Part shown: in pieces, positions 1 to 64,000 of the stretch
Layout of the letters: the number at the start of each line of letters is the position of its first letter
How positions within the stretch are numbered: the stretch's first letter is position 1
Assembly (NCBI GenBank): GCA_963789835.1
Contig: CAWBMF010000011.1
Coordinates: forward strand, 9,814 to 73,813
Reading direction: 5' to 3'
Length of the DNA: 64,000 bases
DNA from: an uncultured delta proteobacterium
Lineage (GTDB): Bacteria; Desulfobacterota; Binatia; Binatales; Binataceae
The notes under the pieces: generated by a model
What the model was told of the DNA's origin: nothing
Database searches by the model: none
The model's input: the letters and a program-made list of their open reading frames with translations, nothing else
Program-made: the position numbers and the translations under genes

Positions 1-299
1 TGCCTTCACTGGCCGCGGAAGCGCGCGAACTAGTTGATTGGCTCCTCCGAGCTTATCCTGAGGCTCCTCGAACGTCTGCTAGGACAATTGAGAATCAGCT
101 TCGCGATCTTCACCGTCGTCACTTCAAAACGAGGACCACGAAATAAGGTTTTTCGTACGGCTTTTTCGTGGGACGGGCTACGACTTAGTCTTCGCGGTAT
201 GAAGTTACGTCGTAACTCGCTTTTAAGTCTCAGATTAACGGGCCATTCATCCCATCTAAATGGGGTCAGGATCATATTCGCAGGCGCGCATGCGTTCTC

Positions 300-1304
300 T
301 TGCGGCTGGCGCGGCCGCGCGACGACGAGCGGCGAACGGAAGAGAATTGGGCGAGCTGTGGGCGGGCGGAAGCTATGAGCGGATTCGTGATGGGCTTGAT
401 TCTGAAACATTCGCGGTCGAGAGGGACCAGCAGGCTAGTGGCTGTGGCGATTGGGGATTGCTGCGAAGACGACGGAACCGGCGCTTGGCCGGCTGTGCGC
501 ACCATCGCGGCGCGCGCGAGCACTAGCGGGCGAACAGCGCAGCGGTCGATCACGGAGCTTGTGCAGTTAGGCGAGCTCGCCATCGATGAGAACGCAGGGC
601 CGAAACGCGCAAACCTCTACACGATTAGAATCGACCGGCTTCTTGCCAATGGTGCCGCTGACAAACTGGCGGCTGAAAAATTGGCGCTAGAATCGAAGCG
701 GCAGGGTGCCAAATCGGCGCCTGTACCAAAATTACACCCTGTCAGAGAAGGCGCCGGAGGGTGTCACGACGAGCGAATGGAGGGTGACGAAATTGCAGCA
801 GAGGGTGACAAGGCAGTGTCACCCGATCCGTCCTCTGGATCCGTCCGTTCGGATCCGTCCATCGATCCGTCCACCTGCGGTGCGGCTCGTTCGGGGTTCC
901 TCTATCCCGATGACTTCCTGGAATTCTGGAACGTGTTTCCGGGCACAGATGGAAAACGCGCGGCCCTCCAGGCGTGGAAGAAGTTATCGAAGTTCGAAAA
1001 GGCGAGCGCGATAGCTGACGTTCCCAAACGGCTCTTGGCGAATTGGGCTGGGAAGGAGCTCCACAAGCTTCCCAACGCCTCGACTTACCTGAATGAGCGG
1101 CGATGGGAAGATGAGCTGCAGGCGAATCGAATTGTGGTGCCAGGGCCGCCGAGACTTTCGCCAAAGCGGCAGGAACTATTCGAATCGATTCAACGCGACA
1201 AGGCAAAGGAAGCGGTAAATGAAACAGTCTCAGGCCAAACAGGTGTTGCTCAAGTCCAGCACCATCTGGACGAGACAACCGACAGACGAGGCAATACAGG
1301 CTGA
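300..1304 (+). CDS. phage-like HTH domain protein; probable true start at the in-frame ATG at 372 (MSGFVMGL...)
   Basis: ORF with a central 'RTAQRSITELVQLGEL' helix-turn-helix-like segment; first gene of a block of + strand mobile-element genes; family not recognised. Confidence 0.4.
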   Translation: MRLARPRDDERRTEENWASCGRAEAMSGFVMGLILKHSRSRGTSRLVAVAIGDCCEDDGTGAWPAVRTIAARASTSGRTAQRSITELVQLGELAIDENAGPKRANLYTIRIDRLLANGAADKLAAEKLALESKRQGAKSAPVPKLHPVREGAGGCHDERMEGDEIAAEGDKAVSPDPSSGSVRSDPSIDPSTCGAARSGFLYPDDFLEFWNVFPGTDGKRAALQAWKKLSKFEKASAIADVPKRLLANWAGKELHKLPNASTYLNERRWEDELQANRIVVPGPPRLSPKRQELFESIQRDKAKEAVNETVSGQTGVAQVQHHLDETTDRRGNTG

Positions 1305-1596
1305 GTGGGCAGAATGTCTTTCGCGGGTGAGCTTCGAAGGGGCTCTGTACGCTGTTCGCGGACTGCGAGATTCGGGGCGCCAGGAGTCACCGACGCCAGG
1401 CGAAATATTCAAGCTCGCGCGCGAGTTCGACGATCGACGCGAAGCCGACGAGCGCCGCAAGCAGAGGCTGCTGGAGGAGCCGGCCCGAACGCCGGAACAG
1501 ATCGCGGCGGCAAAAAACCTCGTGGCGGATTTCGAGAAACGTATGAATGAACGTAATGATCGAAGACGCCGCGGTTCCCGAATCGTACCGGGGTAG
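1219..1596 (+). CDS. hypothetical protein of the mobile element
   Basis: 125-aa ORF with a charged, Arg/Glu-rich C-terminus; no recognisable family; overlaps its neighbours, so the boundaries are uncertain. Confidence 0.3.
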   Translation: MKQSQAKQVLLKSSTIWTRQPTDEAIQAEWAECLSRVSFEGALYAVRGLRDSGRQESPTPGEIFKLAREFDDRREADERRKQRLLEEPARTPEQIAAAKNLVADFEKRMNERNDRRRRGSRIVPG

Positions 1597-1696
1597 GGGG
1601 ATCAAATCTCTACGATCGGCCGAGCGTTTACCGTATGGCAGCTACACGCGTGTGGCCGCAGGTTGCCCCCTAGGGGGGGTATGCAGGAGGTGGTGG

Positions 1697-2953
1697 ATGG
1701 GGAGTCAGGATTTTCGTGATCGAATCAAAGAGCTCCGTCGGGTGCCAGCGCGAGAGCTTGTGGCGAATCCTCGAAACTGGCGCAAGCACCCCGCTGCCCA
1801 GGCCCAGGCACTTAGGGCGGTGCTAGAGGAGGTCGGCTATGCCGACGTATTGCTGGCGCGCGAGATGCCGGACGGTCGCTTGATGCTGATAGATGGCCAT
1901 CTTCGGGCCGAGACCACACCAGACCAGAACGTGCCTGTTGTGGTCCTCGACGTAGACGAGATCGAAGCAGACAAGATTCTAGCAACCCTCGATCCCCTCG
2001 CCGGCATGGCACAAACGGATAAGCTTGTCGCCCGCGATCTCGCTGACCTGCTTCGAGAATTTAGCGGTGATGGAGTAAATCGGCTACTCGAACAATTGGC
2101 TGGCCGCTCAGTGGGTGAACTGAAAGATCCACCGGCGCAGGTCGACAAGGCTTCTGAACTGATGGCGAAATGGGCGACTCAAACGGGCCAGGTGTGGCAG
2201 ATAGGCCCGCATCGGATGGTATGCGGGGATTGCCGTGATGAGACGGTTGTAGGGCGGCTTTGGCCGAAGGGCGGTCCTAAATTGCGGATGGTCTGGACCG
2301 ATCCGCCCTACGGCGTCGACTATGCGGCGAAGAACGCCTATCTAAACCGCGCCGACCGAGGAAATCGGGTTCAAACTCCAATCGAAAACGACAGTCTGAC
2401 AGCCGCCGAGACAGGAATCGTTTTCAAGCGATCGCTTGAGGTCGCGAAGAAATTCGCCGAGGCGGGTGCGGCCTGCTATGCGACCGTACCGGCCGGTCCA
2501 TTGCTCGTCCACTTCGTTCAAGCACTGACCGCCGCCGGCTTCGGATACCACGCTCAATTGATCTGGGTGAAGCATCAATTTGTGATCGGAATGGCCGACT
2601 ATCACCACCGCTTCGAGCCAATTCTGTACGGTTGGCTGCCCGATGCGGCGCACTACTTCGTCAAGGATCGTACTCAAGACGATGTTTTCGAAGTTGCCAA
2701 ACCTCAGGCGAGCGAATTCCATCCAACCACGAAACCCATCGAGTTGATTGCGCGAATGATCGCCAACAGCAGCCGGCCGGGCGAGATTGTCTTCGATCCA
2801 TTCTGTGGCAGTGGGTCCACCCTGCTCGCCGCGCATCAATTGGAGCGCATTGGCTACGGCGTCGAATTGTCTCCCGCGTATATTGCCGTAGTTCTCGAGC
2901 GATTCGCGGCGCTTGGTGTCGAAGCAGAATTGGTTGGACGCGAGGAATGCTAG
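1697..2953 (+). CDS. ParB-like nuclease domain fused to a DNA N6/N4-methyltransferase (phage-type MTase)
   Basis: The N-terminus 'RVPARELVANPRNWRKH...LIDGHLR' is ParB/Srx-like. 'MVWTDPPYGVDY' is the DPPY catalytic motif and 'VFDPFCGSGSTLLAA' is the SAM-binding FxGxG motif. An in-frame upstream start at 1547 is also possible. Confidence 0.8.
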   Translation: MGSQDFRDRIKELRRVPARELVANPRNWRKHPAAQAQALRAVLEEVGYADVLLAREMPDGRLMLIDGHLRAETTPDQNVPVVVLDVDEIEADKILATLDPLAGMAQTDKLVARDLADLLREFSGDGVNRLLEQLAGRSVGELKDPPAQVDKASELMAKWATQTGQVWQIGPHRMVCGDCRDETVVGRLWPKGGPKLRMVWTDPPYGVDYAAKNAYLNRADRGNRVQTPIENDSLTAAETGIVFKRSLEVAKKFAEAGAACYATVPAGPLLVHFVQALTAAGFGYHAQLIWVKHQFVIGMADYHHRFEPILYGWLPDAAHYFVKDRTQDDVFEVAKPQASEFHPTTKPIELIARMIANSSRPGEIVFDPFCGSGSTLLAAHQLERIGYGVELSPAYIAVVLERFAALGVEAELVGREEC

Positions 2954-3433
2954 ATGAAAACGCCAGGACCGCCACCAACGCCGACTAATCTGAAATTGCT
3001 CAAGGGAAACCCGGGGAAGCGGAAGCTGAACACTAACGAACCGGACCCCGAGCCGGCGATCCCTCCTTGCCCCAATCACCTGGATAAGGTTGCCAAGAAA
3101 GAGTGGCGCAGAATCAGCAAGGAGCTTCTTGCACTCGGAATAATCTCGAGGCTGGATCGCGCCGCTCTTGGCGGCTATTGCGACGCGTACGGACGCTGGG
3201 CGGAAGCGGCGCAACAAATCCAGAAATACGGTCTGGTCTTCAAATCGCCAAGCGGCTACCCGATGCCATCGCCGTATCTCGCGATCCTTCATACTGCGCT
3301 CGACCAGATGCGCGCATTCCTCACGGAATTTGGGCTCAGTCCGGCTTCGCGCTCACGGGTCAAGGTGGCCAATCCCAAGCAGCGTGACCTATTCGGGGAT
3401 TTTCTCGATGGCGACGACGAAGAGGTTGTCTGA
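2954..3433 (+). CDS. phage terminase small subunit, P27 family
   Basis: 'LKGNPGKRKLN...W...L...G.....D...L..YC..Y' N-terminal signature and 'FGLSPASRSRV' C-terminal signature of the P27 TerS family; no large terminase follows. Confidence 0.7.
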   Translation: MKTPGPPPTPTNLKLLKGNPGKRKLNTNEPDPEPAIPPCPNHLDKVAKKEWRRISKELLALGIISRLDRAALGGYCDAYGRWAEAAQQIQKYGLVFKSPSGYPMPSPYLAILHTALDQMRAFLTEFGLSPASRSRVKVANPKQRDLFGDFLDGDDEEVV

Positions 3434-3441
3434 CCGACTCT

Positions 3442-3801
3442 TTGGGCGGTGAGGTATCTGGTGTGGCAGAGGGAAACTCAATTCAGCAAAACGATCCGAA
3501 GCTCGTCGAATGGGCTGGTCGGATCTCGCTCGATCAGATCCCGGGGCTGCTGCTGGTCCTCGCTTCACGCTGGCTGGTCGAGACGTCGGCAAACGCGAAC
3601 GAACAAGACAGTAAACGCGACCCGGGACCGAACCTCGTAACCGCCGGTGAGCTGGCCAAGCACCTCAATCTCCCCGAGTCCTGGGTTCGCACCGAGGAGC
3701 GACTCGGTCGAATTCCAAGCGTCAGGCTCGGCAAATACGTCCGCTTCAGGTTGAGCGATGTGGAACGGAGCCTCGCTCAAAACAAACGCCGCAGGCCATA
3801 A
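3442..3801 (+). CDS. excisionase/MerR-like helix-turn-helix DNA-binding protein
   Basis: C-terminal 'LVTAGELAKHLNLPESWVRTEERLGRIPSVRLGKYVRFRLSDVERSL' resembles an excisionase-family HTH; it sits immediately upstream of the integrase; the true start may be internal. Confidence 0.5.
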   Translation: MGGEVSGVAEGNSIQQNDPKLVEWAGRISLDQIPGLLLVLASRWLVETSANANEQDSKRDPGPNLVTAGELAKHLNLPESWVRTEERLGRIPSVRLGKYVRFRLSDVERSLAQNKRRRP

Positions 3802-3881
3802 ATGGGCCATTTTCCTGCCATTCCGGCAGACTGGATGTCGGTCGCGATCTCACGCTAGTCGTGTCCACCTGAAAGATTGCG

Positions 3882-5120
3882 ATGGCAAGCATCAGAAAAT
3901 TCCATGTCGCCAGCTGCATAGGCAAAGATTGTGGCTGCCTTTGGGTGCTCGATTATCGCCCGCTCGGTTTGTTCGGCCCGCGTCGGCGGGTCCGTTTCAA
4001 GACGCGTAAAAAGGCGGAACGGTTCCAGATCGACACCGTGCAGCAAGCTTCTCGCGGCGAATACGTCGAGCCGGCGAAGGTGCCAACTTTCGGCGAGGTT
4101 GCTGAGGATTGGTTCAAAAGCAAGTTGGGTCGCAGACCTTCTCACACCTTCAATCTTAGAACGCGCCTCGACAAACAAATCCTGCCCGTGATTGGAAAGC
4201 AAAAGCTCGATCGAATCACGGTGGAGGCAGTAGAAAAGCTTCGAGACAAGCTGCGCGAAGAGGAATATGCGCACCGGACCATCAACCGGATCCTTTGGAT
4301 CGTCGGAGCGGTGTTTCGTCTCGCAATCAAACGGGGGCAGTGCTCGAAGAATCCGGTCGACAGCGTCGAGCGCGCGGTTCAACCAGCGCGGGAGCTCAGC
4401 ACCGATGGTCTGCCAGCTGGAACCGGAACGGACGCCATCGATCCCGACAGCGTCCTCAGCCCGAAAGAAATTCAAACTCTGCTGCAGGAAGCAAAGCCCG
4501 GTTTCGAGCGAACCCTCTTCGAGACCGCGTATCTCACGGGAGCGAGACAGGGAGAACTCCTTGCGCTGCGATGGATTGATCTGGAGCTGCCGAAGGAAGG
4601 CTCCGGGAAAATGGTGATCCGCCGGAGTCTGTCCTGGGCCCGGCCGCAGGGCGAGGAGATACGCCCCCGTTACTTCCCACCGAAGACCAAAGCGGGCCGC
4701 CGAACGATCTCCATACCTGCTTTGCTGGTCGCAGAGCTCAAGCGTTGGAAGCTTCAGTGTCCGATCTCGGAAGATGGACTGGTATTTCCGACGATGGACG
4801 GAAAGCCGATGCCGCACGCGAAGATGCTCCAGACCCAATTCTATCCAGCCCTTTCACGAGCGAAGCTGCGGAGGGTTACGTTCCACACTCTGCGCCATAG
4901 TTGTGCTTCGGCAATGATCGCGAGCGGCGCCCCGATAACCGAGGTGCAGCATCGGCTCGGCCACGCCAATCCCGCTATAACCTTGCTTGTGTACTCGCAT
5001 TTTCTGAAGCAATCGGAGAGCGATGTTGCCGACAGGCTCGCCGACGCCCTATTAAACATCCCTTCAGCAACCAGAACTCAAAAAGCGATCGAATCATCAT
5101 CTAGCGCGATTGCGTCATAG
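3882..5120 (+). CDS. tyrosine-type site-specific integrase (phage integrase family)
   Basis: C-terminal catalytic box 'HTLRHSCASAMIASGAPITEVQHRLGHANPAITLLVYSHF' (R...HxxR...Y); an N-terminal SAM-like domain; 412 aa. Confidence 0.9.
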   Translation: MASIRKFHVASCIGKDCGCLWVLDYRPLGLFGPRRRVRFKTRKKAERFQIDTVQQASRGEYVEPAKVPTFGEVAEDWFKSKLGRRPSHTFNLRTRLDKQILPVIGKQKLDRITVEAVEKLRDKLREEEYAHRTINRILWIVGAVFRLAIKRGQCSKNPVDSVERAVQPARELSTDGLPAGTGTDAIDPDSVLSPKEIQTLLQEAKPGFERTLFETAYLTGARQGELLALRWIDLELPKEGSGKMVIRRSLSWARPQGEEIRPRYFPPKTKAGRRTISIPALLVAELKRWKLQCPISEDGLVFPTMDGKPMPHAKMLQTQFYPALSRAKLRRVTFHTLRHSCASAMIASGAPITEVQHRLGHANPAITLLVYSHFLKQSESDVADRLADALLNIPSATRTQKAIESSSSAIAS

Positions 5121-5262
5121 CTCCCGATAATGCGGAGCAAGCCCGCGGATGGCTTGGACATACGTTCGCTCTGGAATTAACAATGGGCTGCGATTGGCCC
5201 ATCGGAGGGGTATATTTTCTTGAGCGTCTGCGAGAGTCCTAATCGCCAGGCAGCATGCCGCC
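5113..5262. repeat. ~150-bp direct repeat, copy A (about 80% identical to 11482-11642); starts 8 nt before the integrase stop codon; candidate att site or conserved non-coding element
   Basis: Aligned by eye: 'cgt[c/t]atagctcccgataatg...gcggatggcttggac...ctggaattaacaatgggctgcg...aattttcttgagc...tcctaatcgc[c/t]agg' is shared between the two loci in the same orientation. Confidence 0.7.
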
Positions 5263-5314
5263 ATCGGATCCTTTTGAGCCGCTGCTATACAACACCACAC
5301 TGAGGAGAACCCGC

Positions 5315-6049
5315 ATGCCAAAGTTCAGCCGTTTAACGCCAATCCGTTTGCTGGTTTTTGGAGTGCTGCTCCTTGCATCACCTTCGTGGGCTCAGACGCG
5401 CTCGCCGATTGCCGAACAGATCGCCAAGGCCTATGGCCTGGATTCGTACGATCAAGTTGAAGCGATCCGCTATACGTTCAACATAAGGGGCGCCATCTCG
5501 GTCACTCGTTCATGGGTTTGGGAGCCCAAGACTGGCCAAATCTCCTACGAGGGAAAGGATAAGGACGGCAAGCCGGTGAAAGTTACCTTTGTGCAATCCA
5601 AGGTTACCCCCGATTCTCCCATCGCGAAGGAAAAAATTGACTGGTTTTTCGTAAACGACAATTATTGGGCGTTCCTCCCCTTCCATCTTTACTGGGATTC
5701 CTCAGGCGTTAAGGTGCAAGACATGGGCATGCAAAAGCTGCCGCTCGGGAATGGTTCGGCGAAGCTGGTGACCTTCCAATATCCGAAGGGTGGTTACACG
5801 CCCGGAGATACTTGGGATCTGTACGTAGCGTCTGACAACCTGTTCAAACAAATGGTCTACCATCGGGGATCCCCAAATAGCCCCGTGCCAGCTCTCGTTA
5901 CAGTGACCTGGGCGGGCTACAAGAAAGTTGGCCCTCTAACTTTTTCGACCGATCATCGCGGGACCGCGGATGGCAAGCAGCTGCATCTCTTCTTTTCGAA
6001 TGTGGCCGTCAAGCTAGTCGGGTCCGAGACATGGATTAACGCGCAATAG
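5315..6049 (+). CDS. secreted hypothetical protein
   Basis: ATG at 5315 preceded by a GAGGAGAA Shine-Dalgarno; signal peptide 'MPKFSRLTPIRLLVFGVLLLASPSWAQ'; the upstream in-frame extension to 5255 lacks a ribosome-binding site. Confidence 0.6.
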   Translation: MPKFSRLTPIRLLVFGVLLLASPSWAQTRSPIAEQIAKAYGLDSYDQVEAIRYTFNIRGAISVTRSWVWEPKTGQISYEGKDKDGKPVKVTFVQSKVTPDSPIAKEKIDWFFVNDNYWAFLPFHLYWDSSGVKVQDMGMQKLPLGNGSAKLVTFQYPKGGYTPGDTWDLYVASDNLFKQMVYHRGSPNSPVPALVTVTWAGYKKVGPLTFSTDHRGTADGKQLHLFFSNVAVKLVGSETWINAQ

Positions 6050-6109
6050 AAGCGGCATCTACGGTGTCGATGGCGAATTGCTTATTGGCGCTTCAAAAGG
6101 AAAAGCTCG

Positions 6110-7138
6110 ATGACAAACCCCGGCTCCCACAAATACTTGTTCATCGCGGTCGCGTTCGTGCTGACGCTCGTGAACGTCGATTTGTTAAGCGCCCGAGCGC
6201 AAACGCAATCCCCATCTCAGCCTGCAAAGGTGCGAGAGGTCGATTTCACCTATCACACAGAAATTACCGGAATAGATCCGAAGGCCCATCGTGTCGAGGC
6301 CTGGATTCCGCTGCCGCGAGAAGACCGATTCCAGCAGGTAAGCGATCTTAGGATCGACAGTCCAGCGCATGTCGAGGTGGTAAATCAGCCCACCGGCGGA
6401 AATCGCGTTGCGCATCTGCTCGTAAACGTGCCGCCGTCGGGTTCGATACCGGTTACCATCCGCTTCAATGTGCGGCGCGTCGAGGAATCGGCGGATCTGG
6501 AGAAGGCGCAGGCGAACGGTCCGCGGCCGACCGGCGGGGCGTTTGCCGGCTACTTGGGCCCGGACCGCCTAGTTCCGATCGACGGACAAATAAAGCTGGT
6601 AAGCGCCAAGGTGGGCGAACCGGACGGTTCTTCCTACGAACAGGCCAAGGCCATCTACGACTACGTCATTGCGAACATGACCTACGACAAGAGCGGCCAA
6701 GGATGGGGACGGGGCGACGCCATCTATGCGTGCAACGTCAAAAAAGGAAACTGCACCGACTTCCACTCGCTGTTCATCGCGATTGCTCGCTCTCGGGGCA
6801 TTCCGGCGCGTTTTACGATTGGCTTTCCGCTCGGCGCGCCGAGCGCGGGCACAATCCCCGGTTATCATTGTTGGGCGGAATTTTATACCGGCGGCCAGTG
6901 GGTTCCGGTGGACGCATCGGAAGCGTGGAAGCATCCTGACCTGCGCAATTATTATTTCGGCCATCTCGACGCCGGCCGGGTTGCGTTCACGATGGGCCGC
7001 GACCTGGAGCTAACGCCGCGCCAGAGTGGAGAACCGGTTAACTTTCTGATTTATCCGTACGTTGAGGTCGACGGCAAACCGCTGCCAAAAGAGCAGATCA
7101 AAAACAAGTTCGAGTACACGGCGGTTGCTGGTCAGTGA
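6110..7138 (+). CDS. secreted transglutaminase-like cysteine peptidase domain protein
   Basis: Signal peptide 'YLFIAVAFVLTLVNVDLLSARAQ'; Cys-His-Asp core 'GNCTDFHSLFIAIARSRGIPAR...GYHCWAEFY...VPVDAS' typical of the transglutaminase-like superfamily. Confidence 0.75.
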   Translation: MTNPGSHKYLFIAVAFVLTLVNVDLLSARAQTQSPSQPAKVREVDFTYHTEITGIDPKAHRVEAWIPLPREDRFQQVSDLRIDSPAHVEVVNQPTGGNRVAHLLVNVPPSGSIPVTIRFNVRRVEESADLEKAQANGPRPTGGAFAGYLGPDRLVPIDGQIKLVSAKVGEPDGSSYEQAKAIYDYVIANMTYDKSGQGWGRGDAIYACNVKKGNCTDFHSLFIAIARSRGIPARFTIGFPLGAPSAGTIPGYHCWAEFYTGGQWVPVDASEAWKHPDLRNYYFGHLDAGRVAFTMGRDLELTPRQSGEPVNFLIYPYVEVDGKPLPKEQIKNKFEYTAVAGQ

Positions 7139-7174
7139 TTCGAAAGGCCGCCAAGGAATAACTGCGGCGAACTT

Positions 7175-8470
7175 TCAAGCGGAGGAGCTCGTCGCGCGAC
7201 GCTCCCTCGCTGACTTCGCCCACATCCACCCGGCTACGCCTAGAACGGGAACGTACTCAATTACCATGGTCGCCCAGACGGGAAGCGGCCAGTACACTGC
7301 AAGCGAGCTCACGGTCCAGACCGCGAGCGGCAGCATGCGTGGAGTGAAAAGGAACGGGGTAACCCAAACGAGGTACCACGGGAAAATCGTCGGCGCGAAA
7401 AGCAGCGTTACTGCCAGAGGCCAGGCCCAAGCCTCCGGTGAGTCGAGGGGCAAATGCCAACGCGCCCAGAGCGCGACCGCAAATCCGAGAGCGACCGGAA
7501 CGCCGACCAGGCCCTTCGTCGGAAAGACCCACTCGAGCGCTGTATAAACCGGTGCATTGACGCGCCAACGCGCTAAATAGCCTCCGAGCGAGCCGAGCGG
7601 CAACTGACCGTGTCCCAGAAATGGAATATAAAGCGCAGCGAAAATTCCGACGGCTAACACCGCGTCACGGCGGCGGATGCGACCCCAAAAGAGGGGCGTC
7701 AACGGGACCGGAAGAAATTTGACCCCGATCGAGAGCGCGAACGCAACAGCAGAAGCTGTGCGCTTTCCCCGTACCAGCAAAGCTGCGGTGATGACAAGAG
7801 CTAGCGCACCTAAGAGATCCACATGCCCGTTTCCGGCGCCCTCCAGTGCGACTAGCGGATTCCATGCATACGCGAGCACCCACCACCGGCTTCGACCGGA
7901 CGCAGACAGCCACCAAAGGAGAACGGCGACTAAGGCGGCATCACAGAAAAAGGCGGCAGATTTCATCGCGCGCGCTGAATCATCCACCGTTGCGACGCCG
8001 CGAAAAAAAAGCTCGGCAACAGCTGGATACGGCGTCGGGAAATCAGGATGGTTCATCAGCCGAGTCTCGGCAGTGTGCAAATGCCGGACAGCGCTGTCGC
8101 TTGGTACAACCAGGTAAGGATCGTAGCCAAGCCGCTGGATTCTGCCATCCCACACATACCTATAGACATCGGTTGAAAGGGTTGGCGGGCTGAGTAGAAG
8201 GGCAACTCGCCATGCCGCTGCGAGCACAAGGCATAGCGCAAGTCTTCGATTGCTCCTCCCCGCAAACCGGCCGAGAAGCCATACGGTTCGCAGATATGCG
8301 ATCGCTGCCAACGCAGTGCATACGACGAATACGTGCGCGTGTGTTCTTGAATCCAAGAAGGAAATCCCGAGCATGCAACCTGCGATGACTAAACCCCAGC
8401 CGATGACCGCGGCCGGCGCTACGCTCTCCTCCTTCACCACTCGCGTAGCTCCGGCCGGCGGGCGAGCCAC
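7175..8470 (-). CDS. polytopic membrane GT-C type glycosyltransferase (GT87/DUF2029-like)
   Basis: About 10 predicted TM segments; periplasmic-loop motif 'STDVYRYVWDGRIQRLGYDPYL' resembles the DUF2029/GT87 mannosyltransferase signature; the start may be the internal Met. Confidence 0.55.
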   Translation of the reverse strand: MARPPAGATRVVKEESVAPAAVIGWGLVIAGCMLGISFLDSRTHAHVFVVCTALAAIAYLRTVWLLGRFAGRSNRRLALCLVLAAAWRVALLLSPPTLSTDVYRYVWDGRIQRLGYDPYLVVPSDSAVRHLHTAETRLMNHPDFPTPYPAVAELFFRGVATVDDSARAMKSAAFFCDAALVAVLLWWLSASGRSRWWVLAYAWNPLVALEGAGNGHVDLLGALALVITAALLVRGKRTASAVAFALSIGVKFLPVPLTPLFWGRIRRRDAVLAVGIFAALYIPFLGHGQLPLGSLGGYLARWRVNAPVYTALEWVFPTKGLVGVPVALGFAVALWARWHLPLDSPEAWAWPLAVTLLFAPTIFPWYLVWVTPFLFTPRMLPLAVWTVSSLAVYWPLPVWATMVIEYVPVLGVAGWMWAKSARERRATSSSA

Positions 8471-9078
8471 GCGGCCGTTCGCTGGGCGCGGCTAGGAAAT
8501 AAACTAAGCTCGCGAGCCAACCGCGCCAGATCCTCAAACTCATCCACGTCATAACCGGTTTCGGTGAGTGCCACGCGAAGACCCAGGCCTTGCGCACTTG
8601 CCATCAAGGAATCAAGCGCGCTGCCGGTACCCATCTGTTGCGTATCAAACAACTCGGCTTGCGCAGTGTTACTACCTACGAGGTAGTAACCGCCGTCTGT
8701 CGTAGGACCCAATACCACGTCCGCTCCGTCGAGGAGCTGAAAAGCCTTATCGAGAGTCTCCGGCGGCAGTTGAGGGCTATCGCCATCGAGAGCGATCACA
8801 CGGCGGTATCCTCTGTCGATGAAGATGCGAAAGGCCGAGGCGAGGCCGGCGGCAAGACCTTCGCCTTGTTGCCCGACGACTTCGATCGCCGGCAGCCAAC
8901 TGGCGAGATCGGCGACATCTGACGTCGGGCAAACAATGGCAAGTGCGTCAGTTGAGATGGAGTGAGCAAGATCCAAAGTATCTTCAATCAGACATTTATA
9001 GAGTTCGACGACGGCTTCGGCAGGCAGACTGGCGGCGAGTCGAGTTTTCACTTGGCCGACGCGAGCAGCCTTCGCCAT
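8434..9078 (-). CDS. DUF2064 (CofC/MobA-like nucleotidyltransferase-fold) protein; candidate 'transferase 1, rSAM/selenodomain-associated'
   Basis: 'IIMAKAARVGQVKTRLA...ALDGDSPQLP...VLGPTTDGGYYLVG' matches the DUF2064 pattern. The ORF as given extends to 9462 but then overlaps the GT2 gene, so the start was placed at the Met nearest the family N-terminus; an alternative start between 9078 and 9117 is possible. Confidence 0.6.
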   Translation of the reverse strand: MAKAARVGQVKTRLAASLPAEAVVELYKCLIEDTLDLAHSISTDALAIVCPTSDVADLASWLPAIEVVGQQGEGLAAGLASAFRIFIDRGYRRVIALDGDSPQLPPETLDKAFQLLDGADVVLGPTTDGGYYLVGSNTAQAELFDTQQMGTGSALDSLMASAQGLGLRVALTETGYDVDEFEDLARLARELSLFPSRAQRTAAWLARRPELREW

Positions 9079-9119
9079 TATGATCAGGGCACGTTCACGA
9101 ATCGCTGAACCCACCTGTT

Positions 9120-9902
9120 TCAAACGTTCCCCTCGCCCTTCGAAGTGCTGTCGAGGAGCTGATACTTGAAGATCGCGCCGAGGATACCCCAGGCCGCGCC
9201 AATGCTTCCTCGCAAGGTACCGCTTATCTTCGACGAGCCGATCCGGGGATGATAGCTCACCGGCACTTCGGTGATTCGAAGTCCCTGCCGCGCGCCTTTC
9301 ACGATCATCTCGACCGGCCATCCATATGTCGTTTCCCGTAACCCGAGCGCAAGCAGCGCTTGATAGCGCGCTGCTCGGAACGGACCAAGATCCGTGAGGC
9401 GGACACCGTTGAATAAAGCGATCAGGCGAGCCGCGAGACGATTGCCGAACACCGCATGCCAAGGCATAGCGCCTGCTGTCCGCTCGCCCGCCAGGCGCGA
9501 GCCGATGACGATATCCGCGGTGCCCTGCCGCAGTGGCTCCAGCAGACGAGACATCTCCACGGGACGGTCACTGTAGTCTCCGTCCAGGAACACGACGACG
9601 TCTGGAGCATTGACTGCAGCCAGGCCGGTGAGACAGGCGCGACCATAGCCACGCCGCGGCTCATGCAGAACCTCGGCCCCCATCTGGCGCGCAATCTGCG
9701 CGGTTCCGTCGGTTGAATCGCTGTCGACGACAATCACTTGTTCGACCATTCCAGCCGGAATATCGGCCAGAACGAGGCCGATGGATTGGGCTTCATTGTA
9801 CGCAGGAATGACTACCGAGACGCGCACAGATTCAGATTGGAAGCTGCGGCCAGCGCCGTGCGAGCGCGACGTCGACTGCAGCGCGCTCACCCGACGGTCC
9901 AA
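9120..9902 (-). CDS. family 2 glycosyltransferase; candidate 'transferase 2, rSAM/selenodomain-associated'
   Basis: 'VSVVIPAYNEAQSIGLVL...VIVVDSDSTDGT...VVVFLDGDYSD' is the GT-A fold DxD architecture of GT2 enzymes. Confidence 0.8.
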   Translation of the reverse strand: MDRRVSALQSTSRSHGAGRSFQSESVRVSVVIPAYNEAQSIGLVLADIPAGMVEQVIVVDSDSTDGTAQIARQMGAEVLHEPRRGYGRACLTGLAAVNAPDVVVFLDGDYSDRPVEMSRLLEPLRQGTADIVIGSRLAGERTAGAMPWHAVFGNRLAARLIALFNGVRLTDLGPFRAARYQALLALGLRETTYGWPVEMIVKGARQGLRITEVPVSYHPRIGSSKISGTLRGSIGAAWGILGAIFKYQLLDSTSKGEGNV

Positions 9903-10350
9903 GAGTCAGCGCGGCAGCTAAGGCCATTGGAATCAACAGCTCCCATATCCAGCTGAGGCCCCACTCCGAGACCCACAGGCCGGTCAGCAATCCAAACGCA
10001 ACGAGCGCGGCAAATCGGGAAAAAAAACCGAGGACGAGCGCCACTCCGAGGCTCGCTTCAAGAACCCCCTGCAGAGGACCGGTTACCGCGGCGTGGGCGG
10101 CGGTGAATCCCATCACGTGCTTCCAAAGTGTCGGCGCGTGACCATATTGGATGTAGTAATGGATCAATCCCGCGTATCCTTTGGCGGTGTACAGCTCTTT
10201 GTGAAGGTTCTCGAAGAAGGTCGACACGAATAGTGCGCCGAGCGCGACCCTTAGTATCGCGAGCGCGAGCGCGGCGTCGAGGGTGGGCAGTTTGGAGTTC
10301 CTCAAGATTTGCGCTCCTCGCGCTCTTGAGCGCCGAACACGGTGGTGCAA
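9832..10350 (-). CDS. DoxX family membrane protein
   Basis: Four-TM small protein with 'LAILRVALGALFV...GLLTGLWVSEWG' DoxX-like segments; its 5' end overlaps the GT2 gene, so the true start is probably internal. Confidence 0.55.
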   Translation of the reverse strand: MHHRVRRSRARGAQILRNSKLPTLDAALALAILRVALGALFVSTFFENLHKELYTAKGYAGLIHYYIQYGHAPTLWKHVMGFTAAHAAVTGPLQGVLEASLGVALVLGFFSRFAALVAFGLLTGLWVSEWGLSWIWELLIPMALAAALTLGPSGERAAVDVALARRWPQLPI

Positions 10351-11348
10351 GCACTCCCAGCCTTCGAGAATTGTCGCAAGCTTCCGGCGCGGCTGGCGAA
10401 TGTAGGCAGAGGCTTTCCCGCAACGAACGGGCAGAACTCATCGGGCAGGTCTAATCCTCCCCGCAGTAGCCGCCGACTCGGACAGCCGCCGCGGCACGAA
10501 TCGATGAAGCGACAATTCGCGCAAAACTGCGGAATTTGATCCAGCTCGCGGAAAGCCGGTGAGTCGACAATCGCCGCTCCCCGTTCTTCAAGCTCAGCCA
10601 GCCCGATAGTCCGCTTCGGCCAATAGACGCATGGGAGCACTTCGCCTTTCGGCGTGACGCGGATGGTACCCTTTCCGCAACCGCCCGAAACAGCGTCGAA
10701 TCCAAGAATCGCGCGCACGATAGGTTCATTGCACACGGCTAATGGACAGGATTCCAGCAGCCTCTGAAAGCCAGTCCAGAACTGCTCATAGTCGAGTGAG
10801 AAGGCATCCGTTTTGACAGGCTGATAGACATTGATCCGGAAATTTGCCCCGTGCCGGGCGGCGACCGCCCCTATCTCGGGGAGCTTGTCATAGTTGGTCC
10901 GCATCATAACGGCGATAATCGTGACCGAGACTCCAAGTCCTAGAACCCGCGCCGTCTGATCGAGCACAAGCTGCCAGTTCCCCGGACCACGCCAAGAATC
11001 CTGCTCAGGCTCGGTCGCGAAGTCCAGTGAAAACTCGAGATCAGCGAAAGCGCGCAGCTCATCATCGCTTAGGACCGCTGCCGAGTAGCCATTTGAAGTC
11101 AGCGCTATCGTGGTGCCGCGCTCGCGCAAGTACTGCAGGATCGCGTGAAACTCCGGATGAAGTCCGTTCTCACCGGTTCCAAGGTTCACCGATCGAACCG
11201 GCACATTTTCGCAAACGCGCCGAACGTCCTCGAGCGACAGACGATCAATCCGACCTGTATCGCGATAGCAATGAGCACAGGCAAGATTGCACTCGTTGGT
11301 GAGCCCAAGGCCGATCGAAAAACCATCGCCGCCAGATTGTTTCATCAT
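10302..11348 (-). CDS. radical SAM enzyme with a C-terminal Cys-rich (SPASM-like/'selenodomain') extension
   Basis: Cx3Cx2C cluster 'TNECNLACAHCY' near the N-terminus; C-terminal 'CANCRFIDSCRGGCPSRR...FCPF' cysteine-rich domain. Confidence 0.85.
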   Translation of the reverse strand: MMKQSGGDGFSIGLGLTNECNLACAHCYRDTGRIDRLSLEDVRRVCENVPVRSVNLGTGENGLHPEFHAILQYLRERGTTIALTSNGYSAAVLSDDELRAFADLEFSLDFATEPEQDSWRGPGNWQLVLDQTARVLGLGVSVTIIAVMMRTNYDKLPEIGAVAARHGANFRINVYQPVKTDAFSLDYEQFWTGFQRLLESCPLAVCNEPIVRAILGFDAVSGGCGKGTIRVTPKGEVLPCVYWPKRTIGLAELEERGAAIVDSPAFRELDQIPQFCANCRFIDSCRGGCPSRRLLRGGLDLPDEFCPFVAGKPLPTFASRAGSLRQFSKAGSACTTVFGAQEREERKS

Positions 11349-11481
11349 CTCGGCCTATCACTTACGGACACGATAATGCACCAACAGCGTGCTGTATCTC
11401 AAATGAACGAGAGTCATGAAACCGTCGTCGCCGTTGATCGACTGGACCGACGAGAACTCAAGCAGGGATCGAATTCCTACC

Positions 11482-11642
11482 TATTTCAGTCGCGTTATAG
11501 CTCCCGATAATGGGACCAAGCTCGCGGATGGCTTGGACGTATGTTCGCCCTGGAATTAACAATGGGCTGCGGTTTGCTCATCAGAGTGGCGCAATTTTCT
11601 TGAGCATCTGGGGAAATCCTAATCGCTAGGCCGCACGCCGAC
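11482..11642. repeat. ~150-bp direct repeat, copy B (partner of 5113-5262)
   Basis: Same shared blocks as copy A; lies between the radical SAM gene's upstream region and the 3' end of the cyclase/STAND gene. Confidence 0.7.
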
Positions 11643-11714
11643 CGGAAAAGGGAGAGAAACACAAGTCAGCGTCGCAATGAAACCAATTGCCGCTTTAGAG
11701 GTGCTGCGTAGCGA

Positions 11715-14700
11715 CTACATCAATCGATCGAGCACCTGGCGTGCTTCTATCAAGTCGAGCGTGTCATGGCCTTCGGTAAAACTGGAATACAATGGCTCAA
11801 GCAGGTTCCGAGCTTCCAGATTCGAGTTGCGCGACACCAGTAGAGTCGCCAAGCAGGTGGCCGCGCGCAGTTGAATAGGTTTAGCGCCGATTCGTGCTGC
11901 GGACGCGATAGCCTCGCGAAAGCATTGCTCAGCTCCTTCTGGGCGATCAGCAGTTACCGAACTCTGAGCACTCGATTCGCAAGGTAATGGTCCCGCTTTC
12001 TCGACCAGCAGTTTACCCTTGACCCAAAGTAGGTATGGTTGCCACGCTTCCTCCTCGGCAGAAGAAGCAATGGCGTCGACCACCGTCGCTAGCGCCTCCT
12101 CATGCAGGCCGGCCGCTCCCTCGGCTTCTGCGAGCATACCGAGGAAGAACCAGAGCCCCACGCGTGTACCTGGTGCGATGTAGTCAGATACACCCTTGCG
12201 CACAACCGCTAGGCCGTCTAGCACCTTCCCTTCGTTCAGCATGACCCAGCCATTAAGAATTTCGCTCGAAGCGGAAAAAAAAGGAAAATTCTGGCCCGCA
12301 ACCAGTGAGGCGAGCACCTTTGCATGCGTTTTCACTTGGATTGGGTCGCGTAGGTATACGGAAAGCACACCAGCGAAGTGCTCGGCGAAAGCGAGGTCGT
12401 TAGGTTTATTTAGGCGTTGCGCAATGTCGAGAACTTCGCGCATTTGTTCGCGCGCCAGATTGATCTCTCCCAGGTGCCACGAGGCCCAACTCTGATGGGC
12501 GAGAGCAGTAACGCCCGGATCTTGCGGGCCGAACAAATGGTCCTCGCGTCGGTAGTGTGAATAAGCGATTGCCGCGTGATCGCGGGCTCTCTGGAAATCC
12601 CCCAAATAGAATCTGCTCATCGTTTGAGCCGTGTTAGCCCAAACTATCGCGAGTACTCCGCCATCTCTTGTTGCGAGTGTAAGTAGTTCATTTGCGAGAG
12701 TTAGACCGAGGCCCTTCTCCCCTCTAGTAAGCGACGATATGTAAAGGCCAAGCAACACGAACAAGAGATTCATCGTGTTCCCGATCTTGTCGCCCAGAGA
12801 ACGGGCCTTGGCATATGCTTCCAGCGTCTCTGGCGCGGCGTACCCAAATAGAAAAGTCGAAACGTGGCCTAATCCTATCCATAGGAGCATTTCGCGCTGC
12901 GAACGCTGAGGACTCTCAGGGAGGTGTGTCAGCTCTGCAAGGGCGCGATTGTAGTATTCTTTCGCTTCAGGAAACGCACCGCGTATTACCGCCCGCTCAC
13001 CAGCCGCTTGCCAGGACGCAGACGAGCGATCGGCATCACCGGCGGCACTGTGGTGGATTGCCAGGACTTCGGGCTCCATCTGTGCGAGCTGGCCAAACTC
13101 ACGCTCGAGTACGGATGCGATTTTTCCATGCAATTGCTTGCGCTGCGCTTTAAGCAGAGCTTCGTACGCCGAGTCCCGAATCAGAGCGTGCTTGAAGGTA
13201 TAGGTTGAATCGGGCGGTAGACCCCTCTGGTAGACGACATCCGCGTCGACCAATCGTTCGAGGTGTGACTCGAGTTCACTATCCGAGAGCTCTGTAACGG
13301 AACGAATGAGTTGGTAGGAGAAGTCACGCCCAATTGTCGCTCCGACCTGGGCCACTTCCTTCGCGCCGCCCAGACGATCCAACCTCCCCATTAGCGAGTC
13401 TTGCAGGCTCTCTGGGATATCCGTGCCCGTAACGCGTGCGCCGCCCTCCAACAGCGATCGAACCATTTCTTCAACAAACAGCGGCACCCCGCCTGTTTTC
13501 TCTACAACTGCGTCCACAACTTTTCGTTCTAACGCGCTGCGCGATGCAACCTGCGCAACTAGGTCACGTATCTCAAGATCATTTAGGGGAGAAAGATTGA
13601 GTTGGGTATGATGTGCCCGAATCTTCCAAGGGATGCGGAATTCCATCCTCGCGGAACCAATGAAGAAGAGCGGCAACGCGCCAGCTTGATCCACGATCAC
13701 CTTGAGCAATTCGAGCGTGGAGGTGTCCGCCCAATGCAAGTCTTCCATCACAAGAACTGCGGGTTGAACCCTAGCGAGACCGAACAGCCACTGTGCGAGC
13801 GTGTTGATGAGCCGGTTATGTTGATCTTCGGGATAGGCTACCAAGGGTGGATATTTGTTCGAAACCGGAAGGCCGAGCAGTGACGCGATCAGTGGAACGG
13901 CTTCGGCTAGTTTGATGCCGGAAAGCTCCAACGAGCGTTCGATTTGGGTGATTCGCTCATCTGCCGGCTCATCGCCCCGCCAAGCGAATCCCTGCTGGAG
14001 CATCTCCGAGACGGCGAAAAACGGCGTGTTTTGATAGAAAGGAGCGCCGCCGCACTCAATCCAGGTATGCGGCACGTCGCCGATTAGATCGTGCGCCTTT
14101 TGGATTAGTCGTGACTTTCCGATTCCGGCTTCACCGACCACCAGTACGACTTGCCCAGAACCTGTTCGTGCCCTGTCCCATCGCGTTTGGAGTATCCTAA
14201 GTTCCTCTTCCCTTCCAATAAACGGGGTCAAGCCGCGTCCGCGGGCTGCGGCATTCACCCGCTGACGTACGCCACTAACCTGGACAACTTTGTAGAGTCG
14301 TACGGGCTCGGGAATCCCCTTGAGTTGTCGAGCGCCCTGGCTCTGGATGACGAACACCCCGGGAACCAGCTTGTTGACGGCATCGGTGATTAGAATCGAA
14401 TTCGATCCAGCTTCTGATTGAACTCTGGCGGCGATATTTGGCGTATCGCCGAACACATCAGGTGCTTCGCCACCTCCGTGGGATACCACCACAAATCCGG
14501 CATCAATGCCGATTCGAACCGGCAACTGTGACCGCCCTTCGTTCTTGAGACTCTGATTCAACAATTCCATTGCTTGAAGCAGCGCGAGGCTGGCACGTAC
14601 CGCTCTCTCCGCATCGTCTTCGTGAGCCTCCGGGTAACCGAAGAACACCAAGACACCGTCACCCAGGTACCTTACGATGGTTCCCCCGAAGAGCGTGACG

Positions 14701-15059
14701 GCTTCGCCAACGACGTTCCGATATGCCGAGATCAAACTGAGCCAGTCCTCGGGATCGAGGCCGGCGGCGGTTGCGGTCGAGTCGACAATATCGCAGAACA
14801 AGACCGTGAGATGTCGGCGCTCCGCGCCAGCAGCGTCCAAAGCCCCGAGGGGGTCCGCGTGGAGATTATGAGATCCGCGTGGAGTAGCAGATTCCGAATT
14901 CCCTGAGTCGGGAAGTGAGGATCCGCAATCGGAACAGAAACGCGCGTTGCGCGGAGATCGCGCGCCGCAGGCATGGCATATTCGCTCGAGCGGCGTGCCG
15001 CAATTTGCGCAGAAGCCTTTTCCTTCTAGAGCCTCGCTATTACAGCTCGAGCAATGCAT
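11715..15059 (-). CDS. Zn-ribbon / class III adenylate-guanylate cyclase / AAA (STAND-type) ATPase / TPR multidomain protein
   Basis: Double Zn-ribbon 'CSSCN...CANCG...CHACG...CSDCG'; cyclase 'RRHLTVLFCDIVDSTA...RIGIDAGFVVV'; Walker A 'VVGEAGIGKSRL'; long TPR-like C-terminus; 1114 aa. Confidence 0.85.
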   Translation of the reverse strand: MHCSSCNSEALEGKGFCANCGTPLERICHACGARSPRNARFCSDCGSSLPDSGNSESATPRGSHNLHADPLGALDAAGAERRHLTVLFCDIVDSTATAAGLDPEDWLSLISAYRNVVGEAVTLFGGTIVRYLGDGVLVFFGYPEAHEDDAERAVRASLALLQAMELLNQSLKNEGRSQLPVRIGIDAGFVVVSHGGGEAPDVFGDTPNIAARVQSEAGSNSILITDAVNKLVPGVFVIQSQGARQLKGIPEPVRLYKVVQVSGVRQRVNAAARGRGLTPFIGREEELRILQTRWDRARTGSGQVVLVVGEAGIGKSRLIQKAHDLIGDVPHTWIECGGAPFYQNTPFFAVSEMLQQGFAWRGDEPADERITQIERSLELSGIKLAEAVPLIASLLGLPVSNKYPPLVAYPEDQHNRLINTLAQWLFGLARVQPAVLVMEDLHWADTSTLELLKVIVDQAGALPLFFIGSARMEFRIPWKIRAHHTQLNLSPLNDLEIRDLVAQVASRSALERKVVDAVVEKTGGVPLFVEEMVRSLLEGGARVTGTDIPESLQDSLMGRLDRLGGAKEVAQVGATIGRDFSYQLIRSVTELSDSELESHLERLVDADVVYQRGLPPDSTYTFKHALIRDSAYEALLKAQRKQLHGKIASVLEREFGQLAQMEPEVLAIHHSAAGDADRSSASWQAAGERAVIRGAFPEAKEYYNRALAELTHLPESPQRSQREMLLWIGLGHVSTFLFGYAAPETLEAYAKARSLGDKIGNTMNLLFVLLGLYISSLTRGEKGLGLTLANELLTLATRDGGVLAIVWANTAQTMSRFYLGDFQRARDHAAIAYSHYRREDHLFGPQDPGVTALAHQSWASWHLGEINLAREQMREVLDIAQRLNKPNDLAFAEHFAGVLSVYLRDPIQVKTHAKVLASLVAGQNFPFFSASSEILNGWVMLNEGKVLDGLAVVRKGVSDYIAPGTRVGLWFFLGMLAEAEGAAGLHEEALATVVDAIASSAEEEAWQPYLLWVKGKLLVEKAGPLPCESSAQSSVTADRPEGAEQCFREAIASAARIGAKPIQLRAATCLATLLVSRNSNLEARNLLEPLYSSFTEGHDTLDLIEARQVLDRLM

Positions 15060-15301
15060 CTAAGCGAGTTATTACAGCAAATCTCAAATTAAGACACTAC
15101 TTGAAAATGATTACGTTGCGCATTGCCGTCTAAAATTGAAGCTTTGGGCCGGACGTCGAGTCCGAACTCAGCAAGCGAACTCAGAGCCGGGAGGGAAATA
15201 GCCTCCGGTTCAGCAACGCGGTTTAGGCAGAGGTTACGTCGCCCGCTGCTCCCTCGGCGAAATCGAACCGCTTGCCGCAGCAAGGTCCAGACTGCACCAA
15301 C

Positions 15302-18300
15302 TTATACGTTCAATTCGTCGAGGAGCGCCTTGGCGTCCTTCAAGTCGGCGGTGTCGAAGCCTTCGGTAAACCATGCGTAGATCGGCGCGAGGAGATCGCG
15401 CGCTTCTGAGGGTTTGCCCTGATCGCGCCACAGGCGCGCAAGGGTGGTCGCCGTGCTCAACTCGAAGGACTTCGCCCCCTGCGCTCGAGCAAAGTCGAGG
15501 GCGCGATGGAAATGGGCCTCAGCTTCGGCGATTGAGCCACCGCTGGCGAGAATAATCTCGCCCTGCAACCGATTCAATTCGGAATCGAATAGTCCCTGCC
15601 CCGTCTGGGCAGCGATAGCAAGTCCTGCCGCTGCCGCACCGCGCGCCTCTGTTAACTGACTCGCGGTCAAGTAAGCCTCGCTGAGCAGCGCGAATAAGAC
15701 CGGTGCGCCGCCTTGGTTGCCTGTCTCGGCTACGAGTGCGAGTCCCGCTACTAGATCGGCGATCGACTCGGACTCGCCTGCTGCCACGCGCGCCGCCGCG
15801 TATAGCGCTCTGCCGAGGCCAAGCCACAGCGGAAATCCGTGTGCCTCGCTCAGCGCAATCGTTTCAGCCGCATTCTCGCGTTGTCCTGTTATCTCGCGCC
15901 GACGCCAGTGCACAAAAGCTTTGAAGAAGAGGGCATTGGCTAGAGCGAACGGATAACCGAGCCGTCGAGCCATATCGACCGCATCCCCTGAGCTGGTGAT
16001 TGCCCGATCCAGCCATCCAAGGATCGAGAGATCATTCGCGATCCAAACCAGTAAAGGGGGACCGAGATCCTCAGCTATTGCCCCGTAGCCTTGTCCTGGC
16101 GAGTACAAAGCTTGCCCCGTCTCGAGATGGGCGAGCGCAGAAGCGAACTTGCCCTGGTAGGTTTCAGCAGTACCGATATCAAAATGTCCACTAACCGCTA
16201 GGTGCCTGTCGCCGGTCTGCTCCGCGATCGTCAACATGCGAGCGCCCACCACACACGCGCGCTCGACCAGTCCGGAGTTGAGAGCGAAAAGCGCCAGGCC
16301 GTCGAGAGCAAACCCTAGACGGGCATCGCCCGTGGTCTCGCATAGGACGCGCGCTCGGTCGTATGCAACCTCGACTTCAACGTGTGCATAGCCCTTTGCA
16401 GCCGTTAGCGACTGGCAGAGGGTAAGCTGAAGCTGTATCTCGAGAAGTTCTCGTTCCATGCCTTCTGGTTGCGACGCCAGCAGAATGATTGCTTTGCGTA
16501 GATGGCGAATCGCTTCCTCGTGTGCCGAGCGCGATTGAGCCTGCCCGCCAGCGCGCTGATAGGCGGCGATTGCCTCGCCGATCCTTCCTGCCGCCTCCGC
16601 GTGGCGCGCAAGCAGCTCCGGCTCGGCTGCCGCGGTCTCCGGGAACGTTGCCATCAGTACGTCGACGACGTGACCGTGAAGTTGCTGACGGGTGCGCTTG
16701 AGCAGGGAATCGTAAGCTGCTTCCTGTACCAGTGCGTGCTTGAACGCGTAGACGGCCTCGGGCGGCTCGCCGCGCACAAACACGATCTCCCCCTCGGCCA
16801 GGCGGGCCAATCCTTGCTGCAGGGCGGCTTGGTCCATTCCTGCGACTGCAGCCAGGAGAGAATACGAGAACTCGCGCCCGAGCACCGCGGCCCGTTGTGC
16901 CACTTCCTTGGCTGCCGAGAGGCGGTCAAGGCGCGCCATCAGGGAATCCGCTATGGTCGCAGGGATTGCCTCGACTACACGCGCCGCGCCAGGCTCCACC
17001 ATCGCTTTGGTCAACTCCTCGAGGTAGAGCGGTACGCCGTCGGCGCGAGCGACCAGTGCTTCGAGCGTGTCCTGCGGCAATTTCTCGGCCAAAAGCGACG
17101 CGACCATATCGCGAGCTTGGCGTTTGGTCAGGCGTTGGAGCGAGAGCGTAGTCGTGTTCTGTCGCGCCGACCACTGCGGCGTGAACTCGGGCCGCGCCGT
17201 AGCGAGCAACAGCACCCGCGCCGTCGCGCTTTGTTCGATCAAGCGCCCAACCACCTCCAGCGACGATGCGTCGCACCAGTGTAGATCCTCAACCAACACG
17301 ACAAGCGGTTGCGCTTCGCTCAGCGCTAGGCTCCATTCGGCAAGCAGATCGATCGTTCTGTGGCGCTGGAGGTCGGGGTTCATCTGCAGCGGTATAGGAG
17401 TCTGAAGGCCCAACAAGTCTGCCATCAGTGCAACCTTGTCTGTCGAGGCCAGTGCACCCAGACCGGTTTCGAGCTTCTTCAGCTTCTCTACCAGCGTATC
17501 TTCAGGCTTGAAGGCGAGTGCCTGTGACACCAGCGCGATCACGGGATGGAAAGGCGTGCCTACAGTGTACGGCGTGGCGCCGCACTCCAGCCAAGTATGG
17601 GGCACGGCGTTGAGGCGCTCATGGAGCTGGTAGGCAAGCCGCGACTTGCCGACGCCGGCCTCGCCCTGAATCAGAGCGTTCTGCCCTTCGCCATCCTGCG
17701 CCCGCTCCCAACGCTCTACCAGGGTCGCCAGTTCAACTTCGCGACCGACGAACGGTGTGAGCCTCCCCGAGGCGACATCGAGCCGGCTGCGCACGCCGCT
17801 TGGCCTCACAGCTCGATAGAGCGTCACCGGCTCGCGCACGCCCTTGAGCGCTTGCGGACCGAGGTCTTCGAGCACGAACATCCCCGCGACGAGCCGCTGA
17901 GTCGCCGCGGTGACGGCAACCGTATCGGGCTCCGCAGCCGTCTGGACTCGCGCAGCCACGTTTGCGGTCTCGCCGAAGACCTCGTCGCCACCCGTGACCA
18001 CCACGGGACCTGTGTGCATGCCAATTCGCACCTGCAGGCGCGGCCCGCCCTTGGCGGCGAGCGTTGAATTGAGCGACACCATTGCTTCTAAAATTGCGAG
18101 TCCCGCACGAATGGCGCGCTCGGGATCGTCCTCGTGCGCGGCAGGCCAGCCGAAGTAGATGAGCAAGCCATCTCCGAGCTTCCGGGCGAGATGTCCGCCG
18201 AATCGCACGACTGCGCTTGCCGCGATCTGTTGGTACTGCTCGATGATGTCGCGACATTCCTCGGCGTCGAGCTGCTGCGAGAGCGGAGTCGATCCAACGA

Positions 18301-18463
18301 GGTCGCAGAAGAGAACGGTCAGATGGCGCCGCTCGCCGTCGGAAGTTTCTTGATGCTCCGGAACAACACCATCCGCAGCGGGTGGAGCGTCGGCAACGCC
18401 GATCGGCGCTCCGCACTTGCCGCAAAATCGCGCTGCAGGCGAGTTCTCGAATCCGCACTTCAC
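15302..18463 (-). CDS. paralogous Zn-ribbon / class III cyclase / AAA-STAND ATPase / TPR multidomain protein
   Basis: 'CGFENSPAARFCGKCG', 'RRHLTVLFCDLVGSTP...RIGMHTGPVVV', 'IQGEAGVGKSRL'; the same architecture as the neighbouring gene; 1053 aa. Confidence 0.85.
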   Translation of the reverse strand: MKCGFENSPAARFCGKCGAPIGVADAPPAADGVVPEHQETSDGERRHLTVLFCDLVGSTPLSQQLDAEECRDIIEQYQQIAASAVVRFGGHLARKLGDGLLIYFGWPAAHEDDPERAIRAGLAILEAMVSLNSTLAAKGGPRLQVRIGMHTGPVVVTGGDEVFGETANVAARVQTAAEPDTVAVTAATQRLVAGMFVLEDLGPQALKGVREPVTLYRAVRPSGVRSRLDVASGRLTPFVGREVELATLVERWERAQDGEGQNALIQGEAGVGKSRLAYQLHERLNAVPHTWLECGATPYTVGTPFHPVIALVSQALAFKPEDTLVEKLKKLETGLGALASTDKVALMADLLGLQTPIPLQMNPDLQRHRTIDLLAEWSLALSEAQPLVVLVEDLHWCDASSLEVVGRLIEQSATARVLLLATARPEFTPQWSARQNTTTLSLQRLTKRQARDMVASLLAEKLPQDTLEALVARADGVPLYLEELTKAMVEPGAARVVEAIPATIADSLMARLDRLSAAKEVAQRAAVLGREFSYSLLAAVAGMDQAALQQGLARLAEGEIVFVRGEPPEAVYAFKHALVQEAAYDSLLKRTRQQLHGHVVDVLMATFPETAAAEPELLARHAEAAGRIGEAIAAYQRAGGQAQSRSAHEEAIRHLRKAIILLASQPEGMERELLEIQLQLTLCQSLTAAKGYAHVEVEVAYDRARVLCETTGDARLGFALDGLALFALNSGLVERACVVGARMLTIAEQTGDRHLAVSGHFDIGTAETYQGKFASALAHLETGQALYSPGQGYGAIAEDLGPPLLVWIANDLSILGWLDRAITSSGDAVDMARRLGYPFALANALFFKAFVHWRRREITGQRENAAETIALSEAHGFPLWLGLGRALYAAARVAAGESESIADLVAGLALVAETGNQGGAPVLFALLSEAYLTASQLTEARGAAAAGLAIAAQTGQGLFDSELNRLQGEIILASGGSIAEAEAHFHRALDFARAQGAKSFELSTATTLARLWRDQGKPSEARDLLAPIYAWFTEGFDTADLKDAKALLDELNV

Positions 18464-18950
18464 GCACCGCTGTTTGAACGGCGCGCCGCATTGCTCGCAG
18501 AACTTGAGCCCTTCCGGATTGTCAGACTTGCAGTTTGAACAGTGTATGAGACTCTATCCCCTTTTCTGACTATTTCTCCGTCCGGCGACAGCAAACTTCC
18601 CCTTGCGTACTCTAACGCTCCTAACGCAATACTTCGAAGCCCTGTAAGCCCACCGGCGCTATCGTTCTACGCATATGGCCTTCGTAAAGCGAATCGCCAG
18701 TGCGGATGCCAAGTATCGCGGCTAGACGGTCCAATTCGTGGACACGAACCCAAGACAATGGTGAAAACGACCGGAGTCGAGACCGCTTGATCGCTCCGAC
18801 TTGACCTTAATCTCGAGGGGGTTCTCCGCATAGTCCACAGAACTTTGCGATGTGGTCGGTCGGCGCTCCGAAGTCACATTTAAACTCGCTACACTTGCGA
18901 GCACCCAGAGGAGGGAGATCGAATTCGTATCTCGGTCGAAAGCCCGAGAA

Positions 18951-20297
18951 TCAATGATCGGTCGCATTTGACCGTGAGTTGACGTCGACAAGGTTGCCGA
19001 TCCCTTCGTCGGCGGCTTGCGCGGCCACAGCTCCGCCATAGTTGGTCGCGATGAGGACAGCGAAGTCCTTGTTGGGTGCGATCCACACGATGCAATACCA
19101 TGTCGTGTTCGAACCGGCATGAGTAAGCGCGAGGCCGCCGGCCCACGGACGCTGCGTGACGGTCCAGCCCCCCGCGTAGTCTTGCCCCGGCATCGGAGTC
19201 GTCAACTGTTTGAAGGTTTCGGGGGATACCAGTGTCGGTTGACCCTGAGCGGCGCGAAGGTCCTCCGCGACAAACCTGGACCAATCGCCGATGGAGCAGT
19301 GGACGGTGCCGGCCGGTCCCAGCACCGGCGCATTGTCGATCTTCGTCGGCTTTAATTTGCCGTTCTCATCGAGGTGCCCCCACGGTTGATCCACTTGGCC
19401 CGGCGTGCCGGGCGCGCCGAAACCCGCGCTTGTCATTTCAAGCGGACGAAAGATTTGCCGCTCGATGATCTCTTCCCAGGATTTGCCGGTCTTCGTTTCG
19501 ATGATTGCTCCAAGTACTACGTAACTGACGTTCGAGTACGAAAATTTTCCGATCGCTGTAGCCGGCGGCGCTGACAGCGCTTGCTCGACCGCCTTGCGAC
19601 GTTGCGCTGGAAGGGGCAGATGGGTCGCATCGAGGGCCCACCAGTCCAGATTGGGCAGAAGCCCCGCGTCATGATCCAGTAGTTCGCGAACAGTCACCTT
19701 GGCCATCGCAGGATCCATTTTTGCCGCTAGGTCCGGAAAAATATCTGCCATCGTCGTATCGAAGCTGAGCTGACGCTGGTCGATCAGTTGACCGATGAGG
19801 ATCGCAGTCATCGCCTTTGTATCGGAGCCCAAATGGATCTCATCGGTATCCAGAAAAGAAGCCGGATCGCCGGCCTTGCGAACCCCCGTGCTGCCGAGCG
19901 CGACAATTTGATCGCCGTGAAGAATTGCGCCGACGACCCCCGGAAGTTTGTATTTCTCAGCCAGTGCTCCAAGCGTAGGGGCAAGATCGCGCGGCGGGGT
20001 GGATGCCTCGGCGCCAAGGAGCAGCGGGAGGATCATGATCAGCACCATTCCACTGGCGAAAGTGATCGTGGCAGTGCTGCCAGATCCACTCCTGGCGACG
20101 TTTGATGTCCTCATGAAGACACGGATTCGGTCGACGATCGGTATCGCCGTTGTCGCCATCGACCCGTCGATGTACGCGCCAACTTTCAGGAGTATTTCAA
20201 TCATAGCGTCGGCGGGATGGGCGGCGGCATCATAACCGAAATCCTGATCGAAATTGAGTCGGCCGACTTTTTGAGTCTCCACATTTGATTCAGGCAT
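18951..20297 (-). CDS. secreted beta-lactamase/transpeptidase-fold serine hydrolase
   Basis: SxxK motif 'LGSDTKAMTAIL'; an internal signal peptide 'MVLIMILPLLLGAEA' suggests the true start is near 20048, and the N-terminal 83 aa of the ORF are probably not translated. Confidence 0.7.
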   Translation of the reverse strand: MPESNVETQKVGRLNFDQDFGYDAAAHPADAMIEILLKVGAYIDGSMATTAIPIVDRIRVFMRTSNVARSGSGSTATITFASGMVLIMILPLLLGAEASTPPRDLAPTLGALAEKYKLPGVVGAILHGDQIVALGSTGVRKAGDPASFLDTDEIHLGSDTKAMTAILIGQLIDQRQLSFDTTMADIFPDLAAKMDPAMAKVTVRELLDHDAGLLPNLDWWALDATHLPLPAQRRKAVEQALSAPPATAIGKFSYSNVSYVVLGAIIETKTGKSWEEIIERQIFRPLEMTSAGFGAPGTPGQVDQPWGHLDENGKLKPTKIDNAPVLGPAGTVHCSIGDWSRFVAEDLRAAQGQPTLVSPETFKQLTTPMPGQDYAGGWTVTQRPWAGGLALTHAGSNTTWYCIVWIAPNKDFAVLIATNYGGAVAAQAADEGIGNLVDVNSRSNATDH

Positions 20298-20601
20298 CCG
20301 TTCTTTGAGACGCGCAAACTTGTGCGTCTGTTATCCCCTTCGGTGGTCTGCAGGATTTCGACCGCGACCCGTGTAGTCGCCTTGTAGAACCGTACGGCGG
20401 CCGCCGGTATTGGATCAATGGTGCGAGGGCGTTTGTTGTGATATGCCGCGAAGCGCCAGCCTGCTGCGAGGTCAAGCAAAACGTGCCCGACCCTCGCGGC
20501 CACATTTTTCAGATCAGCCCGAGCTTCATCGACGCGTTCCAGTTGCGACTGTGGCGGAATTTCTTCGGTCTCAAAACCGAAATCGAAAATTGTGGGCAGT
20601 A

Positions 20602-20702
20602 AGTGGGCACTCTATCGGGGCTGAGATTGCGCGGATCGCCGTAAGTACCTAATAAATAAGGGCGGAGGAGGAAGGGGCCCGGTGGCCCCACCGGTCTTCA
20701 AA
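20602..20702. repeat. ~100-bp direct repeat that includes a 5'-half pseudo-copy of tRNA-Sec (20661-20702) plus about 59 bp of its upstream region; partner at 28829-28929
   Basis: 'agtgggcactct...gagattgcgc.gatcgccgtaagtacctaataaa.aagggcggaggaggaaggggcccggtggccccaccggtcttcaaa' is shared with the selC locus and then diverges exactly inside the anticodon loop. Confidence 0.75.
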
Positions 20703-20746
20703 TCCCCTTGCACGCGTTGAGCGATTGATCGGGACCGTTGCGACAA

Positions 20747-21031
20747 TCAGTGCGTACTCGGGGATAGTTTGGCTGCGACTGCGACCTCGGTCGATGAGTC
20801 GCTATGTCCTTCTGCTGATTGCTGGAGTTGTATTCCATTTTTCTGGAGCTGAGATTTATTCTCGTTCCAGCCCGGAATTGGCGTCGGGTCTGCTGGAGTC
20901 GGCGGAATGTAAAGGCAGGCGGAGGTTCCGATCGCCAGCAGGAGCAACGCTGCGACCGCTGCGAACGAAAATACTTTTCTGCGGCATGTTGACGCTATTC
21001 CGCGGAGAGAAATCAACCCGTATTTCGCCAT
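20747..21031 (-). CDS. small secreted protein or lipoprotein
   Basis: Start chosen at the ATG preceded by an AAGGGG Shine-Dalgarno; signal peptide 'MAKYGLISLRGIASTCRRKVFSFAAVAALLLLAIGTSAC'; no recognisable family. Confidence 0.35.
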   Translation of the reverse strand: MAKYGLISLRGIASTCRRKVFSFAAVAALLLLAIGTSACLYIPPTPADPTPIPGWNENKSQLQKNGIQLQQSAEGHSDSSTEVAVAAKLSPSTH

Positions 21032-21439
21032 CGTCTTACCCCTTTGAGAATCACGCACCTCACGAGACATCTCTCGCGATCGGGTCCATTTCCCTTTCCT
21101 GACCGTCGTTTTTCGGCCAAAATTAGCCAACAAAGGTGACCCTACTTTTTGTAGGCTCACTATACTTATAGATTCATTGCGGATCTGTGTAAAGACCGCC
21201 CAGACGCTCAATTGGCCCCGAATACCTATTCTCGAGTTAAGCGTTTTTGGGGCGAATTGCCGATTTCTGCAGGATGTAACCGGAATTGTCGGGCCGGTAC
21301 TGAGCGCGACGTTCTAAGTGCTCAATGGATCGTGTGATCGGAGCCGACTGTCAGGCTCACGCATCTATAGGCCAAACTTTTCTCCGGCTTTGAGCTAGCT
21401 AGATCTACGGGCCGGCGCCGGGACAATCGGAGTTGGCGA

Positions 21440-22273
21440 TCAAGAGCGTTTTTCGAAAATTCGCGCGTAAGTTTTTTGCGTGGCGGCGGCCTGATCCTGC
21501 GCCTTCTTCCGTTCCTCCGGCGTTGCCATTTCCGCGATCATTTTGCGCTCAAGAGCAAGGGCATCTTTCAGCGGCAATTCGACGCCGCGATTAATCAACT
21601 GTTTTGCGGTCTTGAGCGCATAGGCAGCTCGCTCGAGATAGACGCCGGCCATCTTCTCGCACTCTTTTATCAAATCCGCTGCCGGCGTCACGCGATTCAC
21701 CAGCCCCACTCGGAACGCTTCTTCCGGCGTCCATGGAAGTCCGCTGAAAATCATCTCCTTCGCAATGCCGGTGCCGACCAGGCGTGGAAGTCGCTGCGTT
21801 CCTCCGCCGGCCGGCAGGGCGCCGAACCGAATTTCCGGGAGACCTATCGTCGCAGTATCTGAAATAACCCTGATGTCGCATGCGAGCGCGATTTCGCAGC
21901 CACCGCCCATCGCGGCGCCATTGATCGCGGCAATCACCGGGACTCGAGATTCCTCGAGCGCACTAAAGATGTCGCGCCGTGGTGTCACAAAGTCTCCGCC
22001 GCCCTGTCGTTCAGAGCCGCTCGAGGCCCGCTGCTGGGCGCGCTCCGCGAAATCACGTAAGTCGGCGCCGCCACAGAAATGCTTCCCCGCTCCCGTTAGG
22101 ATGACGACTCGATACTCCGGATCAGCTTCGACTTGTTCCATCGCACTGACTACATCGTGCATGAGTTGAAGGCTGATGGTATTCGCGCGGTCGGGGCGAT
22201 TCAGCGTCAGGTAGCCGATTCCGTCTTTGCGATCGAGAATTATCGTCTCGTATTTCATACTGCTCTCCATCAT
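21440..22273 (-). CDS. enoyl-CoA hydratase/isomerase (crotonase) family protein
   Basis: 'GIGYLTLNRPDRANTI...VVILTGAGKHFCGGADL...AAINGAAMGGGCEIALACDIRV' crotonase fold. Confidence 0.85.
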   Translation of the reverse strand: MMESSMKYETIILDRKDGIGYLTLNRPDRANTISLQLMHDVVSAMEQVEADPEYRVVILTGAGKHFCGGADLRDFAERAQQRASSGSERQGGGDFVTPRRDIFSALEESRVPVIAAINGAAMGGGCEIALACDIRVISDTATIGLPEIRFGALPAGGGTQRLPRLVGTGIAKEMIFSGLPWTPEEAFRVGLVNRVTPAADLIKECEKMAGVYLERAAYALKTAKQLINRGVELPLKDALALERKMIAEMATPEERKKAQDQAAATQKTYARIFEKRS

Positions 22274-22276
22274 CGA

Positions 22277-23068
22277 CTACATTGCGAACGAATAGCCGCC
22301 GTTAACCGGAATTGTCTGTCCTGTGATCCAGCTCGACGCATCGGAGCTTAGAAACAAAATCATGTTGGCCGCATCTTCCGGCTCGCCGATGCGCTTGATC
22401 TGGTAGACCTTTAACATTCGCTTGATCGTTTCAGGATCCGATGTGGCGCGCTCGATAGCCGGCGTGCGCGTCGCACCAAGTGCGACACAATTCGCCGTGA
22501 TTCCTGCGCGGCCGAGATCCTTGGCGACCGCTCGCATGAAGCCCGCAGCACCCGCCTTGGCCCCCGAGTAAATCTCCAGATGAGGCTCGCCGACCCGGCC
22601 GGCATCCGAGATTACAGTCACGATCTTGCCATACTTGTTGGCAATCATTCCTGGCCCCGCGATTCGCACGCAGTTCAGCACGCCAAAAAGATTGGTGCCG
22701 AGAAACGGCTCCCAGTCCTTCGGCTCCTGCTCCCAGAAGGGTTTGCGCGCGACGGCGCTCGGATCGGCGCCGGCGTTGCCCGCGTTATTCACGAGAATAT
22801 CGACTTTGCCGAAAGTCGCGCGCGCTTTTTCAAACATCGCGGTGACCGACGCAAAGCTGGTCACGTCGCATTGCGCCGCGATCGCTTTGACGCCCATTTT
22901 TTCCACTTCGGCGGCGACGGCCTCAGCGCGCTCGAGACGGAAATCGTTGACGACCACGCCGCCCGCATTGTTCTCGGCGAAGCGAAGCGCGACCGCGCGT
23001 CCCACGCCTTGCCCGGCGCCGGTCACCAGGCCGACGCGTCCTTTGAGATCGAGGATGTTACTGCTCAA
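22277..23068 (-). CDS. short-chain dehydrogenase/reductase (SDR)
   Basis: 'GRVGLVTGAGQGVGRA' Rossmann motif; 'NNAG' and a YxxxK region; 263 aa. Confidence 0.85.
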   Translation of the reverse strand: MSSNILDLKGRVGLVTGAGQGVGRAVALRFAENNAGGVVVNDFRLERAEAVAAEVEKMGVKAIAAQCDVTSFASVTAMFEKARATFGKVDILVNNAGNAGADPSAVARKPFWEQEPKDWEPFLGTNLFGVLNCVRIAGPGMIANKYGKIVTVISDAGRVGEPHLEIYSGAKAGAAGFMRAVAKDLGRAGITANCVALGATRTPAIERATSDPETIKRMLKVYQIKRIGEPEDAANMILFLSSDASSWITGQTIPVNGGYSFAM

Positions 23069-23086
23069 GTGCGTTCCTCCAGATGA

Positions 23087-24295
23087 TTAGGCGAGTATTC
23101 CCGCCTCACTTAATTGCGCGATCTCCTTGTCCGACATTCCCAGGACCGTCGACAGCACCTCGTTGGTCTGCTCGCCGATTCGCGGCCCACGCCGAGTCGG
23201 CGCAAGCGATGTTCGATCGAGCGAGAACCGCGGGCCCTCGATTTCCGCTTCTCCGAAAACCGGATCATTGATCTGGTTGAGATGACCCGCGTCGCGAAGA
23301 TCGACATCGCGCGCGAGATCACTGCCATGGCTCACGACATGCGCCGGCACTCCTGCCGCTTGCAGGCGATCCTCGACCGCCGCGGCCTCCTGCTCACGCG
23401 TCCAGGTCGCGATCGCCGCCTCCAGCTCATCGCGATTGCGCAGCCGTCCGACAATAGTGCCGAACTTCGCATCGCGCAGTTCCACGATCACCGCGCGAAG
23501 TGCGTCCCAATGAGTTGACGCCGACGCGTCGATCGCAATCCATCGATCCTCACCGCGGCATGGATACAAACCCTGCGGCACGTGCAGCGGCGATCCGGCG
23601 ACGCCGCGGCGTTCCGGAATCGTGCCGTTCGCGGCGTACTCGTAGTATGCAGGCATCATGAACTGGATCCCCGCTTCGGCCTGCGCAGTATCGATGTAAC
23701 ATCCGTGGCCAGTAACCGACCGGCGATGGAGCGCCGCCAGGATGCTCGCGACAATAAACCGCGGCGTCACCGCGTCGGTCCACGGACCAAACGGTCCGGC
23801 CGGCTCGCGATCGGGCCATCCGATTTGATAGGTCGCGCCCGACATCGCCGCGCCCATCGTGCCCACGCCGCTGGTGCCCTTTGCATACGGTCCCGTTTGT
23901 CCGAGCAGGCTGGTCGACGCCATGATGATCCGATCATTGCGCTGCTTCAGATCCGAATATCCGAGCTGAAGCGTTTCCAGCACGCCGGGCGTGAAGCTCT
24001 CCAGCACGACGTCCGCCCATTTCGCGAGCCGCAAAATGATCTCGCGGCCCTCCGGCCGGCGGATATCGATCGCGATACATCGCTTGCCCGCGTTGAGATT
24101 GTGATAGCTGACCGAGCGTTCGGGCCCCGTCTTACCGTCCTTGAACGGACCGAGCGTGCGCACCGGATCGATGCGCTTGGAGCTTTCGACCTTGATAACG
24201 TCTGCGCCCATGTCGGCGAGATAGCGGCCGCTGGCCGGCCCGACCATGACCCAGCTCAAATCGAGCACGTTGATGCCATCGAGCGGTGCCGACAT
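23087..24295 (-). CDS. family III CoA-transferase (CaiB/BaiF family)
   Basis: 'GINVLDLSWVMVGPASGRYLADMGADVIKVE'; start placed at 'MSAPLDG', where its ATG overlaps the upstream gene's stop codon (ATGA), not at the 60-aa N-terminal ORF extension. Confidence 0.8.
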   Translation of the reverse strand: MSAPLDGINVLDLSWVMVGPASGRYLADMGADVIKVESSKRIDPVRTLGPFKDGKTGPERSVSYHNLNAGKRCIAIDIRRPEGREIILRLAKWADVVLESFTPGVLETLQLGYSDLKQRNDRIIMASTSLLGQTGPYAKGTSGVGTMGAAMSGATYQIGWPDREPAGPFGPWTDAVTPRFIVASILAALHRRSVTGHGCYIDTAQAEAGIQFMMPAYYEYAANGTIPERRGVAGSPLHVPQGLYPCRGEDRWIAIDASASTHWDALRAVIVELRDAKFGTIVGRLRNRDELEAAIATWTREQEAAAVEDRLQAAGVPAHVVSHGSDLARDVDLRDAGHLNQINDPVFGEAEIEGPRFSLDRTSLAPTRRGPRIGEQTNEVLSTVLGMSDKEIAQLSEAGILA

Positions 24296-24296
24296 C

Positions 24297-25520
24297 CTAG
24301 ATTGCTCCTGCGACGAACAGCGCCTGGATTTCAGTTTTCGAAAGTCCGAGTTCCGCTCCAAAAATCTCGGCGGAGTGTTCGGACAACTTCGGCGCTGGCC
24401 GCTTAATCTCGATCGAGTAGTTCGAGAATTGTGCAAAGCGCGCGGGCGTATCGATCTCGCGACCCGCATCGACACTCACCGGCGCGAAAAGCCCACGCTC
24501 GCGATACTGAACATATTCGGCGACGTCCTTCATGTGCATCACGGGCGATGAGAGCAGTCCGAGCCGACGCGACGCCTCGGCGAGATCAGCCTTACTCTTC
24601 GATCGCGCGAGCGACTTGAGTCCGTCGACCAGCGCTTGCAGATCCGATGGCGATACTTTTCGCGAGGACAGGTCGCCGATGAACGACGGCCAGTTGATCT
24701 CTGCGATTCTGTTGTCCGCGTGCCCCTCTTCGGCCGCCCACTTCGCAAGCCGCTGCGTCATCTGCCCGAACACGGGGCCGAAGCCGATCGTAATCAGCGT
24801 GTATCCATCCGCGCATTCGTACACGCTCGGAACTTGCACTCCTGCGATCGTCATCGCGCCTTGCGAGCGTTTGCCCTCCGGATTTCCTGAACCCGGAACC
24901 AGCGCCTGGCCGAATGAACCCATCATCGCCGCGATTCTCGCCGACACCTCAGCCCGCTGCCCGACTCCATCGCGGTCGCGTGCGATAAGTCCTGCGAGCG
25001 CCGCGATCGCGGCGTCAGCACCAGCCTCCATCATTGCTTGCGGCACCGGAAAAAAAAGTGGCGGGCGATCGAGATCTCCGGTCATCGCCGGCGCACCGCT
25101 CGCTGCCATCACGGTGAAATCGGTCGCAGCGTATTCGGTCTTTGGGCCCGTGCGAACGAACGGAGCGATCGTGCATCTGATCGTTCGAGGTGAAAATTCA
25201 ATTGAGTCCAGCGGCGAGGTTCTGCGCGAACTTGCTGCTTCGATTACTACGTCGAACTTGGTGGTGAGGTCTCGCATCATCGCCTTTCCATCTGGCGATG
25301 AAAGATCAAGCGTGACTCCGCGTTTGTTGTAGTTCAGCGCGTGCCAGGTGAGGCTCCGCTCGATTCCGGGAATGTCGTCGAGGAAGGGCGCAAGTCGCCG
25401 ACCCGGAGATCCAGCAGGCGGCTCGACAACGACAACGTCTGCACCGAGATCCGCGAGAATCCGCCCCGCAAGCATCGTCTCCGGCGCGGAGACCTCCAGC
25501 ACCCGAACGTCATTGAGCAT
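24297..25520 (-). CDS. family III CoA-transferase (second paralog)
   Basis: 'VRVLEVSAPETMLAGRILADLGADVVVVEPPAG'; 407 aa. Confidence 0.8.
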   Translation of the reverse strand: MLNDVRVLEVSAPETMLAGRILADLGADVVVVEPPAGSPGRRLAPFLDDIPGIERSLTWHALNYNKRGVTLDLSSPDGKAMMRDLTTKFDVVIEAASSRRTSPLDSIEFSPRTIRCTIAPFVRTGPKTEYAATDFTVMAASGAPAMTGDLDRPPLFFPVPQAMMEAGADAAIAALAGLIARDRDGVGQRAEVSARIAAMMGSFGQALVPGSGNPEGKRSQGAMTIAGVQVPSVYECADGYTLITIGFGPVFGQMTQRLAKWAAEEGHADNRIAEINWPSFIGDLSSRKVSPSDLQALVDGLKSLARSKSKADLAEASRRLGLLSSPVMHMKDVAEYVQYRERGLFAPVSVDAGREIDTPARFAQFSNYSIEIKRPAPKLSEHSAEIFGAELGLSKTEIQALFVAGAI

Positions 25521-26154
25521 GCGCCGGCCTCAGGCTTCGCTCGATACTTAAGAGCAACTCGCGACAGACTCGATCTGTATCGAAGGCTCGCGGCTTCATC
25601 AGATGCTGCACCACCAATCCTCGCAGCATTCCAACGAACAGGGCCGAGTACGCGGCAGGATCGACGTCACGGCGAATCTCTCCGAGCCGCACCCCTTCCT
25701 CGATCAACTTCTGCACCGATCTCCGAAATTTTCGGTCCGCTTCGGCCATCTCGCCTCGAATCTCGCGCAGCGGACCGAGCGCCTCGCCGATCAACACGTA
25801 CATCGCATTGCGATCGCTCGAAGCAGCCGCACGCAAATATGTTTCTGCCGTGACGAGCAGCGCTTCCATTCCGTGCCGCCCGGCCAGCGCCGGTTCCAGC
25901 ATTTTTGCAAAGTCGTGTTGCAGGCGTTCGGTCACCGCGCGTACCAGCGCTCCCTTCGATCCGAATCGATGGCTGACGAGTCCGTGGCTGTAGCCGGACA
26001 AGTCGCCGATTTCCACCAACGTCGTCCGGCTGCCGCCCTGCCGTTCGATCAGTTTGAATGCCGCGTCGAGCATCCGCTGATCGGAGAGCTCGCGTCGTTG
26101 CGCTTGTGTGCGGCGCCGGCGTGGCGTGCGCTTTGATTGAGCTGATACGGCCAT
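25510..26154 (-). CDS. TetR/AcrR family transcriptional regulator
   Basis: 'DQRMLDAAFKLIERQGGSRTTLVEIGDLSGYSHGLVSHRFGSKGALV' HTH; start taken at the internal Met 'MAVSAQ'; transcribed divergently from the DUF35-thiolase-NMO genes. Confidence 0.75.
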   Translation of the reverse strand: MAVSAQSKRTPRRRRTQAQRRELSDQRMLDAAFKLIERQGGSRTTLVEIGDLSGYSHGLVSHRFGSKGALVRAVTERLQHDFAKMLEPALAGRHGMEALLVTAETYLRAAASSDRNAMYVLIGEALGPLREIRGEMAEADRKFRRSVQKLIEEGVRLGEIRRDVDPAAYSALFVGMLRGLVVQHLMKPRAFDTDRVCRELLLSIERSLRPAHAQ

Positions 26155-26241
26155 CGAGCGGGACGATACATACTTGCTGGTCAGCATGCAAGTATTGACG
26201 GGCGCAAACAGTTCGTCGTATTCTCGCGCCCGGAGAAACTC

Positions 26242-26664
26242 ATGCCCAATCGAAAAGCCGTTCATCCCGAACTCTACTCGCCCGACTCCGCCGGCATTCC
26301 CTCTCTGACTGGCGGTAAGTGTCGCGCGTGCGGGTACGTCTTCTTCCCGTCGCAACGCTATGGATGCGAGTCATGCGGCGCACCGCCCGAAAATCTCGAG
26401 GCAGCGGAATTGAGCGGATGCGGCAGGCTTCATTCGTATGCAACCGTTCATCTCTATCAGGGCAAAGACATCGAGGCTCCATTCACCGTCGGCCTGATCG
26501 TCCTTGACGAAGGCCCTGCCATTCGATCGTTGCTGACCAGCCGCACTGATGATGGCCTTAGCATCGGCGATCGCATGAACAGCGTGCTGGTCGCGGCCGG
26601 TACCGACGCCGACGGCAACCAGATGGTCGAGTTGCGTTTTGCGCGGGCAGAGGCGGGCCGGTGA
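26242..26664 (+). CDS. Zn-ribbon + OB-fold protein (DUF35), the partner subunit of SCP-x-type thiolases
   Basis: 'GKCRACGYVFFPSQRYGCESCGA' rubredoxin-like Zn-ribbon followed by an OB-fold; located immediately upstream of the thiolase-like gene. Confidence 0.75.
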   Translation: MPNRKAVHPELYSPDSAGIPSLTGGKCRACGYVFFPSQRYGCESCGAPPENLEAAELSGCGRLHSYATVHLYQGKDIEAPFTVGLIVLDEGPAIRSLLTSRTDDGLSIGDRMNSVLVAAGTDADGNQMVELRFARAEAGR

Positions 26665-26668
26665 AAAG

Positions 26669-27820
26669 ATGAAAAAGAATCTTCGCGACATGCGCCCGGT
26701 CTACGTCGTCGGTATCGGCCTCCATCGCTATCAGCGGCTTAGCGAAACGCCGTACGTGACACTCGGTCTTACCGCGGTGCGCGAGGCTCTTGCCGATGCC
26801 GCCCTTAAATGGCGATCGGTCCAGTCGGCTTACACCGGGACGGCACTGATCGGGATGGCGGCGTCACGGCCGATGCTGCGTCATCTCGGCGCGACCGGGA
26901 TTCCGATGGCGCAGGTTGAGAACGCGTCCGCGTCCGGCTCGACCGCATTTCGCCAGGCGTGCATCGACGTCGCGAGCGGGTTGACCGATGTTTCACTCGC
27001 AGTCGGCGTGGACAAACCGGGACCGGTTGCGATGGCGCCCGGCAAGACCCGGATGCGCGACCTGGTCGGCTCTCGCGTGGTGCCGTTCACGCATTTCGCG
27101 CTGCTCACCCAGGAGTACATGACTCGGTATGGGGTGAGCGCGGAACAAGTTGCGCAGGTTGCCGTCAAGAACAATCGCAACGGCGCGAACAATCCCTATG
27201 CTCAGCGCCAAAAGGCCGTGACTCTCGACGAGGTGATGGCCGGTCCCGCGATTTCAGGATCGTTGACGCGCCTGCAATGCTGCCCTGTCGGCGAAGGCGC
27301 AGCGGCGGTGATCGTAGCGTCTGACGACGCGATCGCAGATCTCGGGATCGATCGCAATCGCGCAGTCAAAGTGATCGCGTCAGTTACGAAAACGGAACAA
27401 GTTTATCGCGACGCGAAGAATTTCGATGCCGAGCTTACTCGCGAGACGGTCGAGCAGGCATATCGCGAAGCCGGGATTGCACCCGGCGATCTCGATCTGA
27501 TGGAACTCCATGACGCGTTCACGATCGAAGAGCTGTTGTACACTGAGGCGATGGGTCTATGCGCTGCCGGCAACGCTGCGAGCGCAATCGCGGCGGGCGA
27601 ATTCGATATCGGTGGACGCTGCGCCGTAAGTGCGTCAGGCGGACTGCTCGCGATGGGCCATCCGATCGGTCCGACCGGTGCCGGGCAGATCGCCGAAATC
27701 ACGCGGCAGTTGCGTGGCGAGGCTGGCGTCCGCCAACAGCCCAATGCGAAGACGGGACTTGCTCACATGGTGGGCGTCGGCGCGGTTTGCGTCGTTCACA
27801 TTTTGCAGAAGGATGCGTGA
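26669..27820 (+). CDS. thiolase-like protein (SCP-x / nonspecific lipid-transfer-protein-type thiolase)
   Basis: 'VYVVGIGLHRYQR...GIPMAQVENASASGSTAFRQA...HMVGVGAVCVVHIL' condensing-enzyme fold; start at the 'MKKNL' Met. Confidence 0.8.
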   Translation: MKKNLRDMRPVYVVGIGLHRYQRLSETPYVTLGLTAVREALADAALKWRSVQSAYTGTALIGMAASRPMLRHLGATGIPMAQVENASASGSTAFRQACIDVASGLTDVSLAVGVDKPGPVAMAPGKTRMRDLVGSRVVPFTHFALLTQEYMTRYGVSAEQVAQVAVKNNRNGANNPYAQRQKAVTLDEVMAGPAISGSLTRLQCCPVGEGAAAVIVASDDAIADLGIDRNRAVKVIASVTKTEQVYRDAKNFDAELTRETVEQAYREAGIAPGDLDLMELHDAFTIEELLYTEAMGLCAAGNAASAIAAGEFDIGGRCAVSASGGLLAMGHPIGPTGAGQIAEITRQLRGEAGVRQQPNAKTGLAHMVGVGAVCVVHILQKDA

Positions 27821-27823
27821 GCG

Positions 27824-28813
27824 ATGCTGTCGAATCGTCTCCCGGATAAAATCGCGAAACGGCTGCGGCTGCCACTGATTGCGGCTCCAATGCTCTCGGT
27901 CTCCGGACCCGATCTCGCGATCGCAGCGTGCAAGGCTGGTGTGATCGGATCGTTTCCGCTTGCGAATGCTCGAACGGTCGATGGCGTCGAGGCATGGCTG
28001 AAGCAAATTGAAACTGAGCTGGCGCGAACGGCCGACGAAATTCCCGAGCACCCTCCCGCACCGTTCTGCCCCAACCTGATCATCAAGCGCGCGCAAATGC
28101 GCGACGAACTGCACGCGCTGGTGAAGCATCGAGTTGAGATGGTCATCACGAGCGTCGGCTCGCCGGTCGAAGCGATCGGACCACTGCACGACGTCGGATG
28201 CATCGTCTTTGCGGACGTCGCGACGCTTCACCATGCCGAGAGAGCGATGGCAGCCGGCGTCGATGGACTCATCCTGCTGACTGCAGGCGCGGGCGGACAG
28301 ACCGGATGGCTCAATCCGATTGCGTTCGTCCGTTCGGTGCGCGCGATGTTTGAGGGACCGATCGTGCTGGCCGGCGGAATCTCCGATGGCCACGCGCTGT
28401 GGGCTGCCGAGGTGCTCGGTTGCGATCTCGCCTACATGGGAACCAAGTTCATCGCGACGCATGAGAGTATGGCGCCGCCCGCGTACAAGAAGATGCTGGT
28501 TGAATCGGGCATGGACGACGTGATGCTCACGCAAGCGTTCACCGGCCTGGACACCAACATGTTGAAGCCTTCGATGGTTGCGGCAGGACTCGATCCGTCA
28601 ACCCTGCCGCCCCGCGTGTCGCATGAAGAGGCCGCGAAGAAGTTCGGCAGCATGGCCGTGGTCGAAGGCCCGCGCCGCTACAAAGACATCTGGAGCGCCG
28701 GCCATTCGATCTCGGGCGTGGACAGGATTCAAAGCGCGGCAGAACTCACAGACCGAACCCTCGCAGAATACCTGGCAGCGCGCGACCACACGGCCCGCCT
28801 CCTATCCAAGTGA
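27824..28813 (+). CDS. nitronate monooxygenase (NMO / 2-nitropropane dioxygenase-like, FMN-dependent)
   Basis: 'LPLIAAPMLSVSGPDLAIAACKAGVIGSFP...DGLILLTAGAGGQTGW...VLAGGISDG' NMO TIM-barrel motifs. Confidence 0.8.
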   Translation: MLSNRLPDKIAKRLRLPLIAAPMLSVSGPDLAIAACKAGVIGSFPLANARTVDGVEAWLKQIETELARTADEIPEHPPAPFCPNLIIKRAQMRDELHALVKHRVEMVITSVGSPVEAIGPLHDVGCIVFADVATLHHAERAMAAGVDGLILLTAGAGGQTGWLNPIAFVRSVRAMFEGPIVLAGGISDGHALWAAEVLGCDLAYMGTKFIATHESMAPPAYKKMLVESGMDDVMLTQAFTGLDTNMLKPSMVAAGLDPSTLPPRVSHEEAAKKFGSMAVVEGPRRYKDIWSAGHSISGVDRIQSAAELTDRTLAEYLAARDHTARLLSK

Positions 28814-28828
28814 GGCAGGCTGCACTCA

Positions 28829-28929
28829 AGTGGGCACTCTGGCGCGCGTGAGATTGCGCCGATCGCCGTAAGTACCTAATAAACAAGGGCGGAGGAGGAA
28901 GGGGCCCGGTGGCCCCACCGGTCTTCAAA
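28829..28929. repeat. ~100-bp direct repeat, copy 2; the intact copy carries the 5' half of tRNA-Sec
   Basis: Partner of 20602-20702; about 90% identical by eye. Confidence 0.75.
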
Positions 28930-28989
28930 ACCGGCTTGGCGGCTAATATTGTTGCCGGAGGGTTCGACTCCCTCCCCCCTCCGCCACCA
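28888..28989 (+). tRNA. selC: tRNA-Sec-like gene (anticodon TCA, reads UGA); the encoded CCA is included
   Basis: 8-bp acceptor stem GGCGGAGG/CCTCCGCC with discriminator A and CCA; 6-bp D-stem GGGGCC/GGCCCC with a 4-nt loop; anticodon loop CTTCAAA; long variable arm; T-arm GAGGG-TTCGACT-CCCTC. Total length is ~102 nt and there are extra nucleotides at the acceptor/D and T/acceptor junctions, so exact folding needs a covariance-model check. Confidence 0.6.
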
Positions 28990-29363
28990 GTTTCCGCGGG
29001 CCGCGTGGTCAAGAGGGAGCGCCGCTCTAGAGCGGCTCAGGCCGAGGAATTTTTTCTTTTCCAGCCTCTACCAGCGTAGAATCCAGTGCGTTATGAGCGG
29101 CATCCCAGCGCTATTCACGCCTGCTCAGGCGCTTGGAGCTTGGTCACGCGACTTCGTACCCAGCTCTGAGGCCACTCCAGCACCGTCACCAGCGCTCGGC
29201 GATTTCACCAGCACGCCGGTGCTTACAGGCGCGCTCTGCGCTCGATGCCGTCGCGCTTTGCGACGCAACGGCACAAGGTGCGCGCCGGACGCGCGCGAGC
29301 GCGCAACGCGGCGCGCGATCAGCTTGGGCGGTTCCTGCTTCGCGCCTAAGCGACTCCCTACAC

Positions 29364-29510
29364 TCGCTCGCGAAGCTCCTTAATGCGCAGGTCCTTGGCC
29401 TTCAGCTTTGCCTTGAGCGCTTTGTTCTCTGCCCGGAGAGCTTCCTTTTCAGCAGCCACCTTGTGCTCTCGAATGGAGCGGTTTCGATCCCCTGCGACGC
29501 GCGACATAAA
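29364..29510 (-). CDS. small coiled-coil protein (49 aa), hypothetical
   Basis: Translated by eye from the minus strand: MSRVAGDRNRSIREHKVAAEKEALRAENKALKAKLKAKDLRIKELRERV; it is below the 60-aa ORF-track cutoff and lies in the lower-GC patch. Confidence 0.25.
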
Positions 29511-29591
29511 TTGCTATCCTCCACTTTATCTTAGATTGTATGATAGAATTACCATCAAATTTGCGTTTCACGCAATGTTTGGAGGCGACAC

Positions 29592-29779
29592 ATGCCCGAG
29601 CAATTCAATGTTGGAGATACCGTGCAGCTAAGGAGCGGTGCTCGATGACCATTGAGCAAGTTATTGACGGAAAATCAGCCAGATGCGTATGGTTCGACGG
29701 CCCTAAGAAGACAAATGCAGTTTTTGCGCTCGCGACACTGGAGAAGACTGCCGAAGAGCTCACCCACAACGCGCACTGA
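29592..29779 (+). pseudogene. DUF2158 (YodC-like) small protein gene interrupted by a single-nucleotide frameshift near 29640
   Basis: GGAGG Shine-Dalgarno 5 nt upstream of ATG 29592. Frame A reads 'MPEQFNVGDTVQLRSGAR*'; a second frame continues 'MTIEQVIDGKSARCVWFDGPKKTNAVFALATLE'. Joined, they match the DUF2158 consensus 'GDxVxLKSGGPxMTV...CxWFDG'; inserting one C restores 'SGAPMTIEQV'. Confidence 0.6.
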
Positions 29780-30008
29780 CACAAAGTACTCGCTGGCCTC
29801 GTGACGCTCAAGGTACCAGCGCAGGCCGCGCGCGCACGCGTCTAAAGGAATTTGAAAAGGGACGAGCATAGGTGTCGCGATCATTCCCGCCGGAAAGCAG
29901 CCTTAAAAATCGGTGGCGCTTGGTGGTGCTCGGAATGCGTTCTGAGAATCGCGGCCGCGAGCAACAAATATCGGAAGCAGTAAAAAACTTAACTAGGGGA
30001 GGGAGAGA

Positions 30009-30284
30009 GTGAGCACTCTGGAAGTCTTCGCTGCCTTGGGGGTCGTGTTGCTATCAATCGGGATAGGGTTCGTGCTCGGCGGATACAAAACTATCGTAAT
30101 ACCCGTCCCCAAACGTCCCAAGCTGGTACGAGCTAGCTCCTTCACTAAGGACGTTCTCTTAAACCCTTTGCAGATTTCCTTCGTGGAACTCGGCGAGGGC
30201 GGTCCGAACAGTGATGCGGTTCATTTCATCGACGGCAGCACGGTTTTTATCGATATGGCGCCGAGCGAGCTGGAACAGGACTAA
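30009..30284 (+). CDS. small membrane protein, hypothetical (GTG start)
   Basis: GGGGAGGGAG Shine-Dalgarno directly upstream; one TM helix 'VFAALGVVLLSIGIGFVLGGY'; lies in the lower-GC patch. Confidence 0.4.
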   Translation: MSTLEVFAALGVVLLSIGIGFVLGGYKTIVIPVPKRPKLVRASSFTKDVLLNPLQISFVELGEGGPNSDAVHFIDGSTVFIDMAPSELEQD

Positions 30285-30470
30285 GCACGCGCGCTAGCGT
30301 GCAGATGTTTCGATATCTGACAAGTGAAGTAGGAGCGCCGCGCTCCGCCGTGGCAGGATGGTCCTCCCCCTCCGCCGGTTTGCCTCACGCAAGGACATAG
30401 TTCATTCTCTTGTTGAACTATGTAGTTCGATAGATGAACTGATCACCGCAACCAACTCGGGAGTAGTGCC

Positions 30471-32723
30471 ATGAGTGAAGACTGGCAGAAGACGATTTGC
30501 ATCCTGTGCAGTGTCAATTGCGGAATCGAGGTGAAGCTCGAGGGGCGGCATATCACGCGCGTCCACGGCAATCGGGAGCATGTCGCGTCGCAGGGCTACG
30601 CCTGCGAGAAGGCGCAGCGGATTGACTACTACCAGAATGGCAGAGACCGGCTGACTTCGCCGATGCGGCGGCGTGCCGACGGCACCTTCGAGGAAATCGA
30701 CTGGGATACCGCAATCCGCGAGGTCGCCGCCGGCTTCCTTAAAGTTCGCGAGCAATTCGGCGGCGCGAGCATCTTCTATTACGGCGGCGGCGGGCAGGGG
30801 AACCATCTTTGCGGAAGCTACGGCGCCTCGACTCGGCGCGCGCTCGGCTCGGTCTTCAGCTCCAACGCGCTCGCCCAGGAAAAGACCGGCGAGTTCTGGG
30901 TCGACCACAAGCTCTTCGGCACCGGGCTTAGCGGCAGCTACCAGCAGGCCGAGGTCGCCGTGTTCGTCGGCAAGAATCCATGGCAGTCGCATGGCTTCCA
31001 GCGCGCGCGTCCGATTCTGCGCGACATCGCGGCCGACCCGAATCGTGCGCTGGTCGTGATCGATCCGCGTCGCACCGAGACGGCCGAGATGGCCGATTAC
31101 CATTTGCGCGTGCGTCCCGGCACCGACGCCTTTTGCCTCGCTGCGATTCTCGGCGTTCTCGCGCAGGAGGATCTGATCAATCCGGATTACATTCGCGATC
31201 GCACTCAAAATAGCGATGAGCTGATCGAAGCACTGAACGACGTGCCGGTTGCGGACTACTGCGGGCGCGCCGGCGTCGACGAGACTTTGATTCGCGAGGT
31301 GGCGCGCCGGCTCGCACGCGCTGCGAGCGTTTCGGTTTACGAAGACCTCGGCATCGAGCAGTCGCTCCACAGCACGCTCAATTCCTATCTCGAGAAACTG
31401 CTTTTCGCCTTGACCGGCAATGTCGGCAAGCGCGGCGCGATGAACGCGGGCACGAGCCTGACGGGAATGTTCGGCGGTGCGCTCTCGGCGCAGACCAGTC
31501 CGGTCGGCGGCCATCGGATTATCGGCGGGATGATCCCGGCCAACGTTATTCCCGATGAAATCCTGACCGACCATCCCAAGCGTTTCCGCGCGATGCTAGT
31601 CGAAGCCGAAAATCCGGCGCACTCGGTCGCCGACAGCGTCCGGATGCGCGAGGCGCTGCGGGCGCTGGAGTTCGTCGTCGTGATCGACGTTGCGATGACC
31701 GAGACGGCGCGCGAGGCGCATTATGTTTTGCCGTCCTCGTCGCAATATGAAAAGTGGGAAGCGACTTTCTTCGGCGCGGCGTTCCATACCGAAACGGATT
31801 TCGCCAACACTTTCACACTGCGCGCACCGATTCTCGATGCGATTCCCGGAACGCTGCCCGAAGGCGAGATTCATCGCCGGCTGGTGCGCGCGCTCGGCGC
31901 CATGACCGATGAGGACGTCGCTCCTCTGCACGCGGCCGCGGCCAAGGGCAGGGCCGAATTTGCGATGGAACTGATGCGCGCCGTTTCCGAGAGTCCGCGC
32001 CTGGCGGGGATAATGACGGTGCTTCTGTATGAGACCCTCGGTCCGACGCTGGGCGCGGGAAATGAGAATGCCGCGTCGGTGTGGGGTATCGCGCACAACT
32101 TCGCGCGCAGGTATCCGGACTCGCTGCATCGCGCTGGTGTCGCCGGCGAAGGGCCCGCGCTCGGCGAGGCGCTGTTCGACGCGATCATGAAGAATCGCTC
32201 GGGCGTCGTGATGAGCGTCGATCCTTACGAAGAGACCTGGCGCAGAATTCATGACGAGAAGATCAACCTGACGATTGCCGAGCTGATGCCCGAGCTGAAA
32301 GCGCTGCGCGACGAGCATCCGGTGCGCGATGCTGACTTTCCGTTCGTGCTGTCCGCGGGTCAGCGGCGTTCATCGACCGCCAACACGATCATTCGCGATC
32401 CCCAGTGGCGGCCGAAGGATCCGGCCGGCGCGCTCTGGATGAACCCGGCGGACGCCTCCGAACTGGGCGTCGAGAACGGCGGCCGCGTACGGATTACGAC
32501 CAAGCGTGCGAGCGCCGAGAGCGTGGTCGTGCTGACCGACACGATGATGCCGGGACACGTCGCGCTGCCGAACGGGACGGGGCTGTGGTATCCGGACCGC
32601 GAAGGCCAGGAATTTCAGCATGGCGTTGCACCCAACGAGCTCACGGTGACCGAGGATCGCGACTGGTTCGCCGGCACGCCGTTTCACAAGCATGTGCCGG
32701 CGCGAATCGAGGCGGTTGACTGA
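30471..32723 (+). CDS. molybdopterin oxidoreductase (formate dehydrogenase/nitrate reductase superfamily catalytic subunit)
   Basis: N-terminal 4Fe-4S motif 'CILCSVNCGIEV...GYACEK'; 750 aa with a C-terminal molybdopterin-dinucleotide-binding domain; no in-frame TGA. Confidence 0.8.
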   Translation: MSEDWQKTICILCSVNCGIEVKLEGRHITRVHGNREHVASQGYACEKAQRIDYYQNGRDRLTSPMRRRADGTFEEIDWDTAIREVAAGFLKVREQFGGASIFYYGGGGQGNHLCGSYGASTRRALGSVFSSNALAQEKTGEFWVDHKLFGTGLSGSYQQAEVAVFVGKNPWQSHGFQRARPILRDIAADPNRALVVIDPRRTETAEMADYHLRVRPGTDAFCLAAILGVLAQEDLINPDYIRDRTQNSDELIEALNDVPVADYCGRAGVDETLIREVARRLARAASVSVYEDLGIEQSLHSTLNSYLEKLLFALTGNVGKRGAMNAGTSLTGMFGGALSAQTSPVGGHRIIGGMIPANVIPDEILTDHPKRFRAMLVEAENPAHSVADSVRMREALRALEFVVVIDVAMTETAREAHYVLPSSSQYEKWEATFFGAAFHTETDFANTFTLRAPILDAIPGTLPEGEIHRRLVRALGAMTDEDVAPLHAAAAKGRAEFAMELMRAVSESPRLAGIMTVLLYETLGPTLGAGNENAASVWGIAHNFARRYPDSLHRAGVAGEGPALGEALFDAIMKNRSGVVMSVDPYEETWRRIHDEKINLTIAELMPELKALRDEHPVRDADFPFVLSAGQRRSSTANTIIRDPQWRPKDPAGALWMNPADASELGVENGGRVRITTKRASAESVVVLTDTMMPGHVALPNGTGLWYPDREGQEFQHGVAPNELTVTEDRDWFAGTPFHKHVPARIEAVD

Positions 32724-33175
32724 TGCGGCGAACTCGCTTCGACCGCTGGCCGTGCCCGATTGCGCGCACCACCGACCTGGTGGGCGATTGGTGGACGCCG
32801 CTCGTGATGCGCGAGGCGTTCGCCGGCCGCCGTCGCTTCGAGGATTTCCAGCGCGCGCTGAAAGTTCCGCGCGCAGTGCTCGCGCGCCGGCTCGATCGCC
32901 TGGTCGATGAAGGCCTGCTCAAGAAGGTCGCCTACGAAGAGCGTCCTCCGCGTTTCGAATACCGCCTGACGGACAAGGGCCGCGCGTTCTGGGACGTGCT
33001 CGCCGCGATGTGGCGATGGGGCAGCGACTGGCTCTGGGGCGAAGGTGGTCCGCCGGTGATTCTTATCGACGCTGAAACGGGCAATGAAGTTCGTCCGCTG
33101 GTGGTCGATGAAAACACCGGGATTCGCCTGGCCGGCCGCCGCCTGCGCATGGGACGCAAGCAACCCGCTGCCTGA
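32723..33175 (+). CDS. HxlR family winged-helix transcriptional regulator
   Basis: 'WPCPIARTTDLVGDWWTPLVMREAFAGRRRFEDFQRAL...RRLDRLVDEGLLKKVAY'; its start overlaps the upstream stop codon (TGATG). Confidence 0.8.
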   Translation: MRRTRFDRWPCPIARTTDLVGDWWTPLVMREAFAGRRRFEDFQRALKVPRAVLARRLDRLVDEGLLKKVAYEERPPRFEYRLTDKGRAFWDVLAAMWRWGSDWLWGEGGPPVILIDAETGNEVRPLVVDENTGIRLAGRRLRMGRKQPAA

Positions 33176-33186
33176 TCTACGTCAGA

Positions 33187-36100
33187 TCAACGACGCCCAG
33201 TGCCCTTGAGCGCCACGCTTTGAGGGCTGGTAGAGGCGTTGTCGCTCAGGTTCAGAGTTGCGCTGTGCGCTCCGGTCGTACTCGGAGTGAATGTGACTGC
33301 CAGCGTGCACGACTTCTTGGGCGCGAGCGTCACCGGAACCGCACCGCAGGTCCCGCTGCTGCCGGCCGAAAATTCAGGATCCGACGAAATAGCACTCGAG
33401 ATGATCAGCGAATTAGCGGCGCCGGTGTTATGGACCGTCAGCGTCTTGGTGGCATTCTGGCCGACCGTCACTTTGCCGAAGGCGAGCGAGGCAGTCACCG
33501 TCAGTGTCGTAGTTGGAGTCGCAGTCGGCGTGGCAGTCGCGGTTAAAGTGGCCGTCGCCGTGGCAGTAGGAGTCGCGGTGCCAGTATTGGTTGCGGAGGC
33601 TGTCGCGGTTGCGGTCTGTGTAGCTGTGGCAGTGGCAGTAGGAGTGGCGGTCCGAGTACTGGTTGCGGTCCCGGTCGCCGTTGAAGTTGCAGTGGCGGTG
33701 GATGTTGCTGTCTGAGTTGCAGTTGTCGTTGCGGTCGCCGTCTGAGTAGCCGTCGCAGTGGGAGTTGCGGTGGCAGTAAGAGTCGCGGTCGCAGTCTTGG
33801 TTGCAGTCGCGGTCGGCGTCGCCGTGGCGGTAGCTGTCGATGTCTGGGTAGCTGTCGCGGTTGCGGTCTGAGTATTGGTGGCGGTCGCCGTCGCAGTTGT
33901 GGTTGCAGTGGGAGTTTGCGTAGCTGTGGCAGTGACAGTAGGAGTCGCGGTCTGAGTATTGGTTGCGGTCGCGGTGGCCGTTGAAGTTGCGGTGGAGGTG
34001 GATGTTGCCGTCCGAGTTGCAGTCTGTGTTGCGGTAGCAGTTGCAGTTGTCGTTGCGGTCGCAGTTAAAGTCGTCGTGGCGGTAGCTGTCGATGTCTGGG
34101 TAGCTGTCGCTGTTGCAGTCTGAGTATTGGTTGCAGTCGCGGTCGCAGTTGAGGTTGCCGTATTAGTGGCCGTCGCAGTCGGGCTAGGAGTCGCGGTCTG
34201 AGTATTGGTTGCCGTCGCCGTCTTAGTGGCCGTGGCGGTTGTGGTTGCAGTGGGAGTTTCCGTAGCCGTGGCAGTGACAGTAGGAGTCGCCGTCTGAGTA
34301 TTGGTTGCGGTCGCCGTGGCCGTTGAAGTTGCAGTGGCGGTCGATGTTGCTGTCTGAGTTGCAGTTGTCGTTGCGGTCGCCGTCTGAGTAGCCGTCGCAG
34401 TGGGAGTTGCCGTGGCAGTAAGAGTCGCGGTCGCAGTCTTGGTTGCAGTCGCGGTCGGCGTCGCCGTGGCGGTAGCTGTCGATGTCTGGGTAGCTGTTGC
34501 GGTCGCCGTGGCCGTTGAAGTTGCGGTGGCAGTCGCCGTTGAAGTTGCAGTGGCGGTGGATGTTGCCGTCTGAGTTGCAGTCTGAGTTGAGGTCGCAGTG
34601 AGAGTCGCGGTGGCGGTCGCCGTGGCAGTAGGAGTCGCGGTCGCCGTATTGGTCGCCGTTCGGGTGGCCGTGGATGTCGCCGTCTGAGTGGCGGTTGCTG
34701 TGGCAGTAGGAGTCGCCGTGGCTGTAGGTGTGGACGATGTAGCCAGGGCCGGCTCTACACCTTCTGCGATTACGGTGGTCTGGCTTTCGCCGCAGACCAG
34801 AGCTTCGGTTCCAGAAGCGTTAATGGTCTTCCCATCACCCAGGTACATCCCGAACCAGTCGCCGTTGATCTGAGTTAGGTTCACCAACTGAGTTACATCT
34901 GACGGAGTTGTAAATATCGCGTTGCAACTTACCGTCAGGTACAACTCTTCGTTAGCAACGCTGGGCGTCCCATAGGTGATGCTAGTTACGCCGCCGCCCG
35001 GATCGCCCGCTTCGGCACGGACAGCCGGGTCAAGGCACTGGCTTTGGTTAGCTCCGTGGAACTCGATGAAGGACGCATTCGGGTAAGCCGTCGTGCCGAA
35101 GGTAAAAGTGTAATCTCCGCTCTCGCTGCTCGCGATTTTCGTGAAATCACAAAGGCTCGCGTTAGTGCCGCTGGCATTCGGACAAGTCCCGCCCGAGGTC
35201 CAGCCGGACGGCGGCGTGACGCTTACGCCATTCCTACTTGCTACGCTGATGATCATGCAATCGCCGTTGGCGGGCGTGCTCGACAGCCCCGCTCCGGTTC
35301 CAGCGCCGGTACACGTTTGATACGGCGCATTCGCGCCAGTGCATTCGGAGTTGTAGTAGATATTGATCGACGAACCGCCGCTGTTGCTGTTGCTCGCATA
35401 TTGGACCAGCTTGACCGTCTGGAATACGGGGGTCGCGGTGGCGGTTGGGGTCGCCGACAGGGTTGGCGTCGCGGTCACCGTCGGCGTTGCTATAGCGGTA
35501 CTCGTTGCCGTCGCCGTCGCGGTGCGCGTCGGTGTGGCGGTGGCGGTCGGCAAGCCTGTCGGCGTCGAGGTAGGCACCGCCGATCCAAACGCCATCACCA
35601 GGTTGTTGGCATTGACGGTGCCGATGCCGGTCGCAAAATCCCAGCCGACGCCCGCGGCGAAAGCAGTCTCGAGCGATGAATCCAATATCGACAGGCCGCC
35701 ATAGGTGGTGCCCGACGGCAGGTAGCAGTTGTTACTGCCCTGGCAATCGACGTCCATGTCGCCGAGCGTGACGTCATAGAAGATGCACGACGGGTTGACG
35801 GCGTTCCCCAAGGTCGAATTGCACGCGGGATTCCCGCCCGCTCCGTATTCTGCCGCCGCTAGCGAATAGTAAGTTTGATTCGGGTTTCCCTGGCGGATGC
35901 CGGTCCGCTGATTGATGAGCGCCTGGATGCCCGCCATGATCGGCGACGAAACCGAGGTGCCGCCGAATCCCGCCCATGTGTCCGGCGTTCCCGCGCATGA
36001 CGCACCGCCGTTCTTCGTATCCGAGTAGCAGGTTACGTAGTAGTGGCCCCACACTCCGTTCGCCGCGAACAGCGACACGTCGGGAATGTCTCTGACTCCG

Positions 36101-37716
36101 TCCGCGGGATTGCCAACGATCGATTGCCAGGTGGGCTTGCTGTAACCCGCGCAGCTCCCGCTTACGACGTTGGCGGTCGACGGTGCCCCGGTGGCGCATC
36201 CGCTGGGTCCGCCGCTGCCGGACGCGGTGGTCAGGTAATAGTACTCACCCAGAACGCTGTTGCAGAATCCGTCGCTGCCGAACGGCGACGATGAGCCCAG
36301 GTAGGTCGATAGCAGGTCGCTGGCGCACGAGTCATTCCACGGAATTTCCGGAACGTAGGACAACGCCGATCCGTAGGTCGAGCTGTTGGTCGATGACCAA
36401 TAGCTGCTGGTCGTGCCCGCATAGAGGTCGCCGAAATCGGTGCCGCCCACTGACACGTTATACGGGGTCGACGTGAATCCGCTCACTGCTATGCCGTGGG
36501 TCGCTACTGATTCGTCGGCGTCGGCGCTGGCCCCGCCCTCGTCGCCCGACGACACGAATACCGAGACGCCCTCTGCCACCGCCTGCTGATAGAGCCCCTT
36601 AATGTAGAGGTTGGTGGACGCGCCCAGCGAGGCCTCGGCCTCTCCGTAGCTGATGCTCACAATCGCAGGGGGAGTGCCGGACTCGCTGAGCAGATTTTGC
36701 AGCGCGATGAATCCGCCGAAGTTGGTGCTCGTGTCCGTGCATGACGCCAGCTCTATCGCCGCGTTGGGCGCCGCCGCGCTGGCCCACTCGACGTCGATGG
36801 CAGCCTCGCCGTCGTCGGCGTTGACGCCGGGATTGGTGCAGGTTCCGCCGGTGCCCGTCGGATGAACCGTACTCAACGAGCCCGACGAATAAGTGCTAAG
36901 ACCCAGGACACTGCGGAACGTAGTCCAGTCGGCAGTGGTGTGGAGATTGGTATCCTCGACCGTGACGATGGTCTGTCCCTTGCCCGAATAGCCGGCGGCG
37001 AACAGCGGATTGAAGTTATAAATGGTCGCGAGGTCCGCGGGCACCATCAGCTGGTAGCCGCTGCTGGTCGTGAAGTCTGTGCGCCGCCGATACATCGGAT
37101 GCGGACGGAAATCATTGAGCGACACGATGCCCGCCACCGCCGGCGCGAGCGCGGCCGGGATGCTCGGGTCGCTCATATTGGCGAAATGGCTCGCGCCGTT
37201 TACGGACAGCGCATGAATGCGGGTATGGAAAGCGCGGTGGATCGATCCCGCATTCCCGGAAAAATCGATCAGCATCGCGTTCGGATAAACGTAGTTGACC
37301 TGGAACCCCTGCGCTCGAAGCCATGCGGATATGGTGGCGATGTCGCTGGCGGCCGCGCCGAAGCGATCGCCAAATTCCTGCGCGGTCAGCCAGTGGTGGT
37401 AGTTCGGCGAGGCCGGATCTTCAAGCTGGTCGAGCAATCGCTCCAGGGCGCGCTCGCGCGATGGCGAGCGCCGCAGTTGAAGCAGCAGATGGTCGAGCGG
37501 GAAATCGTCAGGCTCGAGCCCGCGATCATTGCGCGCCGTAGCCTCGGGACGGACGTTGCCCGGCACCGTGATTAGGTCGTTGTAATTGATCTGGTCGGTG
37601 ATTTGGGCTGTCGCGGACGATCCGCCGGCTATCGCGCGCGCCGAGACCGGCAGGAGGCAAAGCGCCAGCGCGCCGAGCGCGACGATGATCGCTATTGTCA
37701 GACCCCGTTTCCCCAT
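33187..37716 (-). CDS. giant secreted sedolisin (S53 serine-carboxyl peptidase) with a pro-domain, a middle domain of unknown function, a ~450-aa Thr/Ala-repeat linker and a C-terminal ASH/DUF1573-like beta-sandwich domain
   Basis: Signal peptide 'MGKRGLTIAIIVALGALALCLLPVSARA'; catalytic motifs 'SISYGEAE' (Glu), 'VSSGDEGG' (Asp) and 'FGGTSVSSP' (SGTSxxxP Ser); (T-A-T-A-T-P/Q)n low-complexity run; C-terminal 'LAFGKVTVGQNATKTLTVHNTGAANSLIISS...CTLAVTFTP'. Confidence 0.85.
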   Translation of the reverse strand: MGKRGLTIAIIVALGALALCLLPVSARAIAGGSSATAQITDQINYNDLITVPGNVRPEATARNDRGLEPDDFPLDHLLLQLRRSPSRERALERLLDQLEDPASPNYHHWLTAQEFGDRFGAAASDIATISAWLRAQGFQVNYVYPNAMLIDFSGNAGSIHRAFHTRIHALSVNGASHFANMSDPSIPAALAPAVAGIVSLNDFRPHPMYRRRTDFTTSSGYQLMVPADLATIYNFNPLFAAGYSGKGQTIVTVEDTNLHTTADWTTFRSVLGLSTYSSGSLSTVHPTGTGGTCTNPGVNADDGEAAIDVEWASAAAPNAAIELASCTDTSTNFGGFIALQNLLSESGTPPAIVSISYGEAEASLGASTNLYIKGLYQQAVAEGVSVFVSSGDEGGASADADESVATHGIAVSGFTSTPYNVSVGGTDFGDLYAGTTSSYWSSTNSSTYGSALSYVPEIPWNDSCASDLLSTYLGSSSPFGSDGFCNSVLGEYYYLTTASGSGGPSGCATGAPSTANVVSGSCAGYSKPTWQSIVGNPADGVRDIPDVSLFAANGVWGHYYVTCYSDTKNGGASCAGTPDTWAGFGGTSVSSPIMAGIQALINQRTGIRQGNPNQTYYSLAAAEYGAGGNPACNSTLGNAVNPSCIFYDVTLGDMDVDCQGSNNCYLPSGTTYGGLSILDSSLETAFAAGVGWDFATGIGTVNANNLVMAFGSAVPTSTPTGLPTATATPTRTATATATSTAIATPTVTATPTLSATPTATATPVFQTVKLVQYASNSNSGGSSINIYYNSECTGANAPYQTCTGAGTGAGLSSTPANGDCMIISVASRNGVSVTPPSGWTSGGTCPNASGTNASLCDFTKIASSESGDYTFTFGTTAYPNASFIEFHGANQSQCLDPAVRAEAGDPGGGVTSITYGTPSVANEELYLTVSCNAIFTTPSDVTQLVNLTQINGDWFGMYLGDGKTINASGTEALVCGESQTTVIAEGVEPALATSSTPTATATPTATATATQTATSTATRTATNTATATPTATATATATLTATSTQTATQTATSTATATSTATATATSTATATATATQTSTATATATPTATATKTATATLTATATPTATATQTATATTTATQTATSTATATSTATATATNTQTATPTVTATATETPTATTTATATKTATATNTQTATPSPTATATNTATSTATATATNTQTATATATQTSTATATTTLTATATTTATATATQTATRTATSTSTATSTATATATNTQTATPTVTATATQTPTATTTATATATNTQTATATATQTSTATATATPTATATKTATATLTATATPTATATQTATATTTATQTATSTATATSTATGTATSTRTATPTATATATQTATATASATNTGTATPTATATATLTATATPTATPTTTLTVTASLAFGKVTVGQNATKTLTVHNTGAANSLIISSAISSDPEFSAGSSGTCGAVPVTLAPKKSCTLAVTFTPSTTGAHSATLNLSDNASTSPQSVALKGTGRR
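33520..34760. repeat. intragenic GC-rich tandem repeats encoding the Thr/Ala linker, including a ~635-bp near-perfect segmental duplication
   Basis: The 'gcggtcgcagtcttggttgcagtcgcggtcggcgtcgccgtggcggtagctgtcgatgtctgggtagctgt' block recurs at about 33780 and about 34420; the protein motif 'ATPTATATKTATATLTATATPTATATQTATATTTATQTATSTATATSTAT' occurs twice. Confidence 0.7.
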
Positions 37717-37920
37717 AGCCCCAACCTTTCAGACAATCGCAGTCAACATAATCTAACAGAAAGCACATAATCACGACAGTATGTATAAACGAGCGGTTTA
37801 ACTAGCAAATTGCCACGCAAGCGTCGAATGGCTCGCGATTAGACAAATTTGTTCCATTTGTCACATCAGAGGAGGCGTGACGCCAAGGAGAGAGACGGGC
37901 AGATCGAGGTCGTGCTGAGA

Positions 37921-39930
37921 CTATTTACTCCCGGCGGGCTTGCCGGTTCCGGAAAGACTAACGCTCTGCGGTGAGTTGGGCTCGTCGTCGACAATCGTCA
38001 GCGTTCCCTGTTGTGGCGTGGTGTTGATTGGCGCGAAGGTCACCGACACTTTGCAACTCTTGTGAGGCTGGAGAACTTTTTCGCACTGCGACTCTATCGC
38101 GAATTGCTGCGGCGACGCGCTTTCCATTGCGATACTCAGCGCCATGCTTCGCTTGCGGCCCGAGTTCGTGATCGTGACGGTCTTGGGCTTGCTGGTGGTG
38201 TCGACGCGCACCTTGTTGCCGAATGCGAGCGTAGCGGGCTGGAAAGTCAGCTTGCTGGGGTACATCCCGAACACGGCGAGCTGGGTCTGCGTTCCCAGAT
38301 AGACCGAGCCGTTGGCCACGGTCGGAACGGCGAACTTAACCGCGGGTCCGGGGTGATCGCTGGTCACCTGATTGCTGTCATAAAGCTCGTTGTTCAGGTT
38401 GATCGCGTCGAATGCATAGAGAATCGCGGTCCCGCCTGTCGAAAAGCCCGAAGCGTTGACGGCCCACATGATGCCGCCAGTGGTGTTATTGGCCGAGATA
38501 ACCGGCGACGCGCCCGGGAATCCAAATGTGAAGTTCCTGGCGATCGACTCGGTCGCCGTCTCGATCATTCCATTGGTGATGACAAAACTCTTCGGCTGAT
38601 CGTTCGACGCGACGGTGTAGATCATGTTCCGCACGAGGCCCTTCGCCACCTTTCCCTGCCAGTACGCGGGTGTGCTGAACATTCCACCGATTGCGCCCGG
38701 CAGTTCCTGCACCATCTGATCCATGCTGGCATTGAATCCACCCATCGAGTCGCGGTTGACCAGGTAGATCGTGCCGAGTTTGCCTATGCCGATCACAAGA
38801 TGAGGATTTGGTCCGGGCTGATCCGGCAGCAGGAGGTTGCCGCCGGAACCCATGTCGGCGTCTTCGTCATCGAGGATCAGCTCGTTGAGCGGCGTGAAGA
38901 AGCTGTCGACAGTCATGGTCCCGGGGGTGCCGATGTTGGGCGTCAATCGGATGAAGCTGTCGCCGTAGTCAATCGGCGACGCGACGGTATCGAACGTCCC
39001 GTTGCCGGTGACCGCGATCAAATCGCCGTTGGTATCGACGCCGGGGCCGCATCCCGATTCCCATATCCCGCCTTGCGAGCCATTGGGCGTATCGTCGTAC
39101 ACGATTACCTGCGCCAGCGTGGTCTCGTCATAGCCGAGAATCCATCCATGATAAGGCGTGATGTCGCAATGTGAGGCGAAGGTCAAATAAACCACGCCGT
39201 TCGCGAGCGTCAGCGCCGCGCGATCGTTCTGCAACAGCGGATCGAAAGTAACGACCCCGTTGAGGCTGGCCTCACCCGTTCCCGGGCCGCTGGCCACGAT
39301 CGTCACGGGAGAGTTCGGCTGTTCGAGCCCGGTGGTGATATCGAGTGCGTGAAGTTGCTGTTGGTAGCTGCCCGGGCCCAGCTTGACCTTCGAGACTACG
39401 AACAGAGTTCCCGTCGATGGGTCGATTACGGGCGTAGCGGTAATCCCGATGATCTTGGTCAGGTCCATGCAATCAGGTCCGAGGTCCGAGACCGGCACCG
39501 GAGTGATGCCATTGGCGGGATCGATAAAGCTGGTTTGCCAGAGCGGAGGTCCGGCCACATCCGCGTCGAACGCGTACACGCTGTCATTTTCCGTCGCGAC
39601 GTACACGACGTTGTGCGTGCCCTGGCTCGGGATCGTAACGTTCGGCACGTAGAGCGGCTCGGCATAAATGAAACCGTCGACGGCGTCGGTAAACTTCAGG
39701 CCGAAGCGCTGGGCGTTAACCTTCGAAGGAGTCAGTACGCGCTCCGCCAGGTTTTGTCCCGTGCGAAAATTATCGTTGCGGTAGGTGAACGTGCCGCTGA
39801 ACCCCGGCTCGACCGCATGCGCGGTCGCAACCGCACCGACTATCGCTGCGACCAGGGCGGCCACACCCAGAGCCGAAGCCCGCAATGTTCGCTGAATCAC
39901 TCTCCCCCTCCAGACCTCTTCGGCAAGCAT
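37921..39930 (-). CDS. secreted PQQ-like beta-propeller repeat protein with a C-terminal ASH/DUF1573-like domain
   Basis: Start at 'MLAEEVWRG...' and signal peptide 'LRASALGVAALVAAIVGAVATAHA'; repeats such as 'HNVVYVATENDSVYAFDA'; C-terminal 'LAFGNKVRVDTTSKPKTVTITNSGRKRSMALS...CKVSVTFAP...SPQSVSLSGTG' parallels the neighbour's C-terminus. Confidence 0.75.
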   Translation of the reverse strand: MLAEEVWRGRVIQRTLRASALGVAALVAAIVGAVATAHAVEPGFSGTFTYRNDNFRTGQNLAERVLTPSKVNAQRFGLKFTDAVDGFIYAEPLYVPNVTIPSQGTHNVVYVATENDSVYAFDADVAGPPLWQTSFIDPANGITPVPVSDLGPDCMDLTKIIGITATPVIDPSTGTLFVVSKVKLGPGSYQQQLHALDITTGLEQPNSPVTIVASGPGTGEASLNGVVTFDPLLQNDRAALTLANGVVYLTFASHCDITPYHGWILGYDETTLAQVIVYDDTPNGSQGGIWESGCGPGVDTNGDLIAVTGNGTFDTVASPIDYGDSFIRLTPNIGTPGTMTVDSFFTPLNELILDDEDADMGSGGNLLLPDQPGPNPHLVIGIGKLGTIYLVNRDSMGGFNASMDQMVQELPGAIGGMFSTPAYWQGKVAKGLVRNMIYTVASNDQPKSFVITNGMIETATESIARNFTFGFPGASPVISANNTTGGIMWAVNASGFSTGGTAILYAFDAINLNNELYDSNQVTSDHPGPAVKFAVPTVANGSVYLGTQTQLAVFGMYPSKLTFQPATLAFGNKVRVDTTSKPKTVTITNSGRKRSMALSIAMESASPQQFAIESQCEKVLQPHKSCKVSVTFAPINTTPQQGTLTIVDDEPNSPQSVSLSGTGKPAGSK

Positions 39931-40015
39931 CCTAGTGACGCAGGGGCGGCAGGTCCACGAGCAAAACGCGCTATCGGGGCGCTTTCGTGATATTTGGTAA
40001 ATCGAGGCATCGAAG

Positions 40016-40690
40016 GTGGACTCTCCTCCCGACGACCGCTCGCCGCCATTGCAACGGCTCGCGCGACTGTTTACACCGAACCGCTCCGCCGCGCTGCGAC
40101 AGTATCGCTCGCGTGCGCGCATCTACGACTTCGAGCTCGCGCTGTTCGAACCGGTGCGGCAGCGCGCGATAGATCTGCTGGCCCTGAAGAGCGGCGACCG
40201 GGTGCTGGATGTCGGCTGCGGCACCGGATTGAGTTTCACCGCGCTGGAGGGCTTGGTCGGCGCGGGCGGTGCGATCGTCGGAATCGAGCAGAGCCCCGAA
40301 ATGCTCGAGCGGGCGCGTACGCGGGCGGCCGAGAATAACTGGCGCAATGTCACGCTCATCTCGGCGTCGGTCGAGGAAGCGGCGATACCGATTGCGGCCG
40401 ACGCGGCGCTGTTTCATTTCACGCACGACATCATGCGGACGCGCAATGCGATCGCCAACGTCGTCAGTCATCTAAAGCCGGGCGCGCGCGTGGTCGCGGC
40501 CGGTCTCAAGTGGGCGCCGATACGGACGATGCCGCTGAACCTGTTCGTGTGGAACGCCGCCCTCCGATCGACCAGCACGCTGGAGGGCCTGGCGCGCCCG
40601 TGGAGCAATCTCGAGGCGCTGGTGCCAGGGCTCGAAATCGAGCAGATGCTCGGCGGCACGGTCTACGTCGCCAGCGGAATCGTCAAGTAA
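40016..40690 (+). CDS. class I SAM-dependent methyltransferase
   Basis: 'RVLDVGCGTGLSF' motif I; 224 aa; transcribed divergently from the propeller gene. Confidence 0.8.
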   Translation: MDSPPDDRSPPLQRLARLFTPNRSAALRQYRSRARIYDFELALFEPVRQRAIDLLALKSGDRVLDVGCGTGLSFTALEGLVGAGGAIVGIEQSPEMLERARTRAAENNWRNVTLISASVEEAAIPIAADAALFHFTHDIMRTRNAIANVVSHLKPGARVVAAGLKWAPIRTMPLNLFVWNAALRSTSTLEGLARPWSNLEALVPGLEIEQMLGGTVYVASGIVK

Positions 40691-40802
40691 AACGCCCTTT
40701 TCTGGTACAATTTTCATATAGCGGCGCCAGGCTCCGCATCCTGAATATTGGCGCAACGTCTATAAGGTATGAGGCAAACACTCATTCTCGCGGCATTTTG
40801 TC

Positions 40803-41402
40803 TTGCGATCGGCGTATGCGGATGCGGCGCTCAGCAACCGGATCAATTGCAGTCGCAATCGCACTGGCAGATCGCAATCGCAGCTTGCCGGAGCGTCTGC
40901 GCCGGCGGCGGATTCGCAACTCGTCATCGCGCCTAAAGTCGTCGACGTGCCGGCGCATCCGCTGCCCTTCAAAGGCAGATTGCTTTCCGGTGATCCGGCG
41001 GAACTTCCGCCCGCGGTCGCGATGTCCCTGTCCGATTCTTCGCCGGTGACCTTTACCTATCGCGAAGAATTGACGCACGACGACTACCATATTCCGCTGC
41101 TGCTCAGCGCGGTCGATCCGGGAAGCTGGGTTGGCAATCCGACCGGCGATATCGGCGTGACGGCGTTTGCCTCTTTGTCGATCACTGCCGGCGACACCAT
41201 CATCGGCGACTACACCGCCAAGGAACACGTCTCGAAGTCGTACAGCCTGTATACGCAGGCCAGCCACAAAGAGGTTGACGACGCCGCCCGCGTCGCAGTC
41301 CGGCAACGGCTCGATCAGAAAATCTACGCTGACGAAGCCAGGTTGGCGCAGGCCGCGGCTAGCGCGCGCAAAACTCCAACCGCATCGATCGTCGACAAAT
41401 GA
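40803..41402 (+). CDS. putative lipoprotein; its signal peptide appears to lie in another frame (ATG 40771, 'MRQTLILAAFCLAIGVCGCGAQ'), so a frameshift or assembly error is possible
   Basis: The frame-0 ORF has strong GC3 bias from about 40930 to 41402 but begins at TTG. Frame 1 supplies a textbook lipobox signal peptide, then terminates at 40935. Confidence 0.4.
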   Translation: MRSAYADAALSNRINCSRNRTGRSQSQLAGASAPAADSQLVIAPKVVDVPAHPLPFKGRLLSGDPAELPPAVAMSLSDSSPVTFTYREELTHDDYHIPLLLSAVDPGSWVGNPTGDIGVTAFASLSITAGDTIIGDYTAKEHVSKSYSLYTQASHKEVDDAARVAVRQRLDQKIYADEARLAQAAASARKTPTASIVDK

Positions 41403-41863
41403 ATCGAGGACTGCTCGCATTGTTGCTTGGCGTCGTCGTCGCGCTCGCGATCGGATGCGCCGTCGAGGGCAAACCGTTCGAAAAAATCGAGTCGCCTCCC
41501 GGTAACGCCGTCATCTACGTGTACCGCCCTTACAATTACGTCGGCTCGGCGCTGCGACCCGACATTACCTGCGGCGAGGATACGGCGCGGATCGGTCCGG
41601 GCGGTTATCATGCGTTCGTAGTTCCGGCGGGACAGAAAGTTGTGTGCAGTGTGCAGACCGACGGCGGCGAGGACGAAGTGGAATTCGAGACCGAGCGCCG
41701 CTCCTACTACGTCAGAGAAGAACTCGGCTGGGGGCGTGTGGTCGCCGGCCTCAAAATACAAACGAACTCCGAACCGCATATCAATCCGGTTGACACTGAC
41801 GTCGCGCAGACCGAGATTCAGAGCTGTTGCAAACAGGAGCCTGAAATTCGGAGCGCGAACTAA
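41399..41863 (+). CDS. DUF2846-like lipoprotein
   Basis: 'LLALLLGVVVALAIGCA' lipobox; 'VIYVYRP' motif typical of DUF2846; its ATG overlaps the upstream stop codon (ATGA), indicating translational coupling. Confidence 0.6.
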   Translation: MNRGLLALLLGVVVALAIGCAVEGKPFEKIESPPGNAVIYVYRPYNYVGSALRPDITCGEDTARIGPGGYHAFVVPAGQKVVCSVQTDGGEDEVEFETERRSYYVREELGWGRVVAGLKIQTNSEPHINPVDTDVAQTEIQSCCKQEPEIRSAN

Positions 41864-42936
41864 TGCCGGTTGAGGGTGAGCTAACACCCGTCCGCGAAAA
41901 TCATCGCTTCGACGAGCCTCGCCTCGAGCGCTATCTGCGCGAGCGGGTGCCCGACTTTCGCGGACCGCTGACCGTGCGACAGTTCGTCGGCGGGCAATCG
42001 AATCCAACTTTCCTACTCGAGACTCCCGCGGCGCGCCTGGTCATGCGCAAGAAGCCGCCCGGCACGCTGCTCCAGTCGGCGCACCAGGTCGAGCGCGAAT
42101 TTCGAATCATCAAGGCGCTCGCCACGACCGGCGTGCCGGTTCCGCGCGTGCATCTGCTGTGCGAGGACCCTTCAATCATCGGCACGGCGTTCTTCGTGAT
42201 GGACTTCGTCGAGGGCCGCATCATGCGCGATCCGATGATGCCCGATTCGAATCCACGAGAGCGCGCGGCGTGCTACGACTCGATGAACGACGTGCTCGCG
42301 CGGCTGCACCAAGTCGATTTTCGCGCGGTCGGCCTCGGCGACTACGGCCGGCCCGAGGCGTACGTCGCGCGCCAGCTCGCGCGATGGTCAAAACAATACG
42401 AAGCGTCGAAGATCGACGAGATCCCCGAGATGGATCGCCTCATCGAATGGCTCGGGCGCAACATTCCAGCGGCGGATGAGACGACGATCGCGCACGGCGA
42501 TTACCGCATCGAGAATATCGTCTTTCATCCGGTTGAGCCGCGCGTCGTCGCGGTGCTCGACTGGGAGCTCTCGACGCTCGGGCATCCACTGAGTGACCTT
42601 GCCTGGGCCTGCCGTTCGTACCACACTCCGCCCGCCATCGACGGCCTGCTGAGTTTTCAGGACATCGATCTGAAGGCGACGGGGATTCCGAGCGAGGAAC
42701 AATTCGTCGCCGCATATTGCCGCCGCACAGGCCGCGCCAGTATTCCCGATCTGATGTACTTCGTAGCGTTTTCATTTTTTCGCGGCGCTGCAATCTCGCA
42801 GGGAATTGCGATGCGCGCGAAACTCGGCAACGCCAGCGGTCCCGACGCGGCGCTGCGTGGCGCCAAGGCGAGACAGACGGCGGAAATCGGATGGGAGGTC
42901 GCGCAGAAGTGCGAGCGCGCCAGAACGAACGTTTGA
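41863..42936 (+). CDS. phosphotransferase enzyme family protein (APH / ACAD10-11 N-terminal kinase-like)
   Basis: 'IAHGDYRIENIVFHP' Brenner motif and 'VLDWELSTLGHPLSDLAW'; 357 aa. Confidence 0.75.
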   Translation: MPVEGELTPVRENHRFDEPRLERYLRERVPDFRGPLTVRQFVGGQSNPTFLLETPAARLVMRKKPPGTLLQSAHQVEREFRIIKALATTGVPVPRVHLLCEDPSIIGTAFFVMDFVEGRIMRDPMMPDSNPRERAACYDSMNDVLARLHQVDFRAVGLGDYGRPEAYVARQLARWSKQYEASKIDEIPEMDRLIEWLGRNIPAADETTIAHGDYRIENIVFHPVEPRVVAVLDWELSTLGHPLSDLAWACRSYHTPPAIDGLLSFQDIDLKATGIPSEEQFVAAYCRRTGRASIPDLMYFVAFSFFRGAAISQGIAMRAKLGNASGPDAALRGAKARQTAEIGWEVAQKCERARTNV

Positions 42937-42938
42937 GC

Positions 42939-44375
42939 ATGACGGAGATTGTAAATCTCGACGCGGTCGCGCTTTCGCGCGCGATCAAATCGAAGCAGGT
43001 TTCGTGCGTCGAGGTGATGACCGCGTACCTCGATCAAATCGAGCGCCTCAATCCACGCGTCAACGCGATCGTCTCGATTCAGCCGCGCGAGGTCCTGCTC
43101 GATGAGGCGAAGGTCCGCGACGCGCAACTCGCGCGCGGCGAGCATCTTGGCTGGATGCACGGCTTTCCGCATGCGGTCAAAGACCTCGAGCCGACCGCGG
43201 GCATCCGCACGACGATGGGCTCGCCGCTGTTCAAGAATTTTGTTCCACGCACGGACTCGATCATGGTCGAGCGCATCCGGCGCGCCGGCGCGATCATAAT
43301 CGGGAAAACCAACGTGCCGGAATTCGGGCTGGGGTCGCAAACTTACAATCCGGTCTTTGGCACGACGCTCAACGCGTACGATCAATCGAAGACGTGCGGC
43401 GGCAGCAGCGGCGGGGCGGCGGTCGCGCTCGCGCTCAGGATGGTGCCGGTGGCGGACGGCAGCGACCACGGCGGCTCGCTGCGAAATCCGGCGGCGTTCA
43501 ACAATGTGTTTGGCTTTCGGACTTCGTTCGGGCGAGTGCCGTCGCAGTTCTTCGAGGTCTTCACGCCGTCGATCTCGGTGCACGGCCCGATGGCGCGGAC
43601 GGTGCCCGACCTTGCGATGTTTCTTTCGGTGATTGCCGGGTACGACGCGCGCACGCCATTTTCGATTCGCGAGGATGCGGCAGTGTTTGCCGGATCGCTC
43701 GAGCGCGACTTCAAGGGGACGCGAATCGGATGGGTCGGCGATTTTGGCGGAAAGATGCCGTTCGATCCGGGCGTGCTCGAGCTGTGTGAGAGCACACTCA
43801 AGGTTTTCGAAACACTCGGCTGCGTCGTCGAACCGGCGAAGTTCGACTATCCGCTCGAGACTGTATGGGAAAGCTGGCTGAAGATTCGCGGTTGGCAAAT
43901 CGCGGCCGAATTCGGTGTGGCTTTTGCCGATCCGACTCAACGTGCGCTGATGAAACCCGAGCTGCAGTGGGAGATCGAACACGGCCTGAAGACGAGCGCG
44001 CTGGAAATCGCGCAGGCGTCACGAGCGCGCACCGCCTGGTATCACGAGGTGCGAAGATTTTTCGAGAAATATGATTTCATGATCGCGCCGGCCGGCCAGG
44101 TCTTTCCCTTCGACGCGTCGATCCATTGGCCGAAAGAAGTCGGCGGCGTGCCGATGGATACCTATCATCGCTGGATGGAAGTGATGATCCCGATCTCGAT
44201 GTCAGGCTGCCCCGCGCTCAGCGTGCCGGCCGGCTTCAACCAGCACGGATTGCCGATGGGCATCCAGATCATAGGTCCGAATCACGCCGAGCTGGCCTGC
44301 CTGCAACTTGCGCACGTTTACGATCAAGCAACCAACTGGGTGACGAAGCGCCCGCCGGCATTGTTGAATTCCTAA
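42939..44375 (+). CDS. amidase (amidase-signature family)
   Basis: Start at 'MTEIVNLDAVALSRAIKSK'; 'GGSSGGAAVALA' and 'GSDHGGSLRNPAAFNNVFGFRTSFGRVP' amidase-signature Ser-cisSer-Lys region. Confidence 0.85.
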   Translation: MTEIVNLDAVALSRAIKSKQVSCVEVMTAYLDQIERLNPRVNAIVSIQPREVLLDEAKVRDAQLARGEHLGWMHGFPHAVKDLEPTAGIRTTMGSPLFKNFVPRTDSIMVERIRRAGAIIIGKTNVPEFGLGSQTYNPVFGTTLNAYDQSKTCGGSSGGAAVALALRMVPVADGSDHGGSLRNPAAFNNVFGFRTSFGRVPSQFFEVFTPSISVHGPMARTVPDLAMFLSVIAGYDARTPFSIREDAAVFAGSLERDFKGTRIGWVGDFGGKMPFDPGVLELCESTLKVFETLGCVVEPAKFDYPLETVWESWLKIRGWQIAAEFGVAFADPTQRALMKPELQWEIEHGLKTSALEIAQASRARTAWYHEVRRFFEKYDFMIAPAGQVFPFDASIHWPKEVGGVPMDTYHRWMEVMIPISMSGCPALSVPAGFNQHGLPMGIQIIGPNHAELACLQLAHVYDQATNWVTKRPPALLNS

Positions 44376-44390
44376 CGAAGCTGCGTTGGC

Positions 44391-47300
44391 TCAGTCGGCG
44401 ACGTGGGATTCGGCGGGGGCGGATTTCGGGCGGCCGATGGCCCAGCGCCACAGTTTCGACCATTCGGCGCTGACGCGGTCCATGTACAGGTAGATCACCG
44501 GCGTCGTGTAGAGCGTCAGCATCTGGCTCACCATCAGGCCGCCGACGATTGCGATACCGAGCGGACGGCGCATCTCGGAGCCGGTCCCGTTACCCAGCGC
44601 GAGCGGCAGGCCGCCGAGCAGCGCGGCCATCGTCGTCATCATGATCGGGCGAAAGCGCAGCACGCACGCTTCGTAGATGGCGTCATGCGGCGATTTGCCT
44701 TCGCCGCGTTGAGCCTCGAGCGCGAAGTCGATCATCATGATCGCGTTTTTCTTGACGATGCCGATCAACAGGATGATGCCGATGAGCGCGATCACGCTCA
44801 GCTCAATGTGGAACAGCAGCAGCGCGAGAATCGCGCCGACGCCGGCCGAGGGCAGCGTCGACAAAATCGTGATCGGATGGATGTAACTTTCGTAGAGGAT
44901 GCCGAGCACGATGTACACGGCGAACAGCGCGAACGCGACGAGGAAGCCTTCGTTTTTGAGCGAGTCCTGGAACGCCTGCGCCGTGCCCTGGAAGATTCCG
45001 CGAATCCCGGCGGGCATCTTAATCTGCGCCTCGGCTTGCGTGATGGCGTCGACCGCCTCGCCCAGCGCCACACCCGGTGCAAGATTGAACGAGATGGTCA
45101 CGGAGGGAAATTGCCCGGTGTGATTGACCGCCAGTGCGGTCGTGTCGTTGGCGAAGTGGGTGAAGGTGCTGAGCTTGACCAGCTGGCCGGTGGTGGTCGA
45201 CCTCACATGGATCTGATCGAGTGAGTCGGGGTTCTGCCAGAACTGCGGCGCGACCTCCATCACGACATGGTATTGGTTGAGCGGCGTGTACATCGTCGAC
45301 ACCTGCCGCTGGCCGAAGGCGTCGTACAGCGTGTCGTCGATGGCCTGCTGCGAAAGTCCCAGGCGCGACGCGGTGTCGCGATCGACGACGACGTTGGCCT
45401 CGAGGCCGCTGTTCTGCTGATCGCTGCTGACGTCGGTGAGAATTTTAACGCTGCGCAATTTCTTGAGCACCTTCGGCGCCCATTGGTTGAGCTCGCTGAG
45501 GTCGTCGCTCTGCAGCGTGAATTGATATTGCGCGTTGCTCGATCTGCCGCCGATGCGCAAATCCTGTACCGCCTGCATATAAAGATTGACGCCGGCGATG
45601 TGCCCGACCTCCTTGCGGATGCGTCCGATAACGAGGTCGGCGCTGATCTTTCGCTCGCTGAGGGGTTTGAGCGAGATGTACATGTTCGCCGTATTGGTTG
45701 CGCCTTGGGCGCCAGTGAACGCGATGACGTTGGAGACCGCCGCATCTTTACCTATCGCCGCGACCAGTTCCTGCAGCCGCTCCTTCATCGCCTGGAATGA
45801 CGTGTCCTGGTCGGCCTGCACCGCGCCCATCAGGCGGCCCGTATCCTGCTGCGGGAAGAATCCCTTCGGCACCACCATGAACAGGTAGATGCTCAGCGCA
45901 AGTGTCCCGAGCGCGACTGCCAACGTGAGCGGCTGATGATCGAGCACCCACATCAGGCTCTTTTCGTAGCGGTCGAGCATGCCGGTGAAGAAACGCTCGC
46001 TCAAGTTGTACCAGCGGTTGTGTTTTTCCTGGTCGTGGGGCTTGAGCAGATGTGCGGCCATCATCGGCGTGGTGGTAAGCGAGATGACCAGTGAAACCAG
46101 CACGGCGGCCGACAAGGTCACGGCGAACTCGCGGAACAAGCGGCCGACGATTCCAGCCATCAGCAAGATCGGAATGAAGACGGCGACCAGCGAGATGCTG
46201 ATCGATATGACGGTGAATCCGATGCCCGCGGCGCCCTTGATCGCGGCTTCGAACGGCGACATGCCCTGTTCGCGAAAGCGCGAAATGTTCTCGATGACGA
46301 CGATGGCGTCGTCGACCACGAAGCCCGTGCAAATCGTCAGCGCCATCAGCGAGAGATTGTCGAGGCTGTAGCCGAACAGGTACATGATGCCGAAGGTGCC
46401 GATCAGCGACAGCGGAACGACGACGCCCGGAATCAGCGTGGCGCGCAGATTACGCAGGAACAGGAACACCACCATGATCACGAGCGCGATCGAAATCATC
46501 ATGGTGAATTCGACGTCATGCACCGAGGCGCGGATGGTGGTCGTGCGGTCGAGGACTACGGTCAAGTCGATGGCGGCCGGGATCGAAGCGCGCAATTGGG
46601 GCAACGCCGCGTAAATTCGATCGACGGTATCGATAATGTTCGCGCCGGGTTGGCGGAAAATAATCACCAGCACGGCCGGCTTGCCATCGACCATACCGGC
46701 GGCGCGAACGTTCTCGACCGAGTCTCTCACCAAGCCGATGTCGGAAAGCTGAACGGCGGCGCCGTTGGTATAGCGCACGATCAGCGGCTGATAATCCTCG
46801 GCCTTGAGCAGTTGATCGGTCGTGCTCAAGCCCCAGGTCTTTTCGTTATTGGCCAGCTCCCCTTTGGGGCGGTTCGCATTGGCATTGGCGAGAACCGTTC
46901 GCACGTCCTCGAGTCCGACGCCGAGGTTGCTCATCTGCGTTGGATTCAGCTCAACGCGGACGCCGGGCAACGCGCTGCCGCCGACACTGACCTGGCCGAC
47001 GCCGTCGATTTGCGAGAGCTTCTGTTCGAGGATCGAGTCGGCAGCGTCGTACATCATTCCCGGCCGTACGGCGCTCGAGGTCAGGCCGAGAATCATGATC
47101 GGTGCGTCGGCAGGATTGACCTTTCTATAGGTCGGCTTGCTCGGCAGTGTCGTCGGCAGTTGGCCGGCGGCGGCGTTGATGGCGGCCTGCACGTCGCGCG
47201 CGGCGGCGTCGATGTTGCGGTTCAAGTCGAATTGCAAAACGATGCTGGTGGCGCCGAGATAGCTGGTCGAAGTCAGTTCCGTCAGGTTGGCGATACGGCC

Positions 47301-47513
47301 GAACTGGCGCTCGAGCGGAGTCGCCACCGACGAGGCCATCGTCTCGGGACTCGCGCCGGGCAAAGACGCCTGGACCTGTATGGTGGGGAACTCGACCTGC
47401 GGCAACGGCGCGACCGGGAGCAGCCGGAACGCGATCGCGCCGGCGAGCGCAAGCGCGATGGTCAGCAGCGTGGTGGCGACCGGCTTCCTTATGAAGACTT
47501 CGGAAACACTCAT
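44391..47513 (-). CDS. mdtC: RND multidrug efflux permease, MdtC-like
   Basis: Start '[18 protein letters not shown]...[36 protein letters not shown]' closely tracks E. coli MdtC; 12-TM RND fold; its ATG overlaps the stop codon of mdtB. Confidence 0.8.
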
Positions 47514-50500
47514 GACGCTTGAGCGGGAATCGCCTCCGGCTCGACGCCTTTGTTTCGCCACTGGGCGAAGCGCGTCGCCATTCGATCGAAGGTCAGGAAA
47601 ATGACCGGCGTCGTGTACAGCGTGAGCACCTGGCTCACGAGCAGGCCGCCGACGATGGCGATACCCAGCGGGCGGCGCAACTCCGAGCCGACTCCGGTGC
47701 CCAACGCGAGCGGCAAGCCGCCGAGCAGCGCCGCCATCGTCGTCATCATGATTGGCCGGAAGCGCAGCAGGCAGGCCTGGTAGATCGCCTCGCGCGGAGG
47801 CTTGCCTTCACCGCGCTGAGCCTCGAGCGCGAAGTCGATCATCATGATCGCGTTCTTCTTCACGATACCTATCAGCAGGATGATGCCGATGAGCGCGATC
47901 ACGTTGAGATCCTGGCCGCAGATCATCAGCGCCAGGATCGCGCCGACGCCGGCCGAAGGCAGCGTCGAGAGAATCGTGACCGGGTGAATGTAACTCTCAT
48001 AGAGAACGCCGAGCACGATATACACGGTGACCAGCGCGGCAAGGATCAGCAGCGGTTCGTTCTTCAACGACGCGCGGAACGCAGCGGCGGTGCCCTGGAA
48101 CGAAGCCTCGATGCTCGCGGGCATCCCGATTTGCTCACGCGCCTGGTCGATGGCGGATACGGCGTCGCCCAGCGAGTAGCCCGACGCGAGATCGAACGAG
48201 ATCGTCACCGCGGGAAACTGACCCTCGTGATTGACTACCAGCGGCGCCGCGCCCGGCTCGAAATGCGTGAAGGCACTTAGCGGCACCTCGCCTCCCGTGT
48301 TCGAGCGAATATAGATGTCGTCGAGCGCGTGCGGATTGCGCTGGAACTGCGGCGCCACTTCCAGCACCACGTGATACTGGTTCAGCTGCGTGAACATCGT
48401 CGACACCTGCCGCTGTCCGAAGGCGTCGTACAAGGTGTTGTCGATGAGATTCGGCGTGATGCCGAGCCGCGACGCCGTCAGCCGATCGATGACCACATGC
48501 TCTTCCCAGCCGTCGTTCTGCTGGTCGGTCGCGACATTGCGCAGCGCAGGCAGCGTCTTGAGCTTGTCGACCAGTTTGTTGGTCCACAGATTCAACTCGT
48601 CGGCGCTCGGATCCTCGAGGCTGTACTGATACTGCGTGCGGCTCACGCGATCTTCGACCGTCAGATCCTGCACCGGCTGCAGGTAGAGTTGGATGCCGCT
48701 GACCGTCGCCAGTTTCGGCGCGAGGCGGTTGATAACGGTCGTAATGTCGACCTTGCGATCCTCGAGCGGCTTCAGATTGATCAGGATGCGTCCGCTGTTA
48801 ACCGTCGTGTTGGTGCCGTCGATGCCGACGAATGACGACAGGCTCTCGACCGCAGGGTCCTGCAAAATGATCTGCGCCAAAGACTGCTGCCCACGCACCA
48901 TCGCGGCGAACGACACATCCTGCGGCGCCTGCGAAACGCCCTGGATAACTCCGGTGTCCTGCACCGGAAAGAAGCCCTTGGGCACGACGATGTAGAGCAC
49001 GATGGTCAGCACCAGCGTTGCGATCGCGACCATCAGCGTCGCGAACTCGTGCTCAAGCACCCATTCGAGCGTGCGGCCGTAAAACGCGATCGTGTCGTCG
49101 AAGACTTTTTCCGACCTGCGATAGAACCAGGTCTGCTGATCCTTGGGCGTATGCTTGAGCAGTTTCGCGCTCATCATCGGCGTCAGCGTCAGCGAGACCA
49201 CCGCCGACATCAGGATGGTCACCGCCAGCGTGACGGCGAACTCGCGGAACAGGCGGCCGACGATGTCGCCCATGAACAGCAGCGGAATCAGCACGGCGAT
49301 CAGCGAGACGGTCAGCGACAGAATCGTGAAACCGATCTGCTCGGCGCCCTTGAGCGCGGCGTCCAGCGGCTTGTCGCCCTCCTCGATGAAGCGCGAGATA
49401 TTTTCGATCATGACGATGGCGTCGTCGACCACGAAGCCGGTCGAAATCGTCAGCGCCATCAGCGAGAGGTTGTCCAGGCTGTAGCCCAGCATGTACATGA
49501 CGCCGAAGGTGCCGATCAGCGACAGCGGCACGGCGATACTCGGGATGATCGTCGCCGACAGGCTGCGCAGGAACAGGAAGATGACCATCACGACCAGCGC
49601 CACCGTCAGCATCAGCTCGAACTCGACGTCCTTGACCGACGCGCGAATGGTGGTGGTGCGATCCGTCAGAATCTGCACCTTGACCGACGACGGCAGCGAC
49701 GCCTGCAAGCGCGGCATCAGCGCCTTGATCCGATCGACGACGGCGATAATGTTGGCGCCCGGCTGCCGCTGGACGTTGACGATCACCGCCGGCGTCAGGT
49801 TCATCCAGGCCGCGGCCTTGACGTTCTCGGCGTCGTCGACCGCGGTCGCGACGTCGGACAGCTTGACCGGCGCGCCGTTGTGATACGAGACGATCAGCGG
49901 CATGTAGTCCTGCGCCGCCAGTAGCTGGTCGTTGGCGCCAATCGTGTACGCCTGCTGCTTGCCGTCGAAGTTACCCTTGGCCTCGTCGACGTTGGCTGAG
50001 GATATCGCAGTCCGCAGGTCCTCCAGCGTCATTCCATATGATGCGAGCGAGGTCGGATTAGCCTGGATGCGGACCGAAGGCTTCTGGCCGCCGCCGATAC
50101 TGACCAGACCGACGCCCGGCAGTTGCGAGATTTTCTCGGCCAGGCGTGTGTCGGCCAGATCCTCGACCTGGTCGAGCGGCAGCTCCTTGGAGGTCAACGC
50201 CAGCGTAAGAATCGGCGTGTCGGCCGGATTGGTCTTGCTGTAAACGGGCGGGTTCGGGAGATCCGTCGGCAGATAAGTCGTCGCCGCGTTGATCGCCGCC
50301 TGCACTTCCTGCTCGGCCACGTCGATACTCAAGTTGAGATCGAACTGCAGCGTGATGACCGAGCTGCCGAACGAGCTGTTCGAGGTCATCTGCGTGAGCC
50401 CCGGCACCTCGCCGAATTGCCGCTCGAGCGGAGCCGTCACCGAGGACGCCATCACGTCCGGACTGCCGCCGGGGTAAAAGGTCACGACCTGGATGGTCGG

Positions 50501-50626
50501 ATAATCCACCTGCGGCAATGCCGAGACCGGCAGTTGTCCGTAGGCGACGAGCCCCGCCAGCAGCAGCCCGACCATCAACAGAGAAGTCGCGACCGGCCGC
50601 AGAATGAACGGGCGCGACAAACTCAC
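47510..50626 (-). CDS. mdtB: RND multidrug efflux permease, MdtB-like
   Basis: '[25 protein letters not shown]...[36 protein letters not shown]' closely tracks E. coli MdtB. Confidence 0.8.
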
Positions 50627-51927
50627 GGATTGGCTCCGGGTCCCGAGGGCGCAGCCGCCGCGTTTCCTGGCGCCGCGTTCGCGGGCGGCATCGCGGCGAG
50701 TTGCATATTCACGTGCGCGCCCTGCTGCAGCTTGTCGACGCCGTCGGTCACGACCAGCTGTCCCGGCGTAAGGCCCTTGGCGATAGCAACGATGTCCCCT
50801 TGCGTCGCTTGCACCGTCACCATCTGCATCGTGACGGTCTTGTCCGGCTTGACGACGTAGACGAACGATCCCTGCTGGCTGCGCTGCAGTCCGGCGGCCG
50901 GGATCAGAGTCGCATTGGGGATAGTGTCGACGAGCAACTGCGCGTTGACGAATTGATTGGGGAACAGCGAATTGTCCTCGTTGGGAAATGCCGCCTTGAG
51001 CTTGATAGTGCCGGTGGACTGATCGATCTGATTGTCGGTCGTCAGCAGCGCTCCCTCGGCGAGTTTGTGCTTGATGTCGCGATCGTAAGCCACGACCGGC
51101 AACTGCGGATTGGCCTTCATCGCCTTCTCGAGTTTCGGCAGATCGTCTTCCGGGATACTGAAGTCGACCGCGATCGGCTGCAGTTGCGTAATCACCGCGA
51201 GCCCGGTCGTGTCGGTCGCATGAATGATATTGCCCGGGTCCTGCAGCCGGAGCCCGACGCGCCCTGAAATCGGCGACGTGATCTTGCTGTAGGTCAGTTG
51301 CAGCTTGGCGTTGTCGACCGCGCCCTTATCGCTCTCGATCGAGCCGGCATACTGGCCGACCAGCGCTTCCTGGTTGTCGAGGTCCTGCCGCGCGATCACT
51401 TTCTGCGCGTAAAGTTCCTTGTCGCGCGCGTAGAGAATTTTGTTGTTTTCGAGCGTCGCCAGATCCTTCGCCAGCGTGCCCTGCGCCTGTTCGAGCTGCA
51501 CCTGGTACGGACGCGGATCGATCTCAGCCAGCACGTCGCCGGCTTTTACAATCTGCCCTTCGGTAAAATTTACCTTGTTGAGCTGCCCGTCGACCCGGCT
51601 CTTGATAGTGACCGTGTTGTACGCCGTCACCGTTCCGATGGCGTTGATGTACTGATTCAGATCGCCTTGTGTCGCCGCTACCGCCGCGACCGGCACGGGT
51701 GCATGTACGACGGCGGCAGTGGTCGAAGAATCGGTGCTACTGCCAGCACTAAAATGGTGAATAGCGAATATCGCGACGAGCAGGACGATCGCCCACCGCA
51801 GCCAATGCTGCTTAACATTTTCGATCCAACCAGGCATTTCTGCATTCTGCACAAATCGCGTGGCGTTGGGCTTTCCGGTCGTCGGGGCGTCTGAATCCAT
51901 CATGGTCTCCGTCGCAATCCTCTCCAA
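50623..51927 (-). CDS. mdtA: RND efflux periplasmic adaptor (membrane fusion protein), MdtA-like
   Basis: Single N-terminal TM helix; lipoyl/beta-barrel segments '[24 protein letters not shown]'; overlaps mdtB; the start is uncertain ('MMDSDAP' is an alternative). Confidence 0.75.
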
Positions 51928-52073
51928 GCTAGCAAATGCCGATCCTACCTTTCTAATTTAATCATTCTTGCAATTTTGGACCCGCCAGTCCATATTTGAG
52001 ATGTGCCGCAGGCGACTGCGTTATCTACGAATCCAATGCTCGAAGGTTTCCGCTAGTGCCCGTCAAACGTCAA

Positions 52074-52685
52074 ATGGTTTCGCCGGCGATTCGCCGCAAA
52101 GACGGCCGCGGCAGGCCGGCCACCCCGTTCCTGCGCGAGAGAATTTTACAGAGTGCGGCAGAACTCTTCGCCGAGAGGGAATTCGAACTCGTGCTGATCG
52201 ATGAAGTGGCGGCACGCGCCGGCGTCGGCAAAGGCAGCGTTTACCGGCAGTTCAGATCGAAGGAAGAGCTCTACGCGGCGGCGGTGATTGGCGGATTCGC
52301 CGAACTGCAGCGCGAAATTCGCGTGGCGCTGGCCGGATGCAACTCGGTGCGTGAACAGATCGCGACGATCGTGCGGCGCGCTCTCATATTCTTCCGCAGC
52401 CGTCGCCAGTTCTTCGCCATGCTGCGCGATCCCAAGGCCTTGCCGCCCTCGCAGGAGCGCCAGTATCGCGATCAGCGCAACGAGTTGTCGCGATTGATCA
52501 GTGGAGTTCTCGACGAAGGCGTCAAACGCGGCGCGGTGAAGGCCGGCATCGACACCCGCATCGCGGCCGAATCTCTGCTCGGCATGATGCGCGGCATCAA
52601 CCGCTACGGCCGCGACTACGCAACGGCGGACCGCGCCGTCGACATCGTCATCTCAATCTTCCTCGACGGCTACGCTGCGCGCTAA
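52074..52685 (+). CDS. TetR family transcriptional regulator (probable repressor of the mdt operon)
   Basis: 'LQSAAELFAEREFELVLIDEVAARAGVGKGSVYRQFRSKEELY' HTH; divergent from mdtA; start at 'MVSPAIRR'. Confidence 0.8.
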   Translation: MVSPAIRRKDGRGRPATPFLRERILQSAAELFAEREFELVLIDEVAARAGVGKGSVYRQFRSKEELYAAAVIGGFAELQREIRVALAGCNSVREQIATIVRRALIFFRSRRQFFAMLRDPKALPPSQERQYRDQRNELSRLISGVLDEGVKRGAVKAGIDTRIAAESLLGMMRGINRYGRDYATADRAVDIVISIFLDGYAAR

Positions 52686-52719
52686 GATCGCGGCGATTCG
52701 GAAACTCGAAGAGGCCCAC

Positions 52720-53202
52720 ATGCAGGATCTGCTGCCACTCGCTGATAAAATCGCCGCGATTCTCAAAGAGCGTCGCGAAAATATCGCCGTCGCCGAATCC
52801 ACCACCGGCGGACTCGTCTCGGCCGCGCTGCTGAGCGTCCCCGGTGCGTCGACGTACTTCGTCGGCGGCGCCGTCGTTTACACGCTCAAGGCGAGGCGCG
52901 CGATGCTCGACATTCCCGACAACGCCTTCGCCGGCATCAAGTCGGTCACCGAAGAAGGCGCAATGATCCTCGCGCGCGCCGCGCGCACCCGTTTCGCCGT
53001 CACCTGGAGCATCGCGGAAATCGGCGCCAGCGGCCCGACCGGCAATCGCTACGGCGACGCTGCGGGCCACAGTTGCATCGCAGTGGCCGGCCCGGTCGAG
53101 CGCTCGATGACAATCGAAACAGGGAAGGCAGATCGCGTCGCCAACATGCGCACCTTCAGCGTGGCCGCCCTGAATCTTCTAATTGATTGCCTTGGCCGTT
53201 GA
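52720..53202 (+). CDS. pncC: CinA C-terminal domain protein (PncC-like nicotinamide-nucleotide amidohydrolase)
   Basis: 'NIAVAESTTGGLVSAALLSVPGASTYFVGGAVVY' CinA_C signature. Confidence 0.75.
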   Translation: MQDLLPLADKIAAILKERRENIAVAESTTGGLVSAALLSVPGASTYFVGGAVVYTLKARRAMLDIPDNAFAGIKSVTEEGAMILARAARTRFAVTWSIAEIGASGPTGNRYGDAAGHSCIAVAGPVERSMTIETGKADRVANMRTFSVAALNLLIDCLGR

Positions 53203-53456
53203 CTTGGAGGCTTTGCATGGGTAGCGTTTTAGCTGAGCTTCCGCACTGAGGACGCTGAGACGGGCTGGGTGGATGAATCCCGTTTCCCTGCGGTCCGTAA
53301 TTCCGAACTTGAACTCAAGGCGTTTGTTGTTCCGAATCCCGACCGCTTGATTACTCAATCTATAATGGTATCTCCCGTCCGCGGGAGCCCATTGGAACAA
53401 ACGTTCATAACCTGCGATACGCGCGTCCGTAAGGGGCGGCGAGTTGCAGAATCTAA

Positions 53457-54878
53457 ATGATGGAGTCCAGGTTGCGGGGAAGGCATATGTCCAAGGGCAG
53501 ACACGTTGCGAAGACCGAAGAAGGTCGCTTCGACGATCCGCGTTCGACCAACGGCACACCGCGGCAGGTAAATCTCGACAGCAATCCGAATCTGCCGCCG
53601 CCGGCGCCGGTGATCAGCGAAGAAGGGGTGCTCAACCTCAAGTCGCTCAAGCGTGCGAAGATAACAGAGCTGGCGCAGATGGCGCGCGACTTCAACGTCG
53701 ACGGCGCCACCAACATGCGCAAGCAGGAGATGATCTTTGCGGTGCTGCAGGCGCAGGCCGCCAAGAACGGATCGATCCTCGGCGAGGGCGTGCTGGAAAT
53801 CCTGCCCGACGGCTTCGGCTTCCTGCGCGCGCCGGATTACAACTACCTGCCGGGTCCCGACGACATTTATATTTCGCCGAGCCAGATTCGGAAGTTCAAT
53901 CTGCGCACGGGCGACGTCGTTTCCGGACTGATTCGGCCGCCGAAAGAAGGCGAGCGATATTTCGCGCTGCTCAAGGTTGAATCGATCAACTACGAGGATC
54001 CGGAAAAGGCGCGCGACAAAATCCTGTTCGACAACCTGACGCCGCTGTATCCCGAGGAGCGGATCAAGCTCGAATACAATCACGAAGATTTGACCACGCG
54101 CATAATCGATCTGGTCGCGCCGATTGGCAAAGGGCAGCGCGGTCTTATCGTCGCGGCGCCGTTCACCGGCAAGACAATGATGCTGCAGGCGATCGCGAAA
54201 GCGATTGCGCATAATCATCCGGAGATCGTGCTGATCGTGCTGCTGGTCGATGAGCGGCCCGAGGAAGTCACCGACATGCTGCGTTCGGTGCAGGGCGAGG
54301 TCGTCAGCTCGACCTTCGACGAGCCGGCGACGCGTCACGTGCAGGTGGCAGAGATGGTGATCGAGAAAGCGCGGCGGCTGGTCGAGCACGGGCGCGACGT
54401 CGTGATCCTGCTCGATTCGATTACGCGCCTGGCGCGCGCATACAATACCGTGGTGCCGCCATCGGGAAAGATCCTGTCGGGCGGCGTCGATTCCAATGCG
54501 CTGCACAAGCCGAAGAAATTCTTTGGCGCGGCGCGCAACACCGAAGACGGCGGCAGCCTGACGATTATCGCGACGGCGCTGGTCGATACCGGCAGCCGGA
54601 TGGACGAAGTTATTTTCGAAGAGTTCAAGGGCACCGGCAATCAGCAGATTGCGCTGGACCGGCGCCTGCTGGAAAAGCGGATTTTCCCGACGATCGATAT
54701 TCAACGTTCGTCGACGCGCAAGGAAGAATTGCTGCTGCCGCGCGCCACGCTGAATCGCGTGTGGATTTTGCGCAAGCTGCTGACCCAGCTGAACGCGGTC
54801 GAGGCGATGGAATTTTTGATCGACAAGATGGATAAGACCAAGACCAACGAGGAGTTCCTCGAGTCGATGAACGCGTAG
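53457..54878 (+). CDS. rho: transcription termination factor Rho
   Basis: '[12 protein letters not shown]...[16 protein letters not shown]' cold-shock domain; '[24 protein letters not shown]' P-loop; the first ~60 aa form an N-terminal extension, so the exact start is uncertain. Confidence 0.9.
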
Positions 54879-54930
54879 GGAGCCGGCGGAGTATTAATTT
54901 CCCAAGCGAAGTGGCGTATAACTCTTCGCT

Positions 54931-55272
54931 GTGAGTCACCGGAATAGCCGCCACCTCGCGGCGCTCGCATTGGTGGGTTGGTATCTGATGATGCCGCCCG
55001 ATTCGGCCAAGATCCCGCATGACGTTGAGGCCGAGGCCCCGCTCTCGCGCTGGGTCTATGTCGCCAGTTATGACAGCGAAGATCACTGCGAGAAGGCGCT
55101 GACCAACATTCAGAACAGCGAGCAGGACCCGATCACGCTCGACAAGACGGGAAGACTCAAGCGGTATGACAGGAACGACGCCGCGTTGGGCAAGGCGCGC
55201 GCTCTCAATGCGGGCTGCGTCGCGAGCGACGATATCCGCCTGAAGGGAGTCAGGACGACAAAATCAAAGTAA
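54931..55272 (+). CDS. hypothetical protein, possibly exported
   Basis: 113-aa ORF with a hydrophobic N-terminus 'HLAALALVGWYLMM'; no recognisable family. Confidence 0.3.
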   Translation: MSHRNSRHLAALALVGWYLMMPPDSAKIPHDVEAEAPLSRWVYVASYDSEDHCEKALTNIQNSEQDPITLDKTGRLKRYDRNDAALGKARALNAGCVASDDIRLKGVRTTKSK

Positions 55273-55445
55273 GCGGGACGCGGATGCTGTCTGAATTAAG
55301 ACACCGAGCGCGGCAAACTAAGACACAGGGCCTATATTTCCCCCGACGGAAAAGTGGAACTGCAGCCTCGCCACGCAGCCCGTGCTCGCGCTTCGCTGGC
55401 TTGGGTGCTAGACCTTACTGGAACCAAAATTAATGGAGAGCGCTG

Positions 55446-55670
55446 ATGCCGTTTGTAAACGTAAAAATAATTGAGGGCGTGTTCACTGAAGCACAGAAGC
55501 GTGAGATGGTTCACAAACTCACCGAGACAATGGTTTCAATCGAAGGTGAGAATATGCGCCCTGTCACTTGGGTCGTAATTGAAGAGGTCAAAAGCGGCGA
55601 TTGGGGCATAGCAGGGAAGCCCCTTACGACCGAAGACGTTAAGGCTCTTGCCGCAGGCAAATCGCGCTAA
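55446..55670 (+). CDS. 4-oxalocrotonate tautomerase family enzyme
   Basis: '[11 protein letters not shown]' with catalytic Pro1; 74 aa; GGAG ribosome-binding site upstream. Confidence 0.75.
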
Positions 55671-55861
55671 CGCCGTCTCTTGTCGGCTTCAAATTCTCCG
55701 TTCGTCCGAGCAAATTAAGCCGCCTGCGGTTTGAAATTCAGCCACTCAACCCCGAATTAAGACAGTACCGGGACGCGTTGGGCGCTTTCGCGGCGCGGCG
55801 CGGCCTGATATTACTTCAAGATTGCCCCGGCTACGGGGCCAAGAGGCAAGGACAAAATTCT

Positions 55862-56647
55862 ATGACTGAAATCAGCATGAAGCAGCTCCTGGAGGCCGGA
55901 GTTCATTTTGGCCATCAGACCAGCCGCTGGAACCCGAAGATGAAGCAATACATTTTCGGCGCCCGCAACGGTATCTACATTATCGATCTGCAGCAGACGG
56001 TGAAGATGTTTCGCGCGACCTTCGACTTCGCGCGCGACCTCGCGGCGGCGGGCGGCACGATGCTGTTCGTCGGCACCAAGAAGCAGGCGCAGGACATCGT
56101 CAAGGAAGAAGCCGAGCGCTGCGGGATGTACTACGTCAATAATCGCTGGCTCGGCGGGATGCTGACCAACTTCCAGACTATTCGCGCGTCGATCGACCGG
56201 CTCAAGAAGCTCGAAGAAACGATGGCCGACCCGGAGATGATCAAGGCGTTGACCAAGAAAGAGATGAGCGACAACGGCCGCGAGCATGAGAAGCTGATGG
56301 CGACGTTGGCCGGAATCAAGAACATGCGCAAGCTGCCGGACGCGCTGTGGGTGATCGACACCAAGAAGGAAGATATCGCGGTGGCGGAGGCGAACCGTCT
56401 TGGGATTCCGGTGGCGGCGGTGGTCGATACCAACTGCGACCCGGATCTTATTGCGTATCGAATCCCCGGCAACGACGACGCGATTCGTGCGATCAAGCTG
56501 TTCACGGCTGCGGTGGCCGACGCGATACTCGAAGGCAAGCAAATCGCGGAGGAACGCGCCAAGGGGCAGCAGGATGCTCGCTCGGACGCAGGCGTATCGA
56601 CGGCAGACGCGGGGGCGTCGGCGCCCGATTCTCCAAGCGCGGTCTAG
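55862..56647 (+). CDS. rpsB: 30S ribosomal protein S2
   Basis: '[22 protein letters not shown]' conserved N-terminus; an acidic C-terminal tail. Confidence 0.9.
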
Positions 56648-56754
56648 TCAATATTTCACCGATAAACTCGGGACTTCGGACCGCAAATAACGGCCGTCGC
56701 TTGCAGTAGAGCGACCGGCCAAGAATACTAACTCAACCCAGGAATTGTATTGTC

Positions 56755-57387
56755 ATGGAACTAAACGCAAATCAGGTTAAGGAACTGCGCGAGAAAACCG
56801 GCGCGGGCATCATGGACTGCAAGCGGGCGCTGTCGGAAGCGGCGGGCGACCTCGAGAAGGCGGTCGTGTGGCTGCGCGAGAAGGGAATCGCCGCGGCGGC
56901 GGGCCGCGCGGGCCGGGTCGCGTCGGAGGGATCGGTCGGTTCGTATATCCATGCGGGCGGCAAAATCGGCGTGCTGATCGAAGTAAATTGCGAGACCGAT
57001 TTCTGCGCCAAGTCGGAAGCGTTCCAGGCGCTGGTGAAGAATCTCGCGATGCAGGTGGCGGCGTCTCCGAGTACTCGATGCGTGCGGCGCGAGGAAGTGC
57101 CGGCGTCTGTCATCGAGCAGGAGCGGCAGATCTACGCGTCGCAGGCCGAGGGCAAGCCGGCCGCGGTGGTGGCGAAGATCGTCGAGGGCAAGCTCGAGAA
57201 ATTTTACAAGGAAGCGTGCCTGCTCGAGCAGCCTTACGTTCGCGATCCGAGCGGCAACAAGACGATCAACGATTTGATTGGCGAGGCGGCGCTGCAGATG
57301 CGCGAGAAGATCGACGTGCGGCGCTTCGCGCGCTACCAGTTGGGTGAGGCGCTCGAAGGCAAGGCGACGACTACGGCGGCCGCCTGA
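56755..57387 (+). CDS. tsf: translation elongation factor Ts
   Basis: 'VKELREKTGAGIMDCKRAL' UBA-like N-terminus and 'IGVLIEVNCETDF'; short-form EF-Ts. Confidence 0.9.
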   Translation: MELNANQVKELREKTGAGIMDCKRALSEAAGDLEKAVVWLREKGIAAAAGRAGRVASEGSVGSYIHAGGKIGVLIEVNCETDFCAKSEAFQALVKNLAMQVAASPSTRCVRREEVPASVIEQERQIYASQAEGKPAAVVAKIVEGKLEKFYKEACLLEQPYVRDPSGNKTINDLIGEAALQMREKIDVRRFARYQLGEALEGKATTTAAA

Positions 57388-57453
57388 CGCGGGCCGCATT
57401 TGCGCGACGGTACGGGGCTTCGACGACAGGTACATCGACGGGAGCTTCGACAA

Positions 57454-58203
57454 ATGGCTGAAGTTCAAGATGCGACGGATGTGAAGCCGCGCTTCAGCCG
57501 TATCCTGCTCAAACTTTCCGGCGAGGCGCTCGCGCCGGCGCAGGGGTCGGGACTCGACCTCGACGCATTGGCCGAGATTGCGCTCGAAATCAAGGAAGTG
57601 GCGGCGCTCGGCGTGCAGCTCGCGATGGTAATCGGCGCCGGCAATTACATCCGGGGCAGCGACTACGAATCGCGCGGGATGGATCGCTCGACTGCAGATC
57701 AGATGGGCATGCTGGCGACCGTTATCAACGCGCTCGCGCTGCAGAACGCGCTCGAGGGTGTGGGAGTCGTCACGCGCGTGCTGTCGGCGATCGAGATGCA
57801 GGCGCTGTGCGAGCCGTATATACGGCGGCGCGCAGTACGGCATCTCGAGAAGGGCCGCGTCATCATATTCGCGGCCGGCACCGGCAATCCTTATTTCACC
57901 ACCGACACGGCGGCGAGCCTGCGCGCGATGGAAATCGGCGCCGAGGTGATCCTCAAGGCGAGCCATACGGTGGACGGCGTTTACGATCGCGATCCGATGC
58001 GCGAGCCGGGCGCCAAGAAGTTCGATCGGCTGACTTATATCGAGGTGCTGCAGAAAAATCTCAAGGTGATGGACTCGACCGCCATCTCGATGTGCATGGA
58101 TAATCGATTGCCGATCATCGTGTTCAATCTGCGCAAAGTCGGTAATATAAGAAGGGCCGTGATGGGCGAGCAAATCGGGACCCGGGTGGAGAGTGCACCG
58201 TGA
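57454..58203 (+). CDS. pyrH: UMP kinase
   Basis: '[11 protein letters not shown]' and 'VIGAGN' motifs; start at 'MAEVQDATD'. Confidence 0.9.
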
Positions 58204-58763
58204 GCATGCTTACGGACACAATCGAAGACGCGCGCAAGGAAATGGACAAGACGGTCGAGGCGTTTCGCCACGAGCTGGCGCGGGTGCGCACCGGGCGCGC
58301 GTCGACGGCGCTGGTCGAGAATCTGCAGGTGAATTACTACGGATCGAAGACGCCGCTGCGGCAGCTGGCGGGGCTGTCGGCGCCGGAGCCGCGCTTGATC
58401 GTGATCACCCCGTACGACAAGGGCGCGATGCACGATATCGAGAAGGCAATCCAGACTTCCGACCTTGGACTCCAGCCGATGAATGACGGCAAGATAATCC
58501 GGATACCGATTCCGGAGCTGACCGAGGAGCGGCGCAAGGACCTGGTCAAGCACGTGCGCAAAATCGGCGAGGAGTTCCGCGTCGGCATCCGCAACCATAG
58601 GCGCGACGCCAACGACATGCTCAAGGAACTGCACAAGGACAAAGAGGCGACGGAGGACGAGATGAGGGCGGGGGAGGCCAAGGTGCAGACGTACACGACC
58701 GAGTTCATCGAAAAAATCGACAAAGTGCTGACCGCCAAAGAAGCGGAAATCATGGAGGTCTGA
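58200..58763 (+). CDS. frr: ribosome recycling factor
   Basis: '[21 protein letters not shown]...[10 protein letters not shown]'; 4-nt overlap with pyrH. Confidence 0.9.
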
Positions 58764-58813
58764 GCGCGCTCGCGGCAACGTTTGAGCGGCGACTCAGGTT
58801 AAGACTGCCTCAA

Positions 58814-59599
58814 GTGGCAATCTCACTACCACTAAACGATTTCCCCAACCTGTCTTTGGATCCATCGCGGCTGCCGCGTCACGTGGCGATCGTGATGGAC
58901 GGCAATGGCCGCTGGGCAAACCGGCGCGGCCTGTCGCGCCACGAAGGGCATCGGCGCGGCAAGGATTCAGTGCGTGCGGTGGTCGACGCGGCGCGCGAAC
59001 TCGGCATCCCGTATCTCACGCTGTACGCATTCTCGAGCGAGAACTGGGGCCGCCCGACGACCGAAGTCAGCTTCCTGATGAGCCTGTTCCATCGCTATCT
59101 GTTCACCGAGACCAAGCGGCTGATGAAGCGCGATATCCGCGTGGTGGCGCTGGGAGATACCGAGCGTCTGCCGCCGCGAGTGCGCGAAGCGCTGGCCGAG
59201 ACGGTCGCGGCGACGCGCGAGAATCGCACGATGACGGTGGCGCTGGCGTTGTCGTACGGGGGCAGGCAGGACATCGTCAATGCGGCGCGATCGATTGCCC
59301 GCGCGGTGGCGGAGGGCGCGCTGTCGCCGGAGCAGATCGACGAGCAACTGGTCGCGCGCGAACTGACTACGACGGGCCTGCCCGATCCCGACCTGCTGAT
59401 TCGAACTTCGGGCGAGCTGCGCGTGTCGAATTTTTTTCTCTATCAACTCGCCTACACCGAACTCTATTTCACCGACACGCTGTGGCCCGATTTCCGCGAG
59501 CGCGAGTTCCTGAGCGCGATCGCGGCCTACCAGCTTCGCGAGCGCCGCTTCGGCGCGGTCACTAACGGCTCCGACACCCGCCTGCGTGCTCAGAACTAG
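58814..59599 (+). CDS. uppS: undecaprenyl diphosphate synthase (isoprenyl transferase)
   Basis: 'HVAIVMDGNGRWA' and 'LTLYAFSSENWGRP' motifs. Confidence 0.9.
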   Translation: MAISLPLNDFPNLSLDPSRLPRHVAIVMDGNGRWANRRGLSRHEGHRRGKDSVRAVVDAARELGIPYLTLYAFSSENWGRPTTEVSFLMSLFHRYLFTETKRLMKRDIRVVALGDTERLPPRVREALAETVAATRENRTMTVALALSYGGRQDIVNAARSIARAVAEGALSPEQIDEQLVARELTTTGLPDPDLLIRTSGELRVSNFFLYQLAYTELYFTDTLWPDFREREFLSAIAAYQLRERRFGAVTNGSDTRLRAQN

Positions 59600-60380
59600 G
59601 CTCCTGACAGCGGCGGTGCTGCTGCCCGCGGTGGGAGCGCTGGTGCTGTTCGCGCCGCCGTGGTTCTTCACGATTTTTATCGCGGTCGCGGGACTGTGGG
59701 GACTCTACGAAGTCGCCGCCATGACCGGCGCGCTGCATTGGGTCGCAATACCGCTGTTCGCCACCGTCGGCGGCGTGCCGTTGTTCGCGTTGCTGTACGG
59801 CGGCAACCTGGGCCTGGTTGGTTGGGTGGTGCCGGTGATCGTGATCGTCATGATGCTGGGACTGGCGCTGCGAATCGAAATAGCCGGCGGCGGCGAAAGA
59901 TTCAGGGGCCCGCGACTGGTTTTCATGGGCGCGGCGTACGTCGGATTTCTGTTTCCGTTCTTCGCGCTGCTCCGCAATTCTCCCAACGGCATTTACATCC
60001 TGCTGCTCGTGATCCTGCTGGCGGTGGTCAGCGACAGCGGCGCGTATTTCGTCGGCAGGTATATGGGCAAGACCAAGCTCGCGCCGAGTGTCAGTCCGAA
60101 CAAGACAGTTGAGGGCGCGGTGGGCGGGTTCGTCGCGACGGTGGTAGCGGGCTTGCTGCTATTCAAGATGATGGGCGGGAGGTGGGACCTGGGCTCTGTG
60201 TTGCTATTTTCGGCTATCGTCTCCATCCTTGCGCAGCTTGGCGATCTGGCTGGCTCTGCACTGAAGCGCGCGGCGGGAGTGAAAGACTCGGGCTGGATCT
60301 TTCCGGGCCATGGCGGACTGCTCGATCGAACTTGTTCGCTAGTCTTCGCGGCGTTTTTCGCCTACTATTGGTTTCAATGA
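59586..60380 (+). CDS. cdsA: phosphatidate cytidylyltransferase
   Basis: Multi-TM protein; C-terminal 'SPNKTVEGAVGG...GHGGLLDR' CTP-transferase signature. Confidence 0.85.
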   Translation: MLRTRLLTAAVLLPAVGALVLFAPPWFFTIFIAVAGLWGLYEVAAMTGALHWVAIPLFATVGGVPLFALLYGGNLGLVGWVVPVIVIVMMLGLALRIEIAGGGERFRGPRLVFMGAAYVGFLFPFFALLRNSPNGIYILLLVILLAVVSDSGAYFVGRYMGKTKLAPSVSPNKTVEGAVGGFVATVVAGLLLFKMMGGRWDLGSVLLFSAIVSILAQLGDLAGSALKRAAGVKDSGWIFPGHGGLLDRTCSLVFAAFFAYYWFQ

Positions 60381-60448
60381 TGCGGCTTTAGGTGGCCGCA
60401 TTTTTACGCTCGCGCACACTCCGGATCAGACTTGCAAGCAGGTACCAG

Positions 60449-61801
60449 ATGATTCACGCGATACTATCGGCAGCACTGGTGTTCGCCGTGCTGGTAGTCG
60501 TACACGAGGCGGGACACTTCGCGATGGCGAAGAAAGTCGGCGTCCGCGTGCTGCGATTCTCGGTCGGCTATCCACCAAAAATATTCGGCTACCGCCGCGG
60601 CGAGACCGACTATGCAATCGGGGCGACGCCGTTCGGCGGCTACGTCCGAATGCTGGGCGACGAAGTCGGAGGCGAACCCAAGCCGGAAGAGCTCACCATG
60701 TATCTTCACGAAGTCGGACTCGACTTGATTGGCGCCGCGGTTGAGCGTGGCGTGATTCATAGCGGATCCAGCTTCGACGATAACATGCGGGTGATTTCCG
60801 AGCGCCTGGGCGATTCGAACGCGACCGTTGCCCATACGGTTGTTGGGCGCGATCTGAAGCCGGACGAAGCGCTCCTTGTAAACGAGGTCCGCCGTCAACC
60901 GAAAGTTGACGACGCGATCAAAGCGCTCGCCGAGCATCCGCCCGCCGCGCTGGTCGAGGCTTACTGCAAGCGCGCGTTCCCGACGCAGACGCTCGGCAAG
61001 CGCACACTGATAGTGCTGGCCGGGCCGATCGCGAATATTATCTTCGCGCCGCTTCTGCTCACGCTCGTGTTCATGACCGGGGTGCCGCAGATGCTGCCGG
61101 TGGTCGGCAAGACCACCAAGGATCTGCCGGCGGCGAAAGCCGGACTGCTCACCGGCGACCGGATTCTTTCGGTTGACGGTCAACCGATGGAGACCTGGGC
61201 CGATTTCTCGAAGACGGTGAAGGCGGGCGACGGCACCGCGGTCAAGCTGGAAATCGAGCGGCAGCTGAAAGGCAAGCCGCAGCGCAGCACGCTGGTAATC
61301 ACGCCGACGCGGCTCGATCAGAAAACCATTTATGGCACCAATGCGACCACCTGGGTGATCGGAGTGCAGCCGCGCGGCGACGAAGAGACCAAGCACTTCG
61401 GTCCGTTCGGCGCGATGAAAGAAGCGGTGGTAACTTCGTACGACATGACCATCCAGATGGTGGTCGGCATTGCCAGTATTTTTAGCGGCAGCACGCCGGT
61501 GCGCGACGCGCTGGGCGGGCCGATCATGATCGCGCAGTTGGCGGGACAGGAGGCACATCGCGGATTCGCGAACCTCGCGATGTTTACCGTGATGCTCAGC
61601 CTCGAGCTCGGAATTATAAATCTGCTGCCGGTGCCGCTGCTCGACGGCGGTCATCTGTTGTTCTTCGCGTTCGAGGGCGCGCGCGGCAAGCCGCTCGAAC
61701 TTCGTTATCGCGAGGCGATGCTCCAGGTCGGGTTGTTTTTGCTGGTGGCGCTGATGGCGTTCGTAATCTTCAATGACATCTCGCGTATTGTGCAGGGTTA
61801 A
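60449..61801 (+). CDS. rseP: RIP zinc metalloprotease RseP (site-2 protease) with a PDZ domain
   Basis: 'VVVHEAGHFAMAK' HExxH motif; PDZ 'GLLTGDRILSVDGQP'; 'LSLELGIINLLPVPLLDGGHL' LDG motif; about 100 aa are inserted between HExxH and TM2. Confidence 0.85.
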   Translation: MIHAILSAALVFAVLVVVHEAGHFAMAKKVGVRVLRFSVGYPPKIFGYRRGETDYAIGATPFGGYVRMLGDEVGGEPKPEELTMYLHEVGLDLIGAAVERGVIHSGSSFDDNMRVISERLGDSNATVAHTVVGRDLKPDEALLVNEVRRQPKVDDAIKALAEHPPAALVEAYCKRAFPTQTLGKRTLIVLAGPIANIIFAPLLLTLVFMTGVPQMLPVVGKTTKDLPAAKAGLLTGDRILSVDGQPMETWADFSKTVKAGDGTAVKLEIERQLKGKPQRSTLVITPTRLDQKTIYGTNATTWVIGVQPRGDEETKHFGPFGAMKEAVVTSYDMTIQMVVGIASIFSGSTPVRDALGGPIMIAQLAGQEAHRGFANLAMFTVMLSLELGIINLLPVPLLDGGHLLFFAFEGARGKPLELRYREAMLQVGLFLLVALMAFVIFNDISRIVQG

Positions 61802-62594
61802 TCGGCTGCTCGAACAGGCAGCGGCGGCACGCCCGGTCCTGGGACTCGACACTTCTACCTCAATCGCAACCCTTGCGTTGATCGCACGCGGCAAGGTCGT
61901 TGCGTCGATTGCGCGGCCGGCGACCTCGCATGGCGCCGCGTTGCCGGGCGCGGTCGATGAGATTCTTGGCGCAGCGGGACTGACGCTGGGCGAGGTCGGC
62001 GCAATCGCGGTCGGCACCGGACCGGGCTCGTTCACCGGCCTGCGCATCGGGCTCAGCTACGCGAAGGGGATTGCGATGGCGACGGGCTGCGGGCTGGTCG
62101 GCATACCCAGTTTCGATGCGATGGCATTAGCAGCGCTCGAGCGTAACAATATTGAAACGGGTCGGTTAATTTGCGTGGTTGGGGATGCCCGCAAAGGCGA
62201 AGTTTACGCGGCTCTTTACCGGGTCGTGGCCGATGGGCTAGAGAAACAGTCAGAGGAATTGGTAATCGCGCTGGATCACCTGGCATCGCGCATCGCCGAG
62301 GACGTTATGTTTGTCGGTGACGAAAGAGCGAAGGATGCGGCGGCCCTTGTGGAATCGCGGGGCCTTGGGGTGGCGGTTTTCGAAACAGGGATGCTCGATT
62401 TGCGCGGAGTCTGCGTCGCGGCGTTGGGCGGCGCGCGATTTACCCGTGGAGAAACGGAGCGGGCGGCATCGTTGGAGCCGCTGTACATCAGGACGCCGGA
62501 GGCTACGTTCAAGCCCACTGCGAAAAATCCGGCGGGCAAAGGCACGGAGGGCGTATGGAGCATCGAGAGGAAGAACTCATTCGGCAGCATCTGA
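61773..62594 (+). CDS. tsaB: tRNA threonylcarbamoyladenosine biosynthesis protein TsaB (inactive Kae1 paralog)
   Basis: 'VLGLDTSTS...AVGTGPGSFTGLRIGLSYAKGIA'; the start is uncertain (possibly TTG/GTG downstream of 61773). Confidence 0.75.
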   Translation: MTSRVLCRVNRLLEQAAAARPVLGLDTSTSIATLALIARGKVVASIARPATSHGAALPGAVDEILGAAGLTLGEVGAIAVGTGPGSFTGLRIGLSYAKGIAMATGCGLVGIPSFDAMALAALERNNIETGRLICVVGDARKGEVYAALYRVVADGLEKQSEELVIALDHLASRIAEDVMFVGDERAKDAAALVESRGLGVAVFETGMLDLRGVCVAALGGARFTRGETERAASLEPLYIRTPEATFKPTAKNPAGKGTEGVWSIERKNSFGSI

Positions 62595-62785
62595 CCCACG
62601 ACGAGGAGCTGAGGGCGCTGTACGCGGAGCACCAGGAGCTCAAGCAAAAACTCGAAGTCTTTAGAAATAAACTGTACCTGACCAACGCAGAGGAAATTGA
62701 AGAAAAGCGCATCCAGAAGCTGAAGCTGGCCTCGAAAGACCGCATGATGGCGATTCTCGGACGCTATCAGCAAGAGGCTCACTGA
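62555..62785 (+). CDS. DUF465 (YdcH-like) small coiled-coil protein
   Basis: GGAGGG Shine-Dalgarno 4 nt upstream; 'LTHDEELRALYAEHQELKQKLE...KRIQKLKLASKDRM' matches the DUF465 pattern. Confidence 0.6.
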   Translation: MEHREEELIRQHLTHDEELRALYAEHQELKQKLEVFRNKLYLTNAEEIEEKRIQKLKLASKDRMMAILGRYQQEAH

Positions 62786-62825
62786 AGCCTGCCGAGTCCG
62801 GCCATGAGCGCGCGCACTCCACCGC

Positions 62826-63356
62826 ATGACAAGTCATACGATATCGGTACTGGTTGAAAACGAATTCGGCGTGCTCGCACGCGTGGCCGGACTGTTTTCG
62901 GGCCGCGGCTTTAACATCGAATCTCTCACCGTCAACGAGGATCCGCTCGATCCGACGGTGTCGAGGATCGTGCTGGTGACGACCGGCGACGATCAGATCG
63001 TCGAGCAAATCAACAAGCAGCTCAACAAGCTGGTGTCGGTGATCAAGATTACCGACTTCAAGGACGTCGAGACGATCGATCGCGAGATGGTGATCGTCAA
63101 GGTGTCGGTGGACGAGCGCACGCGATCGGAACTCGACTCGATCGTCCAGGCGTATCGCGCGCACGTGATCGATATCGGGCCGCGCGCAATCACGGTCGAG
63201 CTGACGGGCGACTCGGACAAGATCAAGGCGTTCATCGCGATCGTGCGGCCACTCGGAATCAAGGAAGTGGTGCGATCGGGCAAAGTCGCGATGGCGCGCG
63301 CGCTCCAGCTCAATCACGACAATCATCAGAACCGGCGCGCGCGCGAAGCTGAATAA
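62826..63356 (+). CDS. ilvN: acetolactate synthase small (regulatory) subunit
   Basis: 'HTISVLVENEFGVLARVAGLFSGRGFNIESLTV' ACT domain. Confidence 0.9.
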   Translation: MTSHTISVLVENEFGVLARVAGLFSGRGFNIESLTVNEDPLDPTVSRIVLVTTGDDQIVEQINKQLNKLVSVIKITDFKDVETIDREMVIVKVSVDERTRSELDSIVQAYRAHVIDIGPRAITVELTGDSDKIKAFIAIVRPLGIKEVVRSGKVAMARALQLNHDNHQNRRAREAE

Positions 63357-63389
63357 TCTGACAGCGGGAAAATTCGGGAGAACATTCAA

Positions 63390-64000
63390 ATGAAGGTTTA
63401 CTACGACCGCGACGCGGACCTGTCCGCGCTCAAGGGCAAGAAGATCGCGGTTATTGGCTTTGGAAGCCAGGGACACGCGCACGCGCTCAACCTGCGCGAC
63501 AGCGGTATGGACGTATGCGTCGGGCTGAGCGCGAAGTCGCCGTCACGCGAAAAGGCGGCCAAGCAGGGTCTGCAGGTGTTCGACACGGCCGCAGCGGCGA
63601 AGCGCGCCGACGTGATCATGATGCTCGTACCCGACGAGATGGGTTCCGAGATTTACGAGGCCGAGATCGCGCCGCACCTGAGCAAGGGCAAGTACCTGGC
63701 GTTCGGTCACGGCTTCAATATCCATTTCAAATTTATCAAGCCGCCGGCCGACGTGAATGTTTTCATGATCGCGCCGAAGGGCCCCGGCCATCTCGTGCGA
63801 TCGGAATACACCAAGGGCCGCGGCGTGCCGTGCCTGCTCGCGGTCGAGCAGGATCCGTCGGGCGATACGGCGAAGGTCGGACTGGCGTACGGCAGTGCGA
63901 TCGGCGGCGGCCGCGCGGCGATTATCGAAACGTCGTTCAGAGAGGAAACCGAAACCGACCTGTTCGGCGAGCAATCTGTCCTGTGCGGCGGACTTACCGA
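63390..64000 (+). CDS. ilvC: ketol-acid reductoisomerase (5' partial; runs off the window)
   Basis: Translated by eye: '[39 protein letters not shown]...'; it has no stop inside the window, so it is absent from the ORF track. Confidence 0.85.

What the first reader, a model, noticed from the sequence alone, without database searches (positions are those of the whole stretch)
33187..37716. 1509-aa secreted sedolisin with a ~450-aa Thr/Ala repeat linker and an unknown middle domain
A pro-kumamolisin-type S53 peptidase (motifs SISYGEAE / SSGDEG / GGTSVSSP) is followed by a short TA linker and a ~230-aa Cys-containing domain of unknown function ('KLVQYASNSNSGGSSINIYYNSECTG...'). Then comes an extraordinarily long (T-A-T-A-T-P/Q/K)n linker, of the kind that is often O-glycosylated, and a C-terminal ASH/DUF1573-like beta-sandwich. 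The nearby GT-C glycosyltransferase in this window is a speculative candidate for linker glycosylation. The architecture suggests a surface-displayed, spacer-extended protease.
Basis: partly seen in the sequence, partly recalled or inferred. Interest (0 to 1): 0.65.

Follow-up and report, generated by a model that had tools for sequence, protein, structure and literature searches.

The report
Secreted modular sedolisin with phage-like module
This is a real gene for a secreted acid protease (sedolisin) from a Binataceae-type soil bacterium, carrying a 415-residue strict (Thr-X)n spacer and a middle domain from an uncatalogued beta-sandwich family found mostly in phages; nothing shows that it is anchored to the cell surface.

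Summary
ORF 33187-37716(-) encodes 1509 aa: signal peptide, pro-kumamolisin activation domain, and an S53 catalytic domain with E304/D308/D392/S588 aligned to kumamolisin. These are followed by a 50-aa T/A/P linker, a 226-aa domain with 8 Cys, a 415-aa linker and a C-terminal ASH / choice-of-anchor D Ig-like domain.

- **Linker:** it is a strict (Thr-X)n dipeptide repeat, with 203 of 211 Thr in one register. It is not an assembly artefact. The DNA repeats are imperfect, a 94-97% identical independent contig has it about 210 nt shorter, and Binataceae orthologues carry 50-300-aa versions.
- **Middle domain:** it matches no Pfam, NCBIfam or PDB entry. It belongs to a family with at least 208 cluster representatives, mostly phage-encoded. 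Its AF2 model (pLDDT 82) matches phage proteins, including 'minor tail proteins' (TM 0.6-0.77). Orthologous proteases (69-82% identical cores) carry unrelated or very divergent family members in this slot.
- **Function:** most likely a secreted protease tethered to binding modules.
- **Not supported:** no sorting signal supports surface display, and there is no evidence for the link to the GT-C gene 25 kb away.

I rate it a new variant of a known kind, of moderate interest.

The parts
37633..37716 (-). Sec-type signal peptide, aa 1-28 (MGKRG / hydrophobic core / SARA|IAGG)
   Evidence: Read from the sequence. It is the only hydrophobic segment in the protein. The cleavage site is inferred from the AXA rule. 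There is no canonical lipobox.
37063..37632 (-). Propeptide, aa ~29-218, containing the pro-kumamolisin activation domain
   Evidence: Pfam PF09286 at aa 85-203, E 3.8e-27. Aligned to the pro-kumamolisin 1T1E propeptide. Mature kumamolisin residue 7 aligns to aa 225.
35578..37062 (-). Sedolisin (S53) catalytic domain, aa ~219-713. Catalytic E304, D308, S588; oxyanion D392; Ca-site motifs YDVTLGD (~647-653) and GWDFATGIG (~691-699). A Cys-rich insertion at ~aa 440-580 is not present in kumamolisin.
   Evidence: phmmer against PDB: 1T1E at 1.2e-20, TPP1 3EDY at 1.6e-14. DGEAAIDVE aligns to dGEveLDiE, SSGDEG to aaGDsG, and GGTSvssP to GGTAavaP of the S278A mutant. At least 590 relatives in GTDB species genomes.
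35425..35577 (-). Linker 1, aa 714-764, T/A/P-rich with all 21 Thr in one register
   Evidence: Composition and register.
34747..35424 (-). Middle domain, aa 765-990: all-beta module with 8 Cys from an uncurated, mostly phage-encoded family. Near-invariant family positions are D819, P836, G838, A862, E865, G888, P938 and G969.
   Evidence: No Pfam, NCBIfam or PDB sequence hit. 208 representatives at E<=1e-3. AF2 pLDDT 81.6, pTM 0.83, 13 strands. Foldseek gives nothing in PDB and 69 hits at E<=1e-3 in BFVD, including minor tail proteins.
33502..34746 (-). Linker 2, aa 991-1405: a strict (Thr-X)n repeat of about 207 dipeptides
   Evidence: DNA repeats are 67-85% matching. The longest exact repeat is 86 nt, and the largest duplication is 293 nt at 90% identity with 18 synonymous and 8 non-synonymous codon changes.
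33190..33501 (-). C-terminal Ig-like beta-sandwich (ASH / HYDIN-VesB-like / choice-of-anchor D), aa 1406-1509. The protein ends without a sorting signal.
   Evidence: Pfam PF15780 at 4e-13, PF22073 at 3.5e-15, PF22544 at 3.7e-10. NCBIfam NF012200 at 64 bits against a cutoff of 45. 62-71% identical to the first of three such domains in orthologues.
37921..40122 (-). Upstream same-strand neighbour: a 733-aa secreted-type protein with the same kind of C-terminal Ig-like domain. It may share a secretion or targeting tag with the sedolisin; it is not shown to be functionally linked.
   Evidence: ASH and choice_anch_D hits. 40% identity of the C-terminal domain to that of the sedolisin. A homologue lies upstream of the L004 orthologue but is absent from the syntenic L003.

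Best explanation
The gene encodes a secreted, modular serine-carboxyl peptidase (sedolisin, MEROPS S53) of a Binataceae-like soil or peat bacterium.

- **Shown:** a Sec signal peptide; a pro-kumamolisin propeptide; a complete Ser-Glu-Asp triad with the oxyanion Asp; and two (Thr-X)n low-complexity linkers that separate the protease from two beta-sandwich modules.
- **Inferred for the protease:** after export the propeptide is removed autocatalytically at low pH, as in kumamolisin, and the enzyme degrades extracellular protein in an acidic habitat.
- **Inferred for the middle module:** this domain, of a family found mostly in phages (some members annotated as minor tail proteins), is a non-catalytic binding module. 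It would hold the protease on an insoluble or cell-surface ligand, probably a glycan, in the way a carbohydrate-binding module (CBM) serves a glycoside hydrolase.
- **Inferred for the long linker:** it is an extended, probably O-glycosylated, protease-resistant tether of roughly 100 nm that connects this unit to the C-terminal Ig-like domain.
- **Inferred for the C-terminal domain:** it acts either as a second binding module or, as in Vibrio VesB, as the element recognised for outer-membrane secretion.
- **Shown for evolution:** the tail is a rapidly reshuffled cassette. Orthologues keep the protease but exchange modules and vary linker length.
For: - **Protease identity:** Pfam Pro-kuma_activ. 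PDB hits to pro-kumamolisin and TPP1, with E304/D308/D392/S588 aligned.
- **Export:** the signal peptide is the only hydrophobic segment. Many Cys residues occur in the catalytic and middle domains.
- **Habitat:** the nearest relatives are MAGs from peat, bog and soil (Binataceae, Acidobacteriota, Acetobacteraceae, Dyella). S53 peptidases are enriched in the genomes of archaeal acidophiles (PMC6411800).
- **Linker is real and lineage-typical:**
- **The middle domain is a folded, recurrent module:** 208 representatives, tandem arrays and stand-alone forms. The AF2 model has pLDDT 81.6.
- **Its partners are binding or surface modules and hydrolases:** GH54 arabinofuranosidase (P0003); He_PIG plus a T9SS tail, Laminin_G_3, WD40, Ig_Rha78A_N and DUF6701; collagen plus CBM_5_12, PKD and TIG.
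- **Phage contexts:** next to T7-type tail-fibre genes and inside phage contigs. The fold matches phage minor tail proteins.
- **Module exchange:** protease cores are 69-82% identical and the C-terminal Ig domain 35-71%, but the middle module has no BLASTP match in any orthologue. L033 carries a divergent family member (hhalign 98.8%), L006 carries two copies, and L005, L007 and L008 carry none.
- **VesB precedent:** an Ig-fold that carries a T2SS signal (PMC12369372).
Against: - No ligand, activity or glycosylation has been tested.
- The middle domain matches no known CBM or lectin family and no solved structure, so 'binding module' rests on its domain partners and on its phage context.
- Near-invariant Asp and Glu (D819, E865) could instead be catalytic.
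- One family member (P0163) lies in the head-gene region of a prophage rather than among tail genes.
- The role of the C-terminal domain is undecided.
Confidence: 0.6

Rival explanations
1. Surface-displayed protease. The C-terminal Ig-like domain fixes the protein to the producer's outer surface, and the ~415-aa linker acts as a stalk that projects the protease and middle module beyond the envelope or EPS.
For: The long spacer sits exactly between the protease-plus-module unit and the C-terminal domain. NCBIfam choice-of-anchor D domains are, by definition of that family and to my own knowledge, typically found in proteins that end in a sorting signal. The neighbouring secreted protein carries the same kind of C-terminal domain.
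Against: There is no sorting signal, lipobox or C-terminal TM segment. The protein ends 2 residues after the domain. Orthologues also end on an Ig-like domain. Nothing is known about whether such a domain binds the envelope non-covalently.
Confidence: 0.2
2. The C-terminal Ig-like domain is mainly a secretion or stability element rather than a binding or anchoring module. It would be recognised by a type II secretion system, as shown for the VesB Ig-fold.
For: There is a Pfam PF22544 (HYDIN/CFA65/VesB-like Ig) hit. The VesB Ig-fold carries a PDZ-dependent T2SS signal that can be transferred to beta-lactamase (PMC12369372). Two adjacent exported proteins share this terminal domain.
Against: No T2SS genes are seen in this window. 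The similarity to VesB is at domain-superfamily level only. Orthologues carry 3-7 tandem copies, which suits binding or spacing better than a signal.
Confidence: 0.25
3. The middle module is a phage-type receptor-binding domain that directs the protease to surface glycans of other cells, for antagonism or necromass targeting. The module exchange among orthologues would reflect specificity switching, as in tail fibres.
For: The family is predominantly phage-encoded and sits beside tail-fibre genes. The fold matches minor tail proteins. Its closest relatives are 41% identical proteins on a phage contig. There is non-orthologous replacement among 69-82% identical proteases.
Against: No phage member has a demonstrated receptor-binding role. 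'Minor tail protein' is an annotation label. The phage contig L001 has 42% GC against 60% here, so it is probably not a phage of this host. Family members also occur with glycoside hydrolases, which fits generic polysaccharide binding.
Confidence: 0.15
4. The Thr/Ala region is an assembly artefact, either collapsed or expanded repeats or a chimeric join.
For: The region is repetitive. A 94-97% identical contig (L002) differs in length by about 210 nt within the repeats and has a broken reading frame.
Against: - The frame stays open for 1.24 kb and runs into a well-scoring C-terminal domain.
- DNA repeats are only 67-85% matching, the longest exact repeat is 86 nt, and the largest duplication has diverged by 30 of 294 nt, mostly synonymously.
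- All four Thr codons are intermixed at random.
- More than 10 independent MAGs, from short- and long-read assemblies, carry the same kind of linker.
Confidence: 0.03
5. The (T-X)n region is not a flexible linker. It would be a folded Thr-faced beta structure with TxTxT arrays, as in insect antifreeze proteins, and would bind ice, mineral or crystalline surfaces.
For: The register is perfect, with every second residue Thr over 415 aa. There is a weak compositional hit to an antifreeze protein, 6XNR, at E 0.0046.
Against: There is no constant higher-order period: non-T/A residues are spaced 2-14 apart. Pro is frequent at X. Length varies from 50 to 430 aa among orthologues and sits between any pair of domains. 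The same style of sequence is used as short inter-domain connectors in homologues.
Confidence: 0.03

Closest known systems
Kumamolisin / pro-kumamolisin (PDB 1T1E, 1GT9), the sedolisin family MEROPS S53, and human TPP1 (3EDY)
   Same: It has the propeptide (Pro-kuma_activ), the Ser-Glu-Asp triad with oxyanion Asp, the GGTS and SGD motifs and the GWDxxTGxG Ca-site motif.
   Different: The catalytic domain is about 500 aa and carries a ~140-aa Cys-rich insertion. It is followed by ~800 aa of linkers and beta-sandwich modules that the characterised enzymes lack. Identity to kumamolisin is low, and only about 390 aa align confidently.
Pro/Thr-rich inter-domain linkers of secreted bacterial glycoside hydrolases (e.g. 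the Cellulomonas fimi Cex/CenA (PT)n linkers), and the O-mannosylated Ala/Pro/Thr-rich regions of actinobacterial secreted proteins (from my own knowledge, not checked in a paper here)
   Same: It is a dipeptide-register, hydroxy-amino-acid-rich, nearly uncharged spacer between a catalytic domain and binding modules.
   Different: X is mainly Ala rather than Pro. The length is 415 aa (~207 dipeptides), roughly an order of magnitude longer than classical PT linkers. Glycosylation is untested. The host is a diderm of the candidate phylum Binatota.
Vibrio cholerae VesB (trypsin-like protease plus C-terminal Ig-fold plus GlyGly-CTERM)
   Same: It is a secreted protease followed by an Ig-like domain of the HYDIN/CFA65/VesB-like Pfam family. 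In VesB that domain carries T2SS secretion information (PMC12369372).
   Different: The protease clan differs (S53 versus S1). There is no GlyGly-CTERM or other anchor. The Ig-like domain lies 415 residues of linker away from the rest of the protein.
Phage proteins annotated 'minor tail protein' (Mycobacterium phages Tweety, Shauna1, Stubby, MooMoo and PP; Gordonia phage GodonK) and many uncharacterised Caudovirales proteins in BFVD
   Same: The predicted fold of the middle domain matches at TM 0.5-0.77 with E down to 2e-9. HMM-level relatives lie in phage contigs next to tail-fibre genes.
   Different: Sequence identity is 12-21%. No BLAST-level match exists to any cultured phage record. Here the domain is embedded in a bacterial secreted protease and carries an extra Cys-rich N-terminal loop (IYYNSECT...CTG..TG.GL), which it shares only with its closest relatives P0002-P0006.

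Membership tests
Sedolisin / MEROPS S53 | N-terminal pro-kumamolisin-type activation (pro) domain | tested here: met
   PF09286 at aa 85-203, 95.7 bits against a cutoff of 23.5.
Sedolisin / MEROPS S53 | Ser-Glu-Asp catalytic triad plus oxyanion-hole Asp, aligned to a solved sedolisin | tested here: met
   E304, D308, D392 and S588 align to kumamolisin E78, D82, D164 and S278 in the phmmer alignment to 1T1E.
Sedolisin / MEROPS S53 | Ca2+-binding site motifs (D-x-T-x-G and GWD-x-x-TG-x-G) | tested here: met
   YDVTLGD and GWDFATGIG are present. The latter aligns to the kumamolisin and TPP1 motif in low-scoring HMMER segments. This is motif-level evidence only.
Sedolisin / MEROPS S53 | Peptidase activity with an acidic pH optimum and autocatalytic propeptide removal | not testable with these tools
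   This needs a recombinant enzyme assay.
Choice-of-anchor D / ASH Ig-like domain proteins | Domain match above the curated threshold | tested here: met
   NF012200 at 64 bits against a cutoff of 45; PF15780 at 49.8 against 27.
Surface-anchored proteins (PEP-CTERM, LPXTG, T9SS CTD, GlyGly-CTERM, lipoprotein) | A recognised sorting signal, lipobox or C-terminal TM helix | tested here: not met
   No such model hit at E<=0.1. The only hydrophobic segment is the N-terminal signal peptide. The protein ends ...VALKGTGRR.
O-glycosylated Thr-rich inter-domain linkers | A low-complexity, uncharged, Thr-rich segment between folded domains | tested here: met
   51% T, 29% A, and 7 charged residues in 415. 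It is flanked by folded domains.
O-glycosylated Thr-rich inter-domain linkers | Actual O-glycosylation and a cognate glycosyltransferase | not testable with these tools
   The only GT-C-like ORF (7175-8470) is 25 kb away and sub-threshold for MptB (21.8 bits against a cutoff of 40).
Uncurated phage-associated beta-sandwich family (fold matches phage 'minor tail proteins') | Significant profile-level homology to phage-encoded members | tested here: met
   hmmsearch gave 208 representatives. Members P0002, P0005, P0152, P0163 and P0187 lie in phage or prophage contexts.
Uncurated phage-associated beta-sandwich family (fold matches phage 'minor tail proteins') | Shared fold | tested here: met
   The AF2 model (pLDDT 81.6) against BFVD gave 69 hits at E<=1e-3 with TM up to 0.77. 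These are predicted-versus-predicted structures only.
Uncurated phage-associated beta-sandwich family (fold matches phage 'minor tail proteins') | Receptor or ligand binding | not testable with these tools
   No member is characterised. There is no PDB relative.
Known carbohydrate-binding modules / lectin domains | Match to a curated CBM or lectin family | tested here: not met
   None of the 47 family members matches any Pfam family consistently. There are no NCBIfam hits.

The most novel reading that the evidence does not exclude
The middle domain is a phage-type receptor-binding module that moves between phage host-recognition proteins and bacterial secreted hydrolases. In Binataceae sedolisins it would be swapped like a tail-fibre tip to retarget the protease to different cell-surface or polymer glycans. 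That would make these enzymes 'addressable' proteases on ~100-nm Thr-X tethers, and the family would be a new fold with no solved structure.
Probability: 0.15. Interest if true: 0.7.

Novelty: new variant of a known kind. Interest (0 to 1): 0.42.

Why it matters
Sedolisins are the typical secreted proteases of acidic habitats, and this core family is very common in peat and soil bacteria: at least 590 relatives among GTDB species genomes. The gene shows how Binataceae build on that core. They string interchangeable beta-sandwich modules on strict (Thr-X)n tethers of very unusual length.

The work also places a formerly 'unknown' domain into a sizeable family. That family has at least 208 clusters at 50% identity, no Pfam or NCBIfam model and no solved structure. 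It is shared between phages, where it sits next to tail-fibre genes, and bacterial extracellular enzymes and adhesin-like proteins.

This gives three practical leads:
- a candidate new domain family for curation and for structure determination;
- a candidate targeting module for studying how soil bacteria localise extracellular proteolysis;
- a natural set of very long, uncharged, register-perfect linkers for studying tether mechanics and bacterial O-glycosylation.

None of this overturns current understanding.

Tried and rejected
- **Structure prediction:** AF2 of the middle domain with a 2-sequence alignment failed (pLDDT 30.6). It worked only after I built a 47-sequence alignment from the exhaustive HMMER search.
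- **Word-indexed homologue search:** with the single domain it found only 2 proteins. This would have wrongly suggested an orphan domain.
- **Solved structures:** the PDB sequence profile search with the family alignment gave 0 hits at E<=10. Foldseek against PDB gave only noise, with TM below 0.3.
- **Cultured phages:** tblastn of the domain and of a typical stand-alone member against 50,697 phage records gave no match.
- **PHROGs:** only weak hits, to phrog_3329 (unknown function) and to the N-terminus of phrog_13624 'hydrolase'.
- **Collapsed-repeat artefact:** considered and rejected (see the rival explanations).
- **Folded TxT antifreeze-like array:** considered for the linker. The irregular spacing of the X residues and the length variation argue against it.
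- **GT-C link:** examined. A 9-TM ORF exists but is 25 kb away and below threshold for any GT-C model.
- **Literature:** searches for Binatota peptidases and for sedolisins in Acidobacteria found nothing specific.
- **Unused resources:** I did not use the third homologous-protein search or the cluster look-up.
Full report
**Observation.** The minus-strand ORF 33187..37716 exists exactly as reported: ATG start, 1509 aa.

Pfam finds the pro-kumamolisin activation domain at aa 85-203 (E 3.8e-27). It also finds a C-terminal ASH/Cep192_D4/HYDIN-VesB-type Ig-like domain at aa 1406-1507. NCBIfam calls the latter a choice-of-anchor D domain, at 64 bits against a cutoff of 45. DUF1573 itself did not hit.

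**The protease.** phmmer against all PDB chains gives pro-kumamolisin 1T1E (1.2e-20), human TPP1 (1.6e-14) and mature kumamolisins. In the printed alignment:
- DDGEAAIDVE aligns with dGEveLDiE, which places E304 and D308.
- SSGDEG aligns with aaGDsG, which places the oxyanion residue D392.
- GGTSVSSP aligns with GGTAavaP of the S278A mutant, which places S588.
- The GWDxxTGxG calcium-site motif is present as GWDFATGIG.

The refutation criterion 'catalytic residues not aligning' is therefore not met. This is a bona fide S53 peptidase.

The N-terminus (MGKRG, a hydrophobic core, then SARA|IAGG) reads as a Sec signal peptide, and it is the only hydrophobic segment in the protein. Compared with kumamolisin, the catalytic domain has a Cys-rich insertion at about aa 440-580.

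**Where it comes from.** A scan of one genome per GTDB species found at least 590 loci encoding relatives of the 714-aa protease core. The closest (69-82% identity) are Candidatus Binataceae, Candidatus Binatus, and MAGs labelled 'uncultured delta proteobacterium' from soil and peat. They are followed at about 60% identity by Acidobacteriota, Acetobacteraceae and Dyella.

L003 is the syntenic orthologue. Its gene is flanked by the same methyltransferase, HxlR regulator and molybdopterin oxidoreductase. Binataceae belong to the candidate phylum Binatota. S53 peptidases are enriched in the genomes of archaeal acidophiles (PMC6411800), which fits these habitats.

**The Thr/Ala region.** Residues 991-1405 (415 aa, not ~450) are 51% Thr and 29% Ala, with only 7 charged residues. 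The real rule is stricter than 'TATATP/Q/K':
- Thr occupies every second position, with 203 of 211 Thr in one register.
- The autocorrelation is 0.9 out to lag 30.
- All other residues (A, Q, S, P, N, L, R, K and others) sit in the X position.
- There is no constant higher-order period; non-T/A residues are spaced 2-14 apart.
- Uninterrupted (T-X) runs of 182 and 194 aa occur, and this is the only such sequence in the window.
- The short first linker (aa 714-764) follows the same rule.

**Is the repeat an artefact?** The evidence says no.
- Tandem Repeats Finder sees only imperfect arrays, 67-85% matching.
- The longest exact DNA repeat is 86 nt.
- The largest internal duplication is 293 nt at 90% identity. 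It differs at 30 nt, with 18 synonymous and 8 non-synonymous codon changes.
- All four Thr codons are intermixed at random.
- The frame stays open through 1.24 kb and runs into a well-scoring domain.
- An independent ENA contig (L002) is 94-97% identical and has the same gene order. It contains the same region about 210 nt shorter, which matches an internal ~209-nt repeat offset. Its gene is broken by frameshifts that look like sequencing errors.
- Orthologues in more than 10 MAGs carry (T-X)n linkers of 50-300 aa, with uninterrupted runs of up to 228 aa.

The exact length may be polymorphic, but the feature is real and typical of the lineage. This copy is the longest seen.

**The middle domain.** Residues 765-990 (226 aa, 8 Cys) hit nothing in Pfam, NCBIfam or PDB.

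The word-indexed search found only two relatives. One is the L002 copy. The other is P0002, at 41% identity (43% over the trimmed domain).

An exhaustive HMMER search of 1.84 billion cluster representatives, using a two-sequence profile, found 208 proteins at E<=1e-3. Re-searching these showed a ~200-220-aa unit that occurs alone (many ~225-aa proteins), in tandem arrays of 2-4 copies, or fused to other modules.

Conserved positions map to D819, P836, G838, A862, E865, G888, P938 and G969. They lie in the motifs GD(L/C), PSGWT, K(I/V)ASSE(S/P)G.YTFT, YSG, P.D and T.PSGMTER.

With a 47-sequence alignment AlphaFold2 gives a confident all-beta model: pLDDT 81.6, pTM 0.83, 13 strands. Only the subfamily-specific Cys-rich loop (domain residues 26-45) is modelled poorly.

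Foldseek finds nothing credible in PDB; the best hit has E 7.5e-3 and TM below 0.3. In BFVD it finds 69 hits at E<=1e-3, with TM 0.6-0.77. These are uncharacterised Caudovirales proteins of 200-250 aa, plus proteins annotated 'minor tail protein' from Mycobacterium and Gordonia phages.

**Phage link by context.**
- P0002 and its paralogue P0005 lie on a 7-kb contig, each with a signal peptide and TP/TA linkers. They sit between a collagen-like ORF and a pair of ORFs that, by my own reading of their sequences, look like a holin and a lysozyme (neither matched any PHROG). The contig also encodes a phage-type helicase, methyltransferase and DNA polymerase.
- P0152 follows two Phage_T7_tail genes.
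- P0187 lies in a ~40-kb contig with a terminase.
- P0163 is in a Rhizobium prophage.

**Cellular members.** In cellular proteins the domain is combined with:
- a GH54 arabinofuranosidase catalytic domain (P0003, three copies);
- He_PIG plus a T9SS tail, Laminin_G_3, WD40 propellers, Ig_Rha78A_N and DUF6701;
- collagen plus CBM_5_12, PKD and TIG.

These partners point to an extracellular binding or adhesion module rather than an enzyme. That remains an inference.

**Modular evolution.** Protease cores of the nearest orthologues are 69-82% identical to the window. Their first C-terminal Ig-like domain is 35-71% identical, and 62-71% in L003, L005, L008 and L033. The middle domain has no BLASTP match in any of them. 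The slot after the first linker holds:
- a divergent family member in L033 (hhalign probability 98.8%);
- a probable family member in L003 (82%);
- an uncertain module, present twice, in L004 (21%);
- two copies of a different family member in L006;
- nothing in L005, L007 and L008, which go straight to three Ig-like domains.

The closest relatives of the window's module lie elsewhere: P0004 at 60%, P0003 at 34-46%, and phage P0002 at 41%. The tail is therefore a shuffled cassette built on a conserved protease.

**How it most likely works.**
- *Shown:* an exported S53 zymogen with a complete active site, connected by two (T-X)n spacers to two beta-sandwich modules.
- *Inferred:* acid-triggered autoprocessing as in kumamolisin, and extracellular protein degradation.
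- *Inferred:* the middle module localises the enzyme on an insoluble or cell-surface ligand.
- *Inferred:* the long spacer is an extended tether. At roughly 2.5-3.4 Å per residue, 415 residues span about 100-140 nm. Its composition suggests it may be O-glycosylated.
- *Undecided:* the C-terminal Ig-like domain is either a further binding module or a secretion or stability element. The VesB Ig-fold, which belongs to the same Pfam family, carries a transferable T2SS signal (PMC12369372). The upstream 733-aa exported protein ends in a 40% identical domain.

**What is not supported.** 'Surface-displayed' is not supported. No sorting signal, lipobox or C-terminal membrane segment follows the last domain.

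The GT-C idea is also unsupported. The only candidate is a 9-TM ORF at 7175-8470 with sub-threshold MptB-like similarity. It lies 25 kb away, beyond unrelated genes.

**Comparison and novelty.** Membership of S53 is met on every sequence-testable criterion. The architecture works like the catalytic domain, linker and CBM design of secreted glycoside hydrolases, and like the protease-plus-Ig design of VesB. It differs in three ways:
- the extreme, register-perfect Thr-X tether;
- the use of an uncurated, phage-associated module;
- the replacement of that module among close orthologues.

I rate it a new variant of a known kind, with moderate interest (0.42). The most novel reading still open is that the module is a phage-type receptor-binding domain exchanged between phages and bacterial exoenzymes to retarget them. 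I give this a probability of about 0.15.

**Limits.**
- There is no experimental evidence.
- The fold comparison is predicted-versus-predicted.

Noticed in passing
window 37921-40122 (-): A 733-aa exported-type protein lies directly upstream on the same strand. Its ~550-aa N-terminal region matches nothing in Pfam or PDB, and it has a C-terminal choice-of-anchor D/ASH domain 40% identical to that of the sedolisin. A 58% identical homologue lies upstream of the L004 orthologue, but the gene is absent from the syntenic L003. The ORF call is probably over-extended at its 5' end, where it overlaps the methyltransferase gene at 40016-40690.
   Followed up: partly
window 7175-8470 (-): A 431-aa ORF with about 9 TM segments and a DVYRYVWDG loop motif. 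It has no Pfam hit and only sub-threshold NCBIfam hits to MptB / alpha-1,6-mannosyltransferase (GT-C type). It sits next to DUF2064 and radical-SAM genes, 25 kb from the sedolisin.
   Followed up: partly
L001 1-7056 (JGI Ga0683287_0027294): A phage contig (GC 42%) carries two paralogous proteins (674-1651 and 2041-2991) with a signal peptide, the same beta-sandwich domain including the Cys-rich loop, and TP/TA linkers. They lie between a collagen-like ORF and ORFs that by sequence reading look holin-like and lysozyme-like (no PHROG match). Signal peptides on apparent phage structural or accessory proteins are unusual.
   Followed up: partly
L002 394-4698 (ENA ERZ25039605 contig_78598): A near-identical (94-97%) copy of the locus in which the sedolisin gene is split into 742-aa and 215-aa calls, with no call over the repeat. 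The repeat region is about 210 nt shorter than in the window. This could be a length polymorphism or long-read indel errors.
   Followed up: partly
window 33502-34746 (-): Thr codon usage in the linker (ACT 78, ACC 58, ACG 43, ACA 32) is very different from the protease core (ACC 34, ACG 14, ACT 6, ACA 4). Adjacent Thr codons are identical no more often than chance predicts. This may reflect selection for DNA-level heterogeneity or a different origin for the linker.
   Followed up: partly
L003 6001-11814; L004, L006 and L033 (orthologues): Orthologous sedolisins have very different tails. L003 (1938 aa) has two blocks of three Ig-like domains separated by a second long linker. L004 carries an exact duplicate of a 205-aa module. 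L006 carries two copies of a divergent member of the middle-domain family. L044 (Terriglobia) has seven Ig-like domains and no TA linker.
   Followed up: partly
window 11715-18463 (-) and 1547-5120: Two tandem genes for zinc-ribbon / adenylate-cyclase / AAA_16 / TPR proteins (1114 and 1053 aa). A DNA methylase and a tyrosine integrase at the start of the window suggest an integrated element there. Two AcrB-type pumps and a membrane fusion protein lie at 44391-51927.
   Followed up: no
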